Positions 1 through 64,000 of a stretch of DNA of 64,000 nt are shown piece by piece (the first letter of the stretch is position 1; each line of letters begins with the position of its first letter). The stretch covers positions 67,766,001-67,830,000 of the forward strand of contig NC_092351.1 of the NCBI RefSeq assembly GCF_963676685.1, given 5' to 3'. The notes beneath the pieces were generated by a model. The model saw only the letters and a list, made by a program, of their open reading frames with translations, ran no database searches and had not been told where the DNA came from. Both the position numbers and the translations under genes were made by a program. This DNA comes from Mytilus edulis. Taxonomy: Eukaryota.

Positions 1-92
1 TATTATTTATATAGTTTGTTAAGTTTAATCAGATCTGTTATTGTTGATGTGTATTGAGGGGTTTAGACTCCAGGTTTATGTTGTTTTAGGTT

Positions 93-188
93 GATACACT
101 GCTATATGTATATAATTAGATATTTACATCCTCCTTTTTAGATACACTGCTATATGTATATAATTAGATATTTACATCCTCCTTTTTA
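93..188 (+). repeat. Perfect 48-bp tandem duplication
   Basis: gatacactgctatatg...cctccttttta x2. Confidence 0.9.
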
Positions 189-1212
189 TTAGCTTATTTA
201 TTGATTTTAATGTGGTATATATCTGTATAATGCTAACATTAAGTAGAAGAAATAATTGTCATATTGTTTGGATACAGCTTTAAATCCGTCCTGTAATTCA
301 TATTCTATCCGAAAATTATCTGTAGCTTTTAAAAGTGTGTGTTTTGTATTGTTTTATAATTGTTTTTATGATTATATGAAATATGGAAATTTCATGCCAT
401 GTTCATATGAAATGAAATTGCTTATATATTGTAAAAGAATTCATTATTTTTTGGGATATTTATAAACTGAATCAGCTATGACCCGGTCTTTAAACAAATC
501 ACTACAGTTGTGAACATCTAAATAATGGATAGTTGATCTTGTCATTTACCAATAGGAATAACAGGATGCCTAGTTCTGAATAAGAAAGGGTAATTATAGA
601 AAATAATCAGTCACCAAACAACACATAAATTCACAAATGCATTAGTTGTTTGGTCATGAATCAAATATTTTTCCATATTTGAATTCTTTGATTAGTTATT
701 CTATAATTATCGATTCTTTTCTGTTCTTATTTAGAATAGGGCAAACTATAAGAAGAAATTCTTATTGGTTCAATTAGTTCTAAATTTTAATAAGAAAGGA
801 AAAGAAGGGATAAGATGTATTAATTCACAACAAGAATCAGAACAAACAATGGATAACCCAAAGCAAAGGAACAGTGCTTTTATTGGTGTCTTCATCTGAA
901 AATAACAGCAAGGCCTTCAACATGAAACAAAGCTTACACCACACTGCAAGTTCATGGTTGCCCATAACTCTAGGTTGAGCAAAATTCTTTGCTAGATTTC
1001 CTGAAGGCTATATCTGTACATTAAGACCAGAACTATGGGTTACACTGTCCTTTGTTGCAGTTGTATTAGAATGATCAGTGTTTTACCAGTACACCACCCC
1101 TACCCCCACTTATGATGTTATAGACTATTTATATGGTTAAATAAAAGTTTAGGAATATGAGGATTAACTTGATGAAGTGGATCTGATCAACTGGTTTTTT
1201 TTATACTTGAAA

Positions 1213-1404
1213 GAGGGGGTAGGAGGGGTCCTGATCCCCAACTCCTGGGGTAAAAAAACACGAAATCCTGAATTTAAATAAAGTTAAATCCCGGATCCCG
1301 AAATTTGAAAAAAAGAATTCCCGGATCCAGAAGGAGTAAATCCTGAAATCCCGAGCTTAAAAACACCCGATCCTGGAGTCCCAATAAAGGTCCTATCCCC
1401 CCTC
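1213..1404. mobile_element. MITE with GAGGGGG termini and 6-bp TSD (ttgaaa); internal atcccg repeats
   Basis: GAGGGGGTAGGA ... TCCTATCCCCCCTC flanked by ttgaaa on both sides. Confidence 0.75.
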
Positions 1405-2521
1405 TTGAAAGCTGTAATTCATTAACATGTTTATGCATAATTTTGAGGATAAGAGGATATTATCAAAGAACCGCGGGAATTATACATGTACTAATATGCT
1501 TTAGCTCGCCTTTTTATGTAACGTCATATCTGGAAATTTTTGTCGGGAAGATGCTCGAGAGGGTAGAAAGGAATATCCTAAATGGCAAATTCACGGGCAC
1601 TGGTGAAAAACAGGCAAATTCGTTTGAAATGAGGAACAAATATTAGAATATGTAAAAAATACACTGGCTATCAACCAATCAAAATCTGATTTTCTTATAT
1701 AAGGTGTAATTATCAAAAATATATCCTGGTCATTATGCAATCACTATGTTGTTGTTCCATGCTTACCACCCATTTTTATGTTCCTTTGAAGTAGTGTACT
1801 GAATCCATATTTACAACCCCTGTATATTGAGGTGCTATAAATCTAGTCTGTCATTTAAGGACAGTATTTATCATTCATATTGTCTTATATTGTTTTAGTT
1901 TAATTATGACTCGAAATACAAATGTTATGGATTTCGAAGCTTTAAGAATTTATGAAGTGTTTGTGTTAGCATTTGTTAGTTAAAAGATATTAATACCTTT
2001 TCATATAATATGTCCATATTGTTTGTAAAAAAATTAAATAAAAATAGATTTAAACTTATGAAATTTATTTTTTATATTTTTGACTTACTAGTTACAAATT
2101 GTCATAGTAAACTTCTTTTTTGAAAAATATTTTATTTACAATATTGTGTATCATTACAATAAAAACAATATTTTTTTAGAGGTCATATGGTCCATTCCCA
2201 AATGTCTGTTGTCTGGGTCAGTCATTGTTTACTTTTCAAAAATGTTCTCTTAAACCAGTGGACAATTTCAGCCAAACTTAAACTGAGTGATCCTTAGGAT
2301 GTCTTGTATAAAGCTTGGTTGGTTCCTGGCATTCAATCAACATGGCCATCATGGCAAAAAATGGAACACAAGGATTAAATGCATCATTTGTCTAATATCT
2401 CAAAACCCATAAAAGATTGAGAAAACAAATGCTCTGAATGTTAAAATCTACCTTCTTACCATTGTCCATAAGTTCTAAGATGACTCACTATGCCCCCCTT
2501 CAATGATGATTTTTATCAACA

Positions 2522-2800
2522 AAATAAGAAGAAGATGTGGTATGATTGCTAAAGAGACAACTTTACACCCAAGACCAAACAACACAGAAGTTAGGAACTA
2601 TAGGTCACAGTATGGCCTTAAACAATGAGCAAAACCCATACTACATAGAAAGCTATAAAAAGCAAACAGGACAAATGTAAAACAGTTCAAATGTGAAAAC
2701 TAGAGGCCTGATTTATACATGTACAAAACATCAAGCAAAATACTAAGATAATACACAGCAACAAATGACAACCACTGAGTTACTTGGGAGATGCACAGTC
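2522..2800 (+). repeat. Interspersed repeat (aagaagatgtggtatgattgc.aa.gagacaact family)
   Basis: Same motif recurs in reverse orientation at ~6950-7015 (inserted in the retroelement, taacaa duplicated) and ~3275-3310. Confidence 0.65.
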
Positions 2801-4062
2801 ATATAGAATGTTGGACTATATTTAGGTAGCCTGGCTCAAAGGGCCAAGTAAGCTTTTCTTATTACTTGGCCTCTGTGGTCATCCTTTAACTTTTTACAAA
2901 ATATTGAACCAAACTTGTACAATTATCATTTTGGGTATCAATTTTAAAAGGTGTGTCTGGCAATACTGCCTTCCAACCAACATGGCAGACAGCTTAAAAA
3001 ACAACATACAAGGGTAAAATACAAATGTTGTTTATCATCTTGAGAACGGCTTTTAAAGACAAAATTTGACAGACGCAAATTTCAGAATGTTGAGATCTAC
3101 CTACTTTTCATTTATATCACAAGTTTTACAACTGTCAGATGAATTCTAATAGGAGTCATTTCCCTTAAATGACAAATTTTACTAATTCATTTTTCATTTA
3201 TGAATATTATGTTAAAAATTATAATAGATGTATTAGTGGTAGTTGTAAACTTCAAAGTCACATGGTCTCTTGCAGAGTTTTCTCATTGGCAATTATACCA
3301 CATCTTCTTAATTTGAAACATTAGCAGCACAATTGGAGTTACTGCTCTATAATAATGATTTTTGGATAAAGATTGCATGAAGTAAGTGCAATCAAACCCT
3401 ATGGTACTCAGAGGCAGGTATTAAGGGGGGTATGCCCCCCCCCTTTTCTGGAAAAAATCTGGGTGATTATATAGGGAATAACTGAAGCATGACTGGAGCG
3501 TGGCCCCTTTTGATTGGTTGAACAGCTACTTTATTTCAGATATACACTAGCATATAGCTATAGTTCCTATGTAATTCAAATTCATAATTAATTATTTACT
3601 ATTGATAAATTAATGTGAAAAAGCAAAATACATCAATTTAATCAGTAGATAAAAATTCCATAAAATTTCTTATTATATTATGCTTGTGTAAGATAATAAA
3701 GCTAATTTGATTGCCACAATTTTTGTTCCAACTGTTCAGGGTTTGACCTCTGCGTTTGTATCAGGCTGCGCTCAGCAAAGCATTTTATTTGAAATGCTGT
3801 AACTCCAATTCATACAAATTCTAGACCTCAACAGTAAATATACCAACATATTGTTCGTTTTGATCTACACTACATTAAATTCTTCCGTTAATTTTGTGTG
3901 AAAGCTGAATGATTTAAAAGCAAATGATTAGTTGGATTTTTTTGAAAAATAATAAAAAATATGTATAAAAATGCAAGTAGACTTTATTTCACGAGTAAAA
4001 TCCAGTGTCAACCTCTCTTTCAGGTATAGAGATGTGATTTTTCTCTGAGACAAGTGTTTGTG

Positions 4063-4908
4063 CATACCTGTCAACTGACCCGTATTCTGCGGGTGTGACC
4101 CGAGATTTTCACAATTCTGAGGGATCACCCGGAACACCCGCCGGGTCATTGGAATAACCCGGGAATTCCGAAAATGACCCGATTTCACCCGTATTTCTTA
4201 GCCTTGAGTATAGTCCTTTGAAATACCGGCAAATTCGTAATTCTTCCATGAACAGGAAGTTCACCTAGCTATGTAAACTGTCAAATTAAGTGACCCATTA
4301 AGTGCATGGCTTCACTTGACAGCTTTGGTGTCAAACACACTGTTAATTAACACCAATTACCTTAGCTTTAGGTCGAAAATAAATTGCACCATTGCCAATG
4401 GCATTGGTTCACAAACTAAACTAGAGTTACTTCCCCTTATTTGTCACCATTCAAAATTATTCCTTATATTTACGTTTTATGGGTGAAAAAGATTAAATCA
4501 TAAAAATATAAAATTCAAATACATATTGAAAAATAACTTTTCATTATTTTTATACCTTTATACAATTTTTTTTTTAAAAGTTGAAAATTATTTTTTAAGA
4601 ATTATATTAAATTCTAGTGTTTGATGATTGCAGTATTTTTTTCTCAAAAAGTAAAGCACATAAGACTAAGCTACACAAATTTATAAAAATCTTTAAAAGT
4701 GCAATGAAATAATATTTAATAAGATTTAAAATGACTTAACAAAGTGAACATGCATTGATGTTTTGGTATATTTGATATACATTATAAGAAAATGTACCAT
4801 AAATACTGAAATTTAGCTCGAAAAAGTTCGTACGCGTTGTGAACTGAGATTTGATTCTTCAATGCAGGTCATGACCTGCATTTTCTTCGTCACAGGTTGA
4901 CAGGTATG
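4063..4908. mobile_element. Non-autonomous DNA transposon, TIR CATACCTGTCAAC, 7-bp TSD gtttgtg
   Basis: 13-bp perfect TIR; TSD at 4056-4062 and 4909-4915. Confidence 0.9.
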
Positions 4909-5108
4909 GTTTGTGACCATCCACAATAAAAAAAAATGCGTTCATCCCTTGTTCAGTACTTCAGTACTTTTGTTAACTTTTACAGTAAAATTGAAATGAA
5001 AAGAGTATAAAAAAAAATTGAAAGAAGTAAGCCTTAGGATGGTCAGAAAAAATATCACTAGCTGTGAAACTGGTTCGATCACAACATCAATGATGCTTTC
5101 TTTCAGTG

Positions 5109-6191
5109 TTTTTGTCGAGCCTGCAACTTTTGTTGCAGAAAGCTCGACATAGGGATAGTGATCCGGCGGCGGCGGCGGCGTTAGCTAACTTTTTAAAAGC
5201 TTTATATTTTAGAGGGTGGAAGACCTGGATGCTTCATACTTTGTATATAGATGCCTCATGTTACGAAGTTTCCGTCAGTCACATGTCAAATGTCCTTGAC
5301 CTCATTTTCATGGTTCAGTGACCACTTGAAAAAAAAGTTCAGATTTTTTGTAATGTTGAATTTTCTCTTATTATAAGTAATAGGATAATTATATTTGGTA
5401 TGTGCGTACCTTGCAAGGTCCTCGTGCCCGTCAGACAGTTTTCACTTGACCTCGACCTCATTTCATGGATCAGTGAACAAGGTTAAGTTTTGGTGGTCAA
5501 GTCCATATCCCAGATACTATAAGCAATAGGTCTAGTATATTCGGTGTATGGAAGGACTGTAAGGTGTACATGTCCAACTGGCAGGTGTCATCTGACCTTG
5601 ACCTCATTTTCATGGTTCAGTGGTTATAGTTACGTTTTTGTGTTTTGGTCTGTTTTTCTCATACTTTATGCAATAGATCTACTATATTTATTGTATGGAA
5701 TGATTGTAAGATGTACATGTCTAGCGGCAGATGTCATCTGACCTTGACCTCGTTTTTCATGGTTGAGTGGTCAAAGTTAAGTTTTTGAGTTTTGGTCTTT
5801 TTATCTAATACTATATGCCATAGGTCAACTATATTTGGTGTATGGAAATATTTTATTATCTATATGTCAGTCCCGCAGGTTTTATTTGACCTCGACCTCA
5901 TTTTCACGGTTCATTGCTCAGTGTTAAGTTTTTGTGTTTTGGTCTATTTTTCTTAAAAAAGTAATAGGTCAACTATATTTGTTGTATGGAATCATTGTTA
6001 GCTGTACATGTCTGCCTGGCATGGTTCATCTGACCTTGACCTCATTTTCATGGTTCATTGGTCTTTGTTTAATTATCTTGGTTAATGCTAAGTTTATGTG
6101 AGTTTTTAATAAAGCTTTATACTTAGGACTATCAAAATAATATCAATAATTAGTAAAGAAGGCGAGACATTTCAGCGTGTGCACTCTTGTT
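5109..6191 (+). mobile_element. Helentron-associated (HINE/DINE-1/pearl-like) element with ~146-bp internal tandem array
   Basis: T-run start, 5' hairpin (gtcgagc...gctcgac), (GGC)n microsatellite, about 6 units of tgaccttgacctcattttcatgg, 3' short hairpin then T. Confidence 0.8.
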
Positions 6192-7309
6192 GTCTATTAT
6201 CTTGAAAACTATCCTTCTTTTATTGTTTTGGACAATAACTAAAGAAATTGTAGGCTTAACATAAAAACAATGATCAGCAATTCAAGATCAACAACAAGAA
6301 TGAATTCAATTCTAGTCTACAATGTTGGAGAGCCCATTGTTGGAATTGCACATGATGTTAGGTGACTCTTTGTAGAGCTTCTATTTCTAGCAAAAAATTC
6401 TCAACTCACTGACAGTAGAAACTAAACAGCAAATAAATATCAGTAATGTAACACCTACAAATTTCAATATGATTGAAACAATTTCGACACAGTTATTGAG
6501 GATTTTTTTTAATAAATCTCAATTATCAATTTTGTCTATTATCATGTTTAAAAATTGTGAATAACAATTGTGAATAACAATTTTTTCAGTAAACAGCGAA
6601 AGTGAAAGATTTATCCTTATAACATTTATATGTGAAAATAAATTGTCAGAAGGAATCAAAGGGAGGGATTGTTCAACATATAACAATAAGCTTTGGTTTA
6701 AATAAAATAAAATGTTGAAAGAATCGCAATCTTATATTTTGACCATTGCCCAAAAACAGTAAAATTGAGAAAGAAAATGGGGAATGTGTCAAAGCGACAA
6801 CAACCTGGCCATAGAGCCGAAGGCCACCAATGGGTCTTCAATGTAGCGAGAAACTCCCGCACCTGGAGGCGTCCTTCAGATGGCCCCTCGAAAATATGTA
6901 TATACTAGTTCAGTGATAATGGACGTCAGACCATACAAGACTAACAAGTCTGTGTCATTTTGGTCTTTTGTGGATAGTTGTCTCATTGGCAATCATACCA
7001 CATCTTCTTTTTTGTATAACAAAGGCAACAGGCTCCTGATTTGGGACAGGCGCAAAATTGCAGCAGGGTTAAACATGTTTATGAGATCTCAACCCTTCCC
7101 CTATACCTCTAGCCAATGTAGAAGAGTAAACGCATAACAATACGCACATTAAAATTCAGTTCAAGAGAAGTCCGAGTCTGATGTCAGAAGATGTAACAAA
7201 AGAAAATAAACAAAATGACAGTAATACATAAATAACAACAGACTACTAGCAGTTAACTGACATGCCAGCTCCAAACCTCAATTAAACTGATTGAAAGATT
7301 ATGTCTTCA

Positions 7310-7376
7310 TCTAATGAATATCAGGCACAATCCCTCCTGTTAGGGGTTTAGTATCATACTATCATAAAATATATGA
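7310..7376 (-). promoter_or_regulatory. SECIS-like element, copy in the minus-strand retroelement (partly decayed)
   Basis: Same 67-nt architecture on the minus strand; helix I and mini-stem carry mismatches. Confidence 0.65.
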
Positions 7377-7429
7377 GAAGAACATAACCCGTGTCATGCC
7401 AACAACTGTTTTTTAAATAAATGTGTTTA

Positions 7430-8202
7430 GTTTCGATGCAAAGACCCTTAAAGTTAATCAATATTAAAGCCAAAATATGCAATCTTTAATGACCTGACAA
7501 CAGTATCGTAACTATATCCCTTCTTAATAAGTCTGTTTAAAGGTTTTGTAAGCTTTTGAGGTGAATACTGACATTTGTGTGCTTTGTAAAGAATATTACC
7601 ATAAAAGATTGGATGTGAAATACCTGAAGATGTCTGCATGTTGAGGTATTATTTACAAATTATTTCCTCATATCGATGATAAAATTTAGTAAATGTTTTG
7701 ACTAGTTTGTGATATCGAACACCCTGGTGTAATAATTTTTCAGTAATACATAAATTTCTCTCGCTAAAATCTAATACATTGTTACATACACGAGCCAATC
7801 GTACAAGTTGAGATATATAAACACCATAAGATGGTGACAAGGGAACGTCACCATCTAAAAATGGATAATTAACAATAGGAAATGAAAAATCATCTCTTTT
7901 ATCATAAATTTTTGTATTAAGCTTCCCGTTAATGATTGAGATATCAAGATCGAGGAAAGGGCAGTGGTAATTGTTAATATTAGCTTTATTTAAAGTAAGT
8001 TCAACCAGGAACATATACATATAGGTATACTGTTCCCAGGTTCAACAGGATAAATTTCTTTAGTATACATACTGAAGTCGTCATTATTGACAGCCAATAT
8101 ATCATCCAAATATCTAAAAGTATTGTTAAATTTTTGTATCAAATGTTGTTTTGATGGGTCTTTGCTAATTTTAGTCATAAATTGTAACTCATAACAATAC
8201 AA
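7430..8202 (-). pseudogene. Reverse transcriptase pseudogene fragment of the Penelope-like element
   Basis: Three consecutive broken ORFs (7990-8202, 7649-8020, 7454-7639) with YLDD motif and thumb. Confidence 0.85.
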
Positions 8203-8593
8203 GTCAGGGGCCTCTGGCCTTTGTTAGTCTTGTATTATTTTTAATTTTAGTTTCTTGTGTACAATTTGGAGTTTAGTATGGCGTTCATTATCAGAGGCGG
8301 ATTTAGGCGGGGCGGGAAAAATTTTGATTGCTTATATAGGGAATCACTGAAGCGTGACTGGAGCCCCCCCCCCTTAGGCAGTCAGTGAGCCCCCACTTAT
8401 GAAAATTTCTAGATCCGCCGGTGATTATCACTGAACTAGTATATATATTTGTTTAGGGGGCAGCTGAAGGACGCCTCCGGGTGCGGGAATTTCTCGCTGC
8501 ATTGAAGACCTGTTGGTGACCTTCTGCTGTTGTCTTCTCTGTGGTCGGGTTGTTGTCTCTTTGACAGATTCCCCATTTCCATTCTCAATTTTA
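8199..8593 (+). mobile_element. Inverted 3'-terminal segment of the same Penelope-like element, fused to its truncated 5' end
   Basis: Reverse complement of ~6760-7045 (agtcagg..cctctggcctttgttagtcttg...ccattctcaatttta), interrupted by a MITE. Confidence 0.85.
8292..8423. mobile_element. CAG(A/T)GGCGGAT-type MITE, 5-bp TSD attat
   Basis: Imperfect TIR; splits the consensus gcgttcattatcactgaactag of the host element. Confidence 0.8.
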
Positions 8594-9323
8594 TTTTGAC
8601 AGTTACAGGGTTCACTGATCTGACTCAAATTCTGATATTTATTTATAAAATACAAAAACGTATATCCAAATTACATGAAGTGTGAATAAACAATAGACAA
8701 TTTTTTACCTATAATTGTTAACTTTTTATACAAATTGTGGCTTGGATGGAGAGTTGTCACCACAGGCAGTCTTAGAAAAAAAATTCCTATATACCTTAAT
8801 ATAAGTGTTATATATAAAGGTATATAAGAATTTTTTTCTGAGACAAGTGCTTGTGGTTGTCACACTGGCCCTCAAACCACATCTTATTTATGGGTCAACG
8901 TTTCGTGTGTATTTAGTCTGATTAACCATCCAGATGACCTCTGAAGACTGCCAACAGAAATATATATAGATTGTGTCTATATTCAATTTGATTTTTCTAG
9001 GTCAGCTAGATTTCATGTTATAGATTATAAAAATGAGTGAATCAGCCGGTTTTTTTCTGTAAAAGAATGTTATTTTTCTGTCAACCAAATGGTTCACCTT
9101 TTTTTAACCTTTTTTCCACCTTTTTTCCCCTGTTAATGACTGAACACGCCTAACACATGCGTATAAACAATCTCTAGCTAAGGGGTTAAATTCAAGGTCA
9201 CAAGAAAACGGATTCAATAAGGTCAAAGTTGAATAAATCATCGGCGATGTTTTGATATCTTGGGTTTTCTTTTTAAACTGAACTCAACTACCTGCTTTAG
9301 CCTTAAATCGAATAACTATGATT

Positions 9324-9364
9324 TCACTGATGAGTCCTATGTAGACGAAACGCGCGTCTGGCGT
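9324..9364 (+). ncRNA. Type I hammerhead ribozyme, copy 1 (core intact, stem I 5' arm truncated)
   Basis: CTGATGA 9327-9333, GTC/GAC stem II, GAAA 9347-9350, palindromic ACGCGCGT stem III, GTC cleavage triplet 9356-9358. Confidence 0.85.
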
Positions 9365-9668
9365 ACTAAATTATAATCCTGGTACCTTTGATAACTATTT
9401 ACACCACTGCCACTGCTGGTGGATATTTCGTCCCCGAGGGTATCACCAGCCCAGTAGTCAACACTTCGGTGTTGACATGAATATCAATAATGTGGTCATT
9501 TTTATAAATTTCCTGTTTACAAAACTTTGAATTTTTCGAAAAAAACTAAGGATTTTCTTATCCCAGGTATAGATAACCTTAGTCGTATTTGGCACAACTT
9601 TTTGGAATTTTGGATACTCAATGCTCCTCAACTTTGTACTTATTTGGCTTTATAATATTTTGATATGA

Positions 9669-9712
9669 GCGTCACTGATGAGTCTTATGTAGACAAAACA
9701 CGCGTCTGGCGT
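9669..9712 (+). ncRNA. Type I hammerhead ribozyme, copy 2 (full stem I, G12-to-A core mutation)
   Basis: gcgtca/tggcgt stem I, CTGATGA 9675-9681, GTCT/AGAC stem II, AAAA in place of GAAA, GTC 9704-9706. Confidence 0.8.
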
Positions 9713-10571
9713 ACTAAATTATAATCTTGGTACCTTTGATAACTATTCTGTCCAAGTTTTGTAAAAATCTAGAATAGTTTATGAATCTAATAAATGTTTT
9801 AAAAGCTTTAACTACAGACTGTTACTGTATGTAATCTTAACTGGAAGAAAAACTGAGTCCATTTATAAGTAAAAAAAGGAAAAACATGTACACAATTTTA
9901 ACAAAATTTCCCGCTATAGATACTAGCTTTTGATCATAAACAAGCTTCTGTGCAAGTTTGGTACTGAAAACAGGATAGTTTAATAAAGTTAATAAGATTT
10001 AAAAAACTTTAATCTCAGAGTGAATCTAATGTTTCCTGGCAGAAAAACTAAGTCCATTTATAACTAAAATACGGAAAAAATGATTGATTTTTTATTGCAA
10101 AATTTACTTCTGGATCTTATGATCGATTTTAAAAACTTTAATCTCGGAGTGAATGTAATGGTTCCTGACAGAAAACTAAGTCCATTTATAAGTAAAATAC
10201 GAATATACATGATTATTTTTAATTTACTTCTGGATACTATCTTATGATCATAAACAAACTTCTTTCCAAGTTTGGTACACATCCAGGATAGTTTTAATAA
10301 GAAAGTTATTTAAATTTTAAAACCTTTAACCACAGAGTGAATACTTGTGGACGATGCCGGCCGACAACGACGACGAGGGAGTGCAGAATCGGTATGTCTC
10401 GCTTTTTCGACAAAAGTCGAAGGCTCGACAAATATGAAAAACGTTCACATTTGTATTATATGATTTTCTATCAGTTGTTTCTTTGTTTAAAATATTCTAA
10501 GAGTGTTAATCTATGATATGATAAGTAACATACAACTTCTCTAGAAGAAAATATCATGACTTATATCATGA

Positions 10572-11314
10572 CTTATTACGAAGGGATATAATTACGATAC
10601 TGTTGTCAAGTCATTAAAGATTGCATATTTTGGCGTTAATATTGAGTCACTGATAAGGTCTTTGCATCGGAACTAAACACATTTATTCTAAAAACAGTTG
10701 TTGGCATGACACGGGTTATGTTCTTCTCATATATGTTATGATGGTATGATACTAAACCCCTAACGGGAAGGATTGTGCCTGATGTTCATATGATGAAATC
10801 ATAATCTTTCAGTCAGTTTAGTTGAAGTCTGGAGCTGGCATGTCAGTTAACTGCTAGTAGTCTGTTGTTATTTATGTATTATTGTCATTTTGTTTATTTT
10901 CTTTGGTTACATCTTCTGACATCAGACTCGGATTTCTCTTGAACTGAATTTTAATGTGCGTATTGTTATGCGTTTACTTTACTACATTGGTTAGAGGTAT
11001 AGGGGGAGGGTTGAGATCTCACAAACATGTTTAACCCCGCCGCATTTTTGCGCCTGTCCCAAGTCAGGAGCCTCTGGCCTTTGTTAGTCTTGTATTATTT
11101 TAATTTTAGTTTCTTGTGTACAATTTGGAAATTAGTATGGCGTTCATTACCACTGGACTAGTATATATTTGTTTAGGGGCCAGCTGAAGGACGCCTCCGG
11201 GTGCGGGAATTTCTCGCTACATTGAAGACCTGTTGGTGACCCTCTGCTGTTGTTTTTTTATTTGGGCGGGTTGTTGTCTCTTTGACACATTCCCCATTTC
11301 CATTTTCAATTTTA
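10572..11314 (+). mobile_element. Second 5'-truncated copy of the Penelope-like element (ORF tail LITKGYNYDTVVKSLKIAYFGVNIESLIRSLHRN* plus 3' UTR)
   Basis: Close reverse complement of 6760-7530; stop TAA at 10674-10676. Confidence 0.88.
10727..10793 (+). promoter_or_regulatory. Type II SECIS-like element in the retroelement 3' UTR
   Basis: Helix I tcatat/atatga; core ATGAT(10738)...TGAT(10780); 11-bp helix II ggtatgatact/aggattgtgcc with one mismatch; unpaired AAA 10754-10756; apical mini-stem ccc-taac-ggg. Confidence 0.8.
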
Positions 11315-12338
11315 TCATAGATTAACATATTGTATGTAAAATACTCGAATATGTGATTTCAGATTTAAATATTTATTATTGTACTTTGATTTATGCTGCA
11401 GTACTTTTTCGATGTTCAAATCTCGTAGATCGAATATAGGATGAGACAAATCAATGTTACAGACAAAAACTTTGAACCACAAGAACTCCAAAAAGAAGCG
11501 GCCAGACTTGGTGAGTCTCCTACTATGCATGCAGCACCAATCATCGCGAATTCAAACTCGGTTAAAAAGCCACACTCAGGAATAGGACACAATCGGAAAG
11601 AATGCCGTGATCAGACAACTTAAATATAAGATATATTAGACGGCAAAAACTTGGCGCTATCGAGTTAATACACCGACACATTTATTGAATCAACTCACTG
11701 AATTTGAGTTGCTGATCGTAAAATTATGTGTAAATTTCAGTCGTTTTTACTTGTTAATGTGCTGGAGCATTTTTGGACGGGGTTAAGAAGCACACCCCGG
11801 TTAACGAAATCGGTATAGCGTGAACATGTTCGAACCGTCGAACGTTTAAGGTATTAGTAGGGATACGAAAGATACCAAAGGGATATTCACATTCATAACG
11901 AAGTCGAAAACAAATTGAAAATGTGATTGAAAAAAAAACAACGAAAAACGATCATAAGATAAATCACAGTATCCAAAAAACAACAAAGATAACTTAAGAC
12001 AAATGATATGCTGCTGCTGGTAAAAGGAAAGTTTGCACACGGAGAGTTGAAATCATCCAGTCGTACGTGTGTCATAGATTCAGATTTGTAGTTTTAACTT
12101 AGTAAAACAAACACTTATTGAATGTTTGTTGGTTATATATATCGTGAAGGTAAGTTAAATGGAGGAAGCTGAAATGTCCAGAGAGAACCACCCATCATCG
12201 GTAGGAAAACGGACAATCATATAGTCATGCAGTTAATATTGGAGTTGAATGCGTCTGTCATTTTCGGAGTTCGAATTAAAAACTTAAGTACTATATATTA
12301 AGGCAAATGCCACAGCAAATTCACTACCCGTGTGACAC

Positions 12339-12484
12339 CAGTGGCGGATCCAGGGGGAGGGTTCTGAGGGTTGGAACCCCCCTTTTTTGGACGATCAATG
12401 CATTTGAATGGGGACATATAGTTGGACCCCCCTTTTTGTCCTGGGTTGGGACCCCCCTTTTTAAAATGGCTGGACCCGCCCCTG
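12339..12484. mobile_element. CAGTGGCGGATCCAG-type MITE, 5-bp TSD gacac
   Basis: TIR cagtggcggatccag / ctggacccgcccctg. Confidence 0.85.
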
Positions 12485-12930
12485 GACACTATACTAAGAA
12501 CACTGCATGCATGTCGGTCACCGTGAATGTGAAGATGTTGACTGTTTTGACAGCAAGACGGTCAGTGCACTAGCTCATGTATACACGCTTTCTGAGATTA
12601 AATATTGTGTATATGACTGGTCCAGTTATTATTATTCATGCAGCTTTGTAGAACAATTTGATTTGTATATACCATGAAAGTTACTTACAAATTTAGAATT
12701 AAATCTTGTTAAAACATCCCTCCGATTAACTCGGAGGGTGTGATGATACTGAATTCTTGTTGGAACTCTTATACTAAAGTATAATATTAGTCCCAGATTC
12801 TTACTTCCCTCTCCGATAACCCCGAGGGTGTTTTAAAAATTCTTATACTTCGCCGGCCTGATGATAACCCGGAGGGTGTGCATGATGATTTCAATCATAA
12901 TCATGATCATTATATATGATATATATATAT

Positions 12931-13208
12931 GAGGGGGAGGACAGGGGTAAGGGAGACAGGGAGAAAGGGGGTAGGAGAAAGGAGAAAGGGGTGGGAGAAA
13001 GGAGAAAGGGGGTAGGAGAAAGGAGAGGAAGGCTGGGAGAAAGGAGAAAAAATAAAATATCTCTCCTTTTAAAAAATGATCTAATATTTCAAGAAAAAAT
13101 ATTTCAAAAGGAGATGTTTTATTCTAATGGGAGAAAGGAGAGCGGGGGTAGGAGAAAGGAGAAGAGGGGTGGGAGAAGGGAGAAGGGTACCCCCCTGTCC
13201 TCCCCCTC
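12931..13208. mobile_element. Purine-rich MITE, 17-bp TIR GAGGGGGAGGACAGGGG, TSD atatat
   Basis: Perfect TIR; internal ggagaaaggagaaagggg repeats. Confidence 0.85.
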
Positions 13209-13879
13209 ATATATGCATGGTCCAACTTGTGCAACATGAGCAAATATCTATACGTATGGCATAAATATTTACCCGGCGATAGGCGGTTAGGTAAATTTCC
13301 TGATTTGCCAGTTTGTAAGTTAATGCAGGGCTTATAATTAAAAGCCTTCAAAGCTTACAGTTTTATTTTATGACTTCCCTGGTCAGAGAATCGTAGGTCT
13401 AAAATATTGTAAAACATATTGGGCCGGCTGAGACTGGACCGCGGAGGCTGGTTAATTATTTGTTGGAGAAGGGGGTATTCATGAACTAAAATGAGTTTAC
13501 TCGACTCGTATATGCATTCTTCATCAAACTAAGTCATGAAAATCAGCTAATTATTTTTATATCTCTAATTAATTAACAACTGATGAAAACAATACACAAT
13601 ATATCAAGGAATTGTATATTAAAATATACAGTACCTTGAATATATCGAGTAATTTACGTCATTGTCTTGTTAAATAATTATTTGTACCGTTAACTTCTGT
13701 CAAACGCTAGATTTAAACTGTCAATATTCCTAAAATATCGCAAATAATAGGCTATTCGATATAGACATGCAAAAATTGTTCAAAATCTATTAAATTATTT
13801 CATTTCAATTTTTATAATTTCGAGCACTATTATCCTTCCCATAATTTAAGTTCGTTCTTTTCCGTATAGTCCGTTAATG

Positions 13880-14035
13880 ACCCGTTATTGCACCGATGCG
13901 TCATTGTAGTCCAATCAGGAGTGTTAAAATGGTGTCACGTGGTTATTTTCGTCAAGAAAATTCTACTTCGGTTATGTTCGTTGTGCTCTGTGACAAGCGT
14001 AAAACTTTTCATCAACAGCCGCCATCTTAAGTTGG
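13880..14035 (+). promoter_or_regulatory. Probable CBP core promoter (TATA-less)
   Basis: Locally CpG-rich; CRE-like TGCGTCA 13897-13903, CCAAT 13911-13915, E-box GTCACGTG 13934-13941, YY1-type GCCGCCATCTT 14018-14028; about 400-500 bp upstream of the ATG. Confidence 0.6.
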
Positions 14036-14419
14036 TGAAATTAGAATTTTCCGTCGAATTTTGGGACTCTTTATTAGTAATAGAGAACCAATTTTTCATC
14101 GTAGAAACTATGATTGGATTATCATTTTCTTCAAAATAGTATTTTTATTGGAATTTATCAGTTTGTTCTAGATTGTAAATATGTGAAGCGATAATCACCG
14201 GAATATATCGGCTTTGTGAAAAAACCAAAATGGAAAACTGGTAAATTCTGTGATGTAAAACGATTTACATTGACCCTTCAGACATCATGGCTTCATTTGC
14301 ATTACATAAATTGAATTTATTTGCATTTTATCACATATTGGATTGTGGATCATAACATATTTTGAATATTTTTGCGTTGTCTGCACCAGGACCAAAGACT
14401 GAACAAGCAAATTACCATC

Positions 14420-14510
14420 ATGGCCGACCAGTTCTCTTCCCTAGAAAATGTCGATGGGCCACCAGCAGCAAAGCGACAGAAAACAGCATTAAGCGCATCT
14501 TCAGATGGAG
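14420..14510 (+). CDS. CREBBP: CBP coding exon 1 ([21 protein letters not shown]..., NLS-like)
   Basis: ATG in ACCATCATGG context; [10 protein letters not shown] resembles the CBP/p300 N-terminus; phase-1 donor at 14511, or 14514 (tandem GTAGTATG). Confidence 0.88.
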
Positions 14511-17500
14511 GTAGTATGTGTTCATTTGATTTGAAAGTTTGTTTTATTTTGAATATTGGTTAGCAATGGTCTAAGGTTAATGTAAAGAGTAATATTTAAC
14601 ATGGTGTTTCTGAAATGAAATATTGCACCTTGTGCTATGCTATGTTTCAGGTCAGGGAATGTTAAATATAGTGACTTTGATTATTTAAACAGTGACAGTT
14701 ATTAGCAATTGAAAAGAAACAAACATATTTGTTAATTTTAAAGTGAAAGTAGAAATGTTTACAAAAGGGTCCATACAATTCTGAGTCTGATGTTGATATA
14801 TGTTTTGAAATGGCAAACCTTGTACATTTAACTCTTCTGTTCTGCAAAAAGCGAATGAATAGATTAATTTGAATGTTGATTACTCTAATGAATGAGTTTG
14901 TTATATGTCTTGATAGCCTGCAACCGGTAAATTTTGATATTTTTATGTATTAATTATGTGGTTAGTCTAACCCATGGTAAATCAGCTTAAATCACAGATT
15001 GATAAATCAACTCTTGCTGCCATATAATGGTGAACATAACATTAGTAGATTGAAGGTGTATGCGATTGGAATGATGCACGTTCAATTTATATACTCCTTA
15101 TTGCTAGTTGTCCGCAATTACTGGACATCATTTTGACGTCATAATACAACATGTCTGAAGCCACAAAGGAAAAGTGATTGTTGTATGATGTCAATAGTTC
15201 AAGCAGGACAGATTTTTCGGGTCGACCGGGTACAGCGATATTAAGGTGTATTTTATCCTTATGAAATGCATGCTAAGGTGAGTCCATGGGTCCTGGACTT
15301 GAAAGATTTTATATGAACTGAACAAATAATAGCAAAAGAAAGATTTTATATGAACTGAACAAATAATAGCAAAAGTATCATCAAAAAGTCATTTCATTGC
15401 TCTACATAACTGTATTAAGTCATGGAGAATAGAATGATATTTTATATTGCAACATCTTCTTACTGTTGGACTCGCCATGGTAAAAAAATATGAGTCCCTT
15501 GACTCGCCATGGCCAAAAATCCTTTGTGAGAACCCTGATGCTTTGAAGTGCATTCTCAGCTTAATGTATTTGTTATTGACATTTCGATTTCCGAAGTCAG
15601 CATCCTTTCAGTTTAAATTTAAAACCATTTCTAAATTGGTCCTTTATGAACAAATCATGCATGTATTTCAAACGGCTCCCTTTCCACATTCAGGGATCTC
15701 CATGGATGAAAAATGAACGATGGAGGAACTTTCACCATTACAAACCGTGTCTATGCTGTACAGTAGAGCGCGATCAGAAGTATTTTATCCCTCCATACAA
15801 GGAATGGTGAACATGCTCATTCATTGCTTATTTAAATTATATTAATTTGAATTTTCATTATAGAATTAGAAGTATCAATATTTTCATTTATTGCCGTTTT
15901 TAACCATTCAAATGCCAAGTCTTCATGGTTCCCCTTTAAGTTGAGAATGACCAAAAGCTGTCATGAAGGGTCCCATGTAGATTTCTTGTATTTTTGGTAA
16001 TTGTTATGGGGGTTAAAAATCATATGATGTGGAGCTTATTTTTCATGGACACTGTCAAATTTAGAACACATTACCGGTATGGCTGATTTGCAGCAACAAC
16101 AAAACAATTTGTACAGGTTATGTAAATCGTTAAAGAGATTTGTAAAGCAAATGTTGACAAATGAAAAGGTTTTTAATGACTTTATTTGGCAAAGTGATGC
16201 TGTGCAACATGCATCTTTCGAGTCTGAATAGAAACCGGAAACACGGATGTATCAATTTGATTGTAATATACGAAATGACAATTTAACGATGACGCGAGTC
16301 ATTTGACGATGGCGCAAGACATTTGAATGATGGCGGGCGCCATTGTTAAACAGGCCATGGAGATCCCTGACATTTTATTTTCTAGATGTTGATTGAGAAT
16401 CGACAGGATGCTGCTACTGCACATTTTAACTTGAATATAATGTAGCAGGAAGCTGAATTGATACGTTTCTACATACATTTGTGTAACTCATAGATTTGAG
16501 CATCAAAGTCTGCAGTAAAATCACCTCTGGTCTTTGATGTCAATTGTATTGTACTGTATTCATAGTAATGCAGCTTTCTCTGCCAATATTGAACATCACA
16601 GATATTCATGAGAAAAAAATGTTCCCTCGCCATAAAAGATAAGTTTTTGTATGGCTTCCTTGATGCCAGATTTATTGATAGTGGTCACACATCATTAGAA
16701 ACAAAACAATAGATACTGTACTAGAACCTTGATTTATTTCCATTTATGTCAGAAATTCTAATTTGGTTCCATTTATTTCGGAATGCTGTCTATTAAAGAG
16801 TGGTGGGGTTTTGTATATTGTCATCCAGGAGTCGCTTGTTAGACGCGGGCAAGCTACCGCGGGTCTCTCAGCCAACTATACCCTTGGTAACATTGCAAAC
16901 TGACAAAAATTGATGTTGGATCACCAAATCAAATTTTACCTACTATTAGGTTGCCATGTTTTAGTTGCATCTATCAGCAGTCTTTGAATATTTACAGTAT
17001 TCCAAAGCTTAAGACCTGTAAAATTCTTACAGCCTGAAAATCTCAAATTATATGCACCTGTTAGGCCTGTCAAAATTTTATAGTAGTCACTCACTGTCAC
17101 TGACTTAGAACTTTGGTAGGGATCAAGAAATGCATTTAGAAGTAGTCAGTGTTGAACCTGCATAAAGTTTAGTGTGTTTCTACTGTTGCACAATTGGGCC
17201 TCAAACATGTCAGGAGACCCCCGGGTTCATGTTGATAATATGAATGAAAAAAGCTGCCAGTGAAATCAGATTTATGGGCTTGTGCATTGAGTTGAATAAG
17301 CCAATCCAGAAACTCAAATTATTATGCTTAAACAGACAAAGCTCATTCATGACATTTCATGTCAAAAATGTCATTGGAATATAAATAAAGTATTTTTGTG
17401 TCACTCTTAAATTTTTTAGCATTGAATAGATAGATATATATACATGTATATAAAAAATCTTTACTTACCTTTTCGCTCTCCTCTTTTATTTTTTCTTTGG

Positions 17501-20500
17501 GATTTGTAGATCATGTGTTGTCGATTTATGACTATTGAACAGCAGTATACAATGTTCAATATATACAATACTATTGACCTTATTTATGTTTCATGTTTGT
17601 TTGTTTTCTTACTATTTTCAGATTTCAGTTACAATAGTCAGAGCTTATTTGATATGGTGAATGATCTCCCAGATGAACTTTTGGGACCTAGTGAAAGCTA
17701 TCAGAACAGTGGAAATGACAATGATACTCAGAACCACATTGGTAAACAGGACTCGTCACAGAACAAACATGTTCAGCTTTCAGCTCTTTTACAGAATAAT
17801 CCATCTCAGTCAAGTCCAGTTCCAAGCAGAAGTCCAAATGTGATGAATAATCCGGTTAATAGTATCAGAAGCCCATTATCGAATAGTTTGTCTTCACCTC
17901 CACACAATAGTATGATGGGTAAAGCTGTATCAGCAGGCAGTGAGTTAAACTTTGCTTCAAGTAGTGCTAGCTACATGATGTCAAACACCAACACAGTCAA
18001 TAGTATGGGAACAATGGCAAGCAATAATGTCATGAGTTCTCTGGGATCTCACGCAAGTTCTATACCAAGTGGCATGACAGGTTATTCCATGGCTCAGAGA
18101 AACCCAATGATGCATAATGGGCCTCAGTATGCAGTAAGTGGTCAAGGACGTGGGACAGGGATAGGCCAGCAACTGACCAATTTACCACAGTCAGGGATGT
18201 TGAATAACATTAATAACCCGAATTTGCAAGCTCGTATGAACATGGTTCATCCTGGATTACAGCCAAATGCTTCAAATCAGTCACAGCTTATGAACGTAAG
18301 TGATGATATTTATTTATGTACAGTTGTAGTGATCTCCAAAGGACTCTGGAAAGGGCAGGGGGAAAATATGACAAACCCAGAGAGTAGAACTGTGAATTGA
18401 CAAAAGGATTTAAATTGTGTTGGGTGCATGGTAAAGGCAGAGGTAGCTAAAAAAAGCTGAATGATAGTTCCTAGGGGAATTATTATGTTGACAGTACTTG
18501 ACATCAAAGATATTTATAGAACTTAAGTATTGTCTATGTTATGGTACATGTAAAAGAAAGTTATTTTAAGTTTATTGTAGCACAAATAGTTATTTATATT
18601 GAGAATTTATTTTGTACATATATAGTTATATGTATATAAAAAAAAATCCTATGCAAATTACATGTAGATGTATTCTAAAATCTAATCATAATCATTTGTT
18701 TTTAGCAAAACGGTCCTGTTGGGAGTAGTCCTTTTGGTTTTACACAGAACAAAATGAACATGGGACAACCAGCATCAACTGGGAGTTTCAGTAGTCCATC
18801 AATGGCATCGATCATGACAACACATTCACCTATGCCAGGCAACAACTTAGTTTCAGTGAGTAGTTCAATCTTCATATGAAGGTCTCTGACATGTATAGGA
18901 GATACAAGTTCCACATAACTAATCAATGAATACCATACAAAAGAAAAGAAAACACACCAATATACAAATTTTGATTTGAAAAGGAGGATGCAAGACTTGA
19001 TTCCCCATTAACCACAGCCAAAACTCTTGGTGATCTCAAGTTGCAAATATTTCAATGTAAAATGTACTACATATTTTTATCTGTTTCAAAAGTTTATTTC
19101 TGTGCAATGTTACCAGTAACAGTACTTTTTGTCTACTAAAGGAGTAGGTTTGATAAGGCCCCAAAATGGTTCCTAATTCTAGCTGCAATTTGACATTAGG
19201 ATTTACTGACCACCATCACAAGGTAACTAGCTAATGTAATGACTAGATTGGAAAAAACTCTTTATGATGAAAATTTATGTGTTCTATTCATGACGTTACA
19301 AAAAACTCATTTTGCATATGTCAGACTTGAATATTACGTTAGCGGAATCCATGTTTCCTAGGTCTTGATTTGGTTGATATCTGAATGATTGTGTCCAATG
19401 TCACAATAATCTCCATTTTGACCTATTTGGGATGTAAAAATCAATGCTTGGAAATAAAATTTTGGCAAAAAATGTTTTATTAACTTTTCACATGTCTTTT
19501 CATCAACTCAAGACACTTTTTTAACCCAAAACATTGATCTGAATAATCAGGGCCAAATGTTGGCCCAAACCAAACTTTTTCATTTTTATAGTGCTTGAAA
19601 GGTTTGAGTTGTCTTGATGGAAAAACTATGTTATTCAGTTCTATTTCTTACTCTTACTTTTTGTTTATTTCAGCAAAATTCACCACAAGCTACACTTGGA
19701 GGAATTAGTGGACAATTAAGTGCTGGTTTAAATGCTGGATTACCAGGACCAACTGGTGGAGATCGTCAGCCTCCTACAGCAGACCCAGACAAGAGGAAAC
19801 TTATTCAGCAACAATTAGTGCTCTTGTTACATGCTCACAAGTGCCAACGAAGACAACAGAATAATGGAGAAACATGTGGACTTCCACATTGTAAAACCAT
19901 GAAAAATGTTCTTAATCACATGACAACTTGTAATGCTGGCAAATCATGCCAAGGTTTGTAATCTCACCTTTTTAGCTCACCTGGCCCAAAGGGCCAAGTG
20001 AGCTTTTCCCATCACTTTGCATCCGTCGTCCGTCGTCGTTAACTTTTACAAAAATCTTCTCCTCTGAAACTACTGGACCAAACTTAGCCACAATCATCAT
20101 TGGGGTATCTAGTTTAAAAAATGTATCCGGTGACCCGGCCAACTAACCAAGATGGCTGCCACGTCTAAAAATAGAACATAGGGGTAAAATGCAGTTTTTG
20201 GCTTATAACTCAAAAACCAAAGCATTAAGACCAAATCTGACATGGGGTAAAATTGTTTATTAGGTCAAGATCTATCTGCCCTGAAATTTTCAGATGAATC
20301 GGACAACCTGTTGTTGGGTTGCTGCCCCTGAATTGGTAATTTTAAGGAAATTTTGCTGTTTTTGGTGATCTTGAACATTATTATAGATAGAGATAAACTG
20401 TAAACAGCAATAATGTTCAGCAAAGTAAGATTTACAAATAAGTCAACATGACCGATATGGTCAGTTGACCCCTTTAGGAGTTCTTGGCCTTTATAGTCAA

Positions 20501-23500
20501 TTTTAACCATGTTTCGTAAATCTTAGTAATCTTTTACAAAAATCTTCTTCTCTGAAACTACTGGGCCAAATTAATTCAAACTTGGCCACAAGCATCTTTG
20601 GGGTATCTTGTTTAAAAAATGTGTCAGGTGATTCGGTCTTCCAACCAAGATGGCCGCCACGGCTAAAATAGAACGTAAAATGCAGTTTTTGGGTTATAAC
20701 TCAAAAACCAAAGCATTTAGAGCAAATCTGACAGGTGTAAAATTGTTAATCAGGTCAAGATCTATCTGCCCTGAAATTTACAGATCAATTGGACAACCCT
20801 TTGTTGGGTTGCTGCCCCTGAATTGGTAATTTTAAGGACATTTTGCTGTTTTTGGTTATTATCTTGAATATTATTATAGATAGAGATAAACTGTAAACAG
20901 CAATAATGTACAGCAAAGTAAGACCTGAAAAGAAGTCAACATGACCAAAATGGTCAATTGACCCCCCAAGGAGTAATTGCCCTTTATATAGTCATTTTTT
21001 AACAATTTTCACATAATTTGTAAAATTTTACTAAGATTTTCCACTGTAACTACTGGGCCAAGTTCATTATAGATAGAGATGATTGTAAGCAGCAAGAATG
21101 TTCAGTAAAGTAAGATCTACAAACACATCACCATCACCAAACCACAATTTTGTCTTGAATCCATCTGTGTCCTTTGTTTAATATTCACATAGACCAAGGT
21201 GAGCAACACAGGCTCGTTAGAGCCTCTAGTTAAGATTGAAGATAATCATTTTATCATTTTGGTGTAAGAATCCAACACTTTTCTAGGAATACTCAGAAAA
21301 TACCTGTATAATCTGTTAGACATGATGCAGTAGAACTTCATTGTTGTATTAGAGATTAATATTTTTATGGCTGTCCTAAGGAATTTCCTTCATTAAAACA
21401 CTATAAGACATGGCTTATGAGTTATTGACACAATATTTGTGAACCTGAAGTCTGACTTTCATAAATAATTTTTTAGAGAATTATCTCAAGATTTTCTTTT
21501 TTCTGCTTACTAAAAAATGATCTTATATTTTTAGTTGCTCACTGTGCATCATCACGTCAGATAATTACACATTGGAAAAACTGTACAAGGAGTGATTGTC
21601 CAGTTTGTCTTCCACTGAAGAATGCCTCAGACCAGAAAAGACCAGGTGGGGCAGCAGGGGCTTCAAATGTCCGTAAGTATATAATTTTGTTATTAGGCAA
21701 GACCTAAGATCGCATGTTCACTCTTATTATTTTTTGGTCAGTTATGTCAACAAAATATAAAAGACTGAAATACAATAATGATAACATTTGATAATAGTCA
21801 CGTTAAATTTTCCCTTTTGTTGTAGCGGGTAGTGTTTTAACAGCTCCACAAGGAAGTTCTACTGCTGCTGCTGCTGCTGTTGCTGCTTCCCCAAGTCAAC
21901 CAGTTACCACCACACAGAGTCTTCCAAATGTATCAGACATTCAGATGCAGAGGGCATATGCTGCTCTTGGATTACCTTACACTGGGTCACCAAGTCAGCA
22001 ACCTGGAGGCCAACAAAGTCTTAACATGAGGCCTGCTGGTTCACATTCACCAGGTAAATTTTGACAATTTATAGTTTAATGTATGATTTAGTTAAACAGT
22101 TTGTAATACATGCCTAAATATTTTATATGCTAACCTTTATGTAACAGTTATATTTAGTGTTTGCCTTATTGTACAGTGGAACCTTGGAAGACTTAAGTCT
22201 TATGTAACTGACATAACCATTATGCTCATCCAAGGTTTGAGTCAACTGAACTCTTCATTTCACCATTGTGTACCTTTTCAATATTGTAACTTTTTATATT
22301 GAACATATTTTATATGCCAATCCTTATGCTATGACATTCATTCAGCACATCACTTCATAAGAACAAGACAGTATAAATCAGTCTGATGTTAACTAAGAAA
22401 AAGAAATATAAGATTTGAAATGAAAGCAATCTTTACAGAACTTAGTATAATTTTGTTTACTCCCTACATGCTATCTGCTGATGTCAAATCTTAATCTTTT
22501 AGACAAATGATTAAAGTAACCATGGTAACATGCTATAAAAAAATTGTGTACAGCAAAATGCATTGAGAGTGTGGGTCAAGGTAATATCTTTGACTAGCTG
22601 ATCCGGATGTCATTATTAGGTTAGGTATATGACCCTCCTTTAAGAGTAAACTAGTCAAGACAGATAACCAATCTATATATCAGTAGGACTAGACTACTCC
22701 AAAAGGAGGTTAGTATAGTTAATCTTTTAATGACTTCACAGTTGAGTTCGGCTAACGAGTAAGCTAGCCAAAGATATTACCTTTACCTACACACTCAATG
22801 CATTTTGCTGTAACTAATTAGGGAACTTATTTTGGTTAAATAGTTCTTATAGGATGTAGACACTCCTCAACTAAGGACCCAAAATAAATATTGTGTATGC
22901 TGCCTTTTTCCATTCTGTCAGCTCAAACAAACAAATGAATTTTAATTGTTGGCCTTTTCTAATGTAACTTACGACAAACTGGTAAGAATTGGCCATTGAA
23001 AGTTTATAATCACATTAACAGTTATCCCCTTATGTAATGTATTCACTTCCCTTAATGTGGAATGAAATAATCAAGTTATGATGAGCTGTATTTCACAAAT
23101 GCTGTAAACTTTGGGAAAATGGTGTAAATGTACAGTAATTGATTCTGTGATTCCATTGACTTTCTATTCATTGGATTTGAAAGTAGTAGTGTTGTATCAA
23201 TTATGCTAAAATGCTGTAAATTTGATGACTGATTTATGTACAACTGTTTTAGGACTCAACTCAATAGCTGTAGGAAACCAGTCAAACAGTTTATCAAGCA
23301 TATCAAGTTCTAACAATCCGTTAGGAAATTTAGCAAGCATTGAAAGTTCAAGTCCTGCTCCAAATATGGCACAGGCAGCACGGGGAACAAAGGAATGGCA
23401 CCAAAGTGTAACTCAAGACCTAAGAAATCATTTGGTTCACAAATTGTAAGTAACCAGCAACTCCTAATATAAGAACAGTGAAGAAAAATATTCCCCAAAA

Positions 23501-26500
23501 ATACTTTTTACTTAGAACAATCTTTGTGAAAGAATAACAACTTTTACTAACATCCCTAAATGCTAAGCAGGCAACAATCGATAAAAAATACTAGCAAGAT
23601 CAGAAGGGAGACAAATTGAAATGAATAGGTGCAGTCTTGTAGATCTTGTCAGTGTTTTTTTTTTTTGTAAAGTGCAGGAGTTCAAATTTGCTTTGAATAA
23701 TGAAGATTTTAGGACTTTTTAAACACTGTCAAACTTTCTGTATAAATCATAAGGGTAAAGAATGGTCTGACATAAGAAAATTCACCAACCAGAGGGGGGG
23801 AACGGAATACAAATCTAATTCAGAGAATTCTAAGGTATGGCAAATAAGCAGTACTTATAGAATATAACCATGTCCTTCTCAATATCCATCTTGTATCATC
23901 AAGTAACTCCAATATGGAAAATGACATGTTATAATCTATCACTTATTAAACATATCATGCTTTAAAAAGAAGAATTTTGTGAATGTGCATCATTGTTGTT
24001 ACATACCCTTATTGCATCATAATAGGGCACAATAATCATTTTTTTGTTCCAGGGAGGAATGTGCAAATCTATGGTTATTGCACTTGGAAAACATACACGA
24101 AAAAAGTTGTTGTCTCTTTGACACGTTTGGATGGATTCCCTTTTCGATTCTCAATGTTGTTCTCTCTTTGACATATTCGGATTGATTCCTGATTTCCATT
24201 TTCCATTTAATTTATAAAGTCTGACAATGATAAATAATACCAACACCCAGTGCAAAATTCCACGACTTTTACTGGTACTTTTAGATAGGATAGCCTTAAT
24301 ATTGTTTAAAAATGAGTATACTTAAGAAGAAGTTAGTTAGTTGCATTCAAGATCACCATAATCTTAACACTTAATTGAGTCATATTTTGAACAAAGAGAT
24401 GTTAATTATGGATTAAATAAAAGAAAAAAGGTTGATGTCTGATAAATTTCTATGTAACAAAATTTTTCAAATATCTTTCTTTTGAGAGGATAATTTAAAA
24501 AAATTCTATCAAAAATTAAATGGTTTCTTTAAATATGGTGATCTAAGTGCTAACAAAGCTTCTGTTTATTTCATAAAGATTATCAACATTTGACAGGGTC
24601 CAAGCCATATTTCCAACACCAGATCCTGCCGCATTGAAGGACAGAAGAATGACCAATCTTGTTGCATATGCCAGGAAAGTCGAAGGTGACATGTATGATA
24701 CTGCCAACAGTAGGGTATGTAGGAGTACAGTATGAAGTAATCACAATACATTGCTATACTCTCATTTGTAAGCAGGGTGTACTAAACAATGTCCTTCTGT
24801 TGGTCATTAATCCTCCTTAAATGCAAAACATCCCAATATATATCCTGATCATCTCTCTTACGGAATGATGTAACATATTGTACAAGAGGTGTACAATGTA
24901 TTGAACCAATTCAAGTTTCCTATAAAGTCTGAAATTCTCGCATACCAATAAAATTGTTTCTTTTAACTTTCATGGTTTGCATGTTTGATATCGGCTACCT
25001 AATTATTGATTTGTTTTATGTCTTTGTCAATAGTTTGATATTTTAAAGTATCCATGTTCTAAATTTTGTTGTGTAAGAAGAAATAAATTTTTTGGATAGA
25101 TGCAGGATATTTTTGAGCTGTAACAAATTTTATGGATACAGGATAATATTTTTTGGCTTATTATTTTAACTTGAAAACATTTTTGATGATTATTGATTAA
25201 CCCTGCATTAAATTCCACTTGGTAAGGAGTTGTTAGACATGTTAGATAAAAGAACAGGAGTATGCGATATGATATTAATTGATAATACATATAGATAGTA
25301 AAAAGGGTCCCCAGAACTGAAGATTACCTTTGTAACATTATGAACTTTAGCCAAAGATACTAGATGAGTGATCCAGTTTGTTAAAAACAATTATGAGCCT
25401 TAATTTTCAAAATGTTTTTAATGTTAGAACAACTGTGAATATTGGATACGGCAGTTGATCGTGTGAACCTTTTGTGTAGTTTGACCATTTCCAGACAAAC
25501 TTTCAGCTAATTATTTTCTAGTAACAATAATGATGCAGGTGAGATGTTAACTTTTATTGTAAACATTGATTTAAATTAAGTTGTGATTTCTTATTTACAG
25601 GAGGAGTATTACCACCTGTTGGCTGAAAAAATTTATAAAATTCAGAAGGAACTTGAAGAGAAAAGATTACAGAGAATGAAAACTGCACCTACAAGACCTC
25701 CTGGTCCAAGTTAGTATCTGTCATATTTTGTAATTTGTCTGTTTTCCCTCTTTGTTTGAAAATATTTTATACAAGGGTGGGTAACAGACAGTTATAATAA
25801 GATATAATGCAAATAATTAAATATTCAGTTTTCAACACTTTTGTTTGTCAGTCTTGAAGATATTGACTTGATATTTGTTATATAGTTTACACCATGGCAA
25901 ATTATAGATCAAATTTTCGAATTTTGTTCCAATACAATTAATTTTTAACTGGTAGGGGACTATGTATTGCAATGCAATACTCACAGAATATTTGTTTACA
26001 TTAAAAAGTCCATTCTTCTAAAATTTAAAAAATAATATACATGTGCTATTTCAAATCTGTGACTGTCAGCCAGTATGCTATGTGAAACACTTAGTTGTTT
26101 ACAATTTGCAGCAGATTGCATTGAGTGTGTAGTTAAAGGTAATATATATTTGTTTAGCTTGCCTGCTAGCTGATCCATGGAGTCATTATTAGGTAAGGTA
26201 TAGTAGCCTCTTTTTGAAGTAGCCTAGTCCTACAGAAAGATAGATTGTTTATGTGTCAGACTAGTCTACTCTCAAAGGAGAGGTAGTATACCTTACCTAA
26301 TGATGACTTCTTGGTTCAGCTAACAAGCAAACTAACCAAGGATTCTACCTTTACCTACACACTCAATGCAATCTGCTGTAACTGATTTATCAGATGTTAT
26401 GTTCTATTACTGTTGGTTGTATGAATTGTTGTTTTTTATTTATAGATGGACCTTTGATAAATGTACCACAACAAAATCAGCCTTTTGGAGCTCCTCGTGC

Positions 26501-29500
26501 AGCCTTAGGTTTGGATCAAAATACTCTAACCCAGGTAATATAGCATTTAAAGAGGATTTTCCTGATGTACTTTTTATATGACCGCAAATAAAATTTTTGC
26601 GTCGTATAATGGTATCATGTCGTCTGCGTCATCCAAAGACACATTTAGTTTCCAGACAATAAATTTAGTTTTAGTGAATGAATCTATAAATTTTTACCAG
26701 GAGGTTCAATGCCACTAAAGGAAGATTGAGATTGATTTTGGATGTTATGGTCCCAATAGTTTAGTAATTAGGGGCCTTAAATGAAAATCTTTGCAGTTTT
26801 CAAACAATAACTTGTGTTTAAGTGTATGGATCAGAATACCTCTTTTATATTTCCCGCTCAAAACATTGCAAACATGAGTCATCTTAGTTTGTAGAATACC
26901 TGGATGAAAGTGTAAACATGGCGCTTCCATTTGTTAAAAACCGTGTCAAAATCAGAGGAAATTTACAGAATTTACGAGAATTTGAAATGAGGGAACATTT
27001 TTTTTGAAAGAATATGGAAGAATTGAAGCCAAACAAGTATACTTTTTATACGACCGCAAAAATAATTTGCGGTTATATATTAGTATGACGTTGGCGTCGC
27101 CGTCATTGGTTTTCGCACTATAACTTTAGTTTAAACTCCAAATTTTTGAAAAGTTTGAAGAAGAAATCTTTTATTGCACAATATTGCTCAATAGATTTGT
27201 AAGATATTTACATTTGTTGTGTGTCAGAAACTCATATTATATCAAAAATCTAAATTCAGAGCAGTATCAAGCTTGAATTTTGTGTCCATACTTCTTGCCC
27301 CAATTGTTCCGGGTTTTACATCTGCGGTCGACGGTCATATAAAGCTGTGCCCTGCGGAGCACCTTTTTTTTTTTTTTTTTTATGGTCCCACCGCAGCATA
27401 AGGCATAATTTTTTTTAATTGAATTGATTAATTTTAACAACTTTCTTTTTCCTTTTTGATATAAAAAAATTGCCAGATATTTAATTGTTTTTCCTGACAA
27501 GAGGACTTATAGGATTGTGCAACTAGAATTGATAAAATTGACAAACTATGAATTTGTACTGCTGCCATTATTGTATACCTAGTTACAAATTAAACAAAAT
27601 AAAAAGAAATAAGATACATATGGCCCTTTGTACTAAAGTAAAAACCAAATATTGTAGCGCCGCAAGCTAATGAGTACTCCTCTTTCAAATCTCACCACTT
27701 AAGGATGTACTTTGGTGAGGTTAGGTGAAAATTAATAAATTAAGAAGTTAAAATTGATACTTTAAGCTGATAGAGCATCAATTAAGGATAAAAATAAGCT
27801 AAAAATATTCATAGGTCATGGACCTCCTTTTCGAGATATTTGAGATTTAAAATATGGCGGGAAAAGGCTGACTTGGACTTTTACCTTACATTTGCATTGG
27901 TATTATTTGGTCTCAAAACAAAAGAAAGAAAATCAAGAATTTTCTAAAATTTGGTAAATGACCTTTCATGAGCTATTAAGTCTTACATGGAAAAATAAAT
28001 GGGTGTTATGGGGCAAAATATTTTACATTGTATTGTATGGAAAAACACTGAGGAATCCGAACATTTGACACAATTTCCAAAACCTCACCTAAGTACATCC
28101 TTAACCCTCAGTTTCAAAAGGAATTTATCCTGTATTAAAAGAATAAAGAATATGGAGTATCCATTTATGACACAAAAGCAGTACATGCGCAACAAAAACA
28201 GACAGTCTTCATCTTCATCACAGAGAAAAATATACTCCATATCTTCCAAATATAGTTTATGTGAAAATAGACAAATTTGAAAGCGCCATCCAAAAACACA
28301 ATGTAGGAGACCTGAAGTTATTTAAAAAAATTTCTTGATATTTCAGCAGTTGGGAACTTTAAATCAACAGCAACAGCTGCTTAAGGCTCAACAGATTGAT
28401 AACATCAAAAACAGATTTCCACAACCACAACAACCTATTCCTCAAGTATGAATTTTACATCAATTTTAATTATTTCACTCGGTTTTGTTACATCACTCTT
28501 CATAGATCTTTTACCTACTAGGAATACAAAATAACAAAGATAGGGTCTTCCAATACCAATTTTTCGAATGCAGCTGGATTCCAATATCATATGATAGTGG
28601 ATAAAGATTTATTCTTACTAGAATTTGAAAACAAATCATCATTTTGATGTCTGTCTTCTTCATTCCAAAATTATGCTATTTTCCTTAGAACATGGCAAAA
28701 TTTGACCAAGGTGAAAACTTAAAGCAACCATTGTGACTTCCTAAATCATTACCTTTGCTAACAAATTTGCTGGACAATATATAAGTACATTTTTCCTTTT
28801 AACTGATAATATAAGGGTAATTGTCATCGTCTCAGGTAAGACAATTTTCTATCAAAAAAAAAGATCCAATGATGAGGTAGACCTTGTAGTACAGGTTAGA
28901 CATAAATTACTCTCCTCTATTCATACTAATTTTATATGCCTGTAGTGGATGCATTATGGTATATTTTGTCCAACTGTGGTTATTTCAACACTTTGCGTAA
29001 ATATTGGTGAATATTGTCCTGAGTAGATTTTATATTGCACAAAAATTGAGGTCCCCCCCAAAAAAAATGTAGAGGGGTTTAGAAGGTACTTCATATTAAA
29101 ACTACAGGGATGATGATTATCAAAACTATTTTTCACACTTTTTCAATTAGAATTGTCTGGGTGGCAGGTGTTGAAACAAACTGCCCTCTCTCTTACATTT
29201 TTTTCCAGGAATAGCCTCATAACAAATCTTGAAAAACACTTAAAAACATTATACAAAGCCTCTGCATGTAACAAAAAGGGAAAATTAATCAATAATGTGT
29301 CATGGGATAGTTTACAAAAACATTAAAAAATATGTTTACATTGATCTTTTGATATAAGAATTGTTCTTTTCACGATAAATGAATGATAGACTTCTTTGGA
29401 CCTCTTGTTAATATTTTAAATAAGTAATTGATTTTATGTTTTATGGAGATGATTAAGGGTTTTGTATTCTGGTCATGTTAATATATTGTATTATATGCCT

Positions 29501-32500
29501 TAATGTTACAGGCTCAAACATGCCCACATTCCAATGCTGGCTCTTAATAAGTATTTATATTCTGTTGTTTTCAGCCACGACCACAACTTCCCCCATCTCC
29601 AGCATCAGTTAGCCAGCTGACACAGAGAAGTCCTGCTCCAGCATCCAGTATTTTGTCACAGTTCTCACCACAGCCACTTTTGTCACAAAACCCTACATCA
29701 GTATCATCACAGTTGTCATCGTCTCAGGTAAGACAATTTTCTATAAAAAAAAAAAAGGCCAATGATGAGGTAGACCTTGTAGTACAGGTTAGACATAAAT
29801 TACTTTCCTCGATTCATACTTATTTTATATGCCTGTAGGGGATGCATTATGGTATATTTTGTCCAACTGTGGTTATTTCAACACTTTGTATAATTACTCA
29901 AATTTCCTTTCAAACAAATCTCTTTAACCCTTTCACCGATTGCTGCCCAGACAGAAGCTACTCCGAGACGATGGCTTCCCTAGCTACTTTTACTCAAGTG
30001 GGAGATCTTCATAATAAATATCAATAAAAACCTGTTTGTAGGTATTTGTGTATTTATTTTATTCACTAACACCATGTTTACAGTTTTGTTTATGTTTTGA
30101 TAATTTTTTCTTCATAAAATATTCAAATTTTCCAATTTTCGGCATTATATAGGTGAAATTCTCAAAATTCTGCTCTTTCACCCCTAATCGTAATTTTTTA
30201 ACCCAAAACGGCAAAATTTTGAAAAAATTTATGAGGCTGTACAAATTCCTCACACTGAACGATGTCCATTCCAAGTGTTTTGTACAAAAAAACAACATTT
30301 TATGTCAAAAAAGTATACTAGTTTGGCTTCAATTCTTCCATATTCTTTCAAAAAATATGTTCCCTCATTTCAAATTCTCGTAAATTCCATAAATTTCCTC
30401 TGATTTTGACACGGTTTTCAACAAACGGAAGCGTCATGTTTACACTTTAATCCGGGTATTCATCAAAGAAAGATAACTCATGTTTGCACTGTTTTGAGCG
30501 GGAAATATAAAAGATGTATTCTGATCCCGGTAAAACGGGACTCATCGTCAGCTGTCTGAAGTGTAAATCCCGGTAAACCGGGACTCATCGGCGAAAGGGT
30601 TAATTTAAATAGTATTGAAGAAATGTATCTTTCTGTTTTGCCAATTTGTTGGTCCTTTTTCATAGTTTATTGGACTTGGCTATCATATAAGGGCAGTTAT
30701 TCAAATATCTCTTCTATTTTTCAATGGAATAGTTTTTAGAGTATGTCTGATAGCATGGAGGAGCCTTTATCAGCAACAAACTGGTTATAAATTTGAAGAT
30801 TGATAACTATTTTTATTATCTCTTTACAGTCATTAGAAAATTTACATAATGCATTACAAGCAGACAAGCTGATGTCCGCAGATATAAATACTAGTCTCAA
30901 TCAAAATGGTGGTAGTCAGCCCCAAACATTAGTAGATGTTCTGACAGCTCCATGTACAACTGGTTCTACACAGCCAACCAGTACAGCACCTGCTACGTCT
31001 ACAACAACAGTAACCACTAGTGCTAGTAACAGTCTCATTAACTCAGTAACACCAATTACTAACTCTATAGAGCAGGATGTTAAACCAGATATTAAACAAG
31101 AAATCAAGATGGAAATTAAAACAGAGCAGGACATCAAACAAGAACCTGGAATTCATTGTGGAAAAGAGATTTCACAGGTATTTGTATAGGCTCAAATAGT
31201 TTTTAACAACATAGGAGATGGTTATATAGAGATTAATTACAATTGAAGAATTGATGAAGTTGAGTATAACAACCAAAACAAGAGTAATAATTTTTTCATT
31301 GAATGATGCATTTAAAAAAAATATGCACCAAAATCAGGATTTACACATGCATTGAAATATGATTACTTACTTATCCTGCTTTACATTGTAATAAAAAAAA
31401 AATGGTACCCCATGAATAATATTTTTAAGAATAAAAATGTGAATAAACATAAAATTAGAAAGAACATATGAAAAAAAAACTGCAGAAAGCATTACTGATT
31501 TATTATTAAATAATGAGTTCTGGTATGTTAAGACCTTTACACAATGATGTAAATAACTTACTAATAGTTAAAGGCGTCAGTTTCCTACACTGTTGGCATC
31601 TCATTGATAGAAACATTACTCCTGGAAATTTTCAGTTTAAGCATAATTGATGTTATCCAAAAGTTGTAGGGAGATCACTGCTACATCATTTCATTTAAAC
31701 CAGAATTAAAGAAAAATTAGTATGTAGAAGGAAAGTGACTGATAAAATGTATTATTTTAATGTTACATCTAAGATACTTGAGAATGTATAAATCATAATT
31801 TTTTTTACTTTTTCAGTCCTCTCAAATAAAAACAGAAAATGATACAAGTGACATAAAACCTATGATATCTCCAAAGACTGAGCTTACAACCAATGATACT
31901 GAAAATAGTGAAACCAAACCAAGTCCAATGGAAACACCATCCATGTCACCAAGCATTCCTGTTTCCACACCATCATCAACTCCCAACAACGTAGTTGTAC
32001 CTGGCTCATCCAAACCTAGATGCAAAAAAAGTAGGTAGCTCCTCAATCAGGAGTGTTTACAAATATCTCTTTTATCTTGCAACTTCTTTTATATTGGCCA
32101 TCTGACAGTGTATGGTTTAACTGCCAAAATATTATATCATTTAAAGATATTAAATATCCTTAAAATACATATTTTGAGCAATGCCAAGCCATCACAAACT
32201 TAACCCTTCAAATTTTTAGTTTGTCAGTGAAATGTTTCCCGATGATTCAGGATGATTGAAAAAATAGTTCTTCAAGTTGGAGCGAATGCTTTCCTTGACA
32301 TGACCTCTGAACTATAATTTAAATTACAACCATCATAATATTGATTTCTACTTTTTCAGTATTTAAACCTGATGAATTAAGACAATCTTTGATGCCGGTG
32401 CTAGAGAAGTTATACAAGCAAGATCCAGAATCTATGCCATTCAGACAACCAGTTGACCCAGTCTTATTGGGAATACCAGTAAGTGTGCAGATAAGATATT

Positions 32501-35500
32501 TTGAAAATAAAGCAATAATAATTGTTAGTATGGTTTGGTAGGATTAATTTTCTTTTCACAGCAATATATATATAGCCCCTTTAAATTTTTATCCCCCTCC
32601 CTCCTTGTATCAAAGGGGGCATTAAGTTTTACCCTTGTCCATATTATTTTATTTAATATGCAAGTGGGAGCATCATCTGTATTTCTTATAGTCCAATATG
32701 TTTAAGACTTAATTCAATATAATAAAGGAAAAGCATATGCACTTGGACCCATAAGTGATTGGTGTATGAAGTTTGCTGTTTGTGTTCTTTTCATTAGTAC
32801 CATTTATTATCTTAAACAGGATTACTTTGACATAGTAAAGACTCCAATGGACCTGTCATTAATACGAAGAAAGTTAGATACAGGGCAATATGCTGATCCA
32901 TGGCAGTTCTGTGATGATGTTTGGATGATGATGGACAATGCATGGCTGTATAATAGGAAAACTTCAAGAGTTTACAAATTTGCTTTAAAGGTAAAGATAT
33001 AATTCACAAAGAGATCTGTCTGTCTGTCGGGACAGTAGATTCTTTGATTGAATAAAAGAAAGATTTTATATTTCATGTGCAGTTTGATCATGTTGATTTG
33101 TAGGCTGTAAGTTATTTTATATCTACCATGGACACACTTCCTGGTTGCTTATTATTTGAAAATTTACAACACTCATTGGTACAAGGAAAAGAGATATTCA
33201 AACATGTTCCTCCTCTACAATTACATAATATAAGCATTTTATTTAAGTCAAATGAGCATAGAAACCATATTTTTCAGTTGTGATTCTGTACATGTGACTT
33301 CGATCAATAGTATTGGAATCCTATGATCGTGCTTCATGGCTGATATGAAGCTGATTCTTTTTAAAGAAATTGTAATAAATATTTTAGATCTTTGATTAAT
33401 TTGAATTTATGCACATAGCAGTACATTATTTCAAAATTTTAAAGGTAAAATTAAACAAATGGATTGTTAACATGGGACTGAGTGAAAAATGGATACAGAA
33501 AAATGAGACTTGTCTAAGTTGAAAGGATACAGGTGGAATCACCCCTGACTACCCATTTTCTGATTCATGAGCACACTACTTTATTAACTTTATCTTTGTA
33601 GAAAAACATTGGTATTTCATATTACAGGTTATAGTATGAAACTTATTATTGTGATTCAAACCTTTCTTTCCTTTTATTTTAGCTTGCCGAAGTATTTGAG
33701 GGTGAAATTGATGCTGTAATGCAATCCTTAGGTTACTGTTGTGGAAGAAAGCATGTTTTCAGTCCACAAGTGCTATGCTGTTACGGCAAACAACTTTGTA
33801 CCATATCAAGAGATGCTGTTTACTATAGTTTTCAAAATAGGCAAGTGTGTTAGATTACTGAAGCATAATCAATAGTTTTAATACTTATTAAATGTAACCA
33901 AAAAAAAACAAATGAAAAAGAATAAACACGTAATTTTTTTTTTTACTGATGTATGAGAAGAAAAGCAGATATCTTCATGTATAAACATCTTTAATACCAT
34001 AAAGTCTTTACTATAACTACAGAGGGAATAGTCCTGTAGAATACCTTGACTTGATAGTAAAAATCTTCCAAAATAGAAACAAGTATTTTCGTGGAAGCTA
34101 TTGCCAATGAGTTGTTACAGTTCTATTAATTGAAATTATTAATTTCTGCTTTGTATACATGTAGTATATGCTCAAATAATTGTACAATGTGTTGACTATG
34201 GATTCATTTATTTTGGTGGATTAAGGAAAACTTACTTGGTTATGGATATTAAAATTTTTGGTTTTGCTGAAGACTGCATACAAGCCTATATGAAATTTGT
34301 CCTTTGTTGAACATTTAATTTTGTGGTTGACCTGTTCCCACAAAATCAACAAAATGAGTATCCCACAAATAATAATGAATCCACAGTATGTGTATGGCTA
34401 TTTCACTTGAATGAATGTTAGGATGGGGGAGGGAAAGAAAGGACTTCTTTAATCCAAATCAACATACAATGTACTTTCAGCAATCATTAATGGCGCACAA
34501 ATTTTGTCCAAACAAATTCTCCCTACCTACCCTATCGCATTCATTCAACAGAATAGCCATTAGTTATTTTCAATATTTCATGGTAGATTTTGTACATTAT
34601 GATATAACAGTGGATCAGTATTTAAATGTACTCCATTGATTTCAATATCATCATTTCTCATCACCATCATTGCTTGCTTGCACATTATTTTTGTGCCTGA
34701 TGCTGTTCAGTTATTAAATCACATTGAAAAGAAAGAAAAAAGCATATGAAAAATGTATCTAGAGTTGTTTCAGAATTAAACGCATGGAAGGCCCTGTTTA
34801 AAACCTCACTTCCTAAAATATAGAATCTTCATTTTTCTTGTCATTCTTACAAAATTCTAAAGGAAAATGTAACAACCCACAGTTGATAAATTTGAGTGAC
34901 TCCCATGTCCACAGTCAAATTGGGATCACATATGCAACTATCAATGAAATTAGACAAAAGTACACACTCCTGATATAAATTGCTTTCAGGGTATCTAGTT
35001 AATAATTTGTACATTTTATAAAGTCTCTGAAACCTGAGCAGCTGAAGGTTCTTTCTTATATTGCTTTATAAAGAATATGGAGAGGCTTCAGACAAGAATT
35101 TTTATTCTGTGGTTTCCCTCAAACTAAAACATTGTTTCTACATGTTAATTTTTGTTTTGTTTAGCAGATATTCTTCCAATTACTACCAACTGTCCTTTTT
35201 TTTATATTTAGTACTTTCTAGTCAACAATTTTCTAACTTTTTTTTTTATTATTTTAAGTTTTAACCAAATCAAGTTGGATATATTCACACATTTTGTTCA
35301 TGTTTTTTTAATTCTGATGAATTTTGCAAGGGAAAAAAATGTCTTTAATTAGTTGGGTGACAGTACATTGTTACTGATTAATGACACACCAATGTCTTAA
35401 ATATGAAGGATGATATTTAATAGGATTTATATACTGTTGAAATACAAGGCGACTAAAAAGTTACATTATCATTATTTCTCCCTAAAATTTATTAAAAGGG

Positions 35501-38500
35501 TGTGCTTATATGTAAAATCATACTGAAGAAAAATAGTATCATGTTGGAACATTTTCATTGAAAATATTTCTGTTCTGAAAAAACATGCTTTATTTTCTAC
35601 AAGTTAGCTTTTGTGACATCTTCCTGATGGTACTTAAAAATAAGATTGTTCATTTGGTTAATTTGTGGAATATCTGTTGATTGTACCAAAATATTTTTCC
35701 TTGTTGATATTAGTTTTAAATTGTTGTAGTAGTGTTATAGTTATCATTTGTGTATTTTTTTCTTTTTCCCCAATTATTTTCTGCTTGTGCTGTGATGCTG
35801 TTGTATATTGCATTTTCATCATCCTCATCATCACCTTCAAAAATAACAGAAAACGGACAAATGGGCTTTTTTCTGACAGATACATATACTGTGAAAAGTG
35901 CTTCAATGAAATCCAGGGAGAAGAAGTGGAACTTGCAGATGACCCCACACAACCTGCTACGTAAGTATAGAATTGTAATGATAAACATTAAAAGTAGTAT
36001 ACATTTTTTACCCATTCCCACAACCTGCACAGTGAAAGGGATATTGACTTAATAAAATACTCGTTTGGTTCATCACACTTCATAGTTAATGCAAATATTT
36101 GATATCCATATGATTGATATCTTTTCAAAGATTTCTAACTGATCTATGCACATATGAAAAGATGATTCTTCTAAAAAAAAAATGGGGGGGGGGGGGAGTG
36201 GAAAATGTGAGTTTTCGATCCTGAAAGTGGCTTTAAACACCAATAAATTGATCAGAATCTCAATTTGGAAGAGGGAAAATTCTTAAATGACTTTTATATT
36301 CATTTATCCCATTTATAATGTACCTTCCCTGGGTACGATGTTTGTTTTAAGACCCATGTCTTATGTCAAATTGTTTTTTTGTTAAATTTTTAATGACTTT
36401 ATAAATTATTTTACAACTATTGGTGAGATGAGGTACATGTATAAGAAATTTCAACACAAAATATAATACAAGATATATTTGCTTAAACAATATGTAAAAA
36501 AATCTTTTTCTTTGTCCTTTACTTGAGGACAATTATGATACAAAAACTCAACAAATATTTGCCATGGTATGAATTCCTACAATGATTGTTGCTTGTTTAT
36601 TATTTGGTGGCAATTTTCCTTCATATGCTGGGCAATGAACAAATAAATTCAATATTAAAGAAAATGTTGTGTGAACAATATTAAGATTTCACAAGTTATA
36701 TTTGTATATATGATATATATGCATAAATGAAAGAACTCTTAAATTTCCAATGTTATGATTTCAGGAGAATTAAGAAAAATCAGTTTGACAGAATGAAAAA
36801 TGACCAGTTGGACTATGAACCGTAAGTCTCAGAACTATTTTTTAATACCATTGCTTTATGCCTCTTTAGAAATGGTAAAAAATCCCTGTTTTTTGTTTCT
36901 GTTCTCAAACTTTAGCTTAACTCAACCAAATATTATGAAACATATACACAATGATTATTACCATTAAAAACAGATCATGTTTAAATTTTTAAATGTTCTA
37001 GAGTTATTCTTCTTTACATATAGAAAAATTACTGAATTTTTTGTGATGCCCTATTTATGGGCATTATGTTTTCTGGTCTGTGCGTCTGTCTGTTTATTCA
37101 TTCATTCGTCTCTTTGTCCCGCTTCAGGTTAAAGTTTTTGTTTGAGGTAGTTTTTGATGAAGTTGAAGTCCAATCAACTTGAAACTTAGTAAACATGTTC
37201 CCTATGATATGATCTTTCTAATTAAAATGACAAATTAGAGATCTTATCCCATTTTCACGGTCCACTGAACATAGAAAGTGATGGTGTGGATGAAGCATCC
37301 ATGTACTTGTTTTCATTATCTTAGGTTTGCCTGAACTAAATGATATGAAACTTTAACATAATAATTATAACCAAAAAACTAAGGGCTGTTCCAGAAAATA
37401 CTATGTCCCCCCCAGGGACGGCACTTTTTTTTACCCCCACCACCCACAGAAATAAAATTTAATTAGAACAGCTCTCCCTTTGCATTTTGGTATTTCAAAT
37501 ACAACCACCCACATTATATTTAAAAAAATTGCCTTCCCTGGGGGGGACATAGTATTTTCTGGAACAGCCCTAAGTTCAAGTTCATGTTTTGGTAGTGTCA
37601 CTTTTACTGTTCTTCAGTTATGTCCCTTTATAACTTAATATTTTGGAAGTCCCTTCCTACCCTCCCATATCCATTTTAATGGAGTAAGCTTAAATGCAAA
37701 TATAAAACCTCACCCCTTTACCTGATCAACATAGATGCATGCAGATTTTTGAAATTGCAATAATTAATCTCACATTTTAGTCCATTCTTCAAAATTCACA
37801 ATAATAAATGCAAGCAATTATTTCTGAATTTACAGAAGATATGTATTTCAGAAGTTAGAACAACTAGAATTCAATTTTGTTTCAAACATTTGTAGGAAAG
37901 TTAATTTATAGTTAACTAGTGTACATGAAAGAAATATAATACAGCTGTGTTTCATTATTATTTTCTTTGTTATTACAGATTTGTTGAGTGTGAAGAATGT
38001 GGAAGAAAGCTGCATCAAATTTGTGTGCTTCATTTTGAACAGATATGGCCTAATGGGTACGATATTGCTTCATTATGTTGTTTGATAGACTGTAGAATGA
38101 AAGTAACAAGAAGTCACTTACTGACTAAACACAAATTAATGATTGAAGCATAAATATTATGACATAACCTTTCTTCATATTATTGACTTAATATTGCAAA
38201 TGCCAGAGTATAAACATATCTTGGCTGTATGTTTGGTCCAACTTTTTGGAGCCAGAGCAGCCAGCCCCTGGAAGACATTAAGTTTCCAGATGATAATTTG
38301 AGTATAAGTGTAAGGATCTCTATGAAATAGTACCTAAAAAGGAAGGTTGGGATTGATATTTGGGGGTATGACCCACAATGCTTAGTTATAAGGACTTTTC
38401 TTATACTTTGTATAGATTGCTTATTTTTGACCAATTTCAATGGGGGTATAGTTCAAAGTTTTGAATTCTTGGTGTTCTTTAATAAACTGAATCTAACCAT

Positions 38501-41500
38501 GTATATGGATATTAAGTAAATGTCCAATTGAAAAGTTCTTAAACCGCATTCATGCAATTTAAGAAATTATGCTGTGTCAAATATTTAATCACTATCCTAA
38601 TTCAGATCTGTATCGGCAATTTGCAGAACATTTTATTCCTCTTGTTTTAACTTATCTTTTATTCAGTTAGGGAACAACGGTAATTCAGATGTAACTGTTT
38701 TAATATGCCAAAAATACTTTATAAATATAGGAAATGTCTTGTATTTTGCAGATTTACCTGTGATAATTGTTATAAAGCCAGAGGATCAAAAAGAAAAGAA
38801 AACCGGTATACTGCCAGAAGTAAGTAACATTTTTACTTCTTTTAAGTCTTCTACAAAGTCCAATGTGATTATAGCTTGTCTGTCCTATCCATCTGTCAGT
38901 CCCACAAATCATTTTTCCACACTTTTTTTTTCCTAAGATATCGATTTGATATTTGGTATTTAGCTTTATCATCACACATTACAGATCAAGTTCGAATTTT
39001 GTTTCTGTCTGATGATTTAGTGCAGAGTTATAGTTCTTGGACTTTGAAAATTTATACAAGAAATCAGTTTTCCACTTTTTTTATGCCCATACATAGCGTA
39101 GGGGCATTACATCAACATCTCTAGAGTAAAATATAAAGTTAAACAGTGACTGTTAACATTCATAAACAGTAGACATGTTTGACATGTTGACTTTGTGTGT
39201 TGCTGATGTCCTATATTATGCCGCTCTGGTGAGAAATAATTCCAACAAATTTCTTTAGTTTCTCTTTTATTATACGACCGCAAAAATTGAAAATTTTTTG
39301 GTCGTATATTGGTATCATTTTTTATGTTGTTAGGCTATGATTGGGCAATTATTAAAAGCCATTGAAAAATAAATTTAATTATCAGGGGCTGTTCCATAAA
39401 AAATACATGGGACCCAGGGAAGGCAACTTAAATTTGCCACTATGGGTGGATGTGAACTGGTTAAAAATTATGCAGGACTCTAAATCGATTCTATGGGTGT
39501 TCATTCTGTTTTCAAAGTGCCTTCCCTGGGTACCAGGTATATTTTAATGGACCAGCCCTCAACATATTTCATAACTCTATGGATTAGTGTTCAGTGTATT
39601 TATGATTTGATGCCAACTCTTCACCAGAAATTTTCATATTGGCTGATACAGAAATATTACTGAGATGTTTAAATTCATTTTGTTTTGTATTGCTTTGCTT
39701 TTGCAGATATACATATGTCAGGACTACTACCTACAAAATTAGGAACATACTTAGAAAATAGAGTGAATAATTTTTTACGGAAAAAGGATGCAGGTGCTGG
39801 AGAAGTTTTTATCAAAGTTATATCTTGTACAGACAAAGTTGTGGAGGTTAAACCTGGGATGAAAGCAAGGTAAATATACTCATTATCATCTCTATTTCTA
39901 TTACTGTAAATAGGGTTATTTTGGTGGATTTTTTGCCTTCATTGAAAGTGCTAAAATAAACTATACATTTAAAAAAAAAAAGGACACAACATGAATTTTT
40001 CTGTACACATGTCATAAATATGCCAGGCTATTGCTGATTAAACGCTGTTATTGGTAATTAGAATATCAAACTTCTTGTAATCCTTTACCTTCAACTAATT
40101 AACATGTACTACCAGAGGCATAAGGATTAAAATTTAGAATAACTGACTTCTTTCACCTCAAAACTATATAACAAAACAAAAAATATGTCATTACCTTGCA
40201 ATGTTTCTATATCTTGAAATTTTCACTAACTTAGTGTATGAAAGATGGCTGCCATTCTTGCTTTGGATTTTAATGTTGTATGTTTTTATCAATTGATTGA
40301 TTCAGGGTCCTAGTATCTTTTAGTGATGAACATAATTATTGACAAATTAAGCTTTGTTTATTTTAAACAAGAAATTGGCTGTGTAGTGAAGGGTTTGAGC
40401 ACTTGGAAAATGATTTAAGGATGTTTGCTTGTCATTTTTTGGATTTTTTGTCAGATTTTCGAAATCCTCTTGTTTTATTGATTTGAATGCCTTAAAACAT
40501 TTTGCCCATGGACCCCCATTTTTCTTTTTATAAATCTGTTACATGTATAATTATAAGCCATTTGTAAAAGTCTTATAAAATCTTATTTATTTTTTGATAG
40601 TTTTTGAGAACTTGTCAATGATAAAGCTATGAAAAATCAAGAGAGAACATTTTCCCGCCAAAATTCAAATGGCTAATATTTCTAAAACAAGCACATTGAC
40701 CCCTATATTTTTGGGCCAATTTTTATTCCTCAATTAATACCCTATCAATATATACTAGTTTTTTGAAAAGTTATTTATTTTGAAACTGAGCAGCAAACTT
40801 CCTTTAACAGCAATTAGACAGGTTATTAAAAATAATTGAAAAACAGTTAATATAATATCTAAAAAGTAACGTAAGTATGAGCCATTATCTTTTCTTTTGT
40901 TTGACAATTGATTGTTTTTATCTTTGTTCTTTTGTAGATTTGTTGATAATGGTGAGATGGTACCAGATTTTCCATACAGAGCAAAAGCAATGTTTGCCTT
41001 TGAGGAAATAGATGGTGTTGATGTCTGTTTTTTTGGAATGCATGTTCAGGAGTATGATTCCAATTGTTATGCACCAAATAATAGGTTAGTACTTCCCTGT
41101 TGATCAAAGGACATATAGGCATGGCATATGAAATTGCCATAGCTTAAGAAAATATCTGCTCAGCCTACCTGTTTGAGACTCTGATCCATTCTTTGCATCA
41201 AGCTTTGCAAATTTTAAGACAGCCCTTCAATGGTGTAAAAGAAAATTGATTCAACAAGTTATTGGTGATATGCTGTTTTAAGGACTGCTTTCAGATATAT
41301 ACATTTGTACTAAACCCAGCCCATGAAATTTTAACTGCCAATCTTTGGCCCATTTGAGAATTATCTTATAACACTACACCAGGCCACCAAGAATATTGGA
41401 TAAGCTACCACTGGAAAATTGCAATCTCAACTCCTGGTTTAATCCAGATCAATAGATCACATTACATTTAATATATTCAGGTTGCACTTTACATAGAATG

Positions 41501-44055
41501 TCATTTCACCATGTGTATATATTAATGTACTTTTAAGTCGTTGCATAGGTGTTGTGCATTATTTACTAAAGACTTTTCATTCTTGTAGGAGATGTTACAT
41601 ATGTTGTGCATTATTTACTAAAGACTTTTTATTCTTGTAGGAGATGTTACATATCATATTTAGACAGTGTACATTTTTTCCAACCAAGACAACTCAGGAC
41701 AGCAGTTTATCATGAAATCCTTATTGGTTATTTAGAATATGCCAAACAAATGGGATTCACATGGGCACATATTTGGGCTTGTCCACCAAGTGAAGGAGAT
41801 GATTACATATTTCATTGTCATCCACCAGAACAAAAAATTCCAAAACCCAAACGTCTACAAGAATGGTATAAAAAGATGTTAGATAAAGCTATTATTGAAA
41901 GATGTGTGATTGATTATAAGGTTTGTATTTTTGAACACTGTTGATTTATTATTATTTGTTAGATACCAATTTTCATAGTTTTCTTTGGCACAGGTGATCC
42001 ATGAATTAAATTGTTAATTGATTTACACATTTTCTACAGGCTTTGTATACAGAGATCCATTAAGGGCTATTCCTTGTTTTGAAAATTTGCTGTATTTTTA
42101 TGAATATGTGCAATTGTGCTTTAAAAAATTATGGTTTTTAATACTAGATGGATAGTTTCTCATTAGGGGACCTATAACATTCAACAATGAAAGTCAAATC
42201 CTCTTTTAGAATGTTTAGTTTATGTGTACAGAAAAGAAAAAATCACCATCTTTTTATTCTCCTACCGACAAGGTTGTTCCTTGTTTCTGAATCCTAATTG
42301 TGATTGTGTTTATAAAATATACTTGTATTATTCATAATAAAATATTGTTTACTTAAAAAAGTCGAGTACTTTAGGTTTGCACTCTGTCCGTCTGTCCATC
42401 TGTCAGTCGACAAATCTGTTTTCCACCCTTTTTTTCTTCATTCTTGATAATCTTGAAGATATTAATTTGATATTTGGTTTGTTGTTTTATCATGACAAGT
42501 AAAAGATCAAGTTTAAATTTTGTTCCAGTCTGATGATTAAGTGCAGAATTATGATCCTTTGACTTCAAAAATTCAATAAAATAATCAGTTTTCTGGACTT
42601 TTTTTCATCATGCATGAAGATGTTAATTTGAAAATTGGTATGATCGAATTTTGAATTTTATTCCAGTCTGATGATTTTGTGCAGAGTTGGACTTACAAAA
42701 TTCACTTATATATCAGTTTTCATTATATATATATAGTGAACAACATGACAAGTTATATTTATTCCAATGCAATACAATGAGTGTTTAACCAGTAGGGGAC
42801 TATGTATCACCATGCAATGCTTGTTATCAGTGCTGTTAAAAGGCTGAAAATATCCCTAAAAATTCAAAATTAACAGATTTTTAACAATTAAATCAAGATG
42901 CACAAAGTTTTAAGTATTGGTCAGAATTTAGGGTTCTTTTGTACTTTAACAATATCACAATAACAATAAAATGACCTAAATTTTGGACAAGGTAAGGGAC
43001 GACATCAAAAGTTCAATGTAGGATAAAAAACTTAATTCACATAGTTTTTCCACTGACCCCCCACCCCCCTCTTAACTTAATTTGGGAAAAATTGATTTAC
43101 CAATAGGGATATATGTAAAAATTGATTTTGGATATACAAAACTTGCAGAATTTTAACCCCCAAACCCCCCAACCCCAAAACTATTTGATTTAAGTTTTTT
43201 ATCCTACATCGATCTTTTGATGTCGTCCCTAAATGGCATGAAGCCAAATTTATCGACTTCTGTTGTATGAATGGGATAAACTGACTTTTCAATTCTCAAG
43301 GCTAAATAAGTATTTTATAGGCTAAACACAAACTTACCTGTCAAGGTAGAATTGTAATCTGAGTGATAGTCACCATAAAGGTTTTTTTTTGTGTTTGGGT
43401 ATGAACAATGACAAAGTTTGTGATAAGGTCAGTTTGAGGGGACCTATCCATGGTAAGTCAATGATATTTGGTAAAGAGGTGTATACGCCCTGCCGTATCA
43501 CATTTTCATGAGGATTATTGGTCACTAGACTTTCAGTCATGATACATTGACATGAATGTTTTGCATACTTTATGTGTTAAGTATTCTTAATTTCAACATT
43601 TGCATTTTACTTTACAAATTTCATAGAGGAGGGACACATCTATTTTTCAATTGCTTGATACCTTTGTGCTTATTGGAACATTTTATTAGTTGTACATATT
43701 ACATATTTTACATTTAATTTCAGGATATTTTAAAAGATGCAATCGAAAACAATATAAAATGTGCCACACAAATACCCTATTTTGAGGGAGATTTCTGGCC
43801 CAATGTTTTAGAAGAAAGCATCAAAGAATTGGACCAGGAAGAGGAAGAAAAGAAGAAACGTGAAGAAGCTGAAGCTGCAGCAGCAGAACAAGCAAGTGTT
43901 GAGGAGGTTGTTGAAGGAGAAGCTGACAATCCTGTAAGTGTTACTAGACATAGATATTCCTTATTTATTCTTTGCTTCTCTGTATGTCTGTCAGTCTTTT
44001 GTTAGTATCTTCTAAGGGTAACCTCTTGTAAAAGTTTTTATACCCCATGCAGCGA

Positions 44056-44091
<36 letters not shown>

Positions 44092-47000
44092 CGTCAGTCC
44101 TGTTTCTTGTCATCGCAACTCCTCTCAAACCACACAACAGAATTTCACGAAACCTTTTCAGATAATAAGGACATACTATGTAGTTGTGCATATCGACGGG
44201 AAATTGCGATTCAATTTTTTTTCTGGGAGTAACGCCCCTTTGAACTTATTTACTTTAATGTACTACTGCAACAGTTTGTCATCGCAACTCCTCTCAAACC
44301 ACACAACAGAATTTCACGAAACCTTTTCAGATAATAAGGACATACTATGTAGTTGTGCATATCGACGGGAAATTATGATTCAATTTTTTTTCTAGGAGTT
44401 ACGCCCCTTTGAACTTATTTACTTTAATGTACTACTTCAACAGTTTGTCATCGCAACTCCTCTCAAACCACACAACAGAATTTCACGAAACTTTTTCAGA
44501 TAATAAGGACATACTATGTAGATGTGCATATCGACAGGAAATCACGATTCAATTTTTTTTCTAGGAGTTACACCTCTTTGAACTTATTTGCTTTAAGGTA
44601 CTACTTCAACAGTTTGTCATCGCAACTCCTCTGAAACTACATAACAGAATTTCATGAAACCTTTTCAGATAATAAGAACATACTATGTAGATGTGCATAT
44701 CGACAGGAAATCACGATTCAATTTTTTTTCTAGGAGTTACACCTCTTTGAACTTATTTGCTTTAAGGTACTACTTCAACAGTTTGTCATCTCAACTCCTC
44801 TGAAACCACACAACAGAATTTCATGAAACTTTGTAGATAATAAGGTCATACTATGTAAATGTGTATATTGACAGGAAATTATTATTCAGTATTTTTTCTT
44901 ATACAATTTTTTTTTCTTATACTTATTTAATTTCTCCAATGACAATGTGGGGACGTGGGGTATGTGAGCATGCTCACTAAGGTTCTTTTTTTTCCTCAAT
45001 AAATAGTTAATGAAATAAAGCCTTCTCAAACTAGTGTTTCTGTGAGTTTATGTTTAGTTAACACAATCAAATTGAATTCCATCAAATCTATCTATATAAA
45101 ATACAGTTTCCAAAGGGATTGATATTCTAGTATCAGAATTCATTTGTATGAAAGAAATTTAGATGATCCTTCGTTGCAACAGAATAACACTTCTGTCGAA
45201 TATATGTATTAGCAAATAATTTGCCATCATTAAATTGTCAAAAACAGGTTTTATACAGTTGTACGCATTGAGGATGCTGATGAAATCGAAATTTATGAAA
45301 GTGTATGCAATATACATGTATTTAGATGAAAATGCTAGAATGACTTCTTGTTTGTATTTAAAATTTGTCTTACCTTGTTTCATTAGATTTGAGTGATACT
45401 GACGAGGCAATGCAGATTTAGCTTATGTTCAAACTTACAAGTTTTGTATATTGGATGAAATAAACAACGTCATTAGGTTAATTAAAAACATTGGTCATTT
45501 AAGAGGATGGATTTGTGTACAGACACAGTAGTTGATGTTTTGCTATGAATCTAGGTATCTGTAGACTACATTATTATTGCAGTTATATTTATTTATTTAC
45601 ATATTTATTTTCGTAGAATGGTGCTGGAAAGAAGAAAGGAAAGGGTGGTAGAAAACAAAAGCAAAGCAAAAATAAAAACAATCAGCGGAAAAATACCAAA
45701 AAGACCAATATGCCTCATGGTGGAAATGATCTCACACAAAAAATATTCAGTACTATGGAAAAACACAAAGAGGTAGGAAATAACTTGTAACTTTAAGTCT
45801 GTAATTCCTATGGTTACACTGCACTATATAGTGTAACCATGGGATTTATAGACCTATCAGGAAAAAGGTATCATGTCAATGTAAAGAAATAAAACAAATG
45901 GAAACGTTCTGAGTGTTTAGAATTAGTTTATTTTAGGAAAGTTCAGGTGGTTAGAAGACATATTGTGATACATTGGATGATAGGATTAGAACATTCTTCA
46001 CCTTAAAAACGCTATTTATACTATTTTATAGATGAAAACAAATAAAAACAACAAAATTCTTTCTTTTGTAAGATTTTTTTCCCGTGGTTGCTATTTCACA
46101 ATATAAAAAGATTGTCTTGTAATTAACATCGGTGTTGTATAGTTTCTAAAAGAATCCTCAATGTTTTCTATCATTGTAAGATATCATAAGCATTAAATTA
46201 TCATTCACGTAACATATAAACATTTATAATGTACAGTGTTTTTTTAACAGAATAAAAGATGTTTACTATTTGATATATGTTGAATATGTTAAATGGATGA
46301 TTTGCTCTATTGACAGGTATTCTTTGTGATTCGTTTACACAGTCAACAGGTAGCTTCAACACTTCCTCATATTCATGATCCAGATCCTTATATTTCTTGT
46401 GATTTAATGGATGGAAGAGATGCATTTCTCACAATGGCAAGAGACAAACATCAGGAATTTTCATCTTTACGTCGTGCAAAATATTCAACAATGGCTTTAT
46501 TGTATGAGCTTCATAATCAAGGAAAAGACAATTTTGTTTACACATGTAATACTTGTAAAGCACATGTGGAAACTAGATGGCATTGTACTGTTTGTGAAGT
46601 AAGTAATGTGACTTTACATTTGGTGTCTGTGTGGGTTTTTTTTCATCTAAACTAATGATTTTACATGAATTTTTTGTTCTATTATTTCAATGATCCCTGT
46701 TAATTTACATTTAATGACAATGTTAATGAGCACTAAAAGAATCATTAAAGTTGTTGGTATTTTGAACCAACTATGAAATATTTTTAAATACTATCTGAGA
46801 AGTAATAACCTGTATTGTAATTAAGAACCAGTTGTTTTGTATCTACAAGGTGCCAAATTTTCAGTAAAACTATTAAAAACTTTTGTGATATGAAGTGAAA
46901 ATATTTAAACTTGTCACACATGCTAAGCAAGAAGTGGAAGATACCTAAGGGACAATCAAAAACAAGATAATGAAAAAAAGACTAATAAAACCATTGCAAT

Positions 47001-48529
47001 AAATGAAAAAATGATGAAAGGTAAAAGGATCAAGTCTACAAAAGACTTGTCAAAATTATGGCTCTGTCATTCTAGGTTAAATTTATAAACATTTAAAAAA
47101 AAAAAAAAAATATCGCTGATATTCTGAAGATTTTATTGTTTATTTAATCAAAGTCCTTTCCTATTTTATTTCAAAAACAAGTTTTATATTGAGTCAAGAT
47201 TAACACTATACTAGAATTGCGCAACAAAATCAGAAACAAACATCCACCTCAAAAATACACTTCTCTTGAGTTCGTTCTGCGTTGAATTCTTAAATTCATG
47301 GTTTGCTGACACCCATGAAGACTACAAAATTTGGTATATTAAGATTAGAAATGAATCCACAGTATATAATTTGGAATATCTGACTGTAGTCAAGGTATCT
47401 TTTGCTTCAACTAAATATTTTTTGTATTTTTACAGGATTTTGATCTGTGTTGTGTTTGTTATGAAAAAGAAGGACATTGTCATAAAATGGACAAACTTGG
47501 TTTGGATCTTGATGACGGTTCATCCCCCAATGATAAACAGGATGATCCTCAACAATCACGCCGTCAATCTATTCAACGTTGTATTCAATCATTAGTGCAT
47601 GCATGTCAGTGCAGGGACGCAAATTGCAGACTCCCAAGTTGTCAGAAGATGAAACGTGTTGTATCTCATACAAAGTGTTGTAGAAAAAAGGCTAACGGAG
47701 TTTGTCCAATTTGCAAACAACTTATAGCATTGTGTCTGTATCATGCAAAACATTGCACAGAAAATAAGTGTCAAGTGCCATTCTGTTTACAGATTAAACA
47801 TAAGTTAAGGCAGCAACAGTTACAGCATAGACTTCAACAAGCGCAAATGTTGCGGAGGCGAATGGCCTCAATGCAACGGACTATTACACCTAGTGCTCAA
47901 AACACAACACAACAATCTCCTGCCGCAACAGGAATCCAACAACAACCAGTTTCATCAAATTTCAATTCTGGTAAACCTGTGGCTGGACCTCCAGCAGCTG
48001 CTTTACAAGCTGCAATGGCTGCTCAAGAGGAGGCTTCTCGTCAAGCTAGTCTTCAGTCTGGTGCAGCAAGTGTGGCTACTATGCCCCCACCACAAGTGCA
48101 AGCACCAGCTCAAAAAGTACCAGTGAACACTGCAATGAATAACTCTAAAGTGGTCTGGCCACCAAATTCAACCTACCAAACAATGCCTCAAAATCCCATG
48201 AATCCACCACAAATGAGACCGCCAATGCAGCCAAATCCTATGAATTCTGGAATACAAATGCAGCAACAAACACAGCAACCGGTTGCTGGAGTACGACCAG
48301 GAATGCCAAATGCTGGTCCTCAAAGACCGCAGCAGCATGCTTTAGAACAATTATTAAGAACTTTAAAATCACCCAACTCGCCGCAGCAGCAGCAACAAGT
48401 GTTACAAATTCTTAAGTCAAACCCCCATCTTATGGCAGCTTTTATCAAACAGAGAACTCAGCAGCAACAAGGTCAACCTGGTCAACACAATATGAACCAG
48501 TCAAATCCAAACAATATAGCACAGTCACA

Positions 48530-48561
<32 letters not shown>

Positions 48562-49148
48562 AGCTGTGGCAACTTCAACAACAGAGATTAAGAATGCAAC
48601 AACAACAACAACAAAATCAACAGCATCCGGGTATGCCAATGAATCAACAATTTCAGCAACAACAACAGTTTCAACAGCAACGACCTAGAATGCCTTACAA
48701 TCCTCAATATACAGATAGCAACATTCAACAATTTCAACCGCAAATGCAGAATGCACAAATGATGCAACAGCATCAATTAAGACAACATATGGCTGGAGGA
48801 AATAATCCTCAGCTTTCATCTCAACAAAATGTGGCATCACCCAACTTCATGCAATCAGTGCGATCACCTAATTCATTACCACAGACTGTGCGATCACCAC
48901 AACCTAACCAATTATCTCGGCAGCAACTTAACCCATCACCTCGCCAACCTCAAATGTCACCACATGTCAGTCAATCACATCCAAATATGATGGGTACAGA
49001 TCCAAATCAATTACATTCTGATCCTAATTTATTATTAGGATCTTTGCAAGGCCAAGGGCCAGACCCTGGTCTTTTGCTACCCAATGACAATGAAGTGCAA
49101 CCTTTGACCCCACAAGACCAGTTGACTCGATTTGTTGATACATTGTAG
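14420..49148 (+). CDS. CREBBP: CREB-binding protein / p300 histone acetyltransferase orthologue (CBP, nejire-like), 28 coding exons, ~2183 aa
   Basis: Spliced translation gives hallmark motifs in the expected order: [17 protein letters not shown]1 ([18 protein letters not shown]), KIX ([19 protein letters not shown]...[20 protein letters not shown]), bromodomain, RING/PHD, HAT ([34 protein letters not shown]), ZZ, TAZ2, NCBD ([35 protein letters not shown]) and C-terminal [14 protein letters not shown]. Exon lengths sum to 6552 nt with matching phases. Confidence 0.98.
15301..15374 (+). repeat. Perfect 37-bp tandem duplication
   Basis: gaaagattttatatgaactgaacaaataatagcaaaa x2. Confidence 0.9.
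15691..16369. mobile_element. Non-autonomous DNA transposon in CBP intron 1, TIR CAGGGATCTCCATGG, 5-bp TSD acatt
   Basis: 15-bp perfect TIR with TSD on both sides. Confidence 0.88.
17622..18295 (+). CDS. CREBBP: CBP exon 2 (N-terminal nuclear-receptor interaction region)
   Basis: ttttcag acceptor, gtaagt donor; [31 protein letters not shown] (LxxLL). Confidence 0.93.
18706..18855 (+). CDS. CREBBP: CBP exon 3 (low complexity)
   Basis: tttttag / gtgagt; 150 nt open, phase 0-0; [17 protein letters not shown]... Confidence 0.85.
19674..19953 (+). CDS. CREBBP: CBP exon 4 (TAZ1 N-half)
   Basis: ttttcag-type acceptor / gtttgt; [25 protein letters not shown]...CNAGKSCQ. Confidence 0.96.
19969..21231 (+). 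mobile_element. HINE-like element in CBP intron 4, with a ~488-bp internal duplication
   Basis: tttttagctcacctggcccaaagggccaagtgagc, (CGT)n, 3' ccaaggtgagc plus ggctc..gagcc hairpin; starts ~16 bp after the exon 4 donor; older relatives near 2170-2480, 2820-3330 and 49915-53570. Confidence 0.85.
21535..21672 (+). CDS. CREBBP: CBP exon 5 (TAZ1 C-half)
   Basis: tttttag / gtaagt; [33 protein letters not shown]. Confidence 0.96.
21826..22053 (+). CDS. CREBBP: CBP exon 6
   Basis: tgttgtag / gtaaat; conserved [12 protein letters not shown]. Confidence 0.93.
22549..22812. mobile_element. Fold-back MITE in CBP intron 6 (long TIRs tacagcaaaatgcattgag...)
   Basis: ~50-bp imperfect TIR; interior largely self-complementary. 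Confidence 0.82.
23253..23445 (+). CDS. CREBBP: CBP exon 7 (KIX start)
   Basis: gttttag / gtaagt; [21 protein letters not shown]. Confidence 0.94.
24597..24714 (+). CDS. CREBBP: CBP exon 8 (KIX)
   Basis: tgacag / gtatgt; [39 protein letters not shown]. Confidence 0.97.
25601..25709 (+). CDS. CREBBP: CBP exon 9 (KIX end)
   Basis: tttacag / gttagt; [25 protein letters not shown]. Confidence 0.96.
26107..26380. mobile_element. Second copy of the same fold-back MITE in CBP intron 9
   Basis: cagcagattgcattgagtgtgtag ... ctacacactcaatgcaatctgctg. Confidence 0.82.
26446..26534 (+). CDS. CREBBP: CBP exon 10 (disordered linker)
   Basis: tttatag / gtaata; 89 nt restores phase 1 to 0; [30 protein letters not shown]. 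Confidence 0.82.
27703..28100. mobile_element. TTAA-flanked MITE, TIR GGATGTACTT.GGTGAGGTT (Kolobok- or Crypton-like)
   Basis: 20-bp TIR with one mismatch, TTAA on both sides; distant relative in opposite orientation at ~40370-40805. Confidence 0.8.
28347..28445 (+). CDS. CREBBP: CBP exon 11 (Q/P-rich linker)
   Basis: tttcagcag (NAGNAG) / gtatga; 99 nt open; [33 protein letters not shown]. Confidence 0.8.
28821..28995 (+). repeat. Dispersed ~175-bp duplicate of the exon 12 3' end, donor and downstream intron (29713-29888)
   Basis: ttgtcatcgtctcag|gtaagacaattttct...tatttcaacactttg at both positions, few mismatches. Confidence 0.93.
29575..29727 (+). CDS. CREBBP: CBP exon 12 (P/S/Q-rich linker)
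   Basis: ttttcag / gtaaga; 153 nt open; [20 protein letters not shown]... Confidence 0.85.
29928..30599. mobile_element. piggyBac-type MITE, TIR CCCTTTC(A/G)CCGAT, TTAA TSD
   Basis: ttaa|ccctttcaccgat ... atcggcgaaaggg|ttaa. Confidence 0.9.
30830..31177 (+). CDS. CREBBP: CBP exon 13 (T-rich, with a cluster of psi-K-x-E SUMO-type motifs)
   Basis: tttacag / gtattt; ...[23 protein letters not shown]. Confidence 0.88.
31817..32030 (+). CDS. CREBBP: CBP exon 14
   Basis: ttttcag / gtaggt; open 214 nt ending KPRCKK, joining to IFKP. Confidence 0.88.
32360..32478 (+). CDS. CREBBP: CBP exon 15 (bromodomain)
   Basis: [40 protein letters not shown]; ttttcag / gtaagt. Confidence 0.97.
32820..32990 (+). 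CDS. CREBBP: CBP exon 16 (bromodomain)
   Basis: [12 protein letters not shown]...[18 protein letters not shown]; aaacag / gtaaag. Confidence 0.97.
33683..33840 (+). CDS. CREBBP: CBP exon 17 (bromodomain end / RING start), followed by a GC donor
   Basis: [53 protein letters not shown]; donor AG|gcaagt. Confidence 0.95.
35880..35960 (+). CDS. CREBBP: CBP exon 18 (RING); alternative in-frame acceptor at 35850
   Basis: [27 protein letters not shown]; ctgacag / gtaagt. Confidence 0.94.
36765..36821 (+). CDS. CREBBP: CBP exon 19 (57 nt)
   Basis: [19 protein letters not shown]; tttcag / gtaagt. Confidence 0.95.
37383..37570. mobile_element. PIF/Harbinger (Tourist-like) MITE, ~40-bp TIR, TAA TSD
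   Basis: taa|gggctgttccagaaaatactatgtcccc ... ggggacatagtattttctggaacagccc|taa. Confidence 0.9.
37979..38056 (+). CDS. CREBBP: CBP exon 20 (PHD)
   Basis: [26 protein letters not shown]; ttacag / gtacga. Confidence 0.96.
38752..38819 (+). CDS. CREBBP: CBP exon 21 (PHD end)
   Basis: [22 protein letters not shown]; ttgcag / gtaagt. Confidence 0.95.
39385..39558. mobile_element. Related Harbinger-type MITE, TSD tca
   Basis: gggctgttcca...cccagggaaggca / tgccttccctggg...tggaccagccc. Confidence 0.75.
39722..39869 (+). CDS. CREBBP: CBP exon 22 (HAT start); alternative in-frame acceptor at 39707
   Basis: [50 protein letters not shown]; donor gtaaat. Confidence 0.93.
40938..41084 (+). CDS. CREBBP: CBP exon 23 (HAT)
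   Basis: [39 protein letters not shown]; ttgtag / gttagt. Confidence 0.97.
41550..41653 (+). repeat. 52-bp tandem duplication spanning the exon 24 splice acceptor
   Basis: tgttgtgcattatttactaaagactttt(c/t)attcttgtaggagatgttacata x2, one mismatch. Confidence 0.95.
41641..41920 (+). CDS. CREBBP: CBP exon 24 (HAT catalytic core)
   Basis: [16 protein letters not shown]...[39 protein letters not shown]...IDYK; catalytic D, W and Y positions intact. Confidence 0.97.
42996..43229. mobile_element. Harbinger-type MITE, ~45-bp TIR GGGACGACATCAAAAG, TAA TSD
   Basis: Long TIR; taa on both flanks. Confidence 0.9.
43724..43933 (+). CDS. CREBBP: CBP exon 25 (HAT / start of autoinhibitory loop)
   Basis: DILKDAIEN...[25 protein letters not shown]; tttcag / gtaagt. 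Confidence 0.95.
44035..44990 (+). mobile_element. HINE-like element in CBP intron 25 with ~4.6 x 169-bp tandem array
   Basis: tttttataccccatg...(CCGT)n; units start at 44107, 44276, 44445, 44614, 44783; 3' gtggggtat plus gtgagcatgctcac hairpin. Confidence 0.88.
45617..45772 (+). CDS. CREBBP: CBP exon 26 (Lys-rich autoinhibitory loop)
   Basis: [20 protein letters not shown]...[16 protein letters not shown]; tcgtag / gtagga. Confidence 0.95.
46317..46598 (+). CDS. CREBBP: CBP exon 27 (HAT end, ZZ start)
   Basis: VFFVIRLH...[31 protein letters not shown]...[22 protein letters not shown]. Confidence 0.97.
47436..49148 (+). CDS. CREBBP: CBP exon 28 (ZZ end, TAZ2, NCBD, polyQ, stop TAG)
   Basis: tttacag acceptor; [25 protein letters not shown]2 [24 protein letters not shown]. 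Confidence 0.97.
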
Positions 49149-49450
49149 CATTAGATGTCAAATTAGTTCATTATTTTATACATTGGCAACATGTCAGGAT
49201 GCAAAAATTATTATTTATCAAGAAAACATTTGTTTTCAATTCAGAGATTTATGAATATATTCGTTTGTTAACAAACAAGAAAATAACATGGTGTTAAAAT
49301 ATTTGAATGTTTTAATATATTTAATTTTATAAGTATTCAAATGTTATATGTGTGCATGAATTGACTGAAAGTGTAGTGTTGTATGCAAGTTGTTAATTTG
49401 GTATGTGTATATGTGTGGTGACTTTAAATGCAGCACTCCAGCTGGCAAAC

Positions 49451-49466
49451 ATTAAAATAGAATAAA
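49451..49466 (+). terminator. Candidate proximal polyadenylation signals of CBP (ATTAAA 49451, AATAAA 49461)
   Basis: Hexamers ~300 nt after the stop, followed by a T/GT-rich tract near 49500-49540; such hexamers are common by chance in AT-rich DNA. Confidence 0.3.
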
Positions 49467-50022
49467 TTTTTACGCCATTAGATGTAAGGGGTAAGAGATT
49501 TGTTTGTCACTTTTTTTTAGGTTCTTTTTTTTAATTTTAAGACCAAGTCATTAATTCATCAGATCATGCATTCAGTTCATTGCATCAAAAATGTACAGTT
49601 GTAAAAAGGAAATTAAATTTATATAAATTTCTCTCCACAAAGAGGAAGTTGTTTGTAAATAATTATCCACAGTCAGACAGTGTATACATTTTCATTGTTG
49701 ATAATTTTAAGAGTAGATTGAAGTTTGTACATTTTTTGTATTTTTGTCATCATCAAAATGAGATGTTCACTGGGAAAGCTTTCAGTGCTGTGCTGGAGAA
49801 CACAAAATTGTGTATAAATACAGTCATAAAATTGATTAATAGTGTTGTTTTATTATTTGTGGTGAATCATGCTACACATTGTAATGGAGACAATTTGCTC
49901 TTCTGTCATTTTTAGATTATCTGGCCCACACACTTGACATCCGTTGTAAGTTAACTTTGATAAAAATCTATTTCTCTGAAACTACCAGGTCATAATTTGA
50001 TTTAACTTGGCCACAAGCATCA

Positions 50023-52109
50023 TTTTTATACGACCGCAAATTTTGAAAAAATTTTCGTCGTATATTGCTATCACGTTGGCGTCTGCGTCGTCGTCGTCCG
50101 GCGTCCGAATACTTTTAGTTTTCGCACTCTAACTTTAGTAAAAGTGAATAGAAATCTATGAAATTTTAACACAAGGTTTATGACCATAAAAGGAAGGTTG
50201 GTATTGATTTTGGGAGTTTTGGTCCCAACATTTTAGGAATAAGGGGCCAAAAAGGGCCCAAATAAGCATTTTCTTGGTTTTCGCACCATAACTTTAGTTT
50301 AAGTTAATAGAAATCTATGAAATTTTGACACAAGGTTTATGACCACAAAAGAAAGATTGGGATTGATTTTGGGAGTTTTGGTTTCAATAGTTTAGGAATA
50401 AGGGGCCAATAAAGGGCCCAAATAAGCATTTTTCTTGGTTTTTGCACAATAACCTTAGGTTAAGTAAATGGAAATCTATGAAATTTAAACATAATGTTTA
50501 TGACCACAAAAGGAAGGTTGGTATTTATTTTGGGAGTTTAGGACCCAACAGATTAGGAATTAGGGGCCAAAAAGGGACCCAAATAAGCATTTTTCTTGGT
50601 TTTCGCACTATAATGTTAGTATAAGTAAATACAAATCTATGAAATTTAAACACAAGGCTTATGACCATAAAAGGAAGGTTGGTATTGATTTTGGGAGTTT
50701 TGGTCCCAACAGTTTAGGAAAAAGGGGCCCAAAGGGTCCAAAATTAAACTTTGTTTGATTTCATAATTGGGGTTCTTTGATATGCCGAATCTAACTGTAT
50801 ATGTAGATTCTCAACTTTTGGTCCCGTTTTCAAATTGGTCTACATTAAGGTCCAACGGGTCCAAAATTAAACTTAGTTTGATTTTGACAAAAAATGAATC
50901 GGTTGGGTTCTTTGATATGTTGAATCTAAAAATGTACTTAGATTCTTGATTATTGAAGTTTTTTTGGTCCAGTTTTCAAATTGGTCTACATTAAGGTCCA
51001 AAGGGTCCAAAATTAAACTTTGTTTGATTTCATCAAAAATTGAATCCTTGGGGTTCTTTGATATGCCAAATCTAACTGTGTATGTAGATTCTTCATTTTT
51101 GGTCCTGTTTTCAAATTTCAAATTCTACATTAAAGTCCAAAGGGTCCAAAATTAAACTAAGTTTGATTTTAACAAAAATTGAATTCTTGGGCCTCTTTGA
51201 TATGCTGAATCTAAACATGTACTTAGATTTTTGATTATGGGCCCAGTTTTCAAGTTGGTCCAAATCAGGATCTAAAATTATTATATTAAGTATTGTGCAA
51301 TAGCAAGTCTTTTCAATTGCACAGTATTGTGCAATGGCAAGAAATATCTAATTGCACAATATTGTGAAATAGCAAAAAAAAATTTAATTAGAGTTATCTT
51401 TCTTTGTCCAGAATAGGAAGCAAGAAATATCCTATTTGTGCAATAGCAAGAATTTTTTTTAATTGGAGTTATCTTTCTTTGTCCAGAATCAACTTAAATC
51501 TTTGTTATATACAATATACAATGTATATACACTTTTTACTACCAACTGATAAATTTAAATAATCTTTACCATTCAGTGATAACAAGCAGTTTTTTTACAT
51601 CTTAATATTTTATGATGTATTTAAATGAGTAGTTATTGTTGCAAACTCCATTAGAAATTTGAATTGATATCAGTTTTGAAAAAGGGAAACAGGGATGTGA
51701 AAAAAAAGGGGGGGGGGGGTTAAATTTTTCTCATTTCAGATTTCATAAATAAAAAGAAAATTTCTTCAAACATTTTTTTGAGAGGATTAATATTCAACAG
51801 CATAGTGATTTGCTCAAAGGCAAAAAAAACCTTTTAAGTTCATTAGACCACATTCATTCTGTGTCAGAAACCTATGCTGTGTCAACTATTTAATTTTAGA
51901 TTTAAAAAGTTTGAAGAAGAAATCTTTAATTGATTTGTAAAATCTTGGCATTTGTTTTGTGTAAAAAAAAACCATGTAATGTCAAAAATTTGATCACAAT
52001 CCAAATTCAGAGCTGTATCATGCTTGAATGTTTTGTCCATACTTGCCCCAACTGTTCAGGGTTCGACCTCTGCGGTCGTATAAAGCTGCGCCCTGCGGAG
52101 CACCTGGTT
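50023..52109 (+). mobile_element. Full-length HINE-like element with two different internal arrays (~160 bp x4; ~120-150 bp x3-4)
   Basis: Subterminal IR tttatacgaccgca / tgcggtcgtataaa, (GTC)n, 3' hairpin; deleted relatives near 26572, 27043-27365, 39268, 3690-3780 and 58520-59025. Confidence 0.9.
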
Positions 52110-52478
52110 GTATCTAGTTCTGATGACCAACATTGCCAACATGGCTAAAAACAGAACATAATGGTAAAATGCAGTTTTGGTCTATTACCTTAAAAAATTA
52201 CCATTGACAGAGAAAATCTAACAGGGGCTGAAATGTTCAGAATGATTGAGATCTTCATTTTGTTCATTTACATCAAAACTGTTAAAATATTTCTCAGATG
52301 AGTTATTCCCTTTAACCCTTTCCTCAATGGAATTTTATTTTTTACATACTTGATTCGCATAGGATTTTTTCAATGAAAAATAATCATCGGGTTTAAAGTA
52401 TTAATGCATTTCGAAATTATTTTTTTCATCAATGAAATTCCAGTCAGATGTTCTCATGAATATCCTTTTTGTATTAGA

Positions 52479-53120
52479 TAAAATTGAGAAAGGAAATGGT
52501 GAATATGTCAAAGCGACAACCACCCGACCATAGAGCAAACAACAGCCGAAGGCAACCAATGGGTCTTCAATGTAGCGAGAATTCCCGCACCCGTAGGTGT
52601 CCTTCAGCTGGCCCCTAAAATGTGCATAATAGTACAGTGATAATGGACGTCATACTAAACTCCGAATTATACACAAGAAACTAAAATTTAAAATCATACA
52701 AGACTAACAAAGGCCAGAGGCTCCTGACTTGGGACAGGCGCAAAATTGTGGCAGGGTTAAACATGTTTATGAGATCTCAACCCTCCCCCTATACCTCTAG
52801 CCAATGTAGAAAAGTAAAACAATAACAATACGCACATTAAAATTCAGTTCAAGAGAAGTCCGAGTCTGATGTCAAAAGATGTAACAAAAGAAAATAAATA
52901 AAATGACAATAATACATAAATAACAACAGACTACTAGCAGTTAACTGACATGCCAGCTCCAGACCTCAATTAAACTGATTGAAAGATTATGTCTTCATCA
53001 TATGAATATCAGGTACAATCCCTCCCGTTAGGGGTTTAGTATCGTACTATCATAAAATATATGAGAAGAACATAACCGTGTCATGCCAACAACTGTTTTT
53101 TTAGAAATAAATGTGTTTAG
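52479..53120 (-). mobile_element. Third copy (3' UTR only) of the Penelope-like element
   Basis: Colinear with 6760-7430; ttagata occurs at both junctions. Confidence 0.88.
52998..53064 (-). promoter_or_regulatory. SECIS-like element, third copy
   Basis: Minus strand reads ATGAT agtacgatact AAA cccctaacggga gggattgtacc TGAT. Confidence 0.72.
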
Positions 53121-54228
53121 ATACATTTTTTTTTAAGTCTGATGAAGTTTTATCCTAGGTAATACATTTCAACTGAGGCACTACACAGGCGTCGAAAGGC
53201 GTCATTATGGAGTAAAAGGGTGGCGTCAAAAGGTGTCATTATGGAGGAAAGGGTATGAATAATGTTGCTTTTCCCTTTTTTGCCTATAATCTTGAAAACT
53301 ATAGATAGATATGACACTTTGATAGCAAAAATGTCTAGCAAGACAATTTTTACAAGTATGTGTGATTGCCTTTAAATTTTGTTTATCTTATTTTTTGTGT
53401 TTTGAGCAAAAGGCAAGGAAGATAAACTAAACAAAAAAATGATCAGGAATACAAGATCAACAGGACAGATTTTTGTTATGAATTCTATTCTAGTCTACAA
53501 TATTATTGTCCATTGTAAAAATTGTTGACCATAGACCTAGGTGACCCACACTCTTTAGGGCCTCTAGTTTGTATTATATTGATTTCATAACTTTAATAGA
53601 TGAAGAGAAAATTATCACCAGACTGAGATCTTCTTATAGGTCAACAAAGCCAAAATTTTCAGTCTGCTTCTAGTTGTTTCCCTTGAATAAGATTTCTACC
53701 TAAATTTATTACTGCTATTTCAACATGGCAGATCAAAATATGAACAATTATTGTGATAATGAGGAAAAGCTGCATACTAACATGCGTTTGATTTCATAAT
53801 GCGAATTCTTACTACAATACTTTCCCTGAACATTGCATTATTCACAATTCAAAAAAACAATTTCTGAATTTACAGTAGAAAAATTGAAGTAAATGAAACC
53901 AAATAAAGAATCAACAAAGTAGAGATTTGATTTAGATTTGAATTTTAATTCAGTCTCTAATTTTGGAAGGAGTCAATTGTTGAAGATGCACATAGATTCA
54001 GGTTAGGAATGGAGCATTAAGCCTACCATTTGATTTGATATTCTTGGGCTCGTGATTGCTACTAGGATTGTATTCCCTGCAGGGAAGCTACAGAACAAAT
54101 CAGAGCTGTCTGCATTGCATGAATAAATCCCCACCACCTGTAAATGCATTTTAGTTTCTTCTGTGAAATTAAGTATTAAGGCAATATGTTTTTTAGATTT
54201 CCAGCTATTCACTTTATATGATCATTGC

Positions 54229-54830
54229 CTCTGTATTGCGCGTTGGTTAATCTAAGTTTAACTGTTGGGTCACTGTCAGAGTTATCCGATTTTGGTAAAT
54301 GACAACCTAAGCCAATGATGCACCTGTATACCACGTTGGGTTAACTTAAGTTTTACTGTTGGGTCATGGTCAGAGTTATCCGATTTTGGTAAATGACAAC
54401 CGAAGCCAATGATGCACCTGTATACCAAGTTGGGTTAACTTAAGTTTTACTGTCATGTCAGAGTTATCCGATTTTGGTAAATGACAACCTAAGTATAACT
54501 GTAAGGTCAGAGTTATCCGATTTTGGTAAATGACAACCTAAGCCAATGATCCACCTGTATACCAAGTTAGGTTAACTGAAGTTTTACTGTAAGGTCAGAG
54601 TTATCCGATTTTGGTAAATGACAACCCAACGCAAATGATGCACCTGTATACCACGCTTGGTTAATCTAAGTTTTACTGTTGGGTCACGGTCAGAGTTATC
54701 CGATTTGGGTAAATGACAACCTAAGTCAATGATGCACCTGTATACCACGTTTGGTTAATCTAAGTTTTACTGTAAGGTCAGTTATCAAGTTTAGGTAAAT
54801 GACAACCCAAAGCCAATGATGCACCTATAT
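54229..54830 (+). repeat. Satellite-like tandem array, ~94-bp unit with deleted variants (about 7 units)
   Basis: Repeated gtcagagttatccgattttggtaaatgacaacc..gatgcacctgtatacc. Confidence 0.92.
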
Positions 54831-55120
54831 GGGTCATTAAAAAAAAAACCATGCAAAACTATGTTATTGGGTCTTTTTAAGTCACAGACATGAAAATATA
54901 TCAAAATAACACTTGCATATGTAAGATGATCTTAGAATGTGTTGTGATACACAATATACTGTTTACAGATAAGATAAGATAAATTTTATTTTCCAAATTA
55001 GGTCCCCAGGGGGGCATATACACATAACATATATGATTGATACAACATACAGTATTTTACATATAACATTGTAAAATAAACTATTGAAATAGTCATACAG
55101 GTATTATTTGTTAAATAACT

Positions 55121-55640
55121 GTTGTCATTTACCCAAATCGAATAACTCTGACCGTGACACAACAGTAAAACTTAGATTAACCATAGATGTAATACATCTA
55201 TGGATTAACCAAGCGTGGTATACAGGTGCATCATTTGCGTTGGGTTGTCATTTACCAAAATCGGATAACTCTGACCTTACAGTAAAACTTCAGTTAACCT
55301 AACTTGGTATACAGGTGGATCATTGGCTTAGGTTGTCATTTACCCAAATCGGATAACTCTGACCGTGACCCAACAGTAAAACTTAGATTAACCAAACGTG
55401 GTATACAGGTGCATCATTTACCAAAATCGGATAACTCTGACCGTGACCCAACAGTAAAACTTAGATTAACAAACTTGGTATACAGGTGCATCATTTACCA
55501 AAATCGGATAACTCTGACCGTGACCCAACAGTAAAACTTAGATTAACCAAACGTGGTATACAGGTGCATCATTTACCAAAATCGGATAACTCTGACATGA
55601 CAGTAAAACTTAAGTTAACCCAACTTGGTATACAGGTGCA
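55121..55640 (-). repeat. Inverted array of the same satellite (about 6 units)
   Basis: Repeated catttaccaaaatcggataactctgac = reverse complement of array 1. Confidence 0.92.
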
Positions 55641-56388
55641 TAAAATGTTATAAAAACATCCTTAATGTTTTCTTAAACCCTGGAAGATAGCCAGAATTAA
55701 CTGTTATTTATTACTATAAATCCTTTCAGACTTGAAATAGGACTATCATTCATATCATTTGTTATTATGATTTATCACTTTTTATTGAATTTTGATACAT
55801 ACAAACATTTTTTAATGATTTTGGGAGGTGTATGTTGGTTTTATAATAAAAAAAATTCACCAAAAGGAAATGTAACATTTTTTAAGTCAATGGTGTTACC
55901 AAAGGACAAATTAGTAGATAAGAGTTATCTTTCGCAAAAGTTGGGCATGTACAACAGTTTCTCCCTTAGCAATGTTACCTGTAAGCATGTTATGCAAAAG
56001 AAAACAAACAATTATGTTGAAGATTTAGTGAAAAAATCGTAAAAGTAAGTAAAGGTTATATCGTAATTGGAAATAGCGTCCATGGTGTACCCTTTATAAA
56101 ATCATTTTTTGGAAACATTTCCTTAACTTTGAATAATGAAACATTAATTATAGAAACATGCACCAGTAAAAACATATAGAATAGGGGAATGGAGCACTTA
56201 TTTGGTAACTGAAGCTTAAAATACACCTTCAATCATTGGTGTTACTGTCAATGGCGAGACCATTTTGATAAAATAACACCATTAACCAGTTTAGTAACAC
56301 CACTGAATATATCATGACAATCAGCATTGTTTTGTGATTCTTTCATGTTTAACAAGCTAAACATCATTTTATTTATGAAAAACAATAC

Positions 56389-56848
56389 TTATTACGCCCC
56401 ACCTACGATAGTAGAGGGGCATTATGTTTTCTGGTCTGTGCCTTCGTTCGTCCGTCCGTCTGTGCTTCCGTTCGCTTCAGGTTAAAGTTTTTGGTCAAGG
56501 TAGTTTTTGAAGAAGTTGAAGTCCAATCAACTTGAAACTTAGTACACATGTTCCCCATGATATGATCTTTCTAATTTTAATGCCAAATTATAGTTTTGAC
56601 CCCAATTTCGTGGTCCACTGAACATAGAAAATGATAGTGCGAAGTTCAGGTTAAAGTTTTTGGTCAAGGTAGTTTTTGATGAAGTTAAAGTTACATCAAC
56701 TTGAAACTTAGTACACATGTTCCCTATGATATGATTTTTCTAATTTTAATTCCAAATTAAAGGTTTAACCCCAATTTTCACGGTCCACTGAACATAGAAA
56801 ATGATAGTGCGAGTGGGGCATCCGTGTACTATGGACACATTCTTGTTT
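56389..56848 (+). mobile_element. HINE-like element with 2 x ~160-bp units
   Basis: gccccacctacgatagtagaggggc hairpin, (CCGT)n, 3' gtggggcat plus hairpin; single-unit relative at ~37045-37290. Confidence 0.82.
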
Positions 56849-57961
56849 AACAATGTTTTAACAATATCATGTATTACATATACACAGTTTTCACAAACTG
56901 ATGTATTCTGGTAACACCAATGACACTATTTAGTAACACTATTGACATTTTTAGTAATGGGTGTTATGTTATATAATTTGAGATTTTTTAGCCTAAGAAT
57001 TATTTTTTCATCTTTTTCTTTTGGTCGGTGATCTTGGCTTTGTGTTTAGTACTTGATAACGGTAAAATTTGAAATGTAATGTCATTGGTGATACTTTTGT
57101 GTCATTGGAGTTACTGAAGGGACAGTGGTGTTACTATATAAAAATGCGACATTTTTTTTTTTTTATCTTTATTCATAAATGAAAGTGTATTTTTAGGTCG
57201 TGTACGAAGGATTAGGTATATTATAATCATTTAATCTAATACAATTCACATATACTCAGTTTAAGTGTATTTTTTGCCAATTTATTTACGACAATGTATT
57301 CTGAAATTTATGTTGAAATAGAATGCACATGAATAATGTCAATAAGTCGTAATTTAAACCTAAACAACAAATTGGAACAGTTGTTTGATGTTAAACAATA
57401 ATATTTAGTACCTAAATGTATGGTTTAAATTAGTAACACCATTGACACGATTCAAAGGGTGACCTAAAATTGTTAAAAATGAAGAAACTCTTCATTTTTC
57501 CCATTGCATATTTCTGAATATCGTTGCTACCATACTATAGAATAGCGGTACACATTTAAAAGTTTTAAACAATGACATCATTTTTCAAAATATTACCTCG
57601 TCGAAATTTGCACTTTTTTTTTATAATGACCCATATATCAAATTTAGTTAAACTTAGTTTTACTGTAATAATTTTTTGGTTATCTCTATAGTTATATGGG
57701 AGAGAATCTTACAACAGTAAAAATGTTCAGCCAAATCTACATACAAGTCAAATTAACAAAGCATCAATTGACCCTTTAAGGGGTTTTGCCCTTGGCCGAT
57801 TGATTTTTAAATTTTTTTTTACAGGAAGTATAAGAGAGAGAAAATGTGAATAGCAAAGATGGTAAGGAAAAATAAGATCTTCAAATCAGTCAACTTGTTC
57901 AAATCGTCAAGTGACTGCTTATAGAGTTTTGCACTTGAAAGATGTTCATCCTTTTTTACCC

Positions 57962-58435
57962 TTTTTTATGCCCCCTTCGTGGCGGAGGTGGCATTAAGTT
58001 TTACCCTTGTCAGTCTGTCCGTACGTCTCAAAGTTTGTTTCCGTTCTTTAACGTTAGTTTGCATCAACCAAATGTTATGAAACTTATACACAATGCATGT
58101 GTATTACCACATAGTACAAAAAAAGTTCGAAATTGGGTTGCGTCACTTTTACCGTCGTTCTTGAGTTATGCCCCTTTTATAAACATAAAAGGTGCTAAAT
58201 TTTTGATTTCCATTCTCTAACTTTACTTAACCTCATTCAACCGACTGTTATGAAACTTATCCGCAATGCTTATTACCATATAATACAGAACAGGCTCGAA
58301 ATTGGGTGGCGTCAATTTTACCGTTCTTATTTTATGCCCCTTTATAAGCATAAAAGTTGCTGAATTTTGTTTCCGTTCTCTAACTTTATTTTTCCTCAAC
58401 CAATTGTTATGAAACTTATATACAATGCCTATTGT
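57962..58435 (+). repeat. Decayed HINE-like element with ~3 tandem units
   Basis: ttttttatgccccc..ggcattaagttttacccttgtc start; repeated tgttatgaaacttat..caatgc. Confidence 0.65.
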
Positions 58436-59447
58436 CTTGAGGTGATTAGCTGTCAATTTAGAAGTTACTATTTTTAACATACTGATTAAGGAATATTAAT
58501 TTTAGTCATGATTATGTATGTCATTTTCTATTTTAAGACTTTTATGATGTATTTAAATGGGTAATTATGGTTGCAAACTCCATTGGGAATTTGAATTGAG
58601 ATAATGACCATAACTTGAGGGAAAGAATTGGTGTTTTTTTTTGGAAAAGGGGGGGGGGTTGAAAAAGAAATTATGGGGGACAATTTTTTCTCATTACAGA
58701 TTTCAGAAATTAAAAAGAAAATTTCTTTATTTTTTTTTGGGGGGGAGGGGTTTAACAGCATAGTGTATTGCATAAAAGTTTAAAAAAAAGGGGGGTATAT
58801 TTTTGTTGGGATCAATTCGCAACAGCATAGTGTATTGCAATAAAGCAAAAAATTGAATAACCAATTCGAAGTTATTTGACTATAGTTATTCTGTGTCAGA
58901 AACCTATTATGTGTATTTAATCACAATCCAAATTCAGACCTGTATCAATCACGAATATTGAGTCCATTTTTGCCCCAACTGTTTAGGGTTGTACTTCTGC
59001 GGTAGTATCCAGCTGCGGAAGCAATTTATTAAGAGTAGTTGACTCTTTTTCCCCCCTAAAACAAAACAAAATAAGATCTGAAAGAGAAATTCTACATGGC
59101 CAAATTATCACACTAGTTAAGTGACATTTTATTTTTTTCAAATGAATAAACTGTAAGTAGTAGAAATGATCATCAGTACAAGTCCTACAAAAAAAATACA
59201 AAATCAGATCTATGAATAAGAAACCATAACTTGGTTATAAAAAAAAGGAAATAATATCAAAATGGCACATGTTATACCAGGTGAGCGACTCAGGCTTTTG
59301 TCAGTCTCTTGTTCAGTTAGCAACATATACGTGTACCAAGGCGATTACTTTTCATTTATTAACACATATTTGCTGTTAAAAAAAAGTTAAACAAATAATG
59401 TATTGTCATCAATTATACACATATTTGTGATATAATGAACATAAAAA

Positions 59448-59606
59448 TATAATACACCTATTGACTGGGTGTGAGGGTAGTGGGAAGTTTGCTGTCCCTG
59501 AAATACCAACTATTGCTCGAGGCGAAGCCAAGGGCAATAGTTTGTATGCGAAGGGACAACAAACTTGCTAATACCCGCACACCCAGTCATTAGGTGTTTT
59601 ATTATA
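59448..59606. repeat. ~160-bp imperfect palindrome centred on gcgaagc (fold-back MITE)
   Basis: acacctattgactgggtgtg ... cacacccagtcattaggtgt. Confidence 0.8.
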
Positions 59607-59665
59607 CTGAAAAACACAATCATTAAGTGTTTATTATACCAAGCTTACTACTTTCTAAAAGTGTA

Positions 59666-59807
59666 CAGTGGCGGATCCAGAACTTTTCCTAAGGGGGCCC
59701 ACTCCAGTCATGCATCAGTAATTCCCTATATAATCAACCAAATTTTTCCCACAAAAGGGGGGGGGGGCGGGCCCCCCAGACACCCCCCCCCCCTGGATCC
59801 GCCTATG
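59666..59807. mobile_element. CAGTGGCGGATCCAG-type MITE, 5-bp TSD gtgta
   Basis: TIR cagtggcggatccag / ctggatccgcctatg. Confidence 0.85.
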
Positions 59808-60876
59808 GTGTACATATATTCATCTGAAAGAAAAGAAAAATGTCATATAACTTGACATGCACAAGATGAACTATACGTTTGTTTTTTATAGTCCGTGTTG
59901 TATTTGTAATATTTCATTAATTGCAATCAAGACTAGAAATGCTTGCGTTAAAACTTTCCGTGCATATAATGAATTCTAGCTAAAGTACACCAAACGCAAA
60001 TACAGGTATAGAAGATGACAACAGAACCATATTATAAATTAACTCCTATATTTTAGATCATTAAAAATGTATGACAAAGATTTTCTTTCTCTTTTATAAT
60101 TGCGTCTTGTAAGTATTATTACGATCGACACAAACATATTATTAGGTGTTTTATTAGGTGTTTTAATATTATACCGTTTACAATATTAGAGTTTGACGTT
60201 GCCAAGCACACAAAATCAAAAACCAAGTTTTACAGGAAAACATATCGCTAGTATATTTTTTTTAAATTCATTTGGTAAATTATAACGATACGTATATTGT
60301 ATTTTTTTTATTGGCATGCACGAACATATTTTTAATTTTTTTTATTGGCATGCACGAACATATTTTTAATAACCTTGATGAAAGGACATCCATGCTAAGT
60401 TATATAAGTTATGGGTCCAGTAGAGATTATGCTTCACCCGAGATTATAAACATCCTCGTGATCATTGCTTGAACACAGTGATTATAACTTCAATGTGCGT
60501 GTTTAGATCTTTATGTATTTATCAAGATTATACGAGTTTTGAACATTTAAAAGATGGAGTGCTTTCTTCTTTTCCAGTAATAAGAAACTGCTATCAATTT
60601 TTTAAAATGTCATAATGACATTACTTTCACATAGCTGTCTAATTCATGTTCACCAAATTGACTCAACAAATTCTCATTATCGACTTATCATATATTAAAA
60701 CGAAAATCCAAATAAAAAAGTCTAAAATAAACATTAATCAATATACTTCCTGAAATAATGTCCTTCTATAGTAAAATTGCTCTATTTTTGCATAGTTTTT
60801 AAAAGAAATATATAGCGTTAACTACACTATGCGAAAATAGTATGCCTTGCTGTTGTAACAGACTACATTGAGCATA

Positions 60877-60970
60877 CATTGAAAACCCATTGGTGGCATT
60901 CGGCTGTTGTCTGCTCTATGGTCGGGTTGTTGTCGCTTTGACACATTCCCCATTTCCATTCTCAATTTTA
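60877..60970 (+). mobile_element. Short 3'-terminal fragment of the same Penelope-like family
   Basis: cattgaaaacccattggtgg...ccattctcaatttta matches the termini of the other copies; a more decayed trace lies near 24105-24215. Confidence 0.75.
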
Positions 60971-61760
60971 TTGATTTGAATTTCAGGTCAATCATTTTCA
61001 ATTGCACGTGCAAAGGCGGAGCTTGGTTGTTTTGACAGACAAATGTGTTGGATTTATTAGCCTGACAATTAATTAACTATTAAAATTGAACAATAAGGGG
61101 AAAAATATTATTTAAATTTTGCTGACATTTTAAGAGACTTTAAAATGCTGTAGTTTCTGTTAGAAAGTTTTTTTTCTTTGTTTACTACCGTTGAAGCCAA
61201 AATTGTTTGAAAACTTTTGAAGTCATTTATTACAGATATAAACAGTTATGACCACATCACTGTTATTTAGAACTATGGAAAATGTTAATGAGAATGAAAT
61301 GAAAGGGGTATAGAGTAAACCTTATTTAGACAAAATCAAAAACAATACCGAGCAATCACAGTTATGACACGATGCCTTTTTGATACTTCTTCATCTTGAA
61401 GTCACCATGAGTGTATGCCTTCAACAATGAGAAAACTATAGGTACATCATAGCAAGTTCAACACAACCTCTAGCACCATGTTAAGCAAAACTCTTCTTGT
61501 TTAACTAGTCAATAATGTTTTATATTCAGATAGAGTTAACTTAAAATCAATCATTTCACCTCAAAACACACACTTTTGAATCTATTTATTTGTAACTCTT
61601 TCTAACATTCAAGTAGACAAAATCAACTCTTTGAAATCACCATTTATTTATATGCAGAGTTACACAAAGGGCTTCTTTTCATACTATAACGCATTTGTAT
61701 ACATAGAAATACACAATTAGCGCTATTTGAAATAGCAAACAGTCAGTATTATAATGATAT

Positions 61761-61896
61761 TAATGTTGTGTTTAACATTGCCTATGGAAAATAGTAGCCA
61801 GGGTGAGAGACAATGTTGCACTCCCCGTCGGGTCGTGCACTATTGTCTCTCACCCTGGCTCCTATTTTCGCATAGTCAATGTTAAACACAACATTA
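61761..61896. repeat. ~136-bp near-perfect palindrome (fold-back element)
   Basis: taatgttgtgtttaacattg..agccagggtgagagacaat / attgtctctcaccctggct..caatgttaaacacaacatta. Confidence 0.88.
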
Positions 61897-62759
61897 TTAT
61901 ATAAATGTTCGAAGTATAAACTCGAAATTATGTATCGGCATTTCGTGTGAATTTAAGACGCAACCTAATTAACCATCGAGGTGACATTTCCAAAGACTTC
62001 CGATGGTCATATAACCCGATATAAACATAGACATAAATAGGTAGCGAACTCGTGCAATTGGACTTTTCTAGGTCTGCATGTTTGATTTTAAATTTATAGG
62101 TTAAACAATATGTTAATAATCGTTTTTACCTGTATAAGAAATCGTTTTTGTAAATCGCATCGGTCAACCAATTGGTTTACCCTTGTTTCACTTTGAGTGT
62201 TGAAATTATTTTCCTTTTACAAGCTGAACACGCCTTGTTCATGCGTCACTCATCTCCAGTTAGAGGTTCAATTGAATTTCACATGAATACTAGGCCGAAT
62301 TATTCACTTGCAAGAGATCAGTTTATTAGCCAGGTTAATTTGCTTAATACCAAACTGGCTGCTAAAAGCGAAATTTTATTTCACTATTTCACTTTCATTA
62401 TGATTGAACCAAAAACAAATCATATTTTATTTTTTATCTTTATAGCTACAGTGCCCCTGTAAAATTGTGCAATTTAATGGCTATTTAATGAGATGCAATA
62501 ATGTCAATGTCAGAAAACAGCTAGTATTTTTATATTCAGCCTAATGTCGAAGTGTTCGGAAACCCATCGACTTTAAGGTGGCTCGGGACTATTCGACTGC
62601 GCATAATTACAAAGTTGACATTTTCTTACATTTACAATATTATGTGTTTTGTTATATTTGTCACAAAGTTATTTATTTAATAAACTGACAGAGATATGTC
62701 TCGCTTTTATGTAATTTTGATAATGCAAATGTTGAAATTAAAATAGCAACAATTTAACA

Positions 62760-63471
62760 TGTAAGTTTTGAAAATATTAAAAGTCAATGAACCATGACTG
62801 AAGGTACATGGCTAAAAAATCTCCATGGAAATGAGATGTGCCAATGCTAATACAACTGCATACTAAATACCATTGAATTATCATAAGTTGTTCCCTTTAA
62901 ACAAACTAAACACAAACTCATAAATGTAAATTAAGCAAAAAGTTTTAAGCAAAAACAGAAATGAGATGTGCCAATGCTAATACAACTGTATACCAAATAT
63001 CCTTGACCTACCACTAGTGATTCCCCATAATTCGACATAATAACAAACTAATACATGAAAACTAAATAAAAGTTTCAAAGTCAATAGACCATGACTGAGG
63101 GGGGGGGGGGTGAAATAATCTCCAAGGAAATGAGATATACCAATGCTTATGCAACTGCATACAAATTATAAATACCTTACCACTAGTGGTTCCCCATAAC
63201 ATTTACCTAATCACAAACTAATACATGAAAACTAAGCAAAAATTTCAAAGTCAATAAACCGTGACTGAGGAGGCGGGGCCAAATAATCTTCATGGAAATG
63301 AGATATGCAAATGCTTATACAACTGCATACCAAATATCTTTGACCTACCACTAGTGGTTCACCATGAACAAGACCTAATATACAAAGTACATTGTTGACG
63401 CCGACGCCGGAACTGACAGCATACCTATATATCAGTATGTCTCGCTTTTTGACCGTCAAGCGAGACAAAAA
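62760..63471 (-). mobile_element. Minus-strand HINE-like element with tandem units
   Basis: Terminal hairpin tgtctcgct..agcgagaca then aaa, gacgccgacgcc, repeated gaaatgagat.t.ccaatgct.atacaactg. Confidence 0.75.
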
Positions 63472-64000
63472 CTGATTATTCTAGGTAGAAAGGTACGAAA
63501 TTTTCTAAACATACTTATCCATTTGTGACCATGATTACATATTGATACTGCATTTTTTATGTATATCCTTACATGATATATGTCTATGTTTCAAAGTTTT
63601 TCGTGGATTCCTCATTGTTAGATTCAATCGAAAGCGCGATAATAATGCTAAAATTTTGACAGGAGTCCCTATAGCTTCTGTTAAATTGTAGTTAAATAAA
63701 GTTGGAATCTGCAGTCAATATACCATTCATAGATTTGATATTAGTATTACAACAGCTCGATAGTTACCTGGTAAAGAGAAAATTTAAACCTACAACATAA
63801 AGCTTAAATTACTTAAATCAACCTTCACAATAAAAAATTATTCGACATCAATTTATAACAGAAATTTCCATTTATTTTTAACCTTGCAAACATGTTTGTT
63901 GTATGGGTATACTTTTCAGACAATACAAACAAAATTGATTTATTTAAACTTGTTTGGTAGACATGATCTACGTTTTCTAATTTTATTGATATAAGTAAAT

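What the first reader, a model, noticed from the sequence alone, without database searches (positions are those of the whole stretch)
9323..9747. Hammerhead retrozyme: 348-nt unit between two type I hammerhead ribozymes with different lesions
Seen: two hammerhead motifs 348 nt apart with predicted GUC cleavage sites at 9358 and 9706, and a minimal stem III closed by the palindrome ACGCGCGT in copy 1. Copy 1 has an intact core but only ~3 bp of stem I. Copy 2 has a full 6-bp stem I but GAAA mutated to AAAA (G12, the general base). Known: metazoan non-LTR retrozymes, including ~350-nt ones in mussels, yield circular RNAs, cleave as dimers via palindromic stem III, and are thought to be mobilised by Penelope-like elements. 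Inference: this is a monomer-plus-overlap insertion, the structure expected from reverse transcription of a circular RNA, now probably crippled.
Basis: partly seen in the sequence, partly recalled or inferred. Interest (0 to 1): 0.75.

Follow-up and report, generated by a model that had tools for sequence, protein, structure and literature searches.

The report
Dead mussel retrozyme bearing Naiad hairpin
This is a broken copy of a known self-cutting, circle-forming mussel repeat; most copies examined stop at one point just before an RNA hairpin that also opens Naiad jumping genes, which likely names the enzyme that copies these repeats and where it starts.

Summary
The two type I hammerheads, 348 nt apart, are real (RF00163, E 1e-5 and 6e-3, both under the gathering score). 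They lie in a 424-nt copy of the known mussel non-LTR retrozyme; its tail motif occurs 10,511 times in this genome. The copy is likely dead, with more lesions than first noted. The two-ribozyme frame is incidental: 72 of 79 copies share one 3' end, 41 nt past the cleavage site, and their 5' ends are scattered. That end lies about 5-6 nt before a 63-nt covarying hairpin. The hairpin is 87% identical to the first bases of an intact Naiad (Penelope-like) family whose copies end at the same offset, and its core opens 11 named of 54 published Naiad consensi. Best reading: a Naiad reverse transcriptase likely binds the hairpin, starts just upstream and copies a circle or multimer. No biochemistry tests this, and the adjacent Naiad family does not match the hairpin model. 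Dimer cleavage is not needed in mussel per the source paper. This scan reported the same link earlier on other DNA; I took the lead from those notes and re-tested it. I found it in none of my literature searches.

The parts
9324..9747 (+). Retrozyme insertion, 424 nt = one 348-nt unit plus 76 nt; ragged 5' end at 9324, family-fixed 3' end at 9747
9324..9364 (+). Hammerhead copy 1: intact core, stem I cut to 3 bp by the 5' truncation, stem II mismatch at 9337, predicted cut after 9358
9401..9459 (+). Naiad-type hairpin (predicted reverse transcriptase recognition signal), damaged here by an 8-nt deletion after 9407 and changes at 9424-9425
   Evidence: 44.6 bits, E 2e-8; 45 of 53 identical to Naiad-D start, E 9e-12
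9669..9712 (+). Hammerhead copy 2: 6-bp stem I, G12A at 9695, G>A at 9700 in loop III, predicted cut after 9706
9707..9747 (+). 41-nt tail from the cleavage site to the fixed 3' end (inferred start of reverse transcription)
9746..10432 (+). Right flank: an unrelated dispersed repeat with internal ~190-nt units; its 5' part is missing here
8953..9255 (.). Left flank: an older unrelated dispersed repeat (about 70-78% identity to other copies)
6760..8202 (-). Neighbour: 5'-truncated Naiad-A copy, followed by an inverted 3' piece at 8200-8593; a further Naiad-A 3' piece at 10570-11314
14420..14509 (+). Neighbour: first coding exon of a CBP/EP300 gene, 4.7 kb downstream on the same strand

Best explanation
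This is a decayed, 5'-truncated copy of the mussel hammerhead retrozyme, likely written into the genome by the reverse transcriptase of a Naiad (Penelope-like) element that would bind a shared RNA hairpin and start about 5-6 nt upstream of it. Steps: (1) intact arrays are transcribed on the ribozyme strand (family RNA shown here; self-cleavage and circles shown for the mussel family in PMC7229834). (2) Each unit carries a 63-nt hairpin homologous to the first bases of Naiad elements (shown). (3) The Naiad protein binds the hairpin, nicks AT-rich DNA and primes reverse transcription at a fixed internal site, 41 nt past the ribozyme cut (inferred from the shared end offset, and by analogy with internal initiation by Poseidon, PMC11167929). 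(4) It copies through the ribozyme junction and stops at a random point, giving a fixed 3' end, ragged 5' ends and arrays of under one to several units (pattern shown; enzyme inferred). (5) Because the hairpin lies just outside each new copy's 3' end, a linear template would lose a unit per round, so circularisation would be what keeps the family going (inferred). This copy ran 1.2 units, joined another repeat at its 3' end, and later lost both ribozymes and part of the hairpin, so it likely makes no circle.
For: Fixed 3' end: 72 of 79 distinct family-1 copies end at unit positions 66-82 against 5 of 79 starts; 16 of 19 copies picked by a mid-unit query and 8 of 8 met incidentally do so. Of the first 100 listed of 10,511 tail matches, 71 stop and 29 run on into the hairpin (my count by eye). 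Same offset: 24 of 30 retrozyme tails stop 2-9 nt before helix P1 (mode 6; the other 6 run on), and 28 of 30 Naiad-D-type ends stop 4-8 nt before it (mode 5). A second and a third retrozyme family behave alike (8 of 10 tails; 14 of 17 segments). Hairpin homology: 55 of 63 identical to the Naiad-D start, E 2.7e-18, the only significant match between the unit and the 3,370-nt element; also at the starts of Naiad-B and -C. Structure: 98.9% of cells paired, 7 of 23 pairs with changes on both sides, slid controls 36-54%; z -3.5. A model built without Naiad-B finds its start (E 0.0065); among the HHR-bearing canonical Penelope loci searched it hits only retrozyme copies. The core string opens 11 named of 54 published Naiad consensi plus one record whose name was not shown. 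Naiad-D has intact 1000-aa ORFs; 7 of 9 compared are 98.8-100% identical to the reference. Arrays: 2.6% divergence within and 6.2% between; all 9 arrays carry 2-12 variants shared by every unit; one alternates at 10 sites. No pile-up of 5' ends at the ribozyme cut (3 of 79 at positions 31-37).
Against: No binding, nicking or reverse transcription was tested. Naiad-A, the family beside this locus (35,780 protein-search candidates), does not match the hairpin by alignment (1926 of 2000 shuffles score as well) or by the model, so the signal is not universal in Naiads; 43 of 54 published consensi had no named exact hit. The covariation rests on 8 related rows, and the shuffle control ignores relatedness. 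Three Naiad families carry the hairpin, so the helper is not pinned to one. Shared variants within arrays also follow from later tandem duplication or from linear read-through transcripts; array L108 is a mosaic (5.3% within). 7 of 79 copies end elsewhere; the filter required a tail motif, and two of its four subsets were selected with the tail in the query. Target duplications are short and inconsistent (6 nt or more in 12 of 72, against 3.6 expected) and this copy has at most 3 nt. The RNA reads show no circle-specific joint and no pile-up at the cut site. Two Naiad-D ORFs gave low values in the unaligned comparison (out of register) and were not re-aligned.
Confidence: 0.72

Rival explanations
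1. The hairpin records ancestry only: the retrozyme arose from the start of a Naiad, but another Penelope-like protein (for example a hammerhead-bearing Penelope or Neptune family) now copies it.
For: Several canonical Penelope-like families with minimal hammerheads and long ORFs exist in this genome; PMC7229834, PMC7761336 and the 2026 preprint favour hammerhead-bearing PLEs as helpers.
Against: None of those loci carries the hairpin outside retrozyme copies, and their ribozymes look unrelated in sequence (by eye). The hairpin is the best-kept part between retrozyme families that are about 69% identical overall, and the end offset matches Naiad-D.
Confidence: 0.1
2. Naiad-driven copying, but from linear read-through transcripts of existing arrays, with long arrays built afterwards by unequal crossover or template jumping; circles are a by-product.
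For: The 2026 preprint (10.64898/2026.07.22.740005) proposes local amplification after insertion. Naiads form tandem copies without canonical hammerheads. For Poseidon, ribozyme cleavage was not needed for insertion (PMC11167929). Within-array similarity fits either route.
Against: Circles are the dominant RNA form in mussel (PMC7229834); the ribozyme core is kept in three diverged families; linear templates would shorten copies each round because the last unit lacks the hairpin (inference).
Confidence: 0.13
3. This particular copy is still active or has been co-opted as a cis-element upstream of the CBP/EP300 gene.
For: It lies 4.7 kb upstream of the start codon on the same strand; copy 1 keeps an intact core.
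Against: It carries lesions in both ribozymes and the hairpin; G12A slows hammerheads about 10^5-10^6-fold (PMC2553840, passages); the intact core and the intact stem I strand are on different copies and cannot complement in cis (inference); no RNA read in three runs covers the left flank at 9250-9312 (6-18% of each run read).
Confidence: 0.05

Closest known systems
Mytilus galloprovincialis non-LTR retrozymes (Cervera and de la Pena 2020, PMC7229834; parts 2-4 of 6 of the main text read; supplement too large to read)
   Same: Type I hammerhead, units of about 350 nt, thousands of copies, tandem arrays, no ORF, abundant RNA; the host is a Mytilus-like mussel (neighbouring protein 97% identical to M. 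coruscus EP300).
   Different: The parts read describe no fixed 3' end and no helper signal; they report two ribozyme families, and I see three unit families sharing the hairpin. Direct sequence identity to the published clones was not tested.
Naiad clade of Penelope-like elements (Craig et al. 2021, PMC8557442; passages and supplementary file 1, searched and part 1 read)
   Same: Naiad-B here matches the start of Naiad_Mgal in DNA and protein; tandem copies, 5' truncation, fixed 3' end, and the same opening hairpin.
   Different: The retrozyme has no ORF and has a canonical hammerhead, which Naiads lack. The main text has no occurrence of 'hairpin' or 'stem-loop'.
Internal initiation by Poseidon_Ac (Frangieh et al. 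2024, PMC11167929; parts 1-2 of 4 read)
   Same: Reverse transcription starts at fixed internal sites downstream of a hammerhead; genomic ends fall on those sites; AT-rich targets.
   Different: A different PLE clade, two start sites in an AC-rich stem-loop inside the ORF, shown in vitro; here one inferred site upstream of a hairpin, on a non-autonomous template.
Xenopus retrozymes as PLE pLTR derivatives (Li, Clavereau, Pollet 2026, bioRxiv 10.64898/2026.07.22.740005; parts 1-3 of 5 read, supplements closed)
   Same: Retrozymes share sequence with PLE termini and are proposed to use PLE enzymes.
   Different: Vertebrates, Neptune/Poseidon; no mussel, no hairpin, no start site (0 occurrences of mussel, Mytilus, hairpin, stem); favours local tandem amplification.

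Membership tests
Metazoan non-LTR retrozyme | Type I hammerhead in each repeat unit | tested here: met
   RF00163 matches at both motifs; 44 of 61 full family units start with a perfect core and stem III
Metazoan non-LTR retrozyme | Short (150-450 nt) non-coding tandem units, many dispersed copies | tested here: met
   Units of 353-360 nt in 59 of 61; 6,112 candidates; 10,511 tail matches; no ORF of 120 aa at the locus
Metazoan non-LTR retrozyme | Family expressed as RNA | tested here: met
   3,968-7,611 reads laid per run in three RNA runs (some from the flanking repeat and related families); about 5:1 strand bias in two of them, consistent with the ribozyme strand
Metazoan non-LTR retrozyme | Self-cleavage and circular RNA | not testable with these tools
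   Shown for the mussel family in PMC7229834; short reads cannot tell a circle from a tandem array
Active retrozyme copy (two intact hammerheads) | Both ribozymes complete | tested here: not met
   3-bp stem I and a stem II mismatch in copy 1; G12A and a loop III change in copy 2
Published M. galloprovincialis retrozyme sequence family | Sequence identity to the published clones | not testable with these tools
   Supplement of PMC7229834 could not be read
Non-autonomous Penelope-like (Naiad-dependent) element | Fixed 3' end with variable 5' truncation | tested here: met
Non-autonomous Penelope-like (Naiad-dependent) element | Sequence or structure shared with an autonomous element at the matching end | tested here: met
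   55 of 63 identical to the Naiad-D start, same end offset, covariation; not met for Naiad-A
Non-autonomous Penelope-like (Naiad-dependent) element | Target-site duplication or inverted 5' partner copy | tested here: inconclusive
   Modest excess of short duplications (mean 4.35 vs 3.80 +/- 0.10 nt); opposed tails seen in only one region of the loci held
Non-autonomous Penelope-like (Naiad-dependent) element | Mobilisation by the Naiad protein | not testable with these tools
   Needs biochemistry
Naiad clade (for the helper, Naiad-D) | N-terminal GIY-YIG, CxC motif, DKA motif, C-terminal RT in one ORF | tested here: met
   1000-aa ORF with the motifs in that order; Pfam RVT_1 E 8.5e-5 and GIY-YIG E 0.034, both under the curated cut-offs; criteria from PMC8557442
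Plant-type LTR retrozyme | Type III hammerheads in LTRs, both ends fixed, 4-bp TSD | tested here: not met
   Type I motif; 5' ends scattered. PBS and PPT were not searched.

The most novel reading that the evidence does not exclude
Mussel retrozymes are ribozyme circles that captured the 5' hairpin of hammerhead-free Naiad elements. That hairpin is the Naiad reverse transcriptase's binding and template-boundary signal, kept from bivalves to hemichordates and a fish, and it sets the start 5-6 nt upstream. Because the signal is left outside every new copy, ribozyme-made circles are what let the parasite regenerate full units by rolling-circle target-primed reverse transcription.
Probability: 0.55. 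Interest if true: 0.75.

Novelty: new variant of a known kind. Interest (0 to 1): 0.58.

Why it matters
The locus itself is an ordinary dead copy of a described family. The family-level pattern bears on a question stated as open: PMC7761336 says metazoan retrozymes show no conserved motif that points to their helper element, and hammerhead-bearing PLEs were the guess. The data here name a hammerhead-free clade, a 63-nt signal and a start site to within a few bases, so one in vitro assay can test helper, signal and circular template together. It would also give the first candidate RNA recognition element for Naiads, a telomerase-related reverse transcriptase group, and a reason for retrozymes to circularise.

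Tried and rejected
Rfam gathering scan of the window: 0 hits; no Rfam family matches the hairpin at E up to 10; an HDV-like or twister reading of 9401-9480, considered by eye from recalled consensus features, was dropped for that reason. Free-energy folding does not recover the hammerhead fold for either copy or for an intact copy, so it says nothing on activity. Canonical hammerhead-bearing PLEs as helper: 50 loci screened by pattern, 40 of them by the hairpin model, no shared ribozyme or hairpin found. Naiad-A as helper: a motif I designed after seeing both sequences matched, but that is circular, and alignment and model tests failed; its ends do stop 3-8 nt before its own predicted stem (26 of 26). 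A hammerhead-like stretch at the end of the Naiad-A ORF resembles the retrozyme core by eye; not tested. A DNA search with the Naiad-D 3' end returned nothing, probably because common words are skipped; a pattern search was used instead. No run holding the stretch is on record as RNA (no RNA holder listed; no evidence either way); raw-read runs of the same species label were laid instead. The empty site of this insertion was not found: right-flank relatives have a different upstream sequence, so the left junction stays unexplained. In one search, 11 of 20 picked loci were dropped for having fewer than two complete units. Literature searches that did not show the fixed end or the Naiad hairpin in print: retrozyme+hammerhead+Mytilus, Penelope-like+hammerhead+TPRT+cryo-EM (29), retrozyme+Naiad (30), Naiad+Penelope+bivalve (61), retrozyme+truncated+target-primed+Penelope (82), Naiad+Penelope-like+reverse transcription+stem-loop (93); most hits were seen as listings only. 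Subscription journals, Repbase notes, the supplement of PMC7229834 and the preprint's supplements were not visible and may bear on novelty.

Full report
Observation. The window holds a 76-nt direct repeat at 9324-9399 and 9672-9747. Each copy carries a type I hammerhead that scores against Rfam RF00163 (31.3 and 22.8 bits; E 9.6e-6 and 0.0061), under the gathering score of 34. Cut sites follow 9358 and 9706. Copy 1 has 3 bp of stem I and a stem II mismatch at 9337; copy 2 has G12A at 9695 and G>A at 9700. G12 is the general base, and G12A slows cleavage about 10^5-10^6-fold (PMC2553840, passages). The numbering of hammerhead positions is from established knowledge.

Family. The 424 nt match 6,112 candidate places in the 1.37-Gb genome; the best scored are 90-94% identical over the full length and often lie in tandem arrays. 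An exact 19-nt tail motif occurs 10,511 times, with 0 for the reversed control. Of 61 full units, 59 are 353-360 nt and 44 start with a perfect core and stem III. The host is a Mytilus-like mussel: the gene 4.7 kb downstream encodes a protein 97% identical to M. coruscus EP300. This fits the mussel retrozymes of PMC7229834 (350-390 nt, about 5,000 ribozymes, monomer cleavage at about 0.1/min, mostly circular RNA; parts 2-4 read). I could not compare sequences with that paper because its supplement was unreadable. Three RNA runs hold thousands of reads of the family, two with a strand bias of about 5:1 that fits the ribozyme strand; none covers this locus's left flank.

Ends. Mapping array boundaries showed that copies stop at one place on the 3' side, 41 nt after the cut site, while 5' ends scatter. 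Across all loci, 72 of 79 distinct family-1 copies end at unit positions 66-82 and 5 of 79 start there. That set was filtered for a tail motif and partly selected with it; the subsets not selected on the tail give 16 of 19 (mid-unit query) and 8 of 8 (incidental). Of the first 100 tail matches listed, 71 stop and 29 run on (counted by eye). Copies range from 29 to 2,422 nt. Only 3 of 79 start near the cut site, so the cut linear monomer is likely not the main template. The window copy is therefore one that ran 1.2 units; that it stopped 3 nt before a ribozyme core is likely chance. Short target duplications are in modest excess (6 nt or more in 12 of 72, against 3.6 in shuffled pairings).

Helper. 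I first screened hammerhead-bearing canonical Penelope-like loci and found no shared ribozyme. A full-length Naiad fetched for another reason (L151) opens with a clear match to the retrozyme sequence just after the fixed end (score 43.5; best of 2,000 shuffles 27). A protein search found two more families. Naiad-D, a 3,370-nt element in tandem copies with an intact 1000-aa ORF (GIY-YIG, CxC, DKA, RT), opens with 63 nt of which 55 are identical to the retrozyme (E 2.7e-18), the only significant match between the two. Naiad-C carries a more diverged version. All fold into the same long hairpin; on 8 aligned rows 98.9% of cells pair and 7 of 23 pairs change on both sides, against 36-54% pairing when partners are slid. 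The rows are related, so this supports the structure but is not a probability. Naiad-D-type 3' ends (8,793 matches) stop 4-8 nt before the hairpin's first helix in 28 of 30 loci; retrozyme tails stop 2-9 nt before it in 24 of 30, and the other 6 run on. Two further retrozyme families carry the hairpin and stop at the same place. A covariance model built without Naiad-B finds its start (E 0.0065) and, over 570 kb including 40 loci from the GIY-YIG screen, otherwise finds only retrozyme copies. In the supplement of PMC8557442 the core string opens 11 named of 54 Naiad consensi (oysters, ark clam, mussels, two hemichordates, one fish) and one record whose name was not shown; one further hit lies inside an ORF. 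An exact-string search misses diverged versions.

Against. Naiad-A, the family that flanks this locus, does not match the hairpin by alignment or model. The helper cannot be narrowed to one of the three hairpin-bearing families, although Naiad-D is the closest. Nothing here shows binding or catalysis.

Template. Units within an array differ by 2.6% and between arrays by 6.2%; each of 9 arrays has 2-12 variants in all its units, and one alternates between two unit types at 10 sites, as a dimeric template would give (11 of 20 picked loci had too few complete units). Later tandem duplication or linear multimers would look the same, and one array is a mosaic. The argument for a circle is indirect: the hairpin falls just outside each new copy, so a linear template loses a unit per round, and circles are the main RNA form in mussel (PMC7229834).

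This copy. Besides the ribozyme lesions it has lost 8 nt of the hairpin's outer helix and has changes at 9424-9425. Any monomer cut from it would carry the G12A core. Its 3' end joins a different repeat at the same position as an independent insertion elsewhere in the genome, but the upstream part of that repeat is missing here and the left junction is unexplained.

Comparison and verdict. It works like a SINE with a LINE helper, except that the shared signal is the helper's 5' hairpin and lies beyond the copy's end, in line with internal initiation shown for Poseidon (PMC11167929, parts 1-2). PMC7761336 (passages) states that no motif points to the helper; the 2026 preprint (parts 1-3) links Xenopus retrozymes to PLE termini but has no mussel, Naiad link or hairpin; PMC4918200 (passages) notes only large TSDs in Nematostella. 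Six literature searches did not show the link in print. This scan noted it before on other DNA. The element is known and this copy is ordinary; the helper and start signal are new relative to the papers seen, well supported by sequence, and untested at the bench.

Noticed in passing
L334-L361 (for example G000 C1:57061425-57065701, 13 listed units): A third, very young retrozyme family: 350-nt units about 69% identical to family 1, a different hammerhead (AUC site), the same hairpin and the same end offset; it makes up most of the first 100 listed of 2,357 pattern matches.
   Followed up: partly
L171:5131-9162; pieces at window 6760-8202, 8200-8593, 10570-11314, 52479-53120: A 4,031-nt Naiad family (Naiad-A) whose ORF has an in-frame TGA shortly after the DKA motif in every copy translated and further TGAs near the GIY-YIG region, as in the selenoprotein Naiads described for clams and spiders; no SECIS search was run.
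   Followed up: partly
window 10646-10678 and the end of the Naiad-A ORF: A stretch resembling a hammerhead core overlaps the last codons of the Naiad-A ORF; by eye only.
   Followed up: no
window 9310-9323: The left flank holds an 8-nt match to the retrozyme's own 3' end, 3 nt before the 5' junction; chance or a remnant of the insertion event.
   Followed up: no
window 9746-9760 and L326: Two independent retrozyme insertions end at the same position of the same host repeat, suggesting a preferred nick site; the L326 case shows a duplication of about 3 nt.
   Followed up: partly
L023 (about 255-390, minus strand); L151 3' UTR; L345-L348: Nested insertions: a 131-nt family-2 retrozyme end inside a Naiad-A ORF, a 29-nt family-1 tail inside a Naiad-B 3' UTR, and a Naiad-C 3' end in opposite orientation interrupting a family-3 array.
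   Followed up: partly
L250, about 120 nt after the hairpin; also in published bivalve Naiad consensi: A conserved GC-rich box followed by a TATA-like motif lies downstream of the hairpin; if it is the promoter, Naiad transcripts would gain the hairpin only by reading into the next tandem copy.
   Followed up: no
L149, L154, L163, L166: Another hammerhead-bearing repeat related to family 3 at the ribozyme but with a different downstream sequence and no hairpin match nearby.
   Followed up: no
window 14420-49148: The window holds a multi-exon CBP/EP300 gene on the plus strand.
   Followed up: partly

What the first reader, a model, noticed from the sequence alone, without database searches (positions are those of the whole stretch)
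10727..10793. A selenocysteine-insertion (SECIS) hairpin carried and spread by a retrotransposon
Seen: about 60 nt after the stop codon of the Penelope-like RT ORF lies a 67-nt hairpin with every eukaryotic type II SECIS feature (helix I, AUGAU/UGAU core, 11-bp helix II, unpaired AAA, apical mini-stem). It occurs three times (10727 +, 7310 -, 52998 -). In the 53-kb copy two G-U pairs of helix II become Watson-Crick (U-A, C-G), although the first helix II pair is a mismatch there. Known: Naiad-clade Penelope-like elements have an N-terminal GIY-YIG and some encode selenoproteins with a SECIS. The ORF here ends after the RT thumb with no endonuclease, which fits. Inference: the parent element makes a selenoprotein, and because 5' truncation leaves the 3' UTR intact, this abundant repeat scatters UGA-recoding signals across the genome, where they could recode host mRNAs or compete for SBP2.
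Basis: partly seen in the sequence, partly recalled or inferred. Interest (0 to 1): 0.88.

Follow-up and report, generated by a model that had tools for sequence, protein, structure and literature searches.

The report
Selenocysteine signal on a retrotransposon tail
The hairpin is very probably a real selenocysteine-insertion signal in the tail of a young, abundant Naiad-type Penelope-like retrotransposon that uses four UGA codons for selenocysteine; this kind of element was described in clams and spiders in 2021, so this is a new family, not a new principle.

Summary
Window 10728-10792(+) has every SECIS feature. It matches Rfam SECIS_1 at 32.3 bits, just under the 35-bit cut-off, and recurs at 52999-53063(-) and, decayed, at 7313-7375(-). 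All three sit in 5'-truncated copies of one 3,965-nt element.

Long copies elsewhere in the genome carry a 1,002-codon GIY-YIG-plus-RT frame. Its only internal stops are four TGA codons, each aligned to an invariant cysteine in 35-47 homologues. The frame ends in TAA 51 nt before the hairpin.

Relatives on 80 marine metagenome contigs give independent support. Every relative with a TGA or a SECIS falls in one clade, with the SECIS right after the stop codon. Helix II differs in sequence between families but keeps pairing. All-cysteine relatives have no SECIS.

The genome holds 5,318 exact copies of the SECIS tip but only 174 copies of the endonuclease region. It also has five tRNA-Sec genes.

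This is the kind described by Craig et al. 2021 (PMC8557442), who also proposed SECIS donation to host genes. The scan had already noted this family in at least eight other windows of this genome. Effects on host mRNAs or SBP2 are untested, and none of the three window copies could recode the neighbouring gene.

The parts
10570..10673 (+). Copy A: the last ~35 codons of the RT frame of a young 5'-truncated copy. The whole copy is 10570-11314, which equals positions 3221-3965 of the 3,965-nt unit at 99.6% identity.
   Evidence: blastn of the unit against the window; frame read
10674..10676 (+). TAA stop codon of the element's frame, 51 nt before the SECIS
10728..10792 (+). SECIS of copy A, identical to the commonest form in the genome. 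Core AUGA 10738-10741 and GA 10781-10782; helix II 10743-10752 with 10770-10779; AAA 10754-10756; mini-stem 10758-10760 with 10765-10767.
   Evidence: Rfam SECIS_1 32.3 bits; own model R1 59.0 bits; 40 of 40 scored genomic copies are 100% identical over 141 nt
10793..11314 (+). Rest of the 3' UTR up to the fixed 3' end of the element. The last 282 nt are the part repeated upstream of full-length copies as a pseudo-LTR. A block at 10995-11073 is conserved across families.
6760..8202 (-). Copy B: an older 5'-truncated copy (unit 2587-3965, 84% identity) with broken RT frame pieces at 7454-8202
7313..7375 (-). Decayed SECIS of copy B. Helix I and the mini-stem are each broken by substitutions.
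   Evidence: R1 46.4 bits; no Rfam match at E up to 10
52479..53120 (-). Copy C: a 3' UTR-only copy (unit 3324-3965, 90% identity) that starts at the stop codon
52999..53063 (-). SECIS of copy C. Two G-U pairs of helix II are Watson-Crick here, and the first helix II pair is A.C.
   Evidence: Rfam 33.0 bits; R1 61.5 bits
8200..8593 (+). Two pieces of the element's 3' end (8200-8293 and 8424-8593; unit 3711-3803 and 3797-3965) lying head to head with copy B. This is the inverted truncated copy typical of Penelope-like insertions.
   Evidence: arrangement described in PMC8557442
60875..60970 (+). A 96-nt fragment of the element's 3' end (unit 3869-3965, 84.5% identity). It has no SECIS.

Best explanation
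The hairpin is the SECIS element of a young, high-copy Naiad-clade Penelope-like retrotransposon whose protein is a selenoprotein. The following is shown from sequence. The full-length unit is 3,965 nt and is preceded by a 282-nt pseudo-LTR. It carries one 1,002-codon frame with an N-terminal GIY-YIG endonuclease, a CxC linker and a C-terminal reverse transcriptase. The only internal stops are four TGA codons: the second Cys of the C-x4-C-x2-C finger, the Cys before GIY, the first Cys of the CCHH finger, and the Cys eight residues after DKA. The following is inferred. On the element's mRNA the 3' UTR SECIS recruits SBP2, eEFSec and tRNA-Sec, so the four UGA codons are read as selenocysteine. 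Without that, no RT could be made, because three UGA codons lie in the endonuclease domain upstream of the RT and the fourth at the start of the RT region. Target-primed reverse transcription starts at the 3' end and usually aborts, so most insertions are tails that keep the SECIS. The three window copies are dead tails of this kind. Copy A has the intact commonest SECIS form, copy C is slightly diverged, and copy B is decayed.
For: (1) Rfam SECIS_1 matches end to end at 32.3 and 33.0 bits on the sense strand of two copies, and it is the only SECIS match in the whole element. (2) The four in-frame stops are all TGA, while the upstream non-coding part has a mix of TAA, TAG and TGA. Every copy in hand that covers a site has TGA there. 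Genome-wide, 166 of 174 copies have TGA at the third site. Four of nine long copies have no other stop or frameshift. (3) The four TGA codons fall on 4 of the only 9 columns that are at least 85% Cys in 47 full-length homologues, and those four columns are 100% Cys. (4) On 80 metagenome contigs with relatives, a strict SECIS pattern hits 26 times on the sense strand and once on the antisense strand in 250 kb. Of the 26, 24 lie within -40 to +250 nt of the RT stop codon. Rfam alone finds a SECIS right after the stop in 11 of 20 loci, one of them at 38.8 bits, above the cut-off. (5) Helix II differs in sequence between families but keeps pairing. Ten of 11 pairs show changes on both sides; the covariation score is 0.563 against 0.244 when shuffled and 0.15-0.23 when slid, and 0.607 against 0.255 on 32 distinct rows. 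RNAalifold finds helix II unaided. (6) SECIS presence goes with TGA: 22 loci with both, 6 with TGA only, 4 with SECIS and a known Cys, 21 with neither. All rows with a TGA or a SECIS form one clade with SH-aLRT 100. (7) The host has five tRNA-Sec genes at 77-80 bits. (8) The same architecture is published for four Naiad families (PMC8557442).
Against: This copy scores below Rfam's gathering cut-off (32.3 against 35). Helix II has one A.G mismatch and three G-U pairs. The single-sequence fold is not better than shuffles (z -1.47). The rows of alignment A3 were picked by a filter that demands pairing, so its covariation figures are partly circular. The non-circular evidence is the positional enrichment and the Rfam hits. 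The SECIS-TGA association is not corrected for shared ancestry. Six relatives with a TGA (L076, L086, L101, L104, L105, L146) show no SECIS or only a weak one. SECISearch3 was not available.
Confidence: 0.88

Rival explanations
1. The hairpin is a kink-turn element with another job, such as binding an L7Ae-family protein for RNA stability or localisation, or serving as an RT recognition site. The UGA codons would then be passed by ordinary near-cognate readthrough, not by selenocysteine insertion.
For: The 5' AUGAUG and 3' CUGA resemble C and D boxes, and weak C/D snoRNA matches (15-17 bits) overlap the 3' side of the hairpin. SECIS cores and C/D boxes both form kink-turns (established knowledge). 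No direct evidence for Sec insertion exists here.
Against: Across families only the SECIS core is kept. The base after AUGA varies among A, C, G and U, so box C is not conserved. The unpaired AAA sits at a fixed 10-11 bp from the core, which is specific to SECIS. The hairpin occurs only in lineages with TGA at Cys codons and never in the all-Cys relatives. Four readthrough events per protein would be very inefficient. The host has five tRNA-Sec genes.
Confidence: 0.06
2. The hairpin is a chance AT-rich stem, and the TGA codons are lesions of a dead family.
For: The Rfam score is sub-threshold, the fold z-score is not significant, and the window-wide E-value is only 0.017.
Against: Four random codon positions out of 1,002 would all fall on the nine conserved Cys columns with probability about 3e-9. 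Copies are about 99% identical, and four of nine long copies have otherwise uninterrupted frames. The same TGA positions and a SECIS after the stop recur in families down to 49% protein identity.
Confidence: 0.02

Closest known systems
Clam selenoprotein-coding Naiads, Naiad_Scon (Sinonovacula constricta) and Naiad_Mmer (Mercenaria mercenaria), Craig et al. 2021, PMC8557442
   Same: Both are N-terminal GIY-YIG plus RT Penelope-like elements. Both have UGA at the Cys before GIY-YIG, at the first Cys of the CCHH finger and eight residues after DKA. Both have a SECIS in the 3' UTR, pseudo-LTRs, frequent 5' truncation and a high copy number.
   Different: This family has a fourth UGA at the second Cys of the C-x4-C-x2-C finger; Scon's fourth UGA is in RT6(D) and Mmer has three. 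Its SECIS starts 51 nt after the stop, not 1-21 nt after or overlapping it. Its SECIS has a mini-stem (type II form), whereas the paper reports type I. The host has 14 chromosome-scale pieces, which fits a mussel and not those clams (my own knowledge of karyotypes). I could not compare sequences because the paper's supplementary files are not held.
Spider selenoprotein-coding Naiads, Naiad_Sdum and Naiad_Smim (same paper)
   Same: Multiple UGA codons at conserved Cys positions, including one or both of the first two Cys of the CX2-5CxxC finger, plus a 3' UTR SECIS.
   Different: The spider families lack the UGA at the first CCHH Cys, and the paper infers an independent origin from the clam families. 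Here the fourth UGA joins the clam set.
Eukaryotic SECIS elements of host selenoprotein mRNAs (Rfam RF00031)
   Same: AUGA and GA core, helix II of about 10 bp, unpaired AAA, an apical mini-stem, and a 3' UTR location.
   Different: This one is carried by a mobile element in thousands of copies, and this copy scores 2.7 bits under the curated cut-off.
Selenoprotein P
   Same: One mRNA with several UGA-Sec codons decoded processively. Bivalves are known for very Sec-rich SelP (cited in PMC8557442).
   Different: SelP typically uses two SECIS elements. Only one was found in this element, and the protein is unrelated.

Membership tests
Eukaryotic SECIS element | Core of tandem non-Watson-Crick pairs: 5' AUGA opposite 3' GA | tested here: met
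   AUGA at 10738-10741 and GA at 10781-10782. The core is kept in all 18 family representatives, with A or G before UGA.
Eukaryotic SECIS element | Helix II of about 9-12 bp between the core and the apical adenosines | tested here: met
   10 pairs with one A.G mismatch. Covariation is seen in 10 of 11 pairs across families.
Eukaryotic SECIS element | Unpaired AA(A) in the apical loop or bulge at a fixed distance from the core | tested here: met
   AAA at 10754-10756. Alignment columns 34-36 of A3 are AA-rich and one A is invariant.
Eukaryotic SECIS element | Lies in the 3' UTR of an mRNA with an in-frame UGA | tested here: met
   51 nt after TAA, and four in-frame TGA codons upstream.
Eukaryotic SECIS element | Reaches Rfam SECIS_1 gathering score (35 bits) | tested here: inconclusive
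   32.3 and 33.0 bits in the window. Relatives score 26.6-38.8 bits, one above the cut-off. In the genome 13 of 130 scored hits are over the cut-off, and many 65-nt hits share one score of 33.8 bits.
Eukaryotic SECIS element | Binds SBP2 and directs Sec insertion | not testable with these tools
   Needs a reporter assay, 75Se labelling or CLIP.
Naiad clade of Penelope-like elements | Single ORF with the GIY-YIG endonuclease N-terminal to the RT | tested here: met
   IIY...YVGET at residues about 90-110 and RYLDD in the C-terminal half. Four full-length homologues were scanned: Pfam GIY-YIG matches the N-terminal part in all four (above the cut-off in three), and RVT_1 matches the C-terminal part in three, below its cut-off.
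Naiad clade of Penelope-like elements | CX2-5CxxC and CCHH finger-like motifs, a CxC linker motif and a DKA motif | tested here: met
   C50-x4-U55-x2-C58; U97 and C102; C385-x-C387; DKA followed by U522. All are conserved Cys columns in the homologues.
Naiad clade of Penelope-like elements | Pseudo-LTR or partial tandem structure and frequent 5' truncation with a fixed 3' end | tested here: met
   The 282-nt 3' end is repeated upstream. In 30 copies the 5' ends vary and the 3' end is fixed about 590 nt after the SECIS.
Naiad clade of Penelope-like elements | No canonical hammerhead ribozyme in the element | tested here: met
   The Rfam scan of the full unit at E up to 1 finds no hammerhead.
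Naiad clade of Penelope-like elements | Groups with named Naiad reference sequences in a tree | not tested
   Reference proteins are in supplementary file S4 of PMC8557442, which is not held.
Selenoprotein-coding Naiads | In-frame UGA at the Cys before GIY-YIG and at DKA+8, with a SECIS after the stop | tested here: met
   matched against the description read.
Selenoprotein-coding Naiads | Same family as Naiad_Scon or Naiad_Mmer | tested here: not met
   The set of UGA positions, the SECIS distance (51 nt against 1-21 nt or overlapping the stop) and the SECIS form differ from the published description. No sequence comparison was possible.

The most novel reading that the evidence does not exclude
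The thousands of truncated, SECIS-bearing tails act on the host. Either sense-oriented copies in 3' UTRs have turned UGA stops of host genes into Sec codons and so made new selenoproteins, or transcribed copies soak up SBP2 and shift host selenoprotein output. Five tRNA-Sec genes in this genome would fit a raised demand for Sec decoding. A more modest and more likely novelty: one clade of marine-invertebrate Naiads has swapped Cys and Sec repeatedly at four positions, with patterns from one to four Sec. That would be a natural series for asking what Sec adds at zinc-finger-like cysteines.
Probability: 0.07. Interest if true: 0.85.

Novelty: new member of a known kind. Interest (0 to 1): 0.4.

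Why it matters
Selenoprotein-coding transposons are known from only four families in one paper. This family adds a host with a mussel-like karyotype, a new combination of four Sec positions and a type II-form SECIS set 51 nt after the stop. The metagenome relatives show that the trait belongs to one large clade and not to isolated oddities. In that clade Cys and Sec alternate at four fixed sites, and a SECIS is present wherever a TGA is. For annotators the practical point is that these frames look like pseudogenes unless UGA is read as Sec. The genome also holds more than 5,000 well-preserved SECIS hairpins, which will swamp selenoprotein gene finders. The published idea that such tails can donate a SECIS to host genes is directly testable in this genome.

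Tried and rejected
Rfam at gathering level on the window gave nothing, so the SECIS match only shows at E-value level.

Pfam finds no family in the element's own pieces at E up to 0.01. Only weak, unrelated matches appear at E up to 5. The domain assignment therefore rests on motifs and on homologues that do match GIY-YIG and RVT_1.

Covariation within the genome is uninformative: 63 of 70 SECIS instances in hand are identical.

Relatives on metagenome contigs were used instead.

The 124 genomic SECIS_1 hits, which may include host selenoprotein genes and other Naiad families, could therefore not be read.

The listing of cluster members gave no organism names. The organism was not identified by me.

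The paper's supplementary sequences are not held.

Natural copies answered the question.

The C/D-box snoRNA reading was rejected because box C is not conserved across families.

Host use of the window copies was rejected for these three. Copy A lies 6 kb upstream of the first recognisable exon of the CBP/p300-like gene. Copy C is antisense to that gene and 3.3 kb past its TAG stop. Copy B is decayed.

Full report
**Observation.**
- Helix I is 10728-10732 with 10788-10792.
- AUGA is at 10738-10741.
- Helix II is 10743-10752 with 10770-10779. It has ten pairs, three of them G-U and one an A.G mismatch.
- The unpaired AAA is at 10754-10756.
- The CCC/GGG mini-stem is 10758-10760 with 10765-10767.
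- The 3' GA is at 10781-10782.

Rfam finds nothing in the window at gathering level. At E-value level SECIS_1 matches 10728-10792 end to end at 32.3 bits against a cut-off of 35. The E-value is 8e-5 on 301 nt and 0.017 on the whole window. The copy at 52999-53063(-) scores 33.0 bits. The copy near 7310(-) is too decayed for Rfam, but my own model finds it at 7313-7375. The single-sequence fold reproduces the SECIS shape but is not significant by energy (z -1.47).

**What the three copies are.** All three are 5'-truncated copies of one repeat with a fixed 3' end.
- Copy A, 10570-11314(+), is 99.6% identical to the last 745 nt of the unit.
- Copy B, 8202-6760(-), is an older 1.4-kb copy at 84% identity with broken RT frame pieces.
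- Copy C, 53120-52479(-), is 3' UTR only, at 90% identity.
- Pieces of the 3' end lie head to head with copy B at 8200-8593(+). Another fragment is at 60875-60970(+).

The frame ends in TAA at 10674-10676, 51 nt before the hairpin.

**The full-length element.** The window's genome is 1.37 Gb, with 14 chromosome-scale pieces plus small scaffolds. Forty of 40 scored copies of the 141-nt SECIS stretch there are 100% identical to copy A. Walking upstream gave nine long copies. The unit is 3,965 nt and is preceded by a 282-nt repeat of its own 3' end, which is a pseudo-LTR.

On the copy I used as a ruler, the frame runs 1,002 codons from an ATG to the TAA. It reads, in order:
- a C-x4-C-x2-C finger;
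- the GIY...YVGET endonuclease motif with CCHH;
- a CxC motif;
- DKA;
- RT motifs, including RYLDD.

Its only internal stops are four TGA codons, while the non-coding stretch upstream has a mix of TAA, TAG and TGA. Every copy in hand that covers a site has TGA there. Genome-wide, 166 of 174 copies with the exact flanks of the third site have TGA. Four of the nine long copies have no other stop or frameshift. I name none of them as special, and I built no consensus.

**The TGA codons are cysteine positions.** A HMMER search with the piece between the third and fourth TGA found 2,752 relatives. The closest ones end exactly at the fourth TGA position. More distant full-length relatives of 850-1,100 aa read through it. 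I aligned 47 full-length homologues to the frame, with X at each TGA. The four X columns are 100% Cys in 35, 42, 43 and 47 homologues. Only nine columns in the whole protein are at least 85% Cys: residues 50, 55, 58, 86, 97, 102, 385, 387 and 522. The TGA codons occupy four of them: 55, 86, 97 and 522. By chance that is about 3e-9. Four of these homologues were scanned with Pfam. GIY-YIG matches the N-terminal part in all four (above the cut-off in three). RVT_1 matches the C-terminal part in three, below its cut-off. This is the Naiad domain order.

**Independent support from relatives.** I therefore scanned metagenome contigs with an alignment of the RT piece. This gave 80 loci at 36-99% identity.
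- A strict SECIS descriptor of my own gave 26 sense-strand hits and one antisense hit in 250 kb. Of the 26, 24 lie within -40 to +250 nt of the RT stop. The descriptor required A/G-UGA, GA, at least 8 bp of helix II with at most one mismatch, AA just after helix II, and at least 4 bp of helix I.
- Rfam SECIS_1, which knows nothing of these data, hit 11 of 20 loci. All hits are on the sense strand right after the stop, and one scores 38.8 bits.
- The hairpins share the core, the AAA and the geometry, but helix II differs almost completely between families.
- On a plain MAFFT alignment, helix II is 84% paired and 10 of 11 pairs change on both sides. The covariation score is 0.563, against 0.244 when shuffled and 0.15-0.23 when slid.
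- RNAalifold finds helix II unaided.
- A covariance model built from that alignment found a SECIS at E up to 2e-6 in 34 loci and in all three window copies. It found none in any relative at or below 46% identity, and gave one weak off-target hit in 314 kb. Covariation on its alignment is 0.607 against 0.255.

One caveat applies. The first alignment's rows were picked by a pairing filter, so the positional enrichment and the Rfam hits are the non-circular evidence.

**SECIS goes with TGA.** The codons at the four sites in the relatives are, in site order:

| Pattern (U = TGA, C = Cys) | Where found |
|---|---|
| U-U-U-U | this family, its 94-99% kin, a 63-67% family, and L100/L109 |
| C-U-U-U | most families at 50-57% identity (the published clam pattern) |
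| C-C-U-U | L099 |
| C-U-C-U | L101 |
| C-C-C-U | L106 |
| Cys at every readable site | all relatives at or below 46% identity (one outlier, L149, reads ACT at the fourth site in a poor alignment) |

Four families have a SECIS but Cys at the fourth site. Their contigs are too short to show the other three sites. The counts are 22 loci with TGA and SECIS, 6 with TGA only, 4 with SECIS and a known Cys, and 21 with neither. This is not corrected for shared ancestry. On an RT tree, every row with a TGA or a SECIS falls in one clade of 38 rows (SH-aLRT 100), and the all-Cys rows lie outside.

In most families the SECIS overlaps the stop or starts within about 20 nt of it, as published. In this family's subclade it sits 51-133 nt downstream.

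**Spread.** A 24-nt word from the SECIS tip occurs 5,318 times in the genome, and its reversed control occurs 0 times. The endonuclease region occurs 174 times. About 97% of copies are therefore truncated tails that keep the SECIS. A whole-genome SECIS_1 search gave 47,381 rough first-look candidates, and 124 of the 130 scored ones matched. The loci could not be read. The genome has five tRNA-Sec genes at 77-80 bits.

**Mechanism.** Shown from sequence: the anatomy, the TGA-Cys correspondence, the conserved SECIS, its link with TGA, and the truncation pattern. Inferred: the SECIS recruits the Sec machinery to the element's mRNA so that the four UGA codons are read as Sec. This is required for any RT to be made. 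Aborted reverse transcription from the 3' end then scatters the tails.

**Host context.** The window's host gene is a CBP/p300-like gene on the + strand. Its TAZ, HAT_KAT11 and Creb_binding exons span 19.6-49.1 kb, and it ends in TAG at 49146-49148. Copy A lies upstream of its recognisable exons. Copy C is antisense and 3.3 kb past the stop. Copy B is decayed. None can recode this gene.

**Comparison with what is known.** Craig et al. 2021 (PMC8557442) described Naiads and four selenoprotein-coding families, two in clams and two in spiders. Those families have three or four UGA codons at the same conserved cysteines and 'grade A' type I SECIS elements 1-21 nt after the stop or overlapping it. 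The authors also proposed that 5'-truncated copies could donate a SECIS to host 3' UTRs. No later paper on the topic turned up.

This family differs in three ways. Its fourth UGA is at the second Cys of the first finger. Its SECIS is further from the stop. Its SECIS has a mini-stem.

The scan had already noted this family in at least eight other windows of this genome. One of those notes was followed up and called the host Mytilus. I could not check the organism beyond the 14 large pieces.

**Verdict.** This is a new member of a known kind, and its interest is moderate.

Noticed in passing
window 9321-9371 and 9669-9712 (+): Hammerhead_1 matches at 31.3 bits (cut-off 34) and 22.8 bits, 348 nt apart, within a repeat-rich stretch (9324-10342) that lies between copies B and A of the SECIS element. 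It probably belongs to a retrozyme or to another, canonical Penelope-like element.
   Followed up: no
window 10995-11073 (+): A G+C-rich block of the 3' UTR is 81-86% identical in families (L074, L111, L132) whose remaining 3' UTR cannot be aligned with this one. It spans the start of the part reused as pseudo-LTR (about 11033). It folds at -32 kcal/mol (z -1.7) and has no Rfam match. It may be a promoter or an RT recognition element.
   Followed up: partly
window 17513-49148 (+): The host gene is a CBP/p300-like acetyltransferase. zf-TAZ is at 19614-19961, HAT_KAT11 at 41606-41944, and zf-TAZ plus Creb_binding in a last exon at 47487-49148 that ends in TAG.
   Followed up: partly
G000 C7:74815896-75374462 and C1:49149863-49149948: Five tRNA-Sec genes score 77-80 bits, and four of them lie within 560 kb on one chromosome. 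That is more than the one or two I would expect in an animal genome (my own knowledge). Separately, a tandem array with an 895-nt period on C10 (14.40-14.44 Mb) holds tRNA-like sequences just under the tRNA-Sec cut-off (45.9 bits).
   Followed up: no
loci L070-L111, L115, L129, L131-L133 (metagenome contigs): Relatives show a mosaic of Sec and Cys at the four sites (UUUU, CUUU, CCUU, CUCU, CCCU). Four families keep a SECIS although the fourth site is Cys. The four-Sec state appears in two separate parts of the tree, which implies repeated Cys/Sec switches.
   Followed up: partly
L083 and L096: In these two families the frame ends in TGA 10 nt before the SECIS. This resembles the published Naiad_Mmer case, where a UGA too close to the SECIS is thought to act as the stop.
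   Followed up: no
G000, 13 places listed (for example C1:1338309-1338373, 41.4 bits): These SECIS_1 hits are above the gathering score and are 63-65 nt long. They may be host selenoprotein genes or other Naiad families.
   Followed up: no

What the first reader, a model, noticed from the sequence alone, without database searches (positions are those of the whole stretch)
35811..35880. In-frame alternative acceptor adds 10 aa inside the RING domain, under a YCAY cluster
Seen: a second acceptor (aataacag|, 35850) lies 30 nt upstream of the main one (35880) in the same phase, turning QN-R-YIYC into [17 protein letters not shown]. Directly upstream are five YCAY tetramers within ~20 nt (35816-35834). 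From memory, Drosophila Nejire has a 10-aa insert at this position (QN-SLKEYGVASN-RYTYC) that human CBP lacks, with G and S in the same register; this needs an alignment. Known: the RING restrains HAT activity, and NOVA/Pasilla binds YCAY clusters. Inference: an ancient protostome, possibly neural, splice switch tuning CBP catalysis.
Basis: partly seen in the sequence, partly recalled or inferred. Interest (0 to 1): 0.72.

Follow-up and report, generated by a model that had tools for sequence, protein, structure and literature searches.

The report
Ancient splice choice in CBP/p300 RING
This shellfish's gene for the master acetylating enzyme CBP/p300 is spliced in two ways that add or omit ten amino acids in its regulatory RING domain; the same pair of forms is annotated in oysters, insects, a horseshoe crab and vertebrates, so it is likely an ancient, little-noticed choice that may tune the enzyme.

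Summary
The tandem acceptor is real. Raw RNA reads use both sites, but the upstream one (35850, +10 aa) is the major form: 279 of 302 junction reads in 4 runs. The donor is GC. The insert is not protostome-specific. Homologous 8-12 aa inserts (core G-L/V-x-S/A-D) occur in vertebrate CREBBP and EP300 models, including mammals, and in arthropods; 19 species have both forms annotated. All 16 matched solved p300/CBP sequences are the short form. In 7 distinct unnamed animal loci the insert is contiguous with the next exon, as here. The conserved RNA feature is a 107-420 nt AG-free zone (8 of 8 tandem cases; 2 of 35 single-acceptor loci), the hallmark of distant-branch-point scanning. The YCAY cluster is real and rare, but only 2 of those 7 loci have one. 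NOVA control, neural bias and an effect on HAT activity are untested. An AlphaFold model puts the insert in a hairpin-tip loop. Ten paper searches found no description of this isoform.

The parts
33683..33840 (+). Upstream exon of the CBP/p300 gene (end of bromodomain, first half of RING, ends ...YSFQN + AG)
   Evidence: Translation; E 4e-27 to human CBP chains; junction reads; one match in the genome
33841..33846 (+). GC-type 5' splice site (AG|GCAAGT), shared by both isoforms; GC-AG intron
   Evidence: Sequence; joints 33838/35848 and 33838/35878 with 2 letters of slack; the 41 other distinct loci tabulated have GT
34648..34670 (+). Second YCAY cluster (six tetramers) in mid-intron
   Evidence: The only other 5-in-20-nt cluster on either strand of the 64-kb window; no junction with 3 or more reads nearby
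35741..35847 (+). AG-exclusion zone of 107 nt before the upstream acceptor
   Evidence: five other acceptors of this gene have 19-46 nt
35755..35771 (+). Distant pyrimidine tract, about 95 nt before the upstream acceptor; inferred partner of a distant branch point
   Evidence: Best pyrimidine window at -95; -89 to -123 in 5 of the 6 other loci checked there; branch point not mapped
35781..35813 (+). UG/UGC-rich stretch inside the AG-free zone; candidate regulator site
   Evidence: 9 UG and 4 UGC in the 70 nt before 35850; 8-18 UG in L003, L004, L006, L007, L035 and 2 in L043
35816..35834 (+). Five-YCAY cluster; overlaps branch-point-like TTCAT (-32) and CTCAT (-23)
35848..35849 (+). Upstream acceptor AG, the major site
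   Evidence: 279 of 302 junction reads
35850..35879 (+). 30-nt alternative segment coding [10 protein letters not shown]; its 3' half is also the pyrimidine tract and AG of the downstream acceptor
   Evidence: scores above 1874 of 1874 control segments against vertebrate and arthropod inserts
35878..35879 (+). Downstream acceptor AG, the minor site
   Evidence: 23 of 302 junction reads, seen in 4 of 4 runs
35880..35960 (+). Common part of the downstream exon (RYIYCEKC..., zinc-binding CxxC of the RING)
   Evidence: Translation; joint 35960/36765; PDB matches

Best explanation
One GC-AG intron of this bivalve CBP/p300 gene ends at either of two in-frame acceptors 30 nt apart, giving a major long and a minor short RING domain, a choice likely inherited from the bilaterian ancestor. 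SHOWN: both junctions are used; the long form dominates; a homologous insert sits at the same site in vertebrates, arthropods and spiralians; it is contiguous with the next exon in 7 other distinct genomic loci; all 8 tandem cases have a long AG-free zone. INFERRED, splicing: the lariat likely forms far upstream, beside the pyrimidine tract at about -95. The spliceosome would then scan to the first AG (35850, long form), while a minority of transcripts use the second AG with its own stronger pyrimidine tract (short form). Proteins binding the UG-rich or YCAY stretch between tract and AG would shift the ratio; the regulator probably differs between lineages. INFERRED, protein: the ten residues are predicted to lengthen the loop at the tip of the RING beta-hairpin just before the zinc-binding CxxC without breaking the fold. 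They would modulate, not switch on or off, RING docking on the HAT domain or on partners.
For: Junction reads 279 long and 23 short. Both forms annotated in 19 species: 5 oysters, 6 insects, 1 horseshoe crab, 7 vertebrates. Among 36 distinct inserts, G at position 6 in 28, L/V at position 7 in 31, D/E at position 10 in 31. Window insert scores 11.6 against vertebrate and arthropod inserts; 0 of 1874 YAG-ending controls, 0 of 670 pyrimidine-rich controls and 0 of 109 Asp-ending controls reach it. Contiguous layout in L003, L004, L006, L007, L035, L043 (=L044, L045) and L066. AG-free zone 107-420 nt in 8 of 8, next zone 0-36 nt; medians 35 in 35 single-acceptor loci and 27 in 39 control acceptors. 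This matches the distant-branch-point hallmark in PMC1431707. L037 has lost the downstream AG, keeps the long form and has an ordinary 34-nt zone. 12 of 36 inserts are followed by Lys, which cannot supply the in-phase AG, so the long form is fixed there. Model: insert 150-159 between strands 143-148 and 160-164, block pLDDT 73, mean 87.2. The RING restrains the HAT domain (PMC12547938).
Against: No branch point was mapped; the only yUnAy motifs found in this window's zone are at -32 and -23, an ordinary distance. Long AG-free zones can arise from low-complexity sequence (PMC1431707), and these zones are UG- and pyrimidine-rich. The loci are not independent: L006 and L007 are near relatives and most single-acceptor loci come from one clade. 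No vertebrate or Drosophila genomic DNA was available; contiguity there rests on one catfish gene model (P0307). Most paired isoforms are predicted models, and one search was seeded with a long-form query. Only short models were seen in gastropods (Pomacea 7 of 7, Littorina 3 of 3, Gigantopelta 10 of 10) and spiders, and 36 distinct loci have a single acceptor, so neither form is universally needed. No evidence of tissue regulation, and no functional data. The first half of the insert is poorly conserved.
Confidence: 0.66

Rival explanations
1. One reading: a protostome, NOVA/Pasilla-controlled neural switch that tunes CBP catalysis.
For: Two rare YCAY clusters lie in this one intron and nowhere else in the window; background 1 in 399,900 bases on both strands. 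Four YCAY at the same place in L006 and L007. The long share differs between runs, 75-98%, chi-square 11.0, p 0.012. NOVA binds YCAY and Pasilla regulates neuronal splicing in flies (PMC4309913).
Against: The insert is in vertebrates too. 5 of 7 other tandem loci have 0-2 YCAY. L036, which has no homologous insert, has 6 YCAY upstream. The cluster is a degenerate TCA repeat that also supplies branch-point-like motifs. The run heterogeneity leans on 16 reads and reads are not independent. Tissues are unknown. A NOVA gene was not sought in this genome.
Confidence: 0.13
2. The insert is ancient and useful, but the long form is effectively constitutive here. The short form is an unregulated leak to an AG that survives because it codes Asp-Arg.
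For: The short form is only 23 of 302 reads. The long form is fixed in several lineages. No tissue contrast was available.
Against: Arg can be coded without AG, as in L041, yet the downstream AG and its pyrimidine tract are kept in 8 tandem cases. The long AG-free zone tracks the presence of the choice. Other lineages keep only the short form, and all 16 solved sequences are short and functional.
Confidence: 0.17
3. Convergence: intron ends were exonised independently in several lineages, and the peptides look alike only because acceptor sequence translates to L/F/S-x-D-R.
For: The N-terminal half of the insert varies widely and the length runs from 8 to 12 aa. Single-acceptor loci without an open upstream frame often still end in GCTGACAG.
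Against: Gly is in register in 28 of 36 inserts, which a pyrimidine tract does not favour. No control segment reaches the window's score. Horseshoe crab SSKQFGLLSD, unnamed L035 SSKQYGLLCD and vertebrate SSPKYGLLAD agree along their length.
Confidence: 0.04

Closest known systems
CBP/p300 (KAT3; CREBBP, EP300, Drosophila Nejire) catalytic core with its autoinhibitory RING
   Same: Same gene family and domain order. Exon matches human CBP at E 4e-27. The model of the oyster long form matches p300 core 6GYR at TM 0.84, E 5.6e-86.
   Different: All 16 matched solved sequences lack the insert; here the insert-bearing form is the major transcript.
Distant-branch-point exons marked by AG exclusion zones (Gooding et al. 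2006, PMC1431707)
   Same: Long first AG-free zone, short second zone, pyrimidine tract near its 5' end, candidate regulatory motifs inside, alternative splicing.
   Different: The outcome is a choice between two acceptors 30 nt apart rather than exon skipping. The branch point is not mapped. The layout is shared across phyla.
NOVA/Pasilla-regulated splicing events
   Same: Dense YCAY cluster directly upstream of an alternative acceptor.
   Different: Cluster absent in 5 of 7 other tandem loci; no binding, knockdown or tissue data.
SRRM4/eMIC-dependent neural microexons (class description recalled; PMC8451555 passages seen)
   Same: Frame-preserving insert of about 30 nt in a surface loop, deeply conserved, with UGC motifs upstream.
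   Different: Not a cassette exon in the window or in 7 other loci (no own donor), and included in most transcripts of all four runs.
EP300 exon 14 skipping controlled by SRSF3 (PMC4770227)
   Same: A published in-frame splice variant of p300.
   Different: A different exon, a cassette event seen on knockdown, and not in the RING.

Membership tests
CBP/p300 (KAT3) | Bromodomain-RING-PHD-HAT core homologous to p300/CBP | tested here: met
   22 tblastn segments of an oyster-cluster CBP across 17645-47948
Alternative 3' splice site event | One donor joined to two acceptors of the same exon in RNA | tested here: met
   279 and 23 reads, both forms in 4 of 4 runs
Alternative 3' splice site event | Ratio regulated by tissue or stage | tested here: inconclusive
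   75-98% long, p 0.012, but tissues unknown and reads few in X24
Distant-branch-point (AGEZ) exons | Extended AG-free zone before the acceptor with a short second zone | tested here: met
   107 nt then 6 nt in the window; 110-420 then 0-36 in 7 other loci
Distant-branch-point (AGEZ) exons | Pyrimidine tract with a branch-point motif near the 5' end of the zone | tested here: inconclusive
   Tract at -95 in the window but no yUnAy beside it; motif 10-23 nt upstream of the tract in L003, L004, L006, L007 and L035
Distant-branch-point (AGEZ) exons | Branch point mapped more than 40 nt upstream | not testable with these tools
   Needs lariat reads or mutagenesis
NOVA/Pasilla targets | Cluster of three or more YCAY near the regulated site | tested here: met
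   Five in 19 nt
NOVA/Pasilla targets | Cluster conserved with the event | tested here: not met
   4 YCAY in 2 of 7 other tandem loci, 0-2 in the other 5; no close bivalve genome was available
NOVA/Pasilla targets | NOVA binding and NOVA-dependent splicing | not testable with these tools
   Needs CLIP or knockdown
SRRM4/eMIC neural microexons | Cassette exon with its own donor | tested here: not met
   Contiguous with the next exon in the window and 7 loci; best insert-like intron segments were not flanked by AG and GT
SRRM4/eMIC neural microexons | Neural-specific inclusion | not testable with these tools
   Tissue of the runs not given
NAGNAG tandem acceptors | Acceptors 3 nt apart | tested here: not met
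   30 nt apart
GC-AG introns | GC donor with otherwise strong consensus, used in RNA | tested here: met
   AG|GCAAGT

The most novel reading that the evidence does not exclude
For roughly 600 million years CBP/p300 has kept a regulated splice switch in its autoinhibitory RING. Mammalian CREBBP and EP300 have a second, structurally unstudied form whose extra loop changes RING-HAT restraint or partner binding in particular tissues, and this bivalve uses YCAY clusters to set the ratio.
Probability: 0.3. Interest if true: 0.82.

Novelty: new member of a known kind. Interest (0 to 1): 0.62.

Why it matters
CBP/p300 is a central coactivator and a disease gene, and its RING is a known brake on acetyltransferase activity. 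Every solved sequence matched here is the short form, yet a 10-residue-longer form is annotated across vertebrates, arthropods and bivalves and is the main transcript in this animal. Alternative events shared between phyla are rare (recalled), and this one survived the vertebrate duplication in both paralogues. It gives a direct, cheap test of whether splicing tunes p300/CBP autoinhibition. If vertebrates share the long AG-free zone, deep intronic variants there could disturb CREBBP or EP300 splicing. The isoforms already exist as automatic database models, so the new parts are the conservation, the architecture and the hypothesis.

Tried and rejected
(1) My own first idea, that vertebrates and insects have a cassette microexon that fused to the next exon in bivalves, was dropped. 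Arthropod-like loci L043 and L066 are contiguous too, and no insert-like segment flanked by AG and GT turned up in the introns scanned. It stays open for vertebrates. (2) A homologue search with the 40-residue exon frame found 3 candidates and none scored. (3) A degenerate pattern scan of viral contigs for vertebrate DNA found nothing, which says nothing about the question. (5) No hidden exon near the mid-intron YCAY cluster: no joint with 3 or more reads. (6) Four look-ups in earlier scan findings were empty. (7) Paper searches returned nothing; others returned nothing on this isoform in the listings and passages seen. (8) Delvecchio 2013, Ortega 2018 and three look-ups aimed at two NOVA/Pasilla papers were not held. 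(9) The relaxed pattern mislabelled L074, L078 and L079 as intronless and missed L037; I corrected these. (10) The fold gives no coordinates, so the distance from the insert to the HAT site was not measured. No short-form model was run. (11) No complex prediction was sent.

Full report
The locus. The window carries a CBP/p300 gene on the + strand, about 14400-49150, with one match in the 1.37-Gb genome. Its exons score best against oyster and scallop CBP, so I call the animal a bivalve by inference. Exon 33683-33840 matches human CBP chains at E 4e-27.

The observation. Two acceptors open the next exon at 35850 and 35880, in phase. Raw RNA reads from 4 runs in 2 studies, of which about 6-18% of each run was read, join donor 33840 to 35850 in 95, 85, 87 and 12 reads and to 35880 in 8, 9, 2 and 4 reads: 279 of 302, or 92%, long. 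The long junction is as deep as neighbouring junctions. The shares differ between runs (chi-square 11.0, 3 df, p 0.012), but this leans on 16 reads in X24, reads are not independent and tissues are not given. The donor is GC; the 41 other distinct loci tabulated have GT.

How old is it. Homologue searches and cluster listings show inserts at the same site in oysters (RTRQNGLFSD), a clam (8 aa), insects (SLKAYGLGSD; Drosophila SLKEYGVASN; bugs 8-9 aa), a horseshoe crab (SSKQFGLLSD), an ostracod and nematodes. They also occur in sharks, teleosts, frogs, reptiles and mammals, in both CREBBP and EP300 (SSPK/QYGLLAD). In one search, 102 of 120 listed proteins had an insert of 6 or more residues, 17 had none and 1 was unparsed; that search was seeded with a long form, listed only the best 120 of 594, and a few of those inserts look like faulty models. 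Both forms are annotated within one species in 19 species: 5 oysters, 6 insects, 1 horseshoe crab and 7 vertebrates. Only short models were seen in Pomacea (7 of 7), Littorina (3 of 3), Gigantopelta (10 of 10), spiders and Trichoplax. Among 36 distinct inserts from 44 long rows of a 64-row alignment, Gly is at position 6 in 28, Leu/Val at position 7 in 31 and Asp/Glu at position 10 in 31. The window's insert scores 11.6 against vertebrate and arthropod inserts; controls ending in YAG average -9.1 (sd 4.9) and 0 of 1874 reach it, including 0 of 109 ending in Asp. Homology, not acceptor-sequence bias, is the better reading, and the event is bilaterian rather than protostome. All 16 PDB sequences matched by both exons run N-R without the insert (positions). 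No human long form appeared in my calls.

Gene architecture elsewhere. A metagenome scan kept 80 of 118 loci. Of the 80, 9 (7 distinct) have the insert contiguous with the next exon behind an upstream AG: L003, L004, L006, L007, L035 (spiralian-like), L043-45 (insect-like) and L066 (arthropod-like by its sequence). One, L037, has a single acceptor and has lost the downstream AG, so the long form is fixed. Forty-six (36 distinct) have one acceptor and no homologous insert, 8 lack the intron (4 long, 4 short) and 16 end before the next exon (with the corrections listed under Tried and rejected). Twelve of the 36 inserts are followed by Lys, which cannot supply the in-phase AG, so the long form has been fixed more than once. 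For vertebrates I have only one catfish model that reads from intron-like sequence straight into SSPKYGLLAD-RYHFC; that is weak support for the same layout.

What is conserved in the RNA. The YCAY cluster is real and rare: one 5-in-20-nt cluster in 399,900 background bases on both strands. A second cluster sits in the same intron at 34648. But in the 70 nt before the upstream AG there are 4 YCAY in L006 and L007 and 0, 1, 0, 0 and 2 in L003, L004, L035, L043 and L066, while L036, with no homologous insert, has 6. The shared feature is a long AG-free zone: 107, 110, 129, 151, 157, 187, 217 and 420 nt, followed by second zones of 0-36 nt. The 35 single-acceptor loci measured have a median of 35 (2 over 100), 39 control acceptors a median of 27 (none over 100), and L037 has 34. 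A pyrimidine tract lies at -89 to -123 in 6 of 7 cases checked. PMC1431707 (abstract, first of 8 parts and passages read) describes this as the hallmark of distant branch points with scanning to the first AG and regulators in between; 2,264 of its 67,334 human exons reach 80 nt. The same paper warns that repetitive sequence can mimic the signal. In the window the only yUnAy motifs in the zone are at -32 and -23, inside the YCAY run, so a conventional branch point is not excluded. The loci are also phylogenetically clustered.

Protein. An AlphaFold2 model of the oyster long core (64 sequences, mean pLDDT 87.2) places the insert as a loop between strands 143-148 and 160-164, block pLDDT 73, just before the CxxC; it matches solved p300 cores (6GYR, TM 0.84). 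The RING blocks the HAT cleft and its disturbance raises activity (PMC12547938, passages; PMC9755262, passages). The primary structure papers were not held. An effect of the insert on catalysis is therefore an inference from position and conservation. Fixation in both directions across lineages suggests modulation rather than an essential switch.

Novelty. The isoforms exist as automatic RefSeq, Ensembl-derived and UniRef models. Ten searches found no paper on this isoform in the listings seen. Passages were read in PMC9828244 (no mRNA isoform found for Lymnaea CBP), PMC8451555, PMC4309913 and PMC4770227 (a different EP300 event). I read no supplements, and most subscription papers are not searched; splicing atlases or NOVA and Pasilla target tables may already list the event. 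The NOVA position rule and the rarity of cross-phylum events are recalled, not looked up.

Verdict. New member of a known kind; interest 0.62.

Noticed in passing
window 35866-35872: Reads with one extra T in the T run inside the 30-nt segment: 2 of 112, 5 of 90, 0 of 103 and 8 of 16 in the four runs. It would frameshift the long form to a stop within three codons and leave the short form intact. Either a natural allele or homopolymer slippage.
   Followed up: partly
window 34648-34670: Second cluster of six YCAY in the same intron, downstream of a possible 31-nt AG...GT segment at about 34552-34582 with no listed junction reads; intron depth there about 2 in two runs.
   Followed up: partly
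window 33841: GC donor in this intron, where the 41 other distinct loci tabulated have GT.
   Followed up: yes
L008-L061 (many related loci): A clade without an open insert frame often still ends this intron in GCTGACAG, and two loci (L013, L027) keep AG-free zones of 104 and 113 nt; possibly a relic of the lost alternative segment.
   Followed up: partly
L011, L018, L037, L041, L054 and proteins P0063, P0269: A lineage with insert KNPTPSLFSD-like in which the downstream AG is lost in most copies, fixing the long form.
   Followed up: partly
window 36940-37900: Intronic repeat that draws over 1000-fold RNA depth at 90-95% identity on both strands; transcripts from other copies of a high-copy repeat. 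Similar sequence recurs near 56400.
   Followed up: no
window 28745-29835: Local duplication of a stretch (the same translated motif at about 28860 and 29730) beside a CBP exon.
   Followed up: no
window 44000-44900: Several near-identical repeated units of about 200 nt in an intron of the gene (repeated translations).
   Followed up: no

Follow-up and report, generated by a model that had tools for sequence, protein, structure and literature searches.

The window analysed here, a stretch of 64,000 nucleotides, contains a CBP/p300 gene in which two nearly identical 3' splice sites stand in front of the exon that encodes the core of the HAT domain. Use of the upstream site (AG1) in place of the downstream site (AG2) would introduce a premature stop. 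The locus raises the question of whether the second acceptor is real and, if it is, whether it lowers the output of CBP, regulates it, or is simply tolerated.

Anatomy of the duplicated acceptor and its effect on the reading frame

Comparison by tblastn revealed collinear matches of three bivalve CBPs to successive exons between 17645 and 47948. The domain order TAZ1-KIX-bromo-RING/PHD-HAT-ZZ-TAZ2, together with the HAT core motifs, placed the gene in the CBP/p300 (KAT3) family. The exon behind the duplicated acceptor matched p300/CBP PDB chains (E 8e-53), its homologues carry PF08214, and its nearest named homologues were from bivalves (95%). A single genome match was obtained for the DNA (1/1 candidate) and a single one for the exon protein (1/4 candidates scored), and no second CBP locus was present in 200 kb of flanks. 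When splicing was modelled at AG2, 14 exons from 32360 to 49148 gave an intact frame of 1226 aa with a single terminal stop, and 896 of the 1213 residues aligned to oyster CBP were identical (74%). A GC donor was located at 33841-33842 after the exon 33683-33840, and the gene model is in frame with GC. The features around the duplicated acceptor were as follows.

17645..49148, + strand: CBP/p300 gene, span of the oyster CBP matches through the stop
40938..41084, + strand: upstream CBP HAT exon, 147 nt, with a GT donor at 41085
41550..41601, + strand: copy 1, with the branch-point-like TTACTAA at 41563-41569, a pyrimidine tract whose base -11 is C, AG1 at 41587-41588 and exon-like bases 41589-41601
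41602..41653, + strand: copy 2, with TTACTAA at 41615-41621, a pyrimidine tract whose base -11 is T, AG2 at 41639-41640 and the initial 13 bases of the true exon
41589..41640, + strand: predicted extension of 52 nt retained if AG1 is chosen, with a frameshift and a premature TAG at 41638-41640
41641..41920, + strand: HAT core exon, 280 nt, with 95% identity to other bivalve CBPs and a p300/CBP structure match

The two tandem copies of 52 nt were 98% identical by both TRF and a repeat finder, and the TRF score of 203 placed the duplication, as a repeat, far above chance. The duplicated unit consisted of 39 intronic and 13 exonic bases. The surroundings of AG1 and AG2 were identical from -39 to +13 except for one base, C41578 versus T41630, each located at -11 of its own acceptor. 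The duplication lengthened an existing intron by 52 nt, and no new intron was formed. The anatomy and coordinates given in the original prediction could thus be reproduced by TRF, the repeat finder and a check of the sequence.

The splice 41084>41641 keeps the frame, while the splice 41084>41589 shifts it and adds a tail of 17 residues, also present in the ORF 41554-41640, which ends at the TAG noted above. In the 1226-aa model, this stop falls after residue 363, ahead of HIWACPP (390), PYFEGD (457), ZZ and TAZ2, and removes 876 of the 1226 modelled residues from the C-terminus. At the true acceptor, TAG and GAG form a pair (GAG at 41641-41643); use of the AG at +3 would drop one residue and keep the frame. 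No rescue of the AG1 product could be found among the routes considered: the +3 AG of copy 1 is also out of frame, skipping of the 280-nt exon is out of frame, and neither of the GT donors at 41085 and 41089 brings the product back into frame. The AG1 stop is followed by four junctions, the nearest of them 280 nt away. According to the 50-55-nt rule, a premature stop farther than that upstream of a junction leads to NMD, and NMD is therefore predicted for the AG1 message. Translation and the 14-exon model thus agree with the earlier claims that the upstream AG shifts the frame to a stop before the catalytic core and that this stop occupies an NMD-type position.

A Cys is encoded at 41645-41647 (41593-41595 in copy 1), where 220 of 221 motif-bearing homologues have the Val of the RRV motif; Cys occurred otherwise only in Mya arenaria, and 9 of 230 proteins, which were without the motif, were left out of this comparison.

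The frequency of such events was assessed from near-perfect two-copy duplications of 25-100 bp. Six were present in the window (two of them within larger arrays), and five, including the tail of a longer array, were flagged in the 200 kb of flanks. The resulting rate was approximately one short duplication per 30 kb, and for a gene with 22 acceptors, the chance of a duplication at one of them was 3% (flanks only) or 6% (window). At this rate, a duplication that crosses an acceptor is unremarkable, and no special process is needed to account for it. Further perfect two-copy duplications were located at 93-188 (48 bp), 15301-15375 (37 bp) and 60301-60370 (34 bp). A very high-copy repeat ends at 41937-42015, 16 nt beyond the donor of the HAT core exon, with a summed depth in the thousands and many loose ends. 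Open frames on the - strand at 8223-7652 resemble the terminal part of a retroelement reverse transcriptase.

Presence in independent sequencing runs

The original prediction allowed for an assembly artefact, and a check of raw genomic reads and a survey of other haplotypes and species had been proposed. A search of sequencing runs listed 24 runs, of which 14, from 7 studies, contained 0.93-1.00 of the words of this DNA; some of the matching runs were labelled mollusc metagenome. Four of those 14 DNA runs (X1, X5, X6, and X10) were examined as read-derived contigs. Both copies were crossed gap-free in all four, which came from four studies and represented three organism labels and three haplotypes; the runs had been ranked by their content of this DNA, and 4/4 is not a population frequency. 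Within the duplication, no 52-nt gap, joint or variant letter occurred among the differences listed for the four runs. Record 1 of X1, a run that is possibly the source of the window, covered 40850-41972, and record 18 of X5 covered 41025-41758, each with no difference among those listed. Among the differences listed, record 9 of X10, over the whole stretch, differed by five letters and had 8 nt inserted behind 41513, and record 26 of X6 (41384-41974) carried two letters and a different 8-nt insertion.

41513..41514, no strand: polymorphic 8-nt indel located 36 nt before the duplication, inserted in two different versions (X6 and X10)

The word share of 0.93 in X6 and X10 is attributable to this indel, not to loss of a copy. 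The contigs of X5, X6, and X10 extend beyond both copies by 31 or more letters on each side, and the C/T difference between the copies was the same on the three haplotypes and under the three organism labels. Contigs can drop a second allele, and presence in a contig does not imply homozygosity. The ten further DNA runs with shares of 0.93-1.00, outside the count of four, probably carry the duplication too, given that the probability of an allele with one copy losing no more than 2 of 30 words is 0.09. The genomic ORF 41606-41941 could be recovered exactly on six contigs; it starts inside copy 2 and alone is no proof of copy 1.

A near-identical pair with a single mismatch is the typical look of a false tandem copy made by merging two haplotypes or overlapping reads; however, the contigs of X5, X6, and X10, whose three studies carry no mark as the source, span both copies independently, and the longest exact repeats (28 and 24 nt) are shorter than the 31-letter words, so that the graph resolves the copies, and an artefact, to which we give almost no chance, is refuted unless one and the same artefact is common to all three runs. 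The reads and the survey of haplotypes and organism labels thus both returned the duplication, and the artefact feared at the outset was not found. Nor did the description as a very recent allele hold if it is taken to mean a private mutation, as the duplication, with the same C/T difference, was shared by the three haplotypes and labels. The age that can be read from one mismatch in 52 is loose, with a range of 0.05-10%.

A second CBP-like copy was present in X5 (records 17, 19, and 22; 40923-41054, 41619-41758, and 41779-41931) at about half the depth and with 10-14% divergence. It fits the exons and 10-20 nt of intron only, and 15 of its 28 changed codons were non-synonymous, affecting the conserved KIPKPK stretch. 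It looks like a decaying paralogue missing from the genome assembly or like another organism in the sample, and it may be without the duplication, as its fit begins at 41619.

Competition between the two acceptors

The strength of the two sites was compared using an acceptor matrix built from the 16 other acceptors of the CBP gene, the training sites of which scored 6.9-18.3 bits in-sample. AG2 reached 7.1 bits and AG1 6.2 bits, and the gap of 0.9 bits is small for a 16-site in-gene matrix. At -11, the other acceptors of the gene carry T in 11 of 16 cases and C in 1 of 16; the direction of the single C/T difference favours AG2. A third AG in the same intron scored higher than both.

41479..41480, + strand: unrelated decoy AG, out of frame, 8.7 bits, above AG1 and AG2

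The decoy indicates that local score alone does not get a site used. Folding of the pre-mRNA made AG1 less accessible in four of six settings and more accessible in two, with no stable preference. Six RNA runs each had a word share of 0.47, that is, 14 of 30 words, where 12.8 would be expected with AG2 only and 17.8 with AG1 included. The likelihood ratio of approximately 3 for AG2 only (1.7 by a cruder estimate) was not counted as evidence, the carrier genotype of these runs not being given. In the protein searches and cluster look-ups, no same-species spliced protein, of either the AG1 or the AG2 form, could be found across the junction.

Based on these results, the duplication is best read as real, inherited and likely tolerated, with splicing mainly at AG2 and any leak through AG1 cleared by NMD; we place the probability of this reading at about 0.68. 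Its central step, the dominance of AG2, is likely, as predicted from sequence and analogy. The duplication would have arisen in a single local event of slippage or repair, a type that is frequent in this genome. Copy 1 has 13 exonic bases followed by 39 intronic U-rich bases, among them a second branch point and tract, and would therefore be without the exon context kept by copy 2. Reed and Maniatis (1986) reportedly observed that a short exonic remnant favours the distal 3' site. The flanking introns are long (504-556 nt and 1803 nt), so recognition would likely proceed across the exon and the advantage of an upstream site would be reduced. Copy 1 also has the slightly worse pyrimidine tract. 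AG2 would win and NMD would destroy the AG1 leak, so that a little CBP message would be lost constitutively and no switch would result. Tolerance is most strongly suggested, by an argument from selection, by the persistence of the duplication on several backgrounds and under several species labels in the only CBP gene found. An allele that halved an essential single-copy gene would probably have been lost from such a range of backgrounds and labels. If most transcripts use AG2, the duplication is an ordinary tolerated variant.

A greater cost to the gene is the second most probable reading, although on balance unlikely. Here, AG1 or skipping would take 10-50% of the transcripts, NMD would remove them, and the duplication would act as a cis-acting hypomorph that is buffered or tolerated. 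Such an allele would fit the one-base difference between AG1 and AG2, their scores within 1 bit and the branch point that each site has of its own. The presence of the duplication on three haplotypes and under three labels, in what is the sole CBP gene identified, speaks against such a loss, the dosage sensitivity of CBP being known from humans and flies, not from molluscs. Published cases of competing 3' sites support both directions. In PMC9225289, human competing 3' sites at least 20 nt apart showed an overall preference for the upstream site, a general trend that favours leakage. The same paper describes the upstream preference of equal-strength sites as significantly weaker when both introns exceed 250 nt, without stating a reversal, and both introns at the CBP duplication are above this limit. 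Among early globin acceptor duplications (PMC1557585), one study saw the proximal copy used, and a second found the opposite. Two boundary duplications disturbed splicing and are consistent with leakage. In BRCA1, where the exonic part is long (1617 bases), PMC11839443 places the duplicated sequence in the mRNA. In USH2A, the 29-bp duplication c.3812-3_3837dup led, according to PMC11311777, to 60.9% skipping and 1.8% upstream use, the upstream junction being covered by 20 of 1113 reads, a low share that speaks for the tolerated reading.

Regulation through the duplication is much less credible. A poison switch, in which tissue, stage or stress would shift the balance of AG1 and AG2 to tune CBP and selection would keep the duplication, is very improbable. 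The position of the stop would make a sound NMD trigger, and the duplication is common to several organism labels. However, the intron-side translations of other bivalve-like exon copies shared nothing with it (at the protein level, among the 13 further cluster members listed and the cluster representative), and short duplications are common in the window and its flanks. Among the papers listed for Mytilus CBP splicing and for CREBBP/EP300 poison events, none reported an event of this kind in CBP/p300. We also consider it very improbable that the duplication, shared across several bivalve lineages, adjusts the output of the single CBP gene through NMD by a sizeable, condition-dependent diversion of transcripts and is kept or spread by selection. 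If a sizeable AG1 share were true, an essential chromatin enzyme of a bivalve would have a natural allele of low expression that is widespread, and the locus would be a young case of AS-NMD regulation born from a short duplication.

A dominant-negative product is hardly to be expected. The AG1 message would have to escape NMD and yield a stable HAT-dead protein that keeps TAZ1, KIX and the bromodomain. The stop does remove the catalytic motifs, ZZ and TAZ2; however, its position predicts NMD by the 50-55-nt rule, and no protein with the AG1 end appeared in the protein searches, a weak point given that these returned no same-species spliced protein at all.

Comparison with known systems

Poison exons and regulated AS-NMD are known in SR and hnRNP genes. 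As with AG1, the alternative choice would place a stop well ahead of the last junction, and the distance of 280 nt to the next junction exceeds the 50-55 nt that define such events. Poison exons are conserved cassettes, whereas the CBP case is a predicted alternative acceptor from a young duplication. The segment occurs under three organism labels that are closely similar, and the intron-side translations of other species are unrelated (protein level only). The label of a poison exon is unwarranted, since the position of the stop is the only defining property found, and the poison isoform given as a fact in the title of the original prediction is a predicted one. The locus is also not a NAGNAG acceptor, as AG1 and AG2 are 52 nt apart with a separate branch point and tract; each copy contains its own TAG-GAG pair, which leaves the AG1 frame unrescued. 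Nor is it a case of intron gain, as no in-frame product with a new intron results. Intron gain by tandem genomic duplication, as described in PMC4974935 and PMC2809761, resembles the CBP case in its short duplication at splice signals and its buffering by NMD, but forms a new intron where the CBP duplication only lengthens one.

The CBP duplication belongs to an already known class, that of an acceptor duplicated across the intron-exon boundary, of which it is another instance. Among the patient alleles, USH2A c.3812-3_3837dup and the BRCA1 partial exon 10 duplication likewise have two acceptor copies, the first of which leads to a premature stop. USH2A differs in that only 3 intronic bases are copied, with no second branch point or tract, and that skipping predominates (PMC11311777). 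The BRCA1 allele copies its 1617 exonic bases (PMC11839443), whereas CBP copies 13 together with the full branch point and tract. Both are patient alleles, while the CBP duplication is common to several lineages. The globin constructs of Lang and Spritz 1983, Kuhne 1983, and Reed and Maniatis 1986, as cited in PMC1557585 and PMC9225289, are like the CBP locus in having two complete acceptors and one donor. They are constructs with short introns, whereas the CBP duplication is natural, has long introns and occurs in an invertebrate. If AG2 is dominant, the duplication would provide a natural test, in an invertebrate with long introns, of near-identical complete acceptors 52 nt apart.
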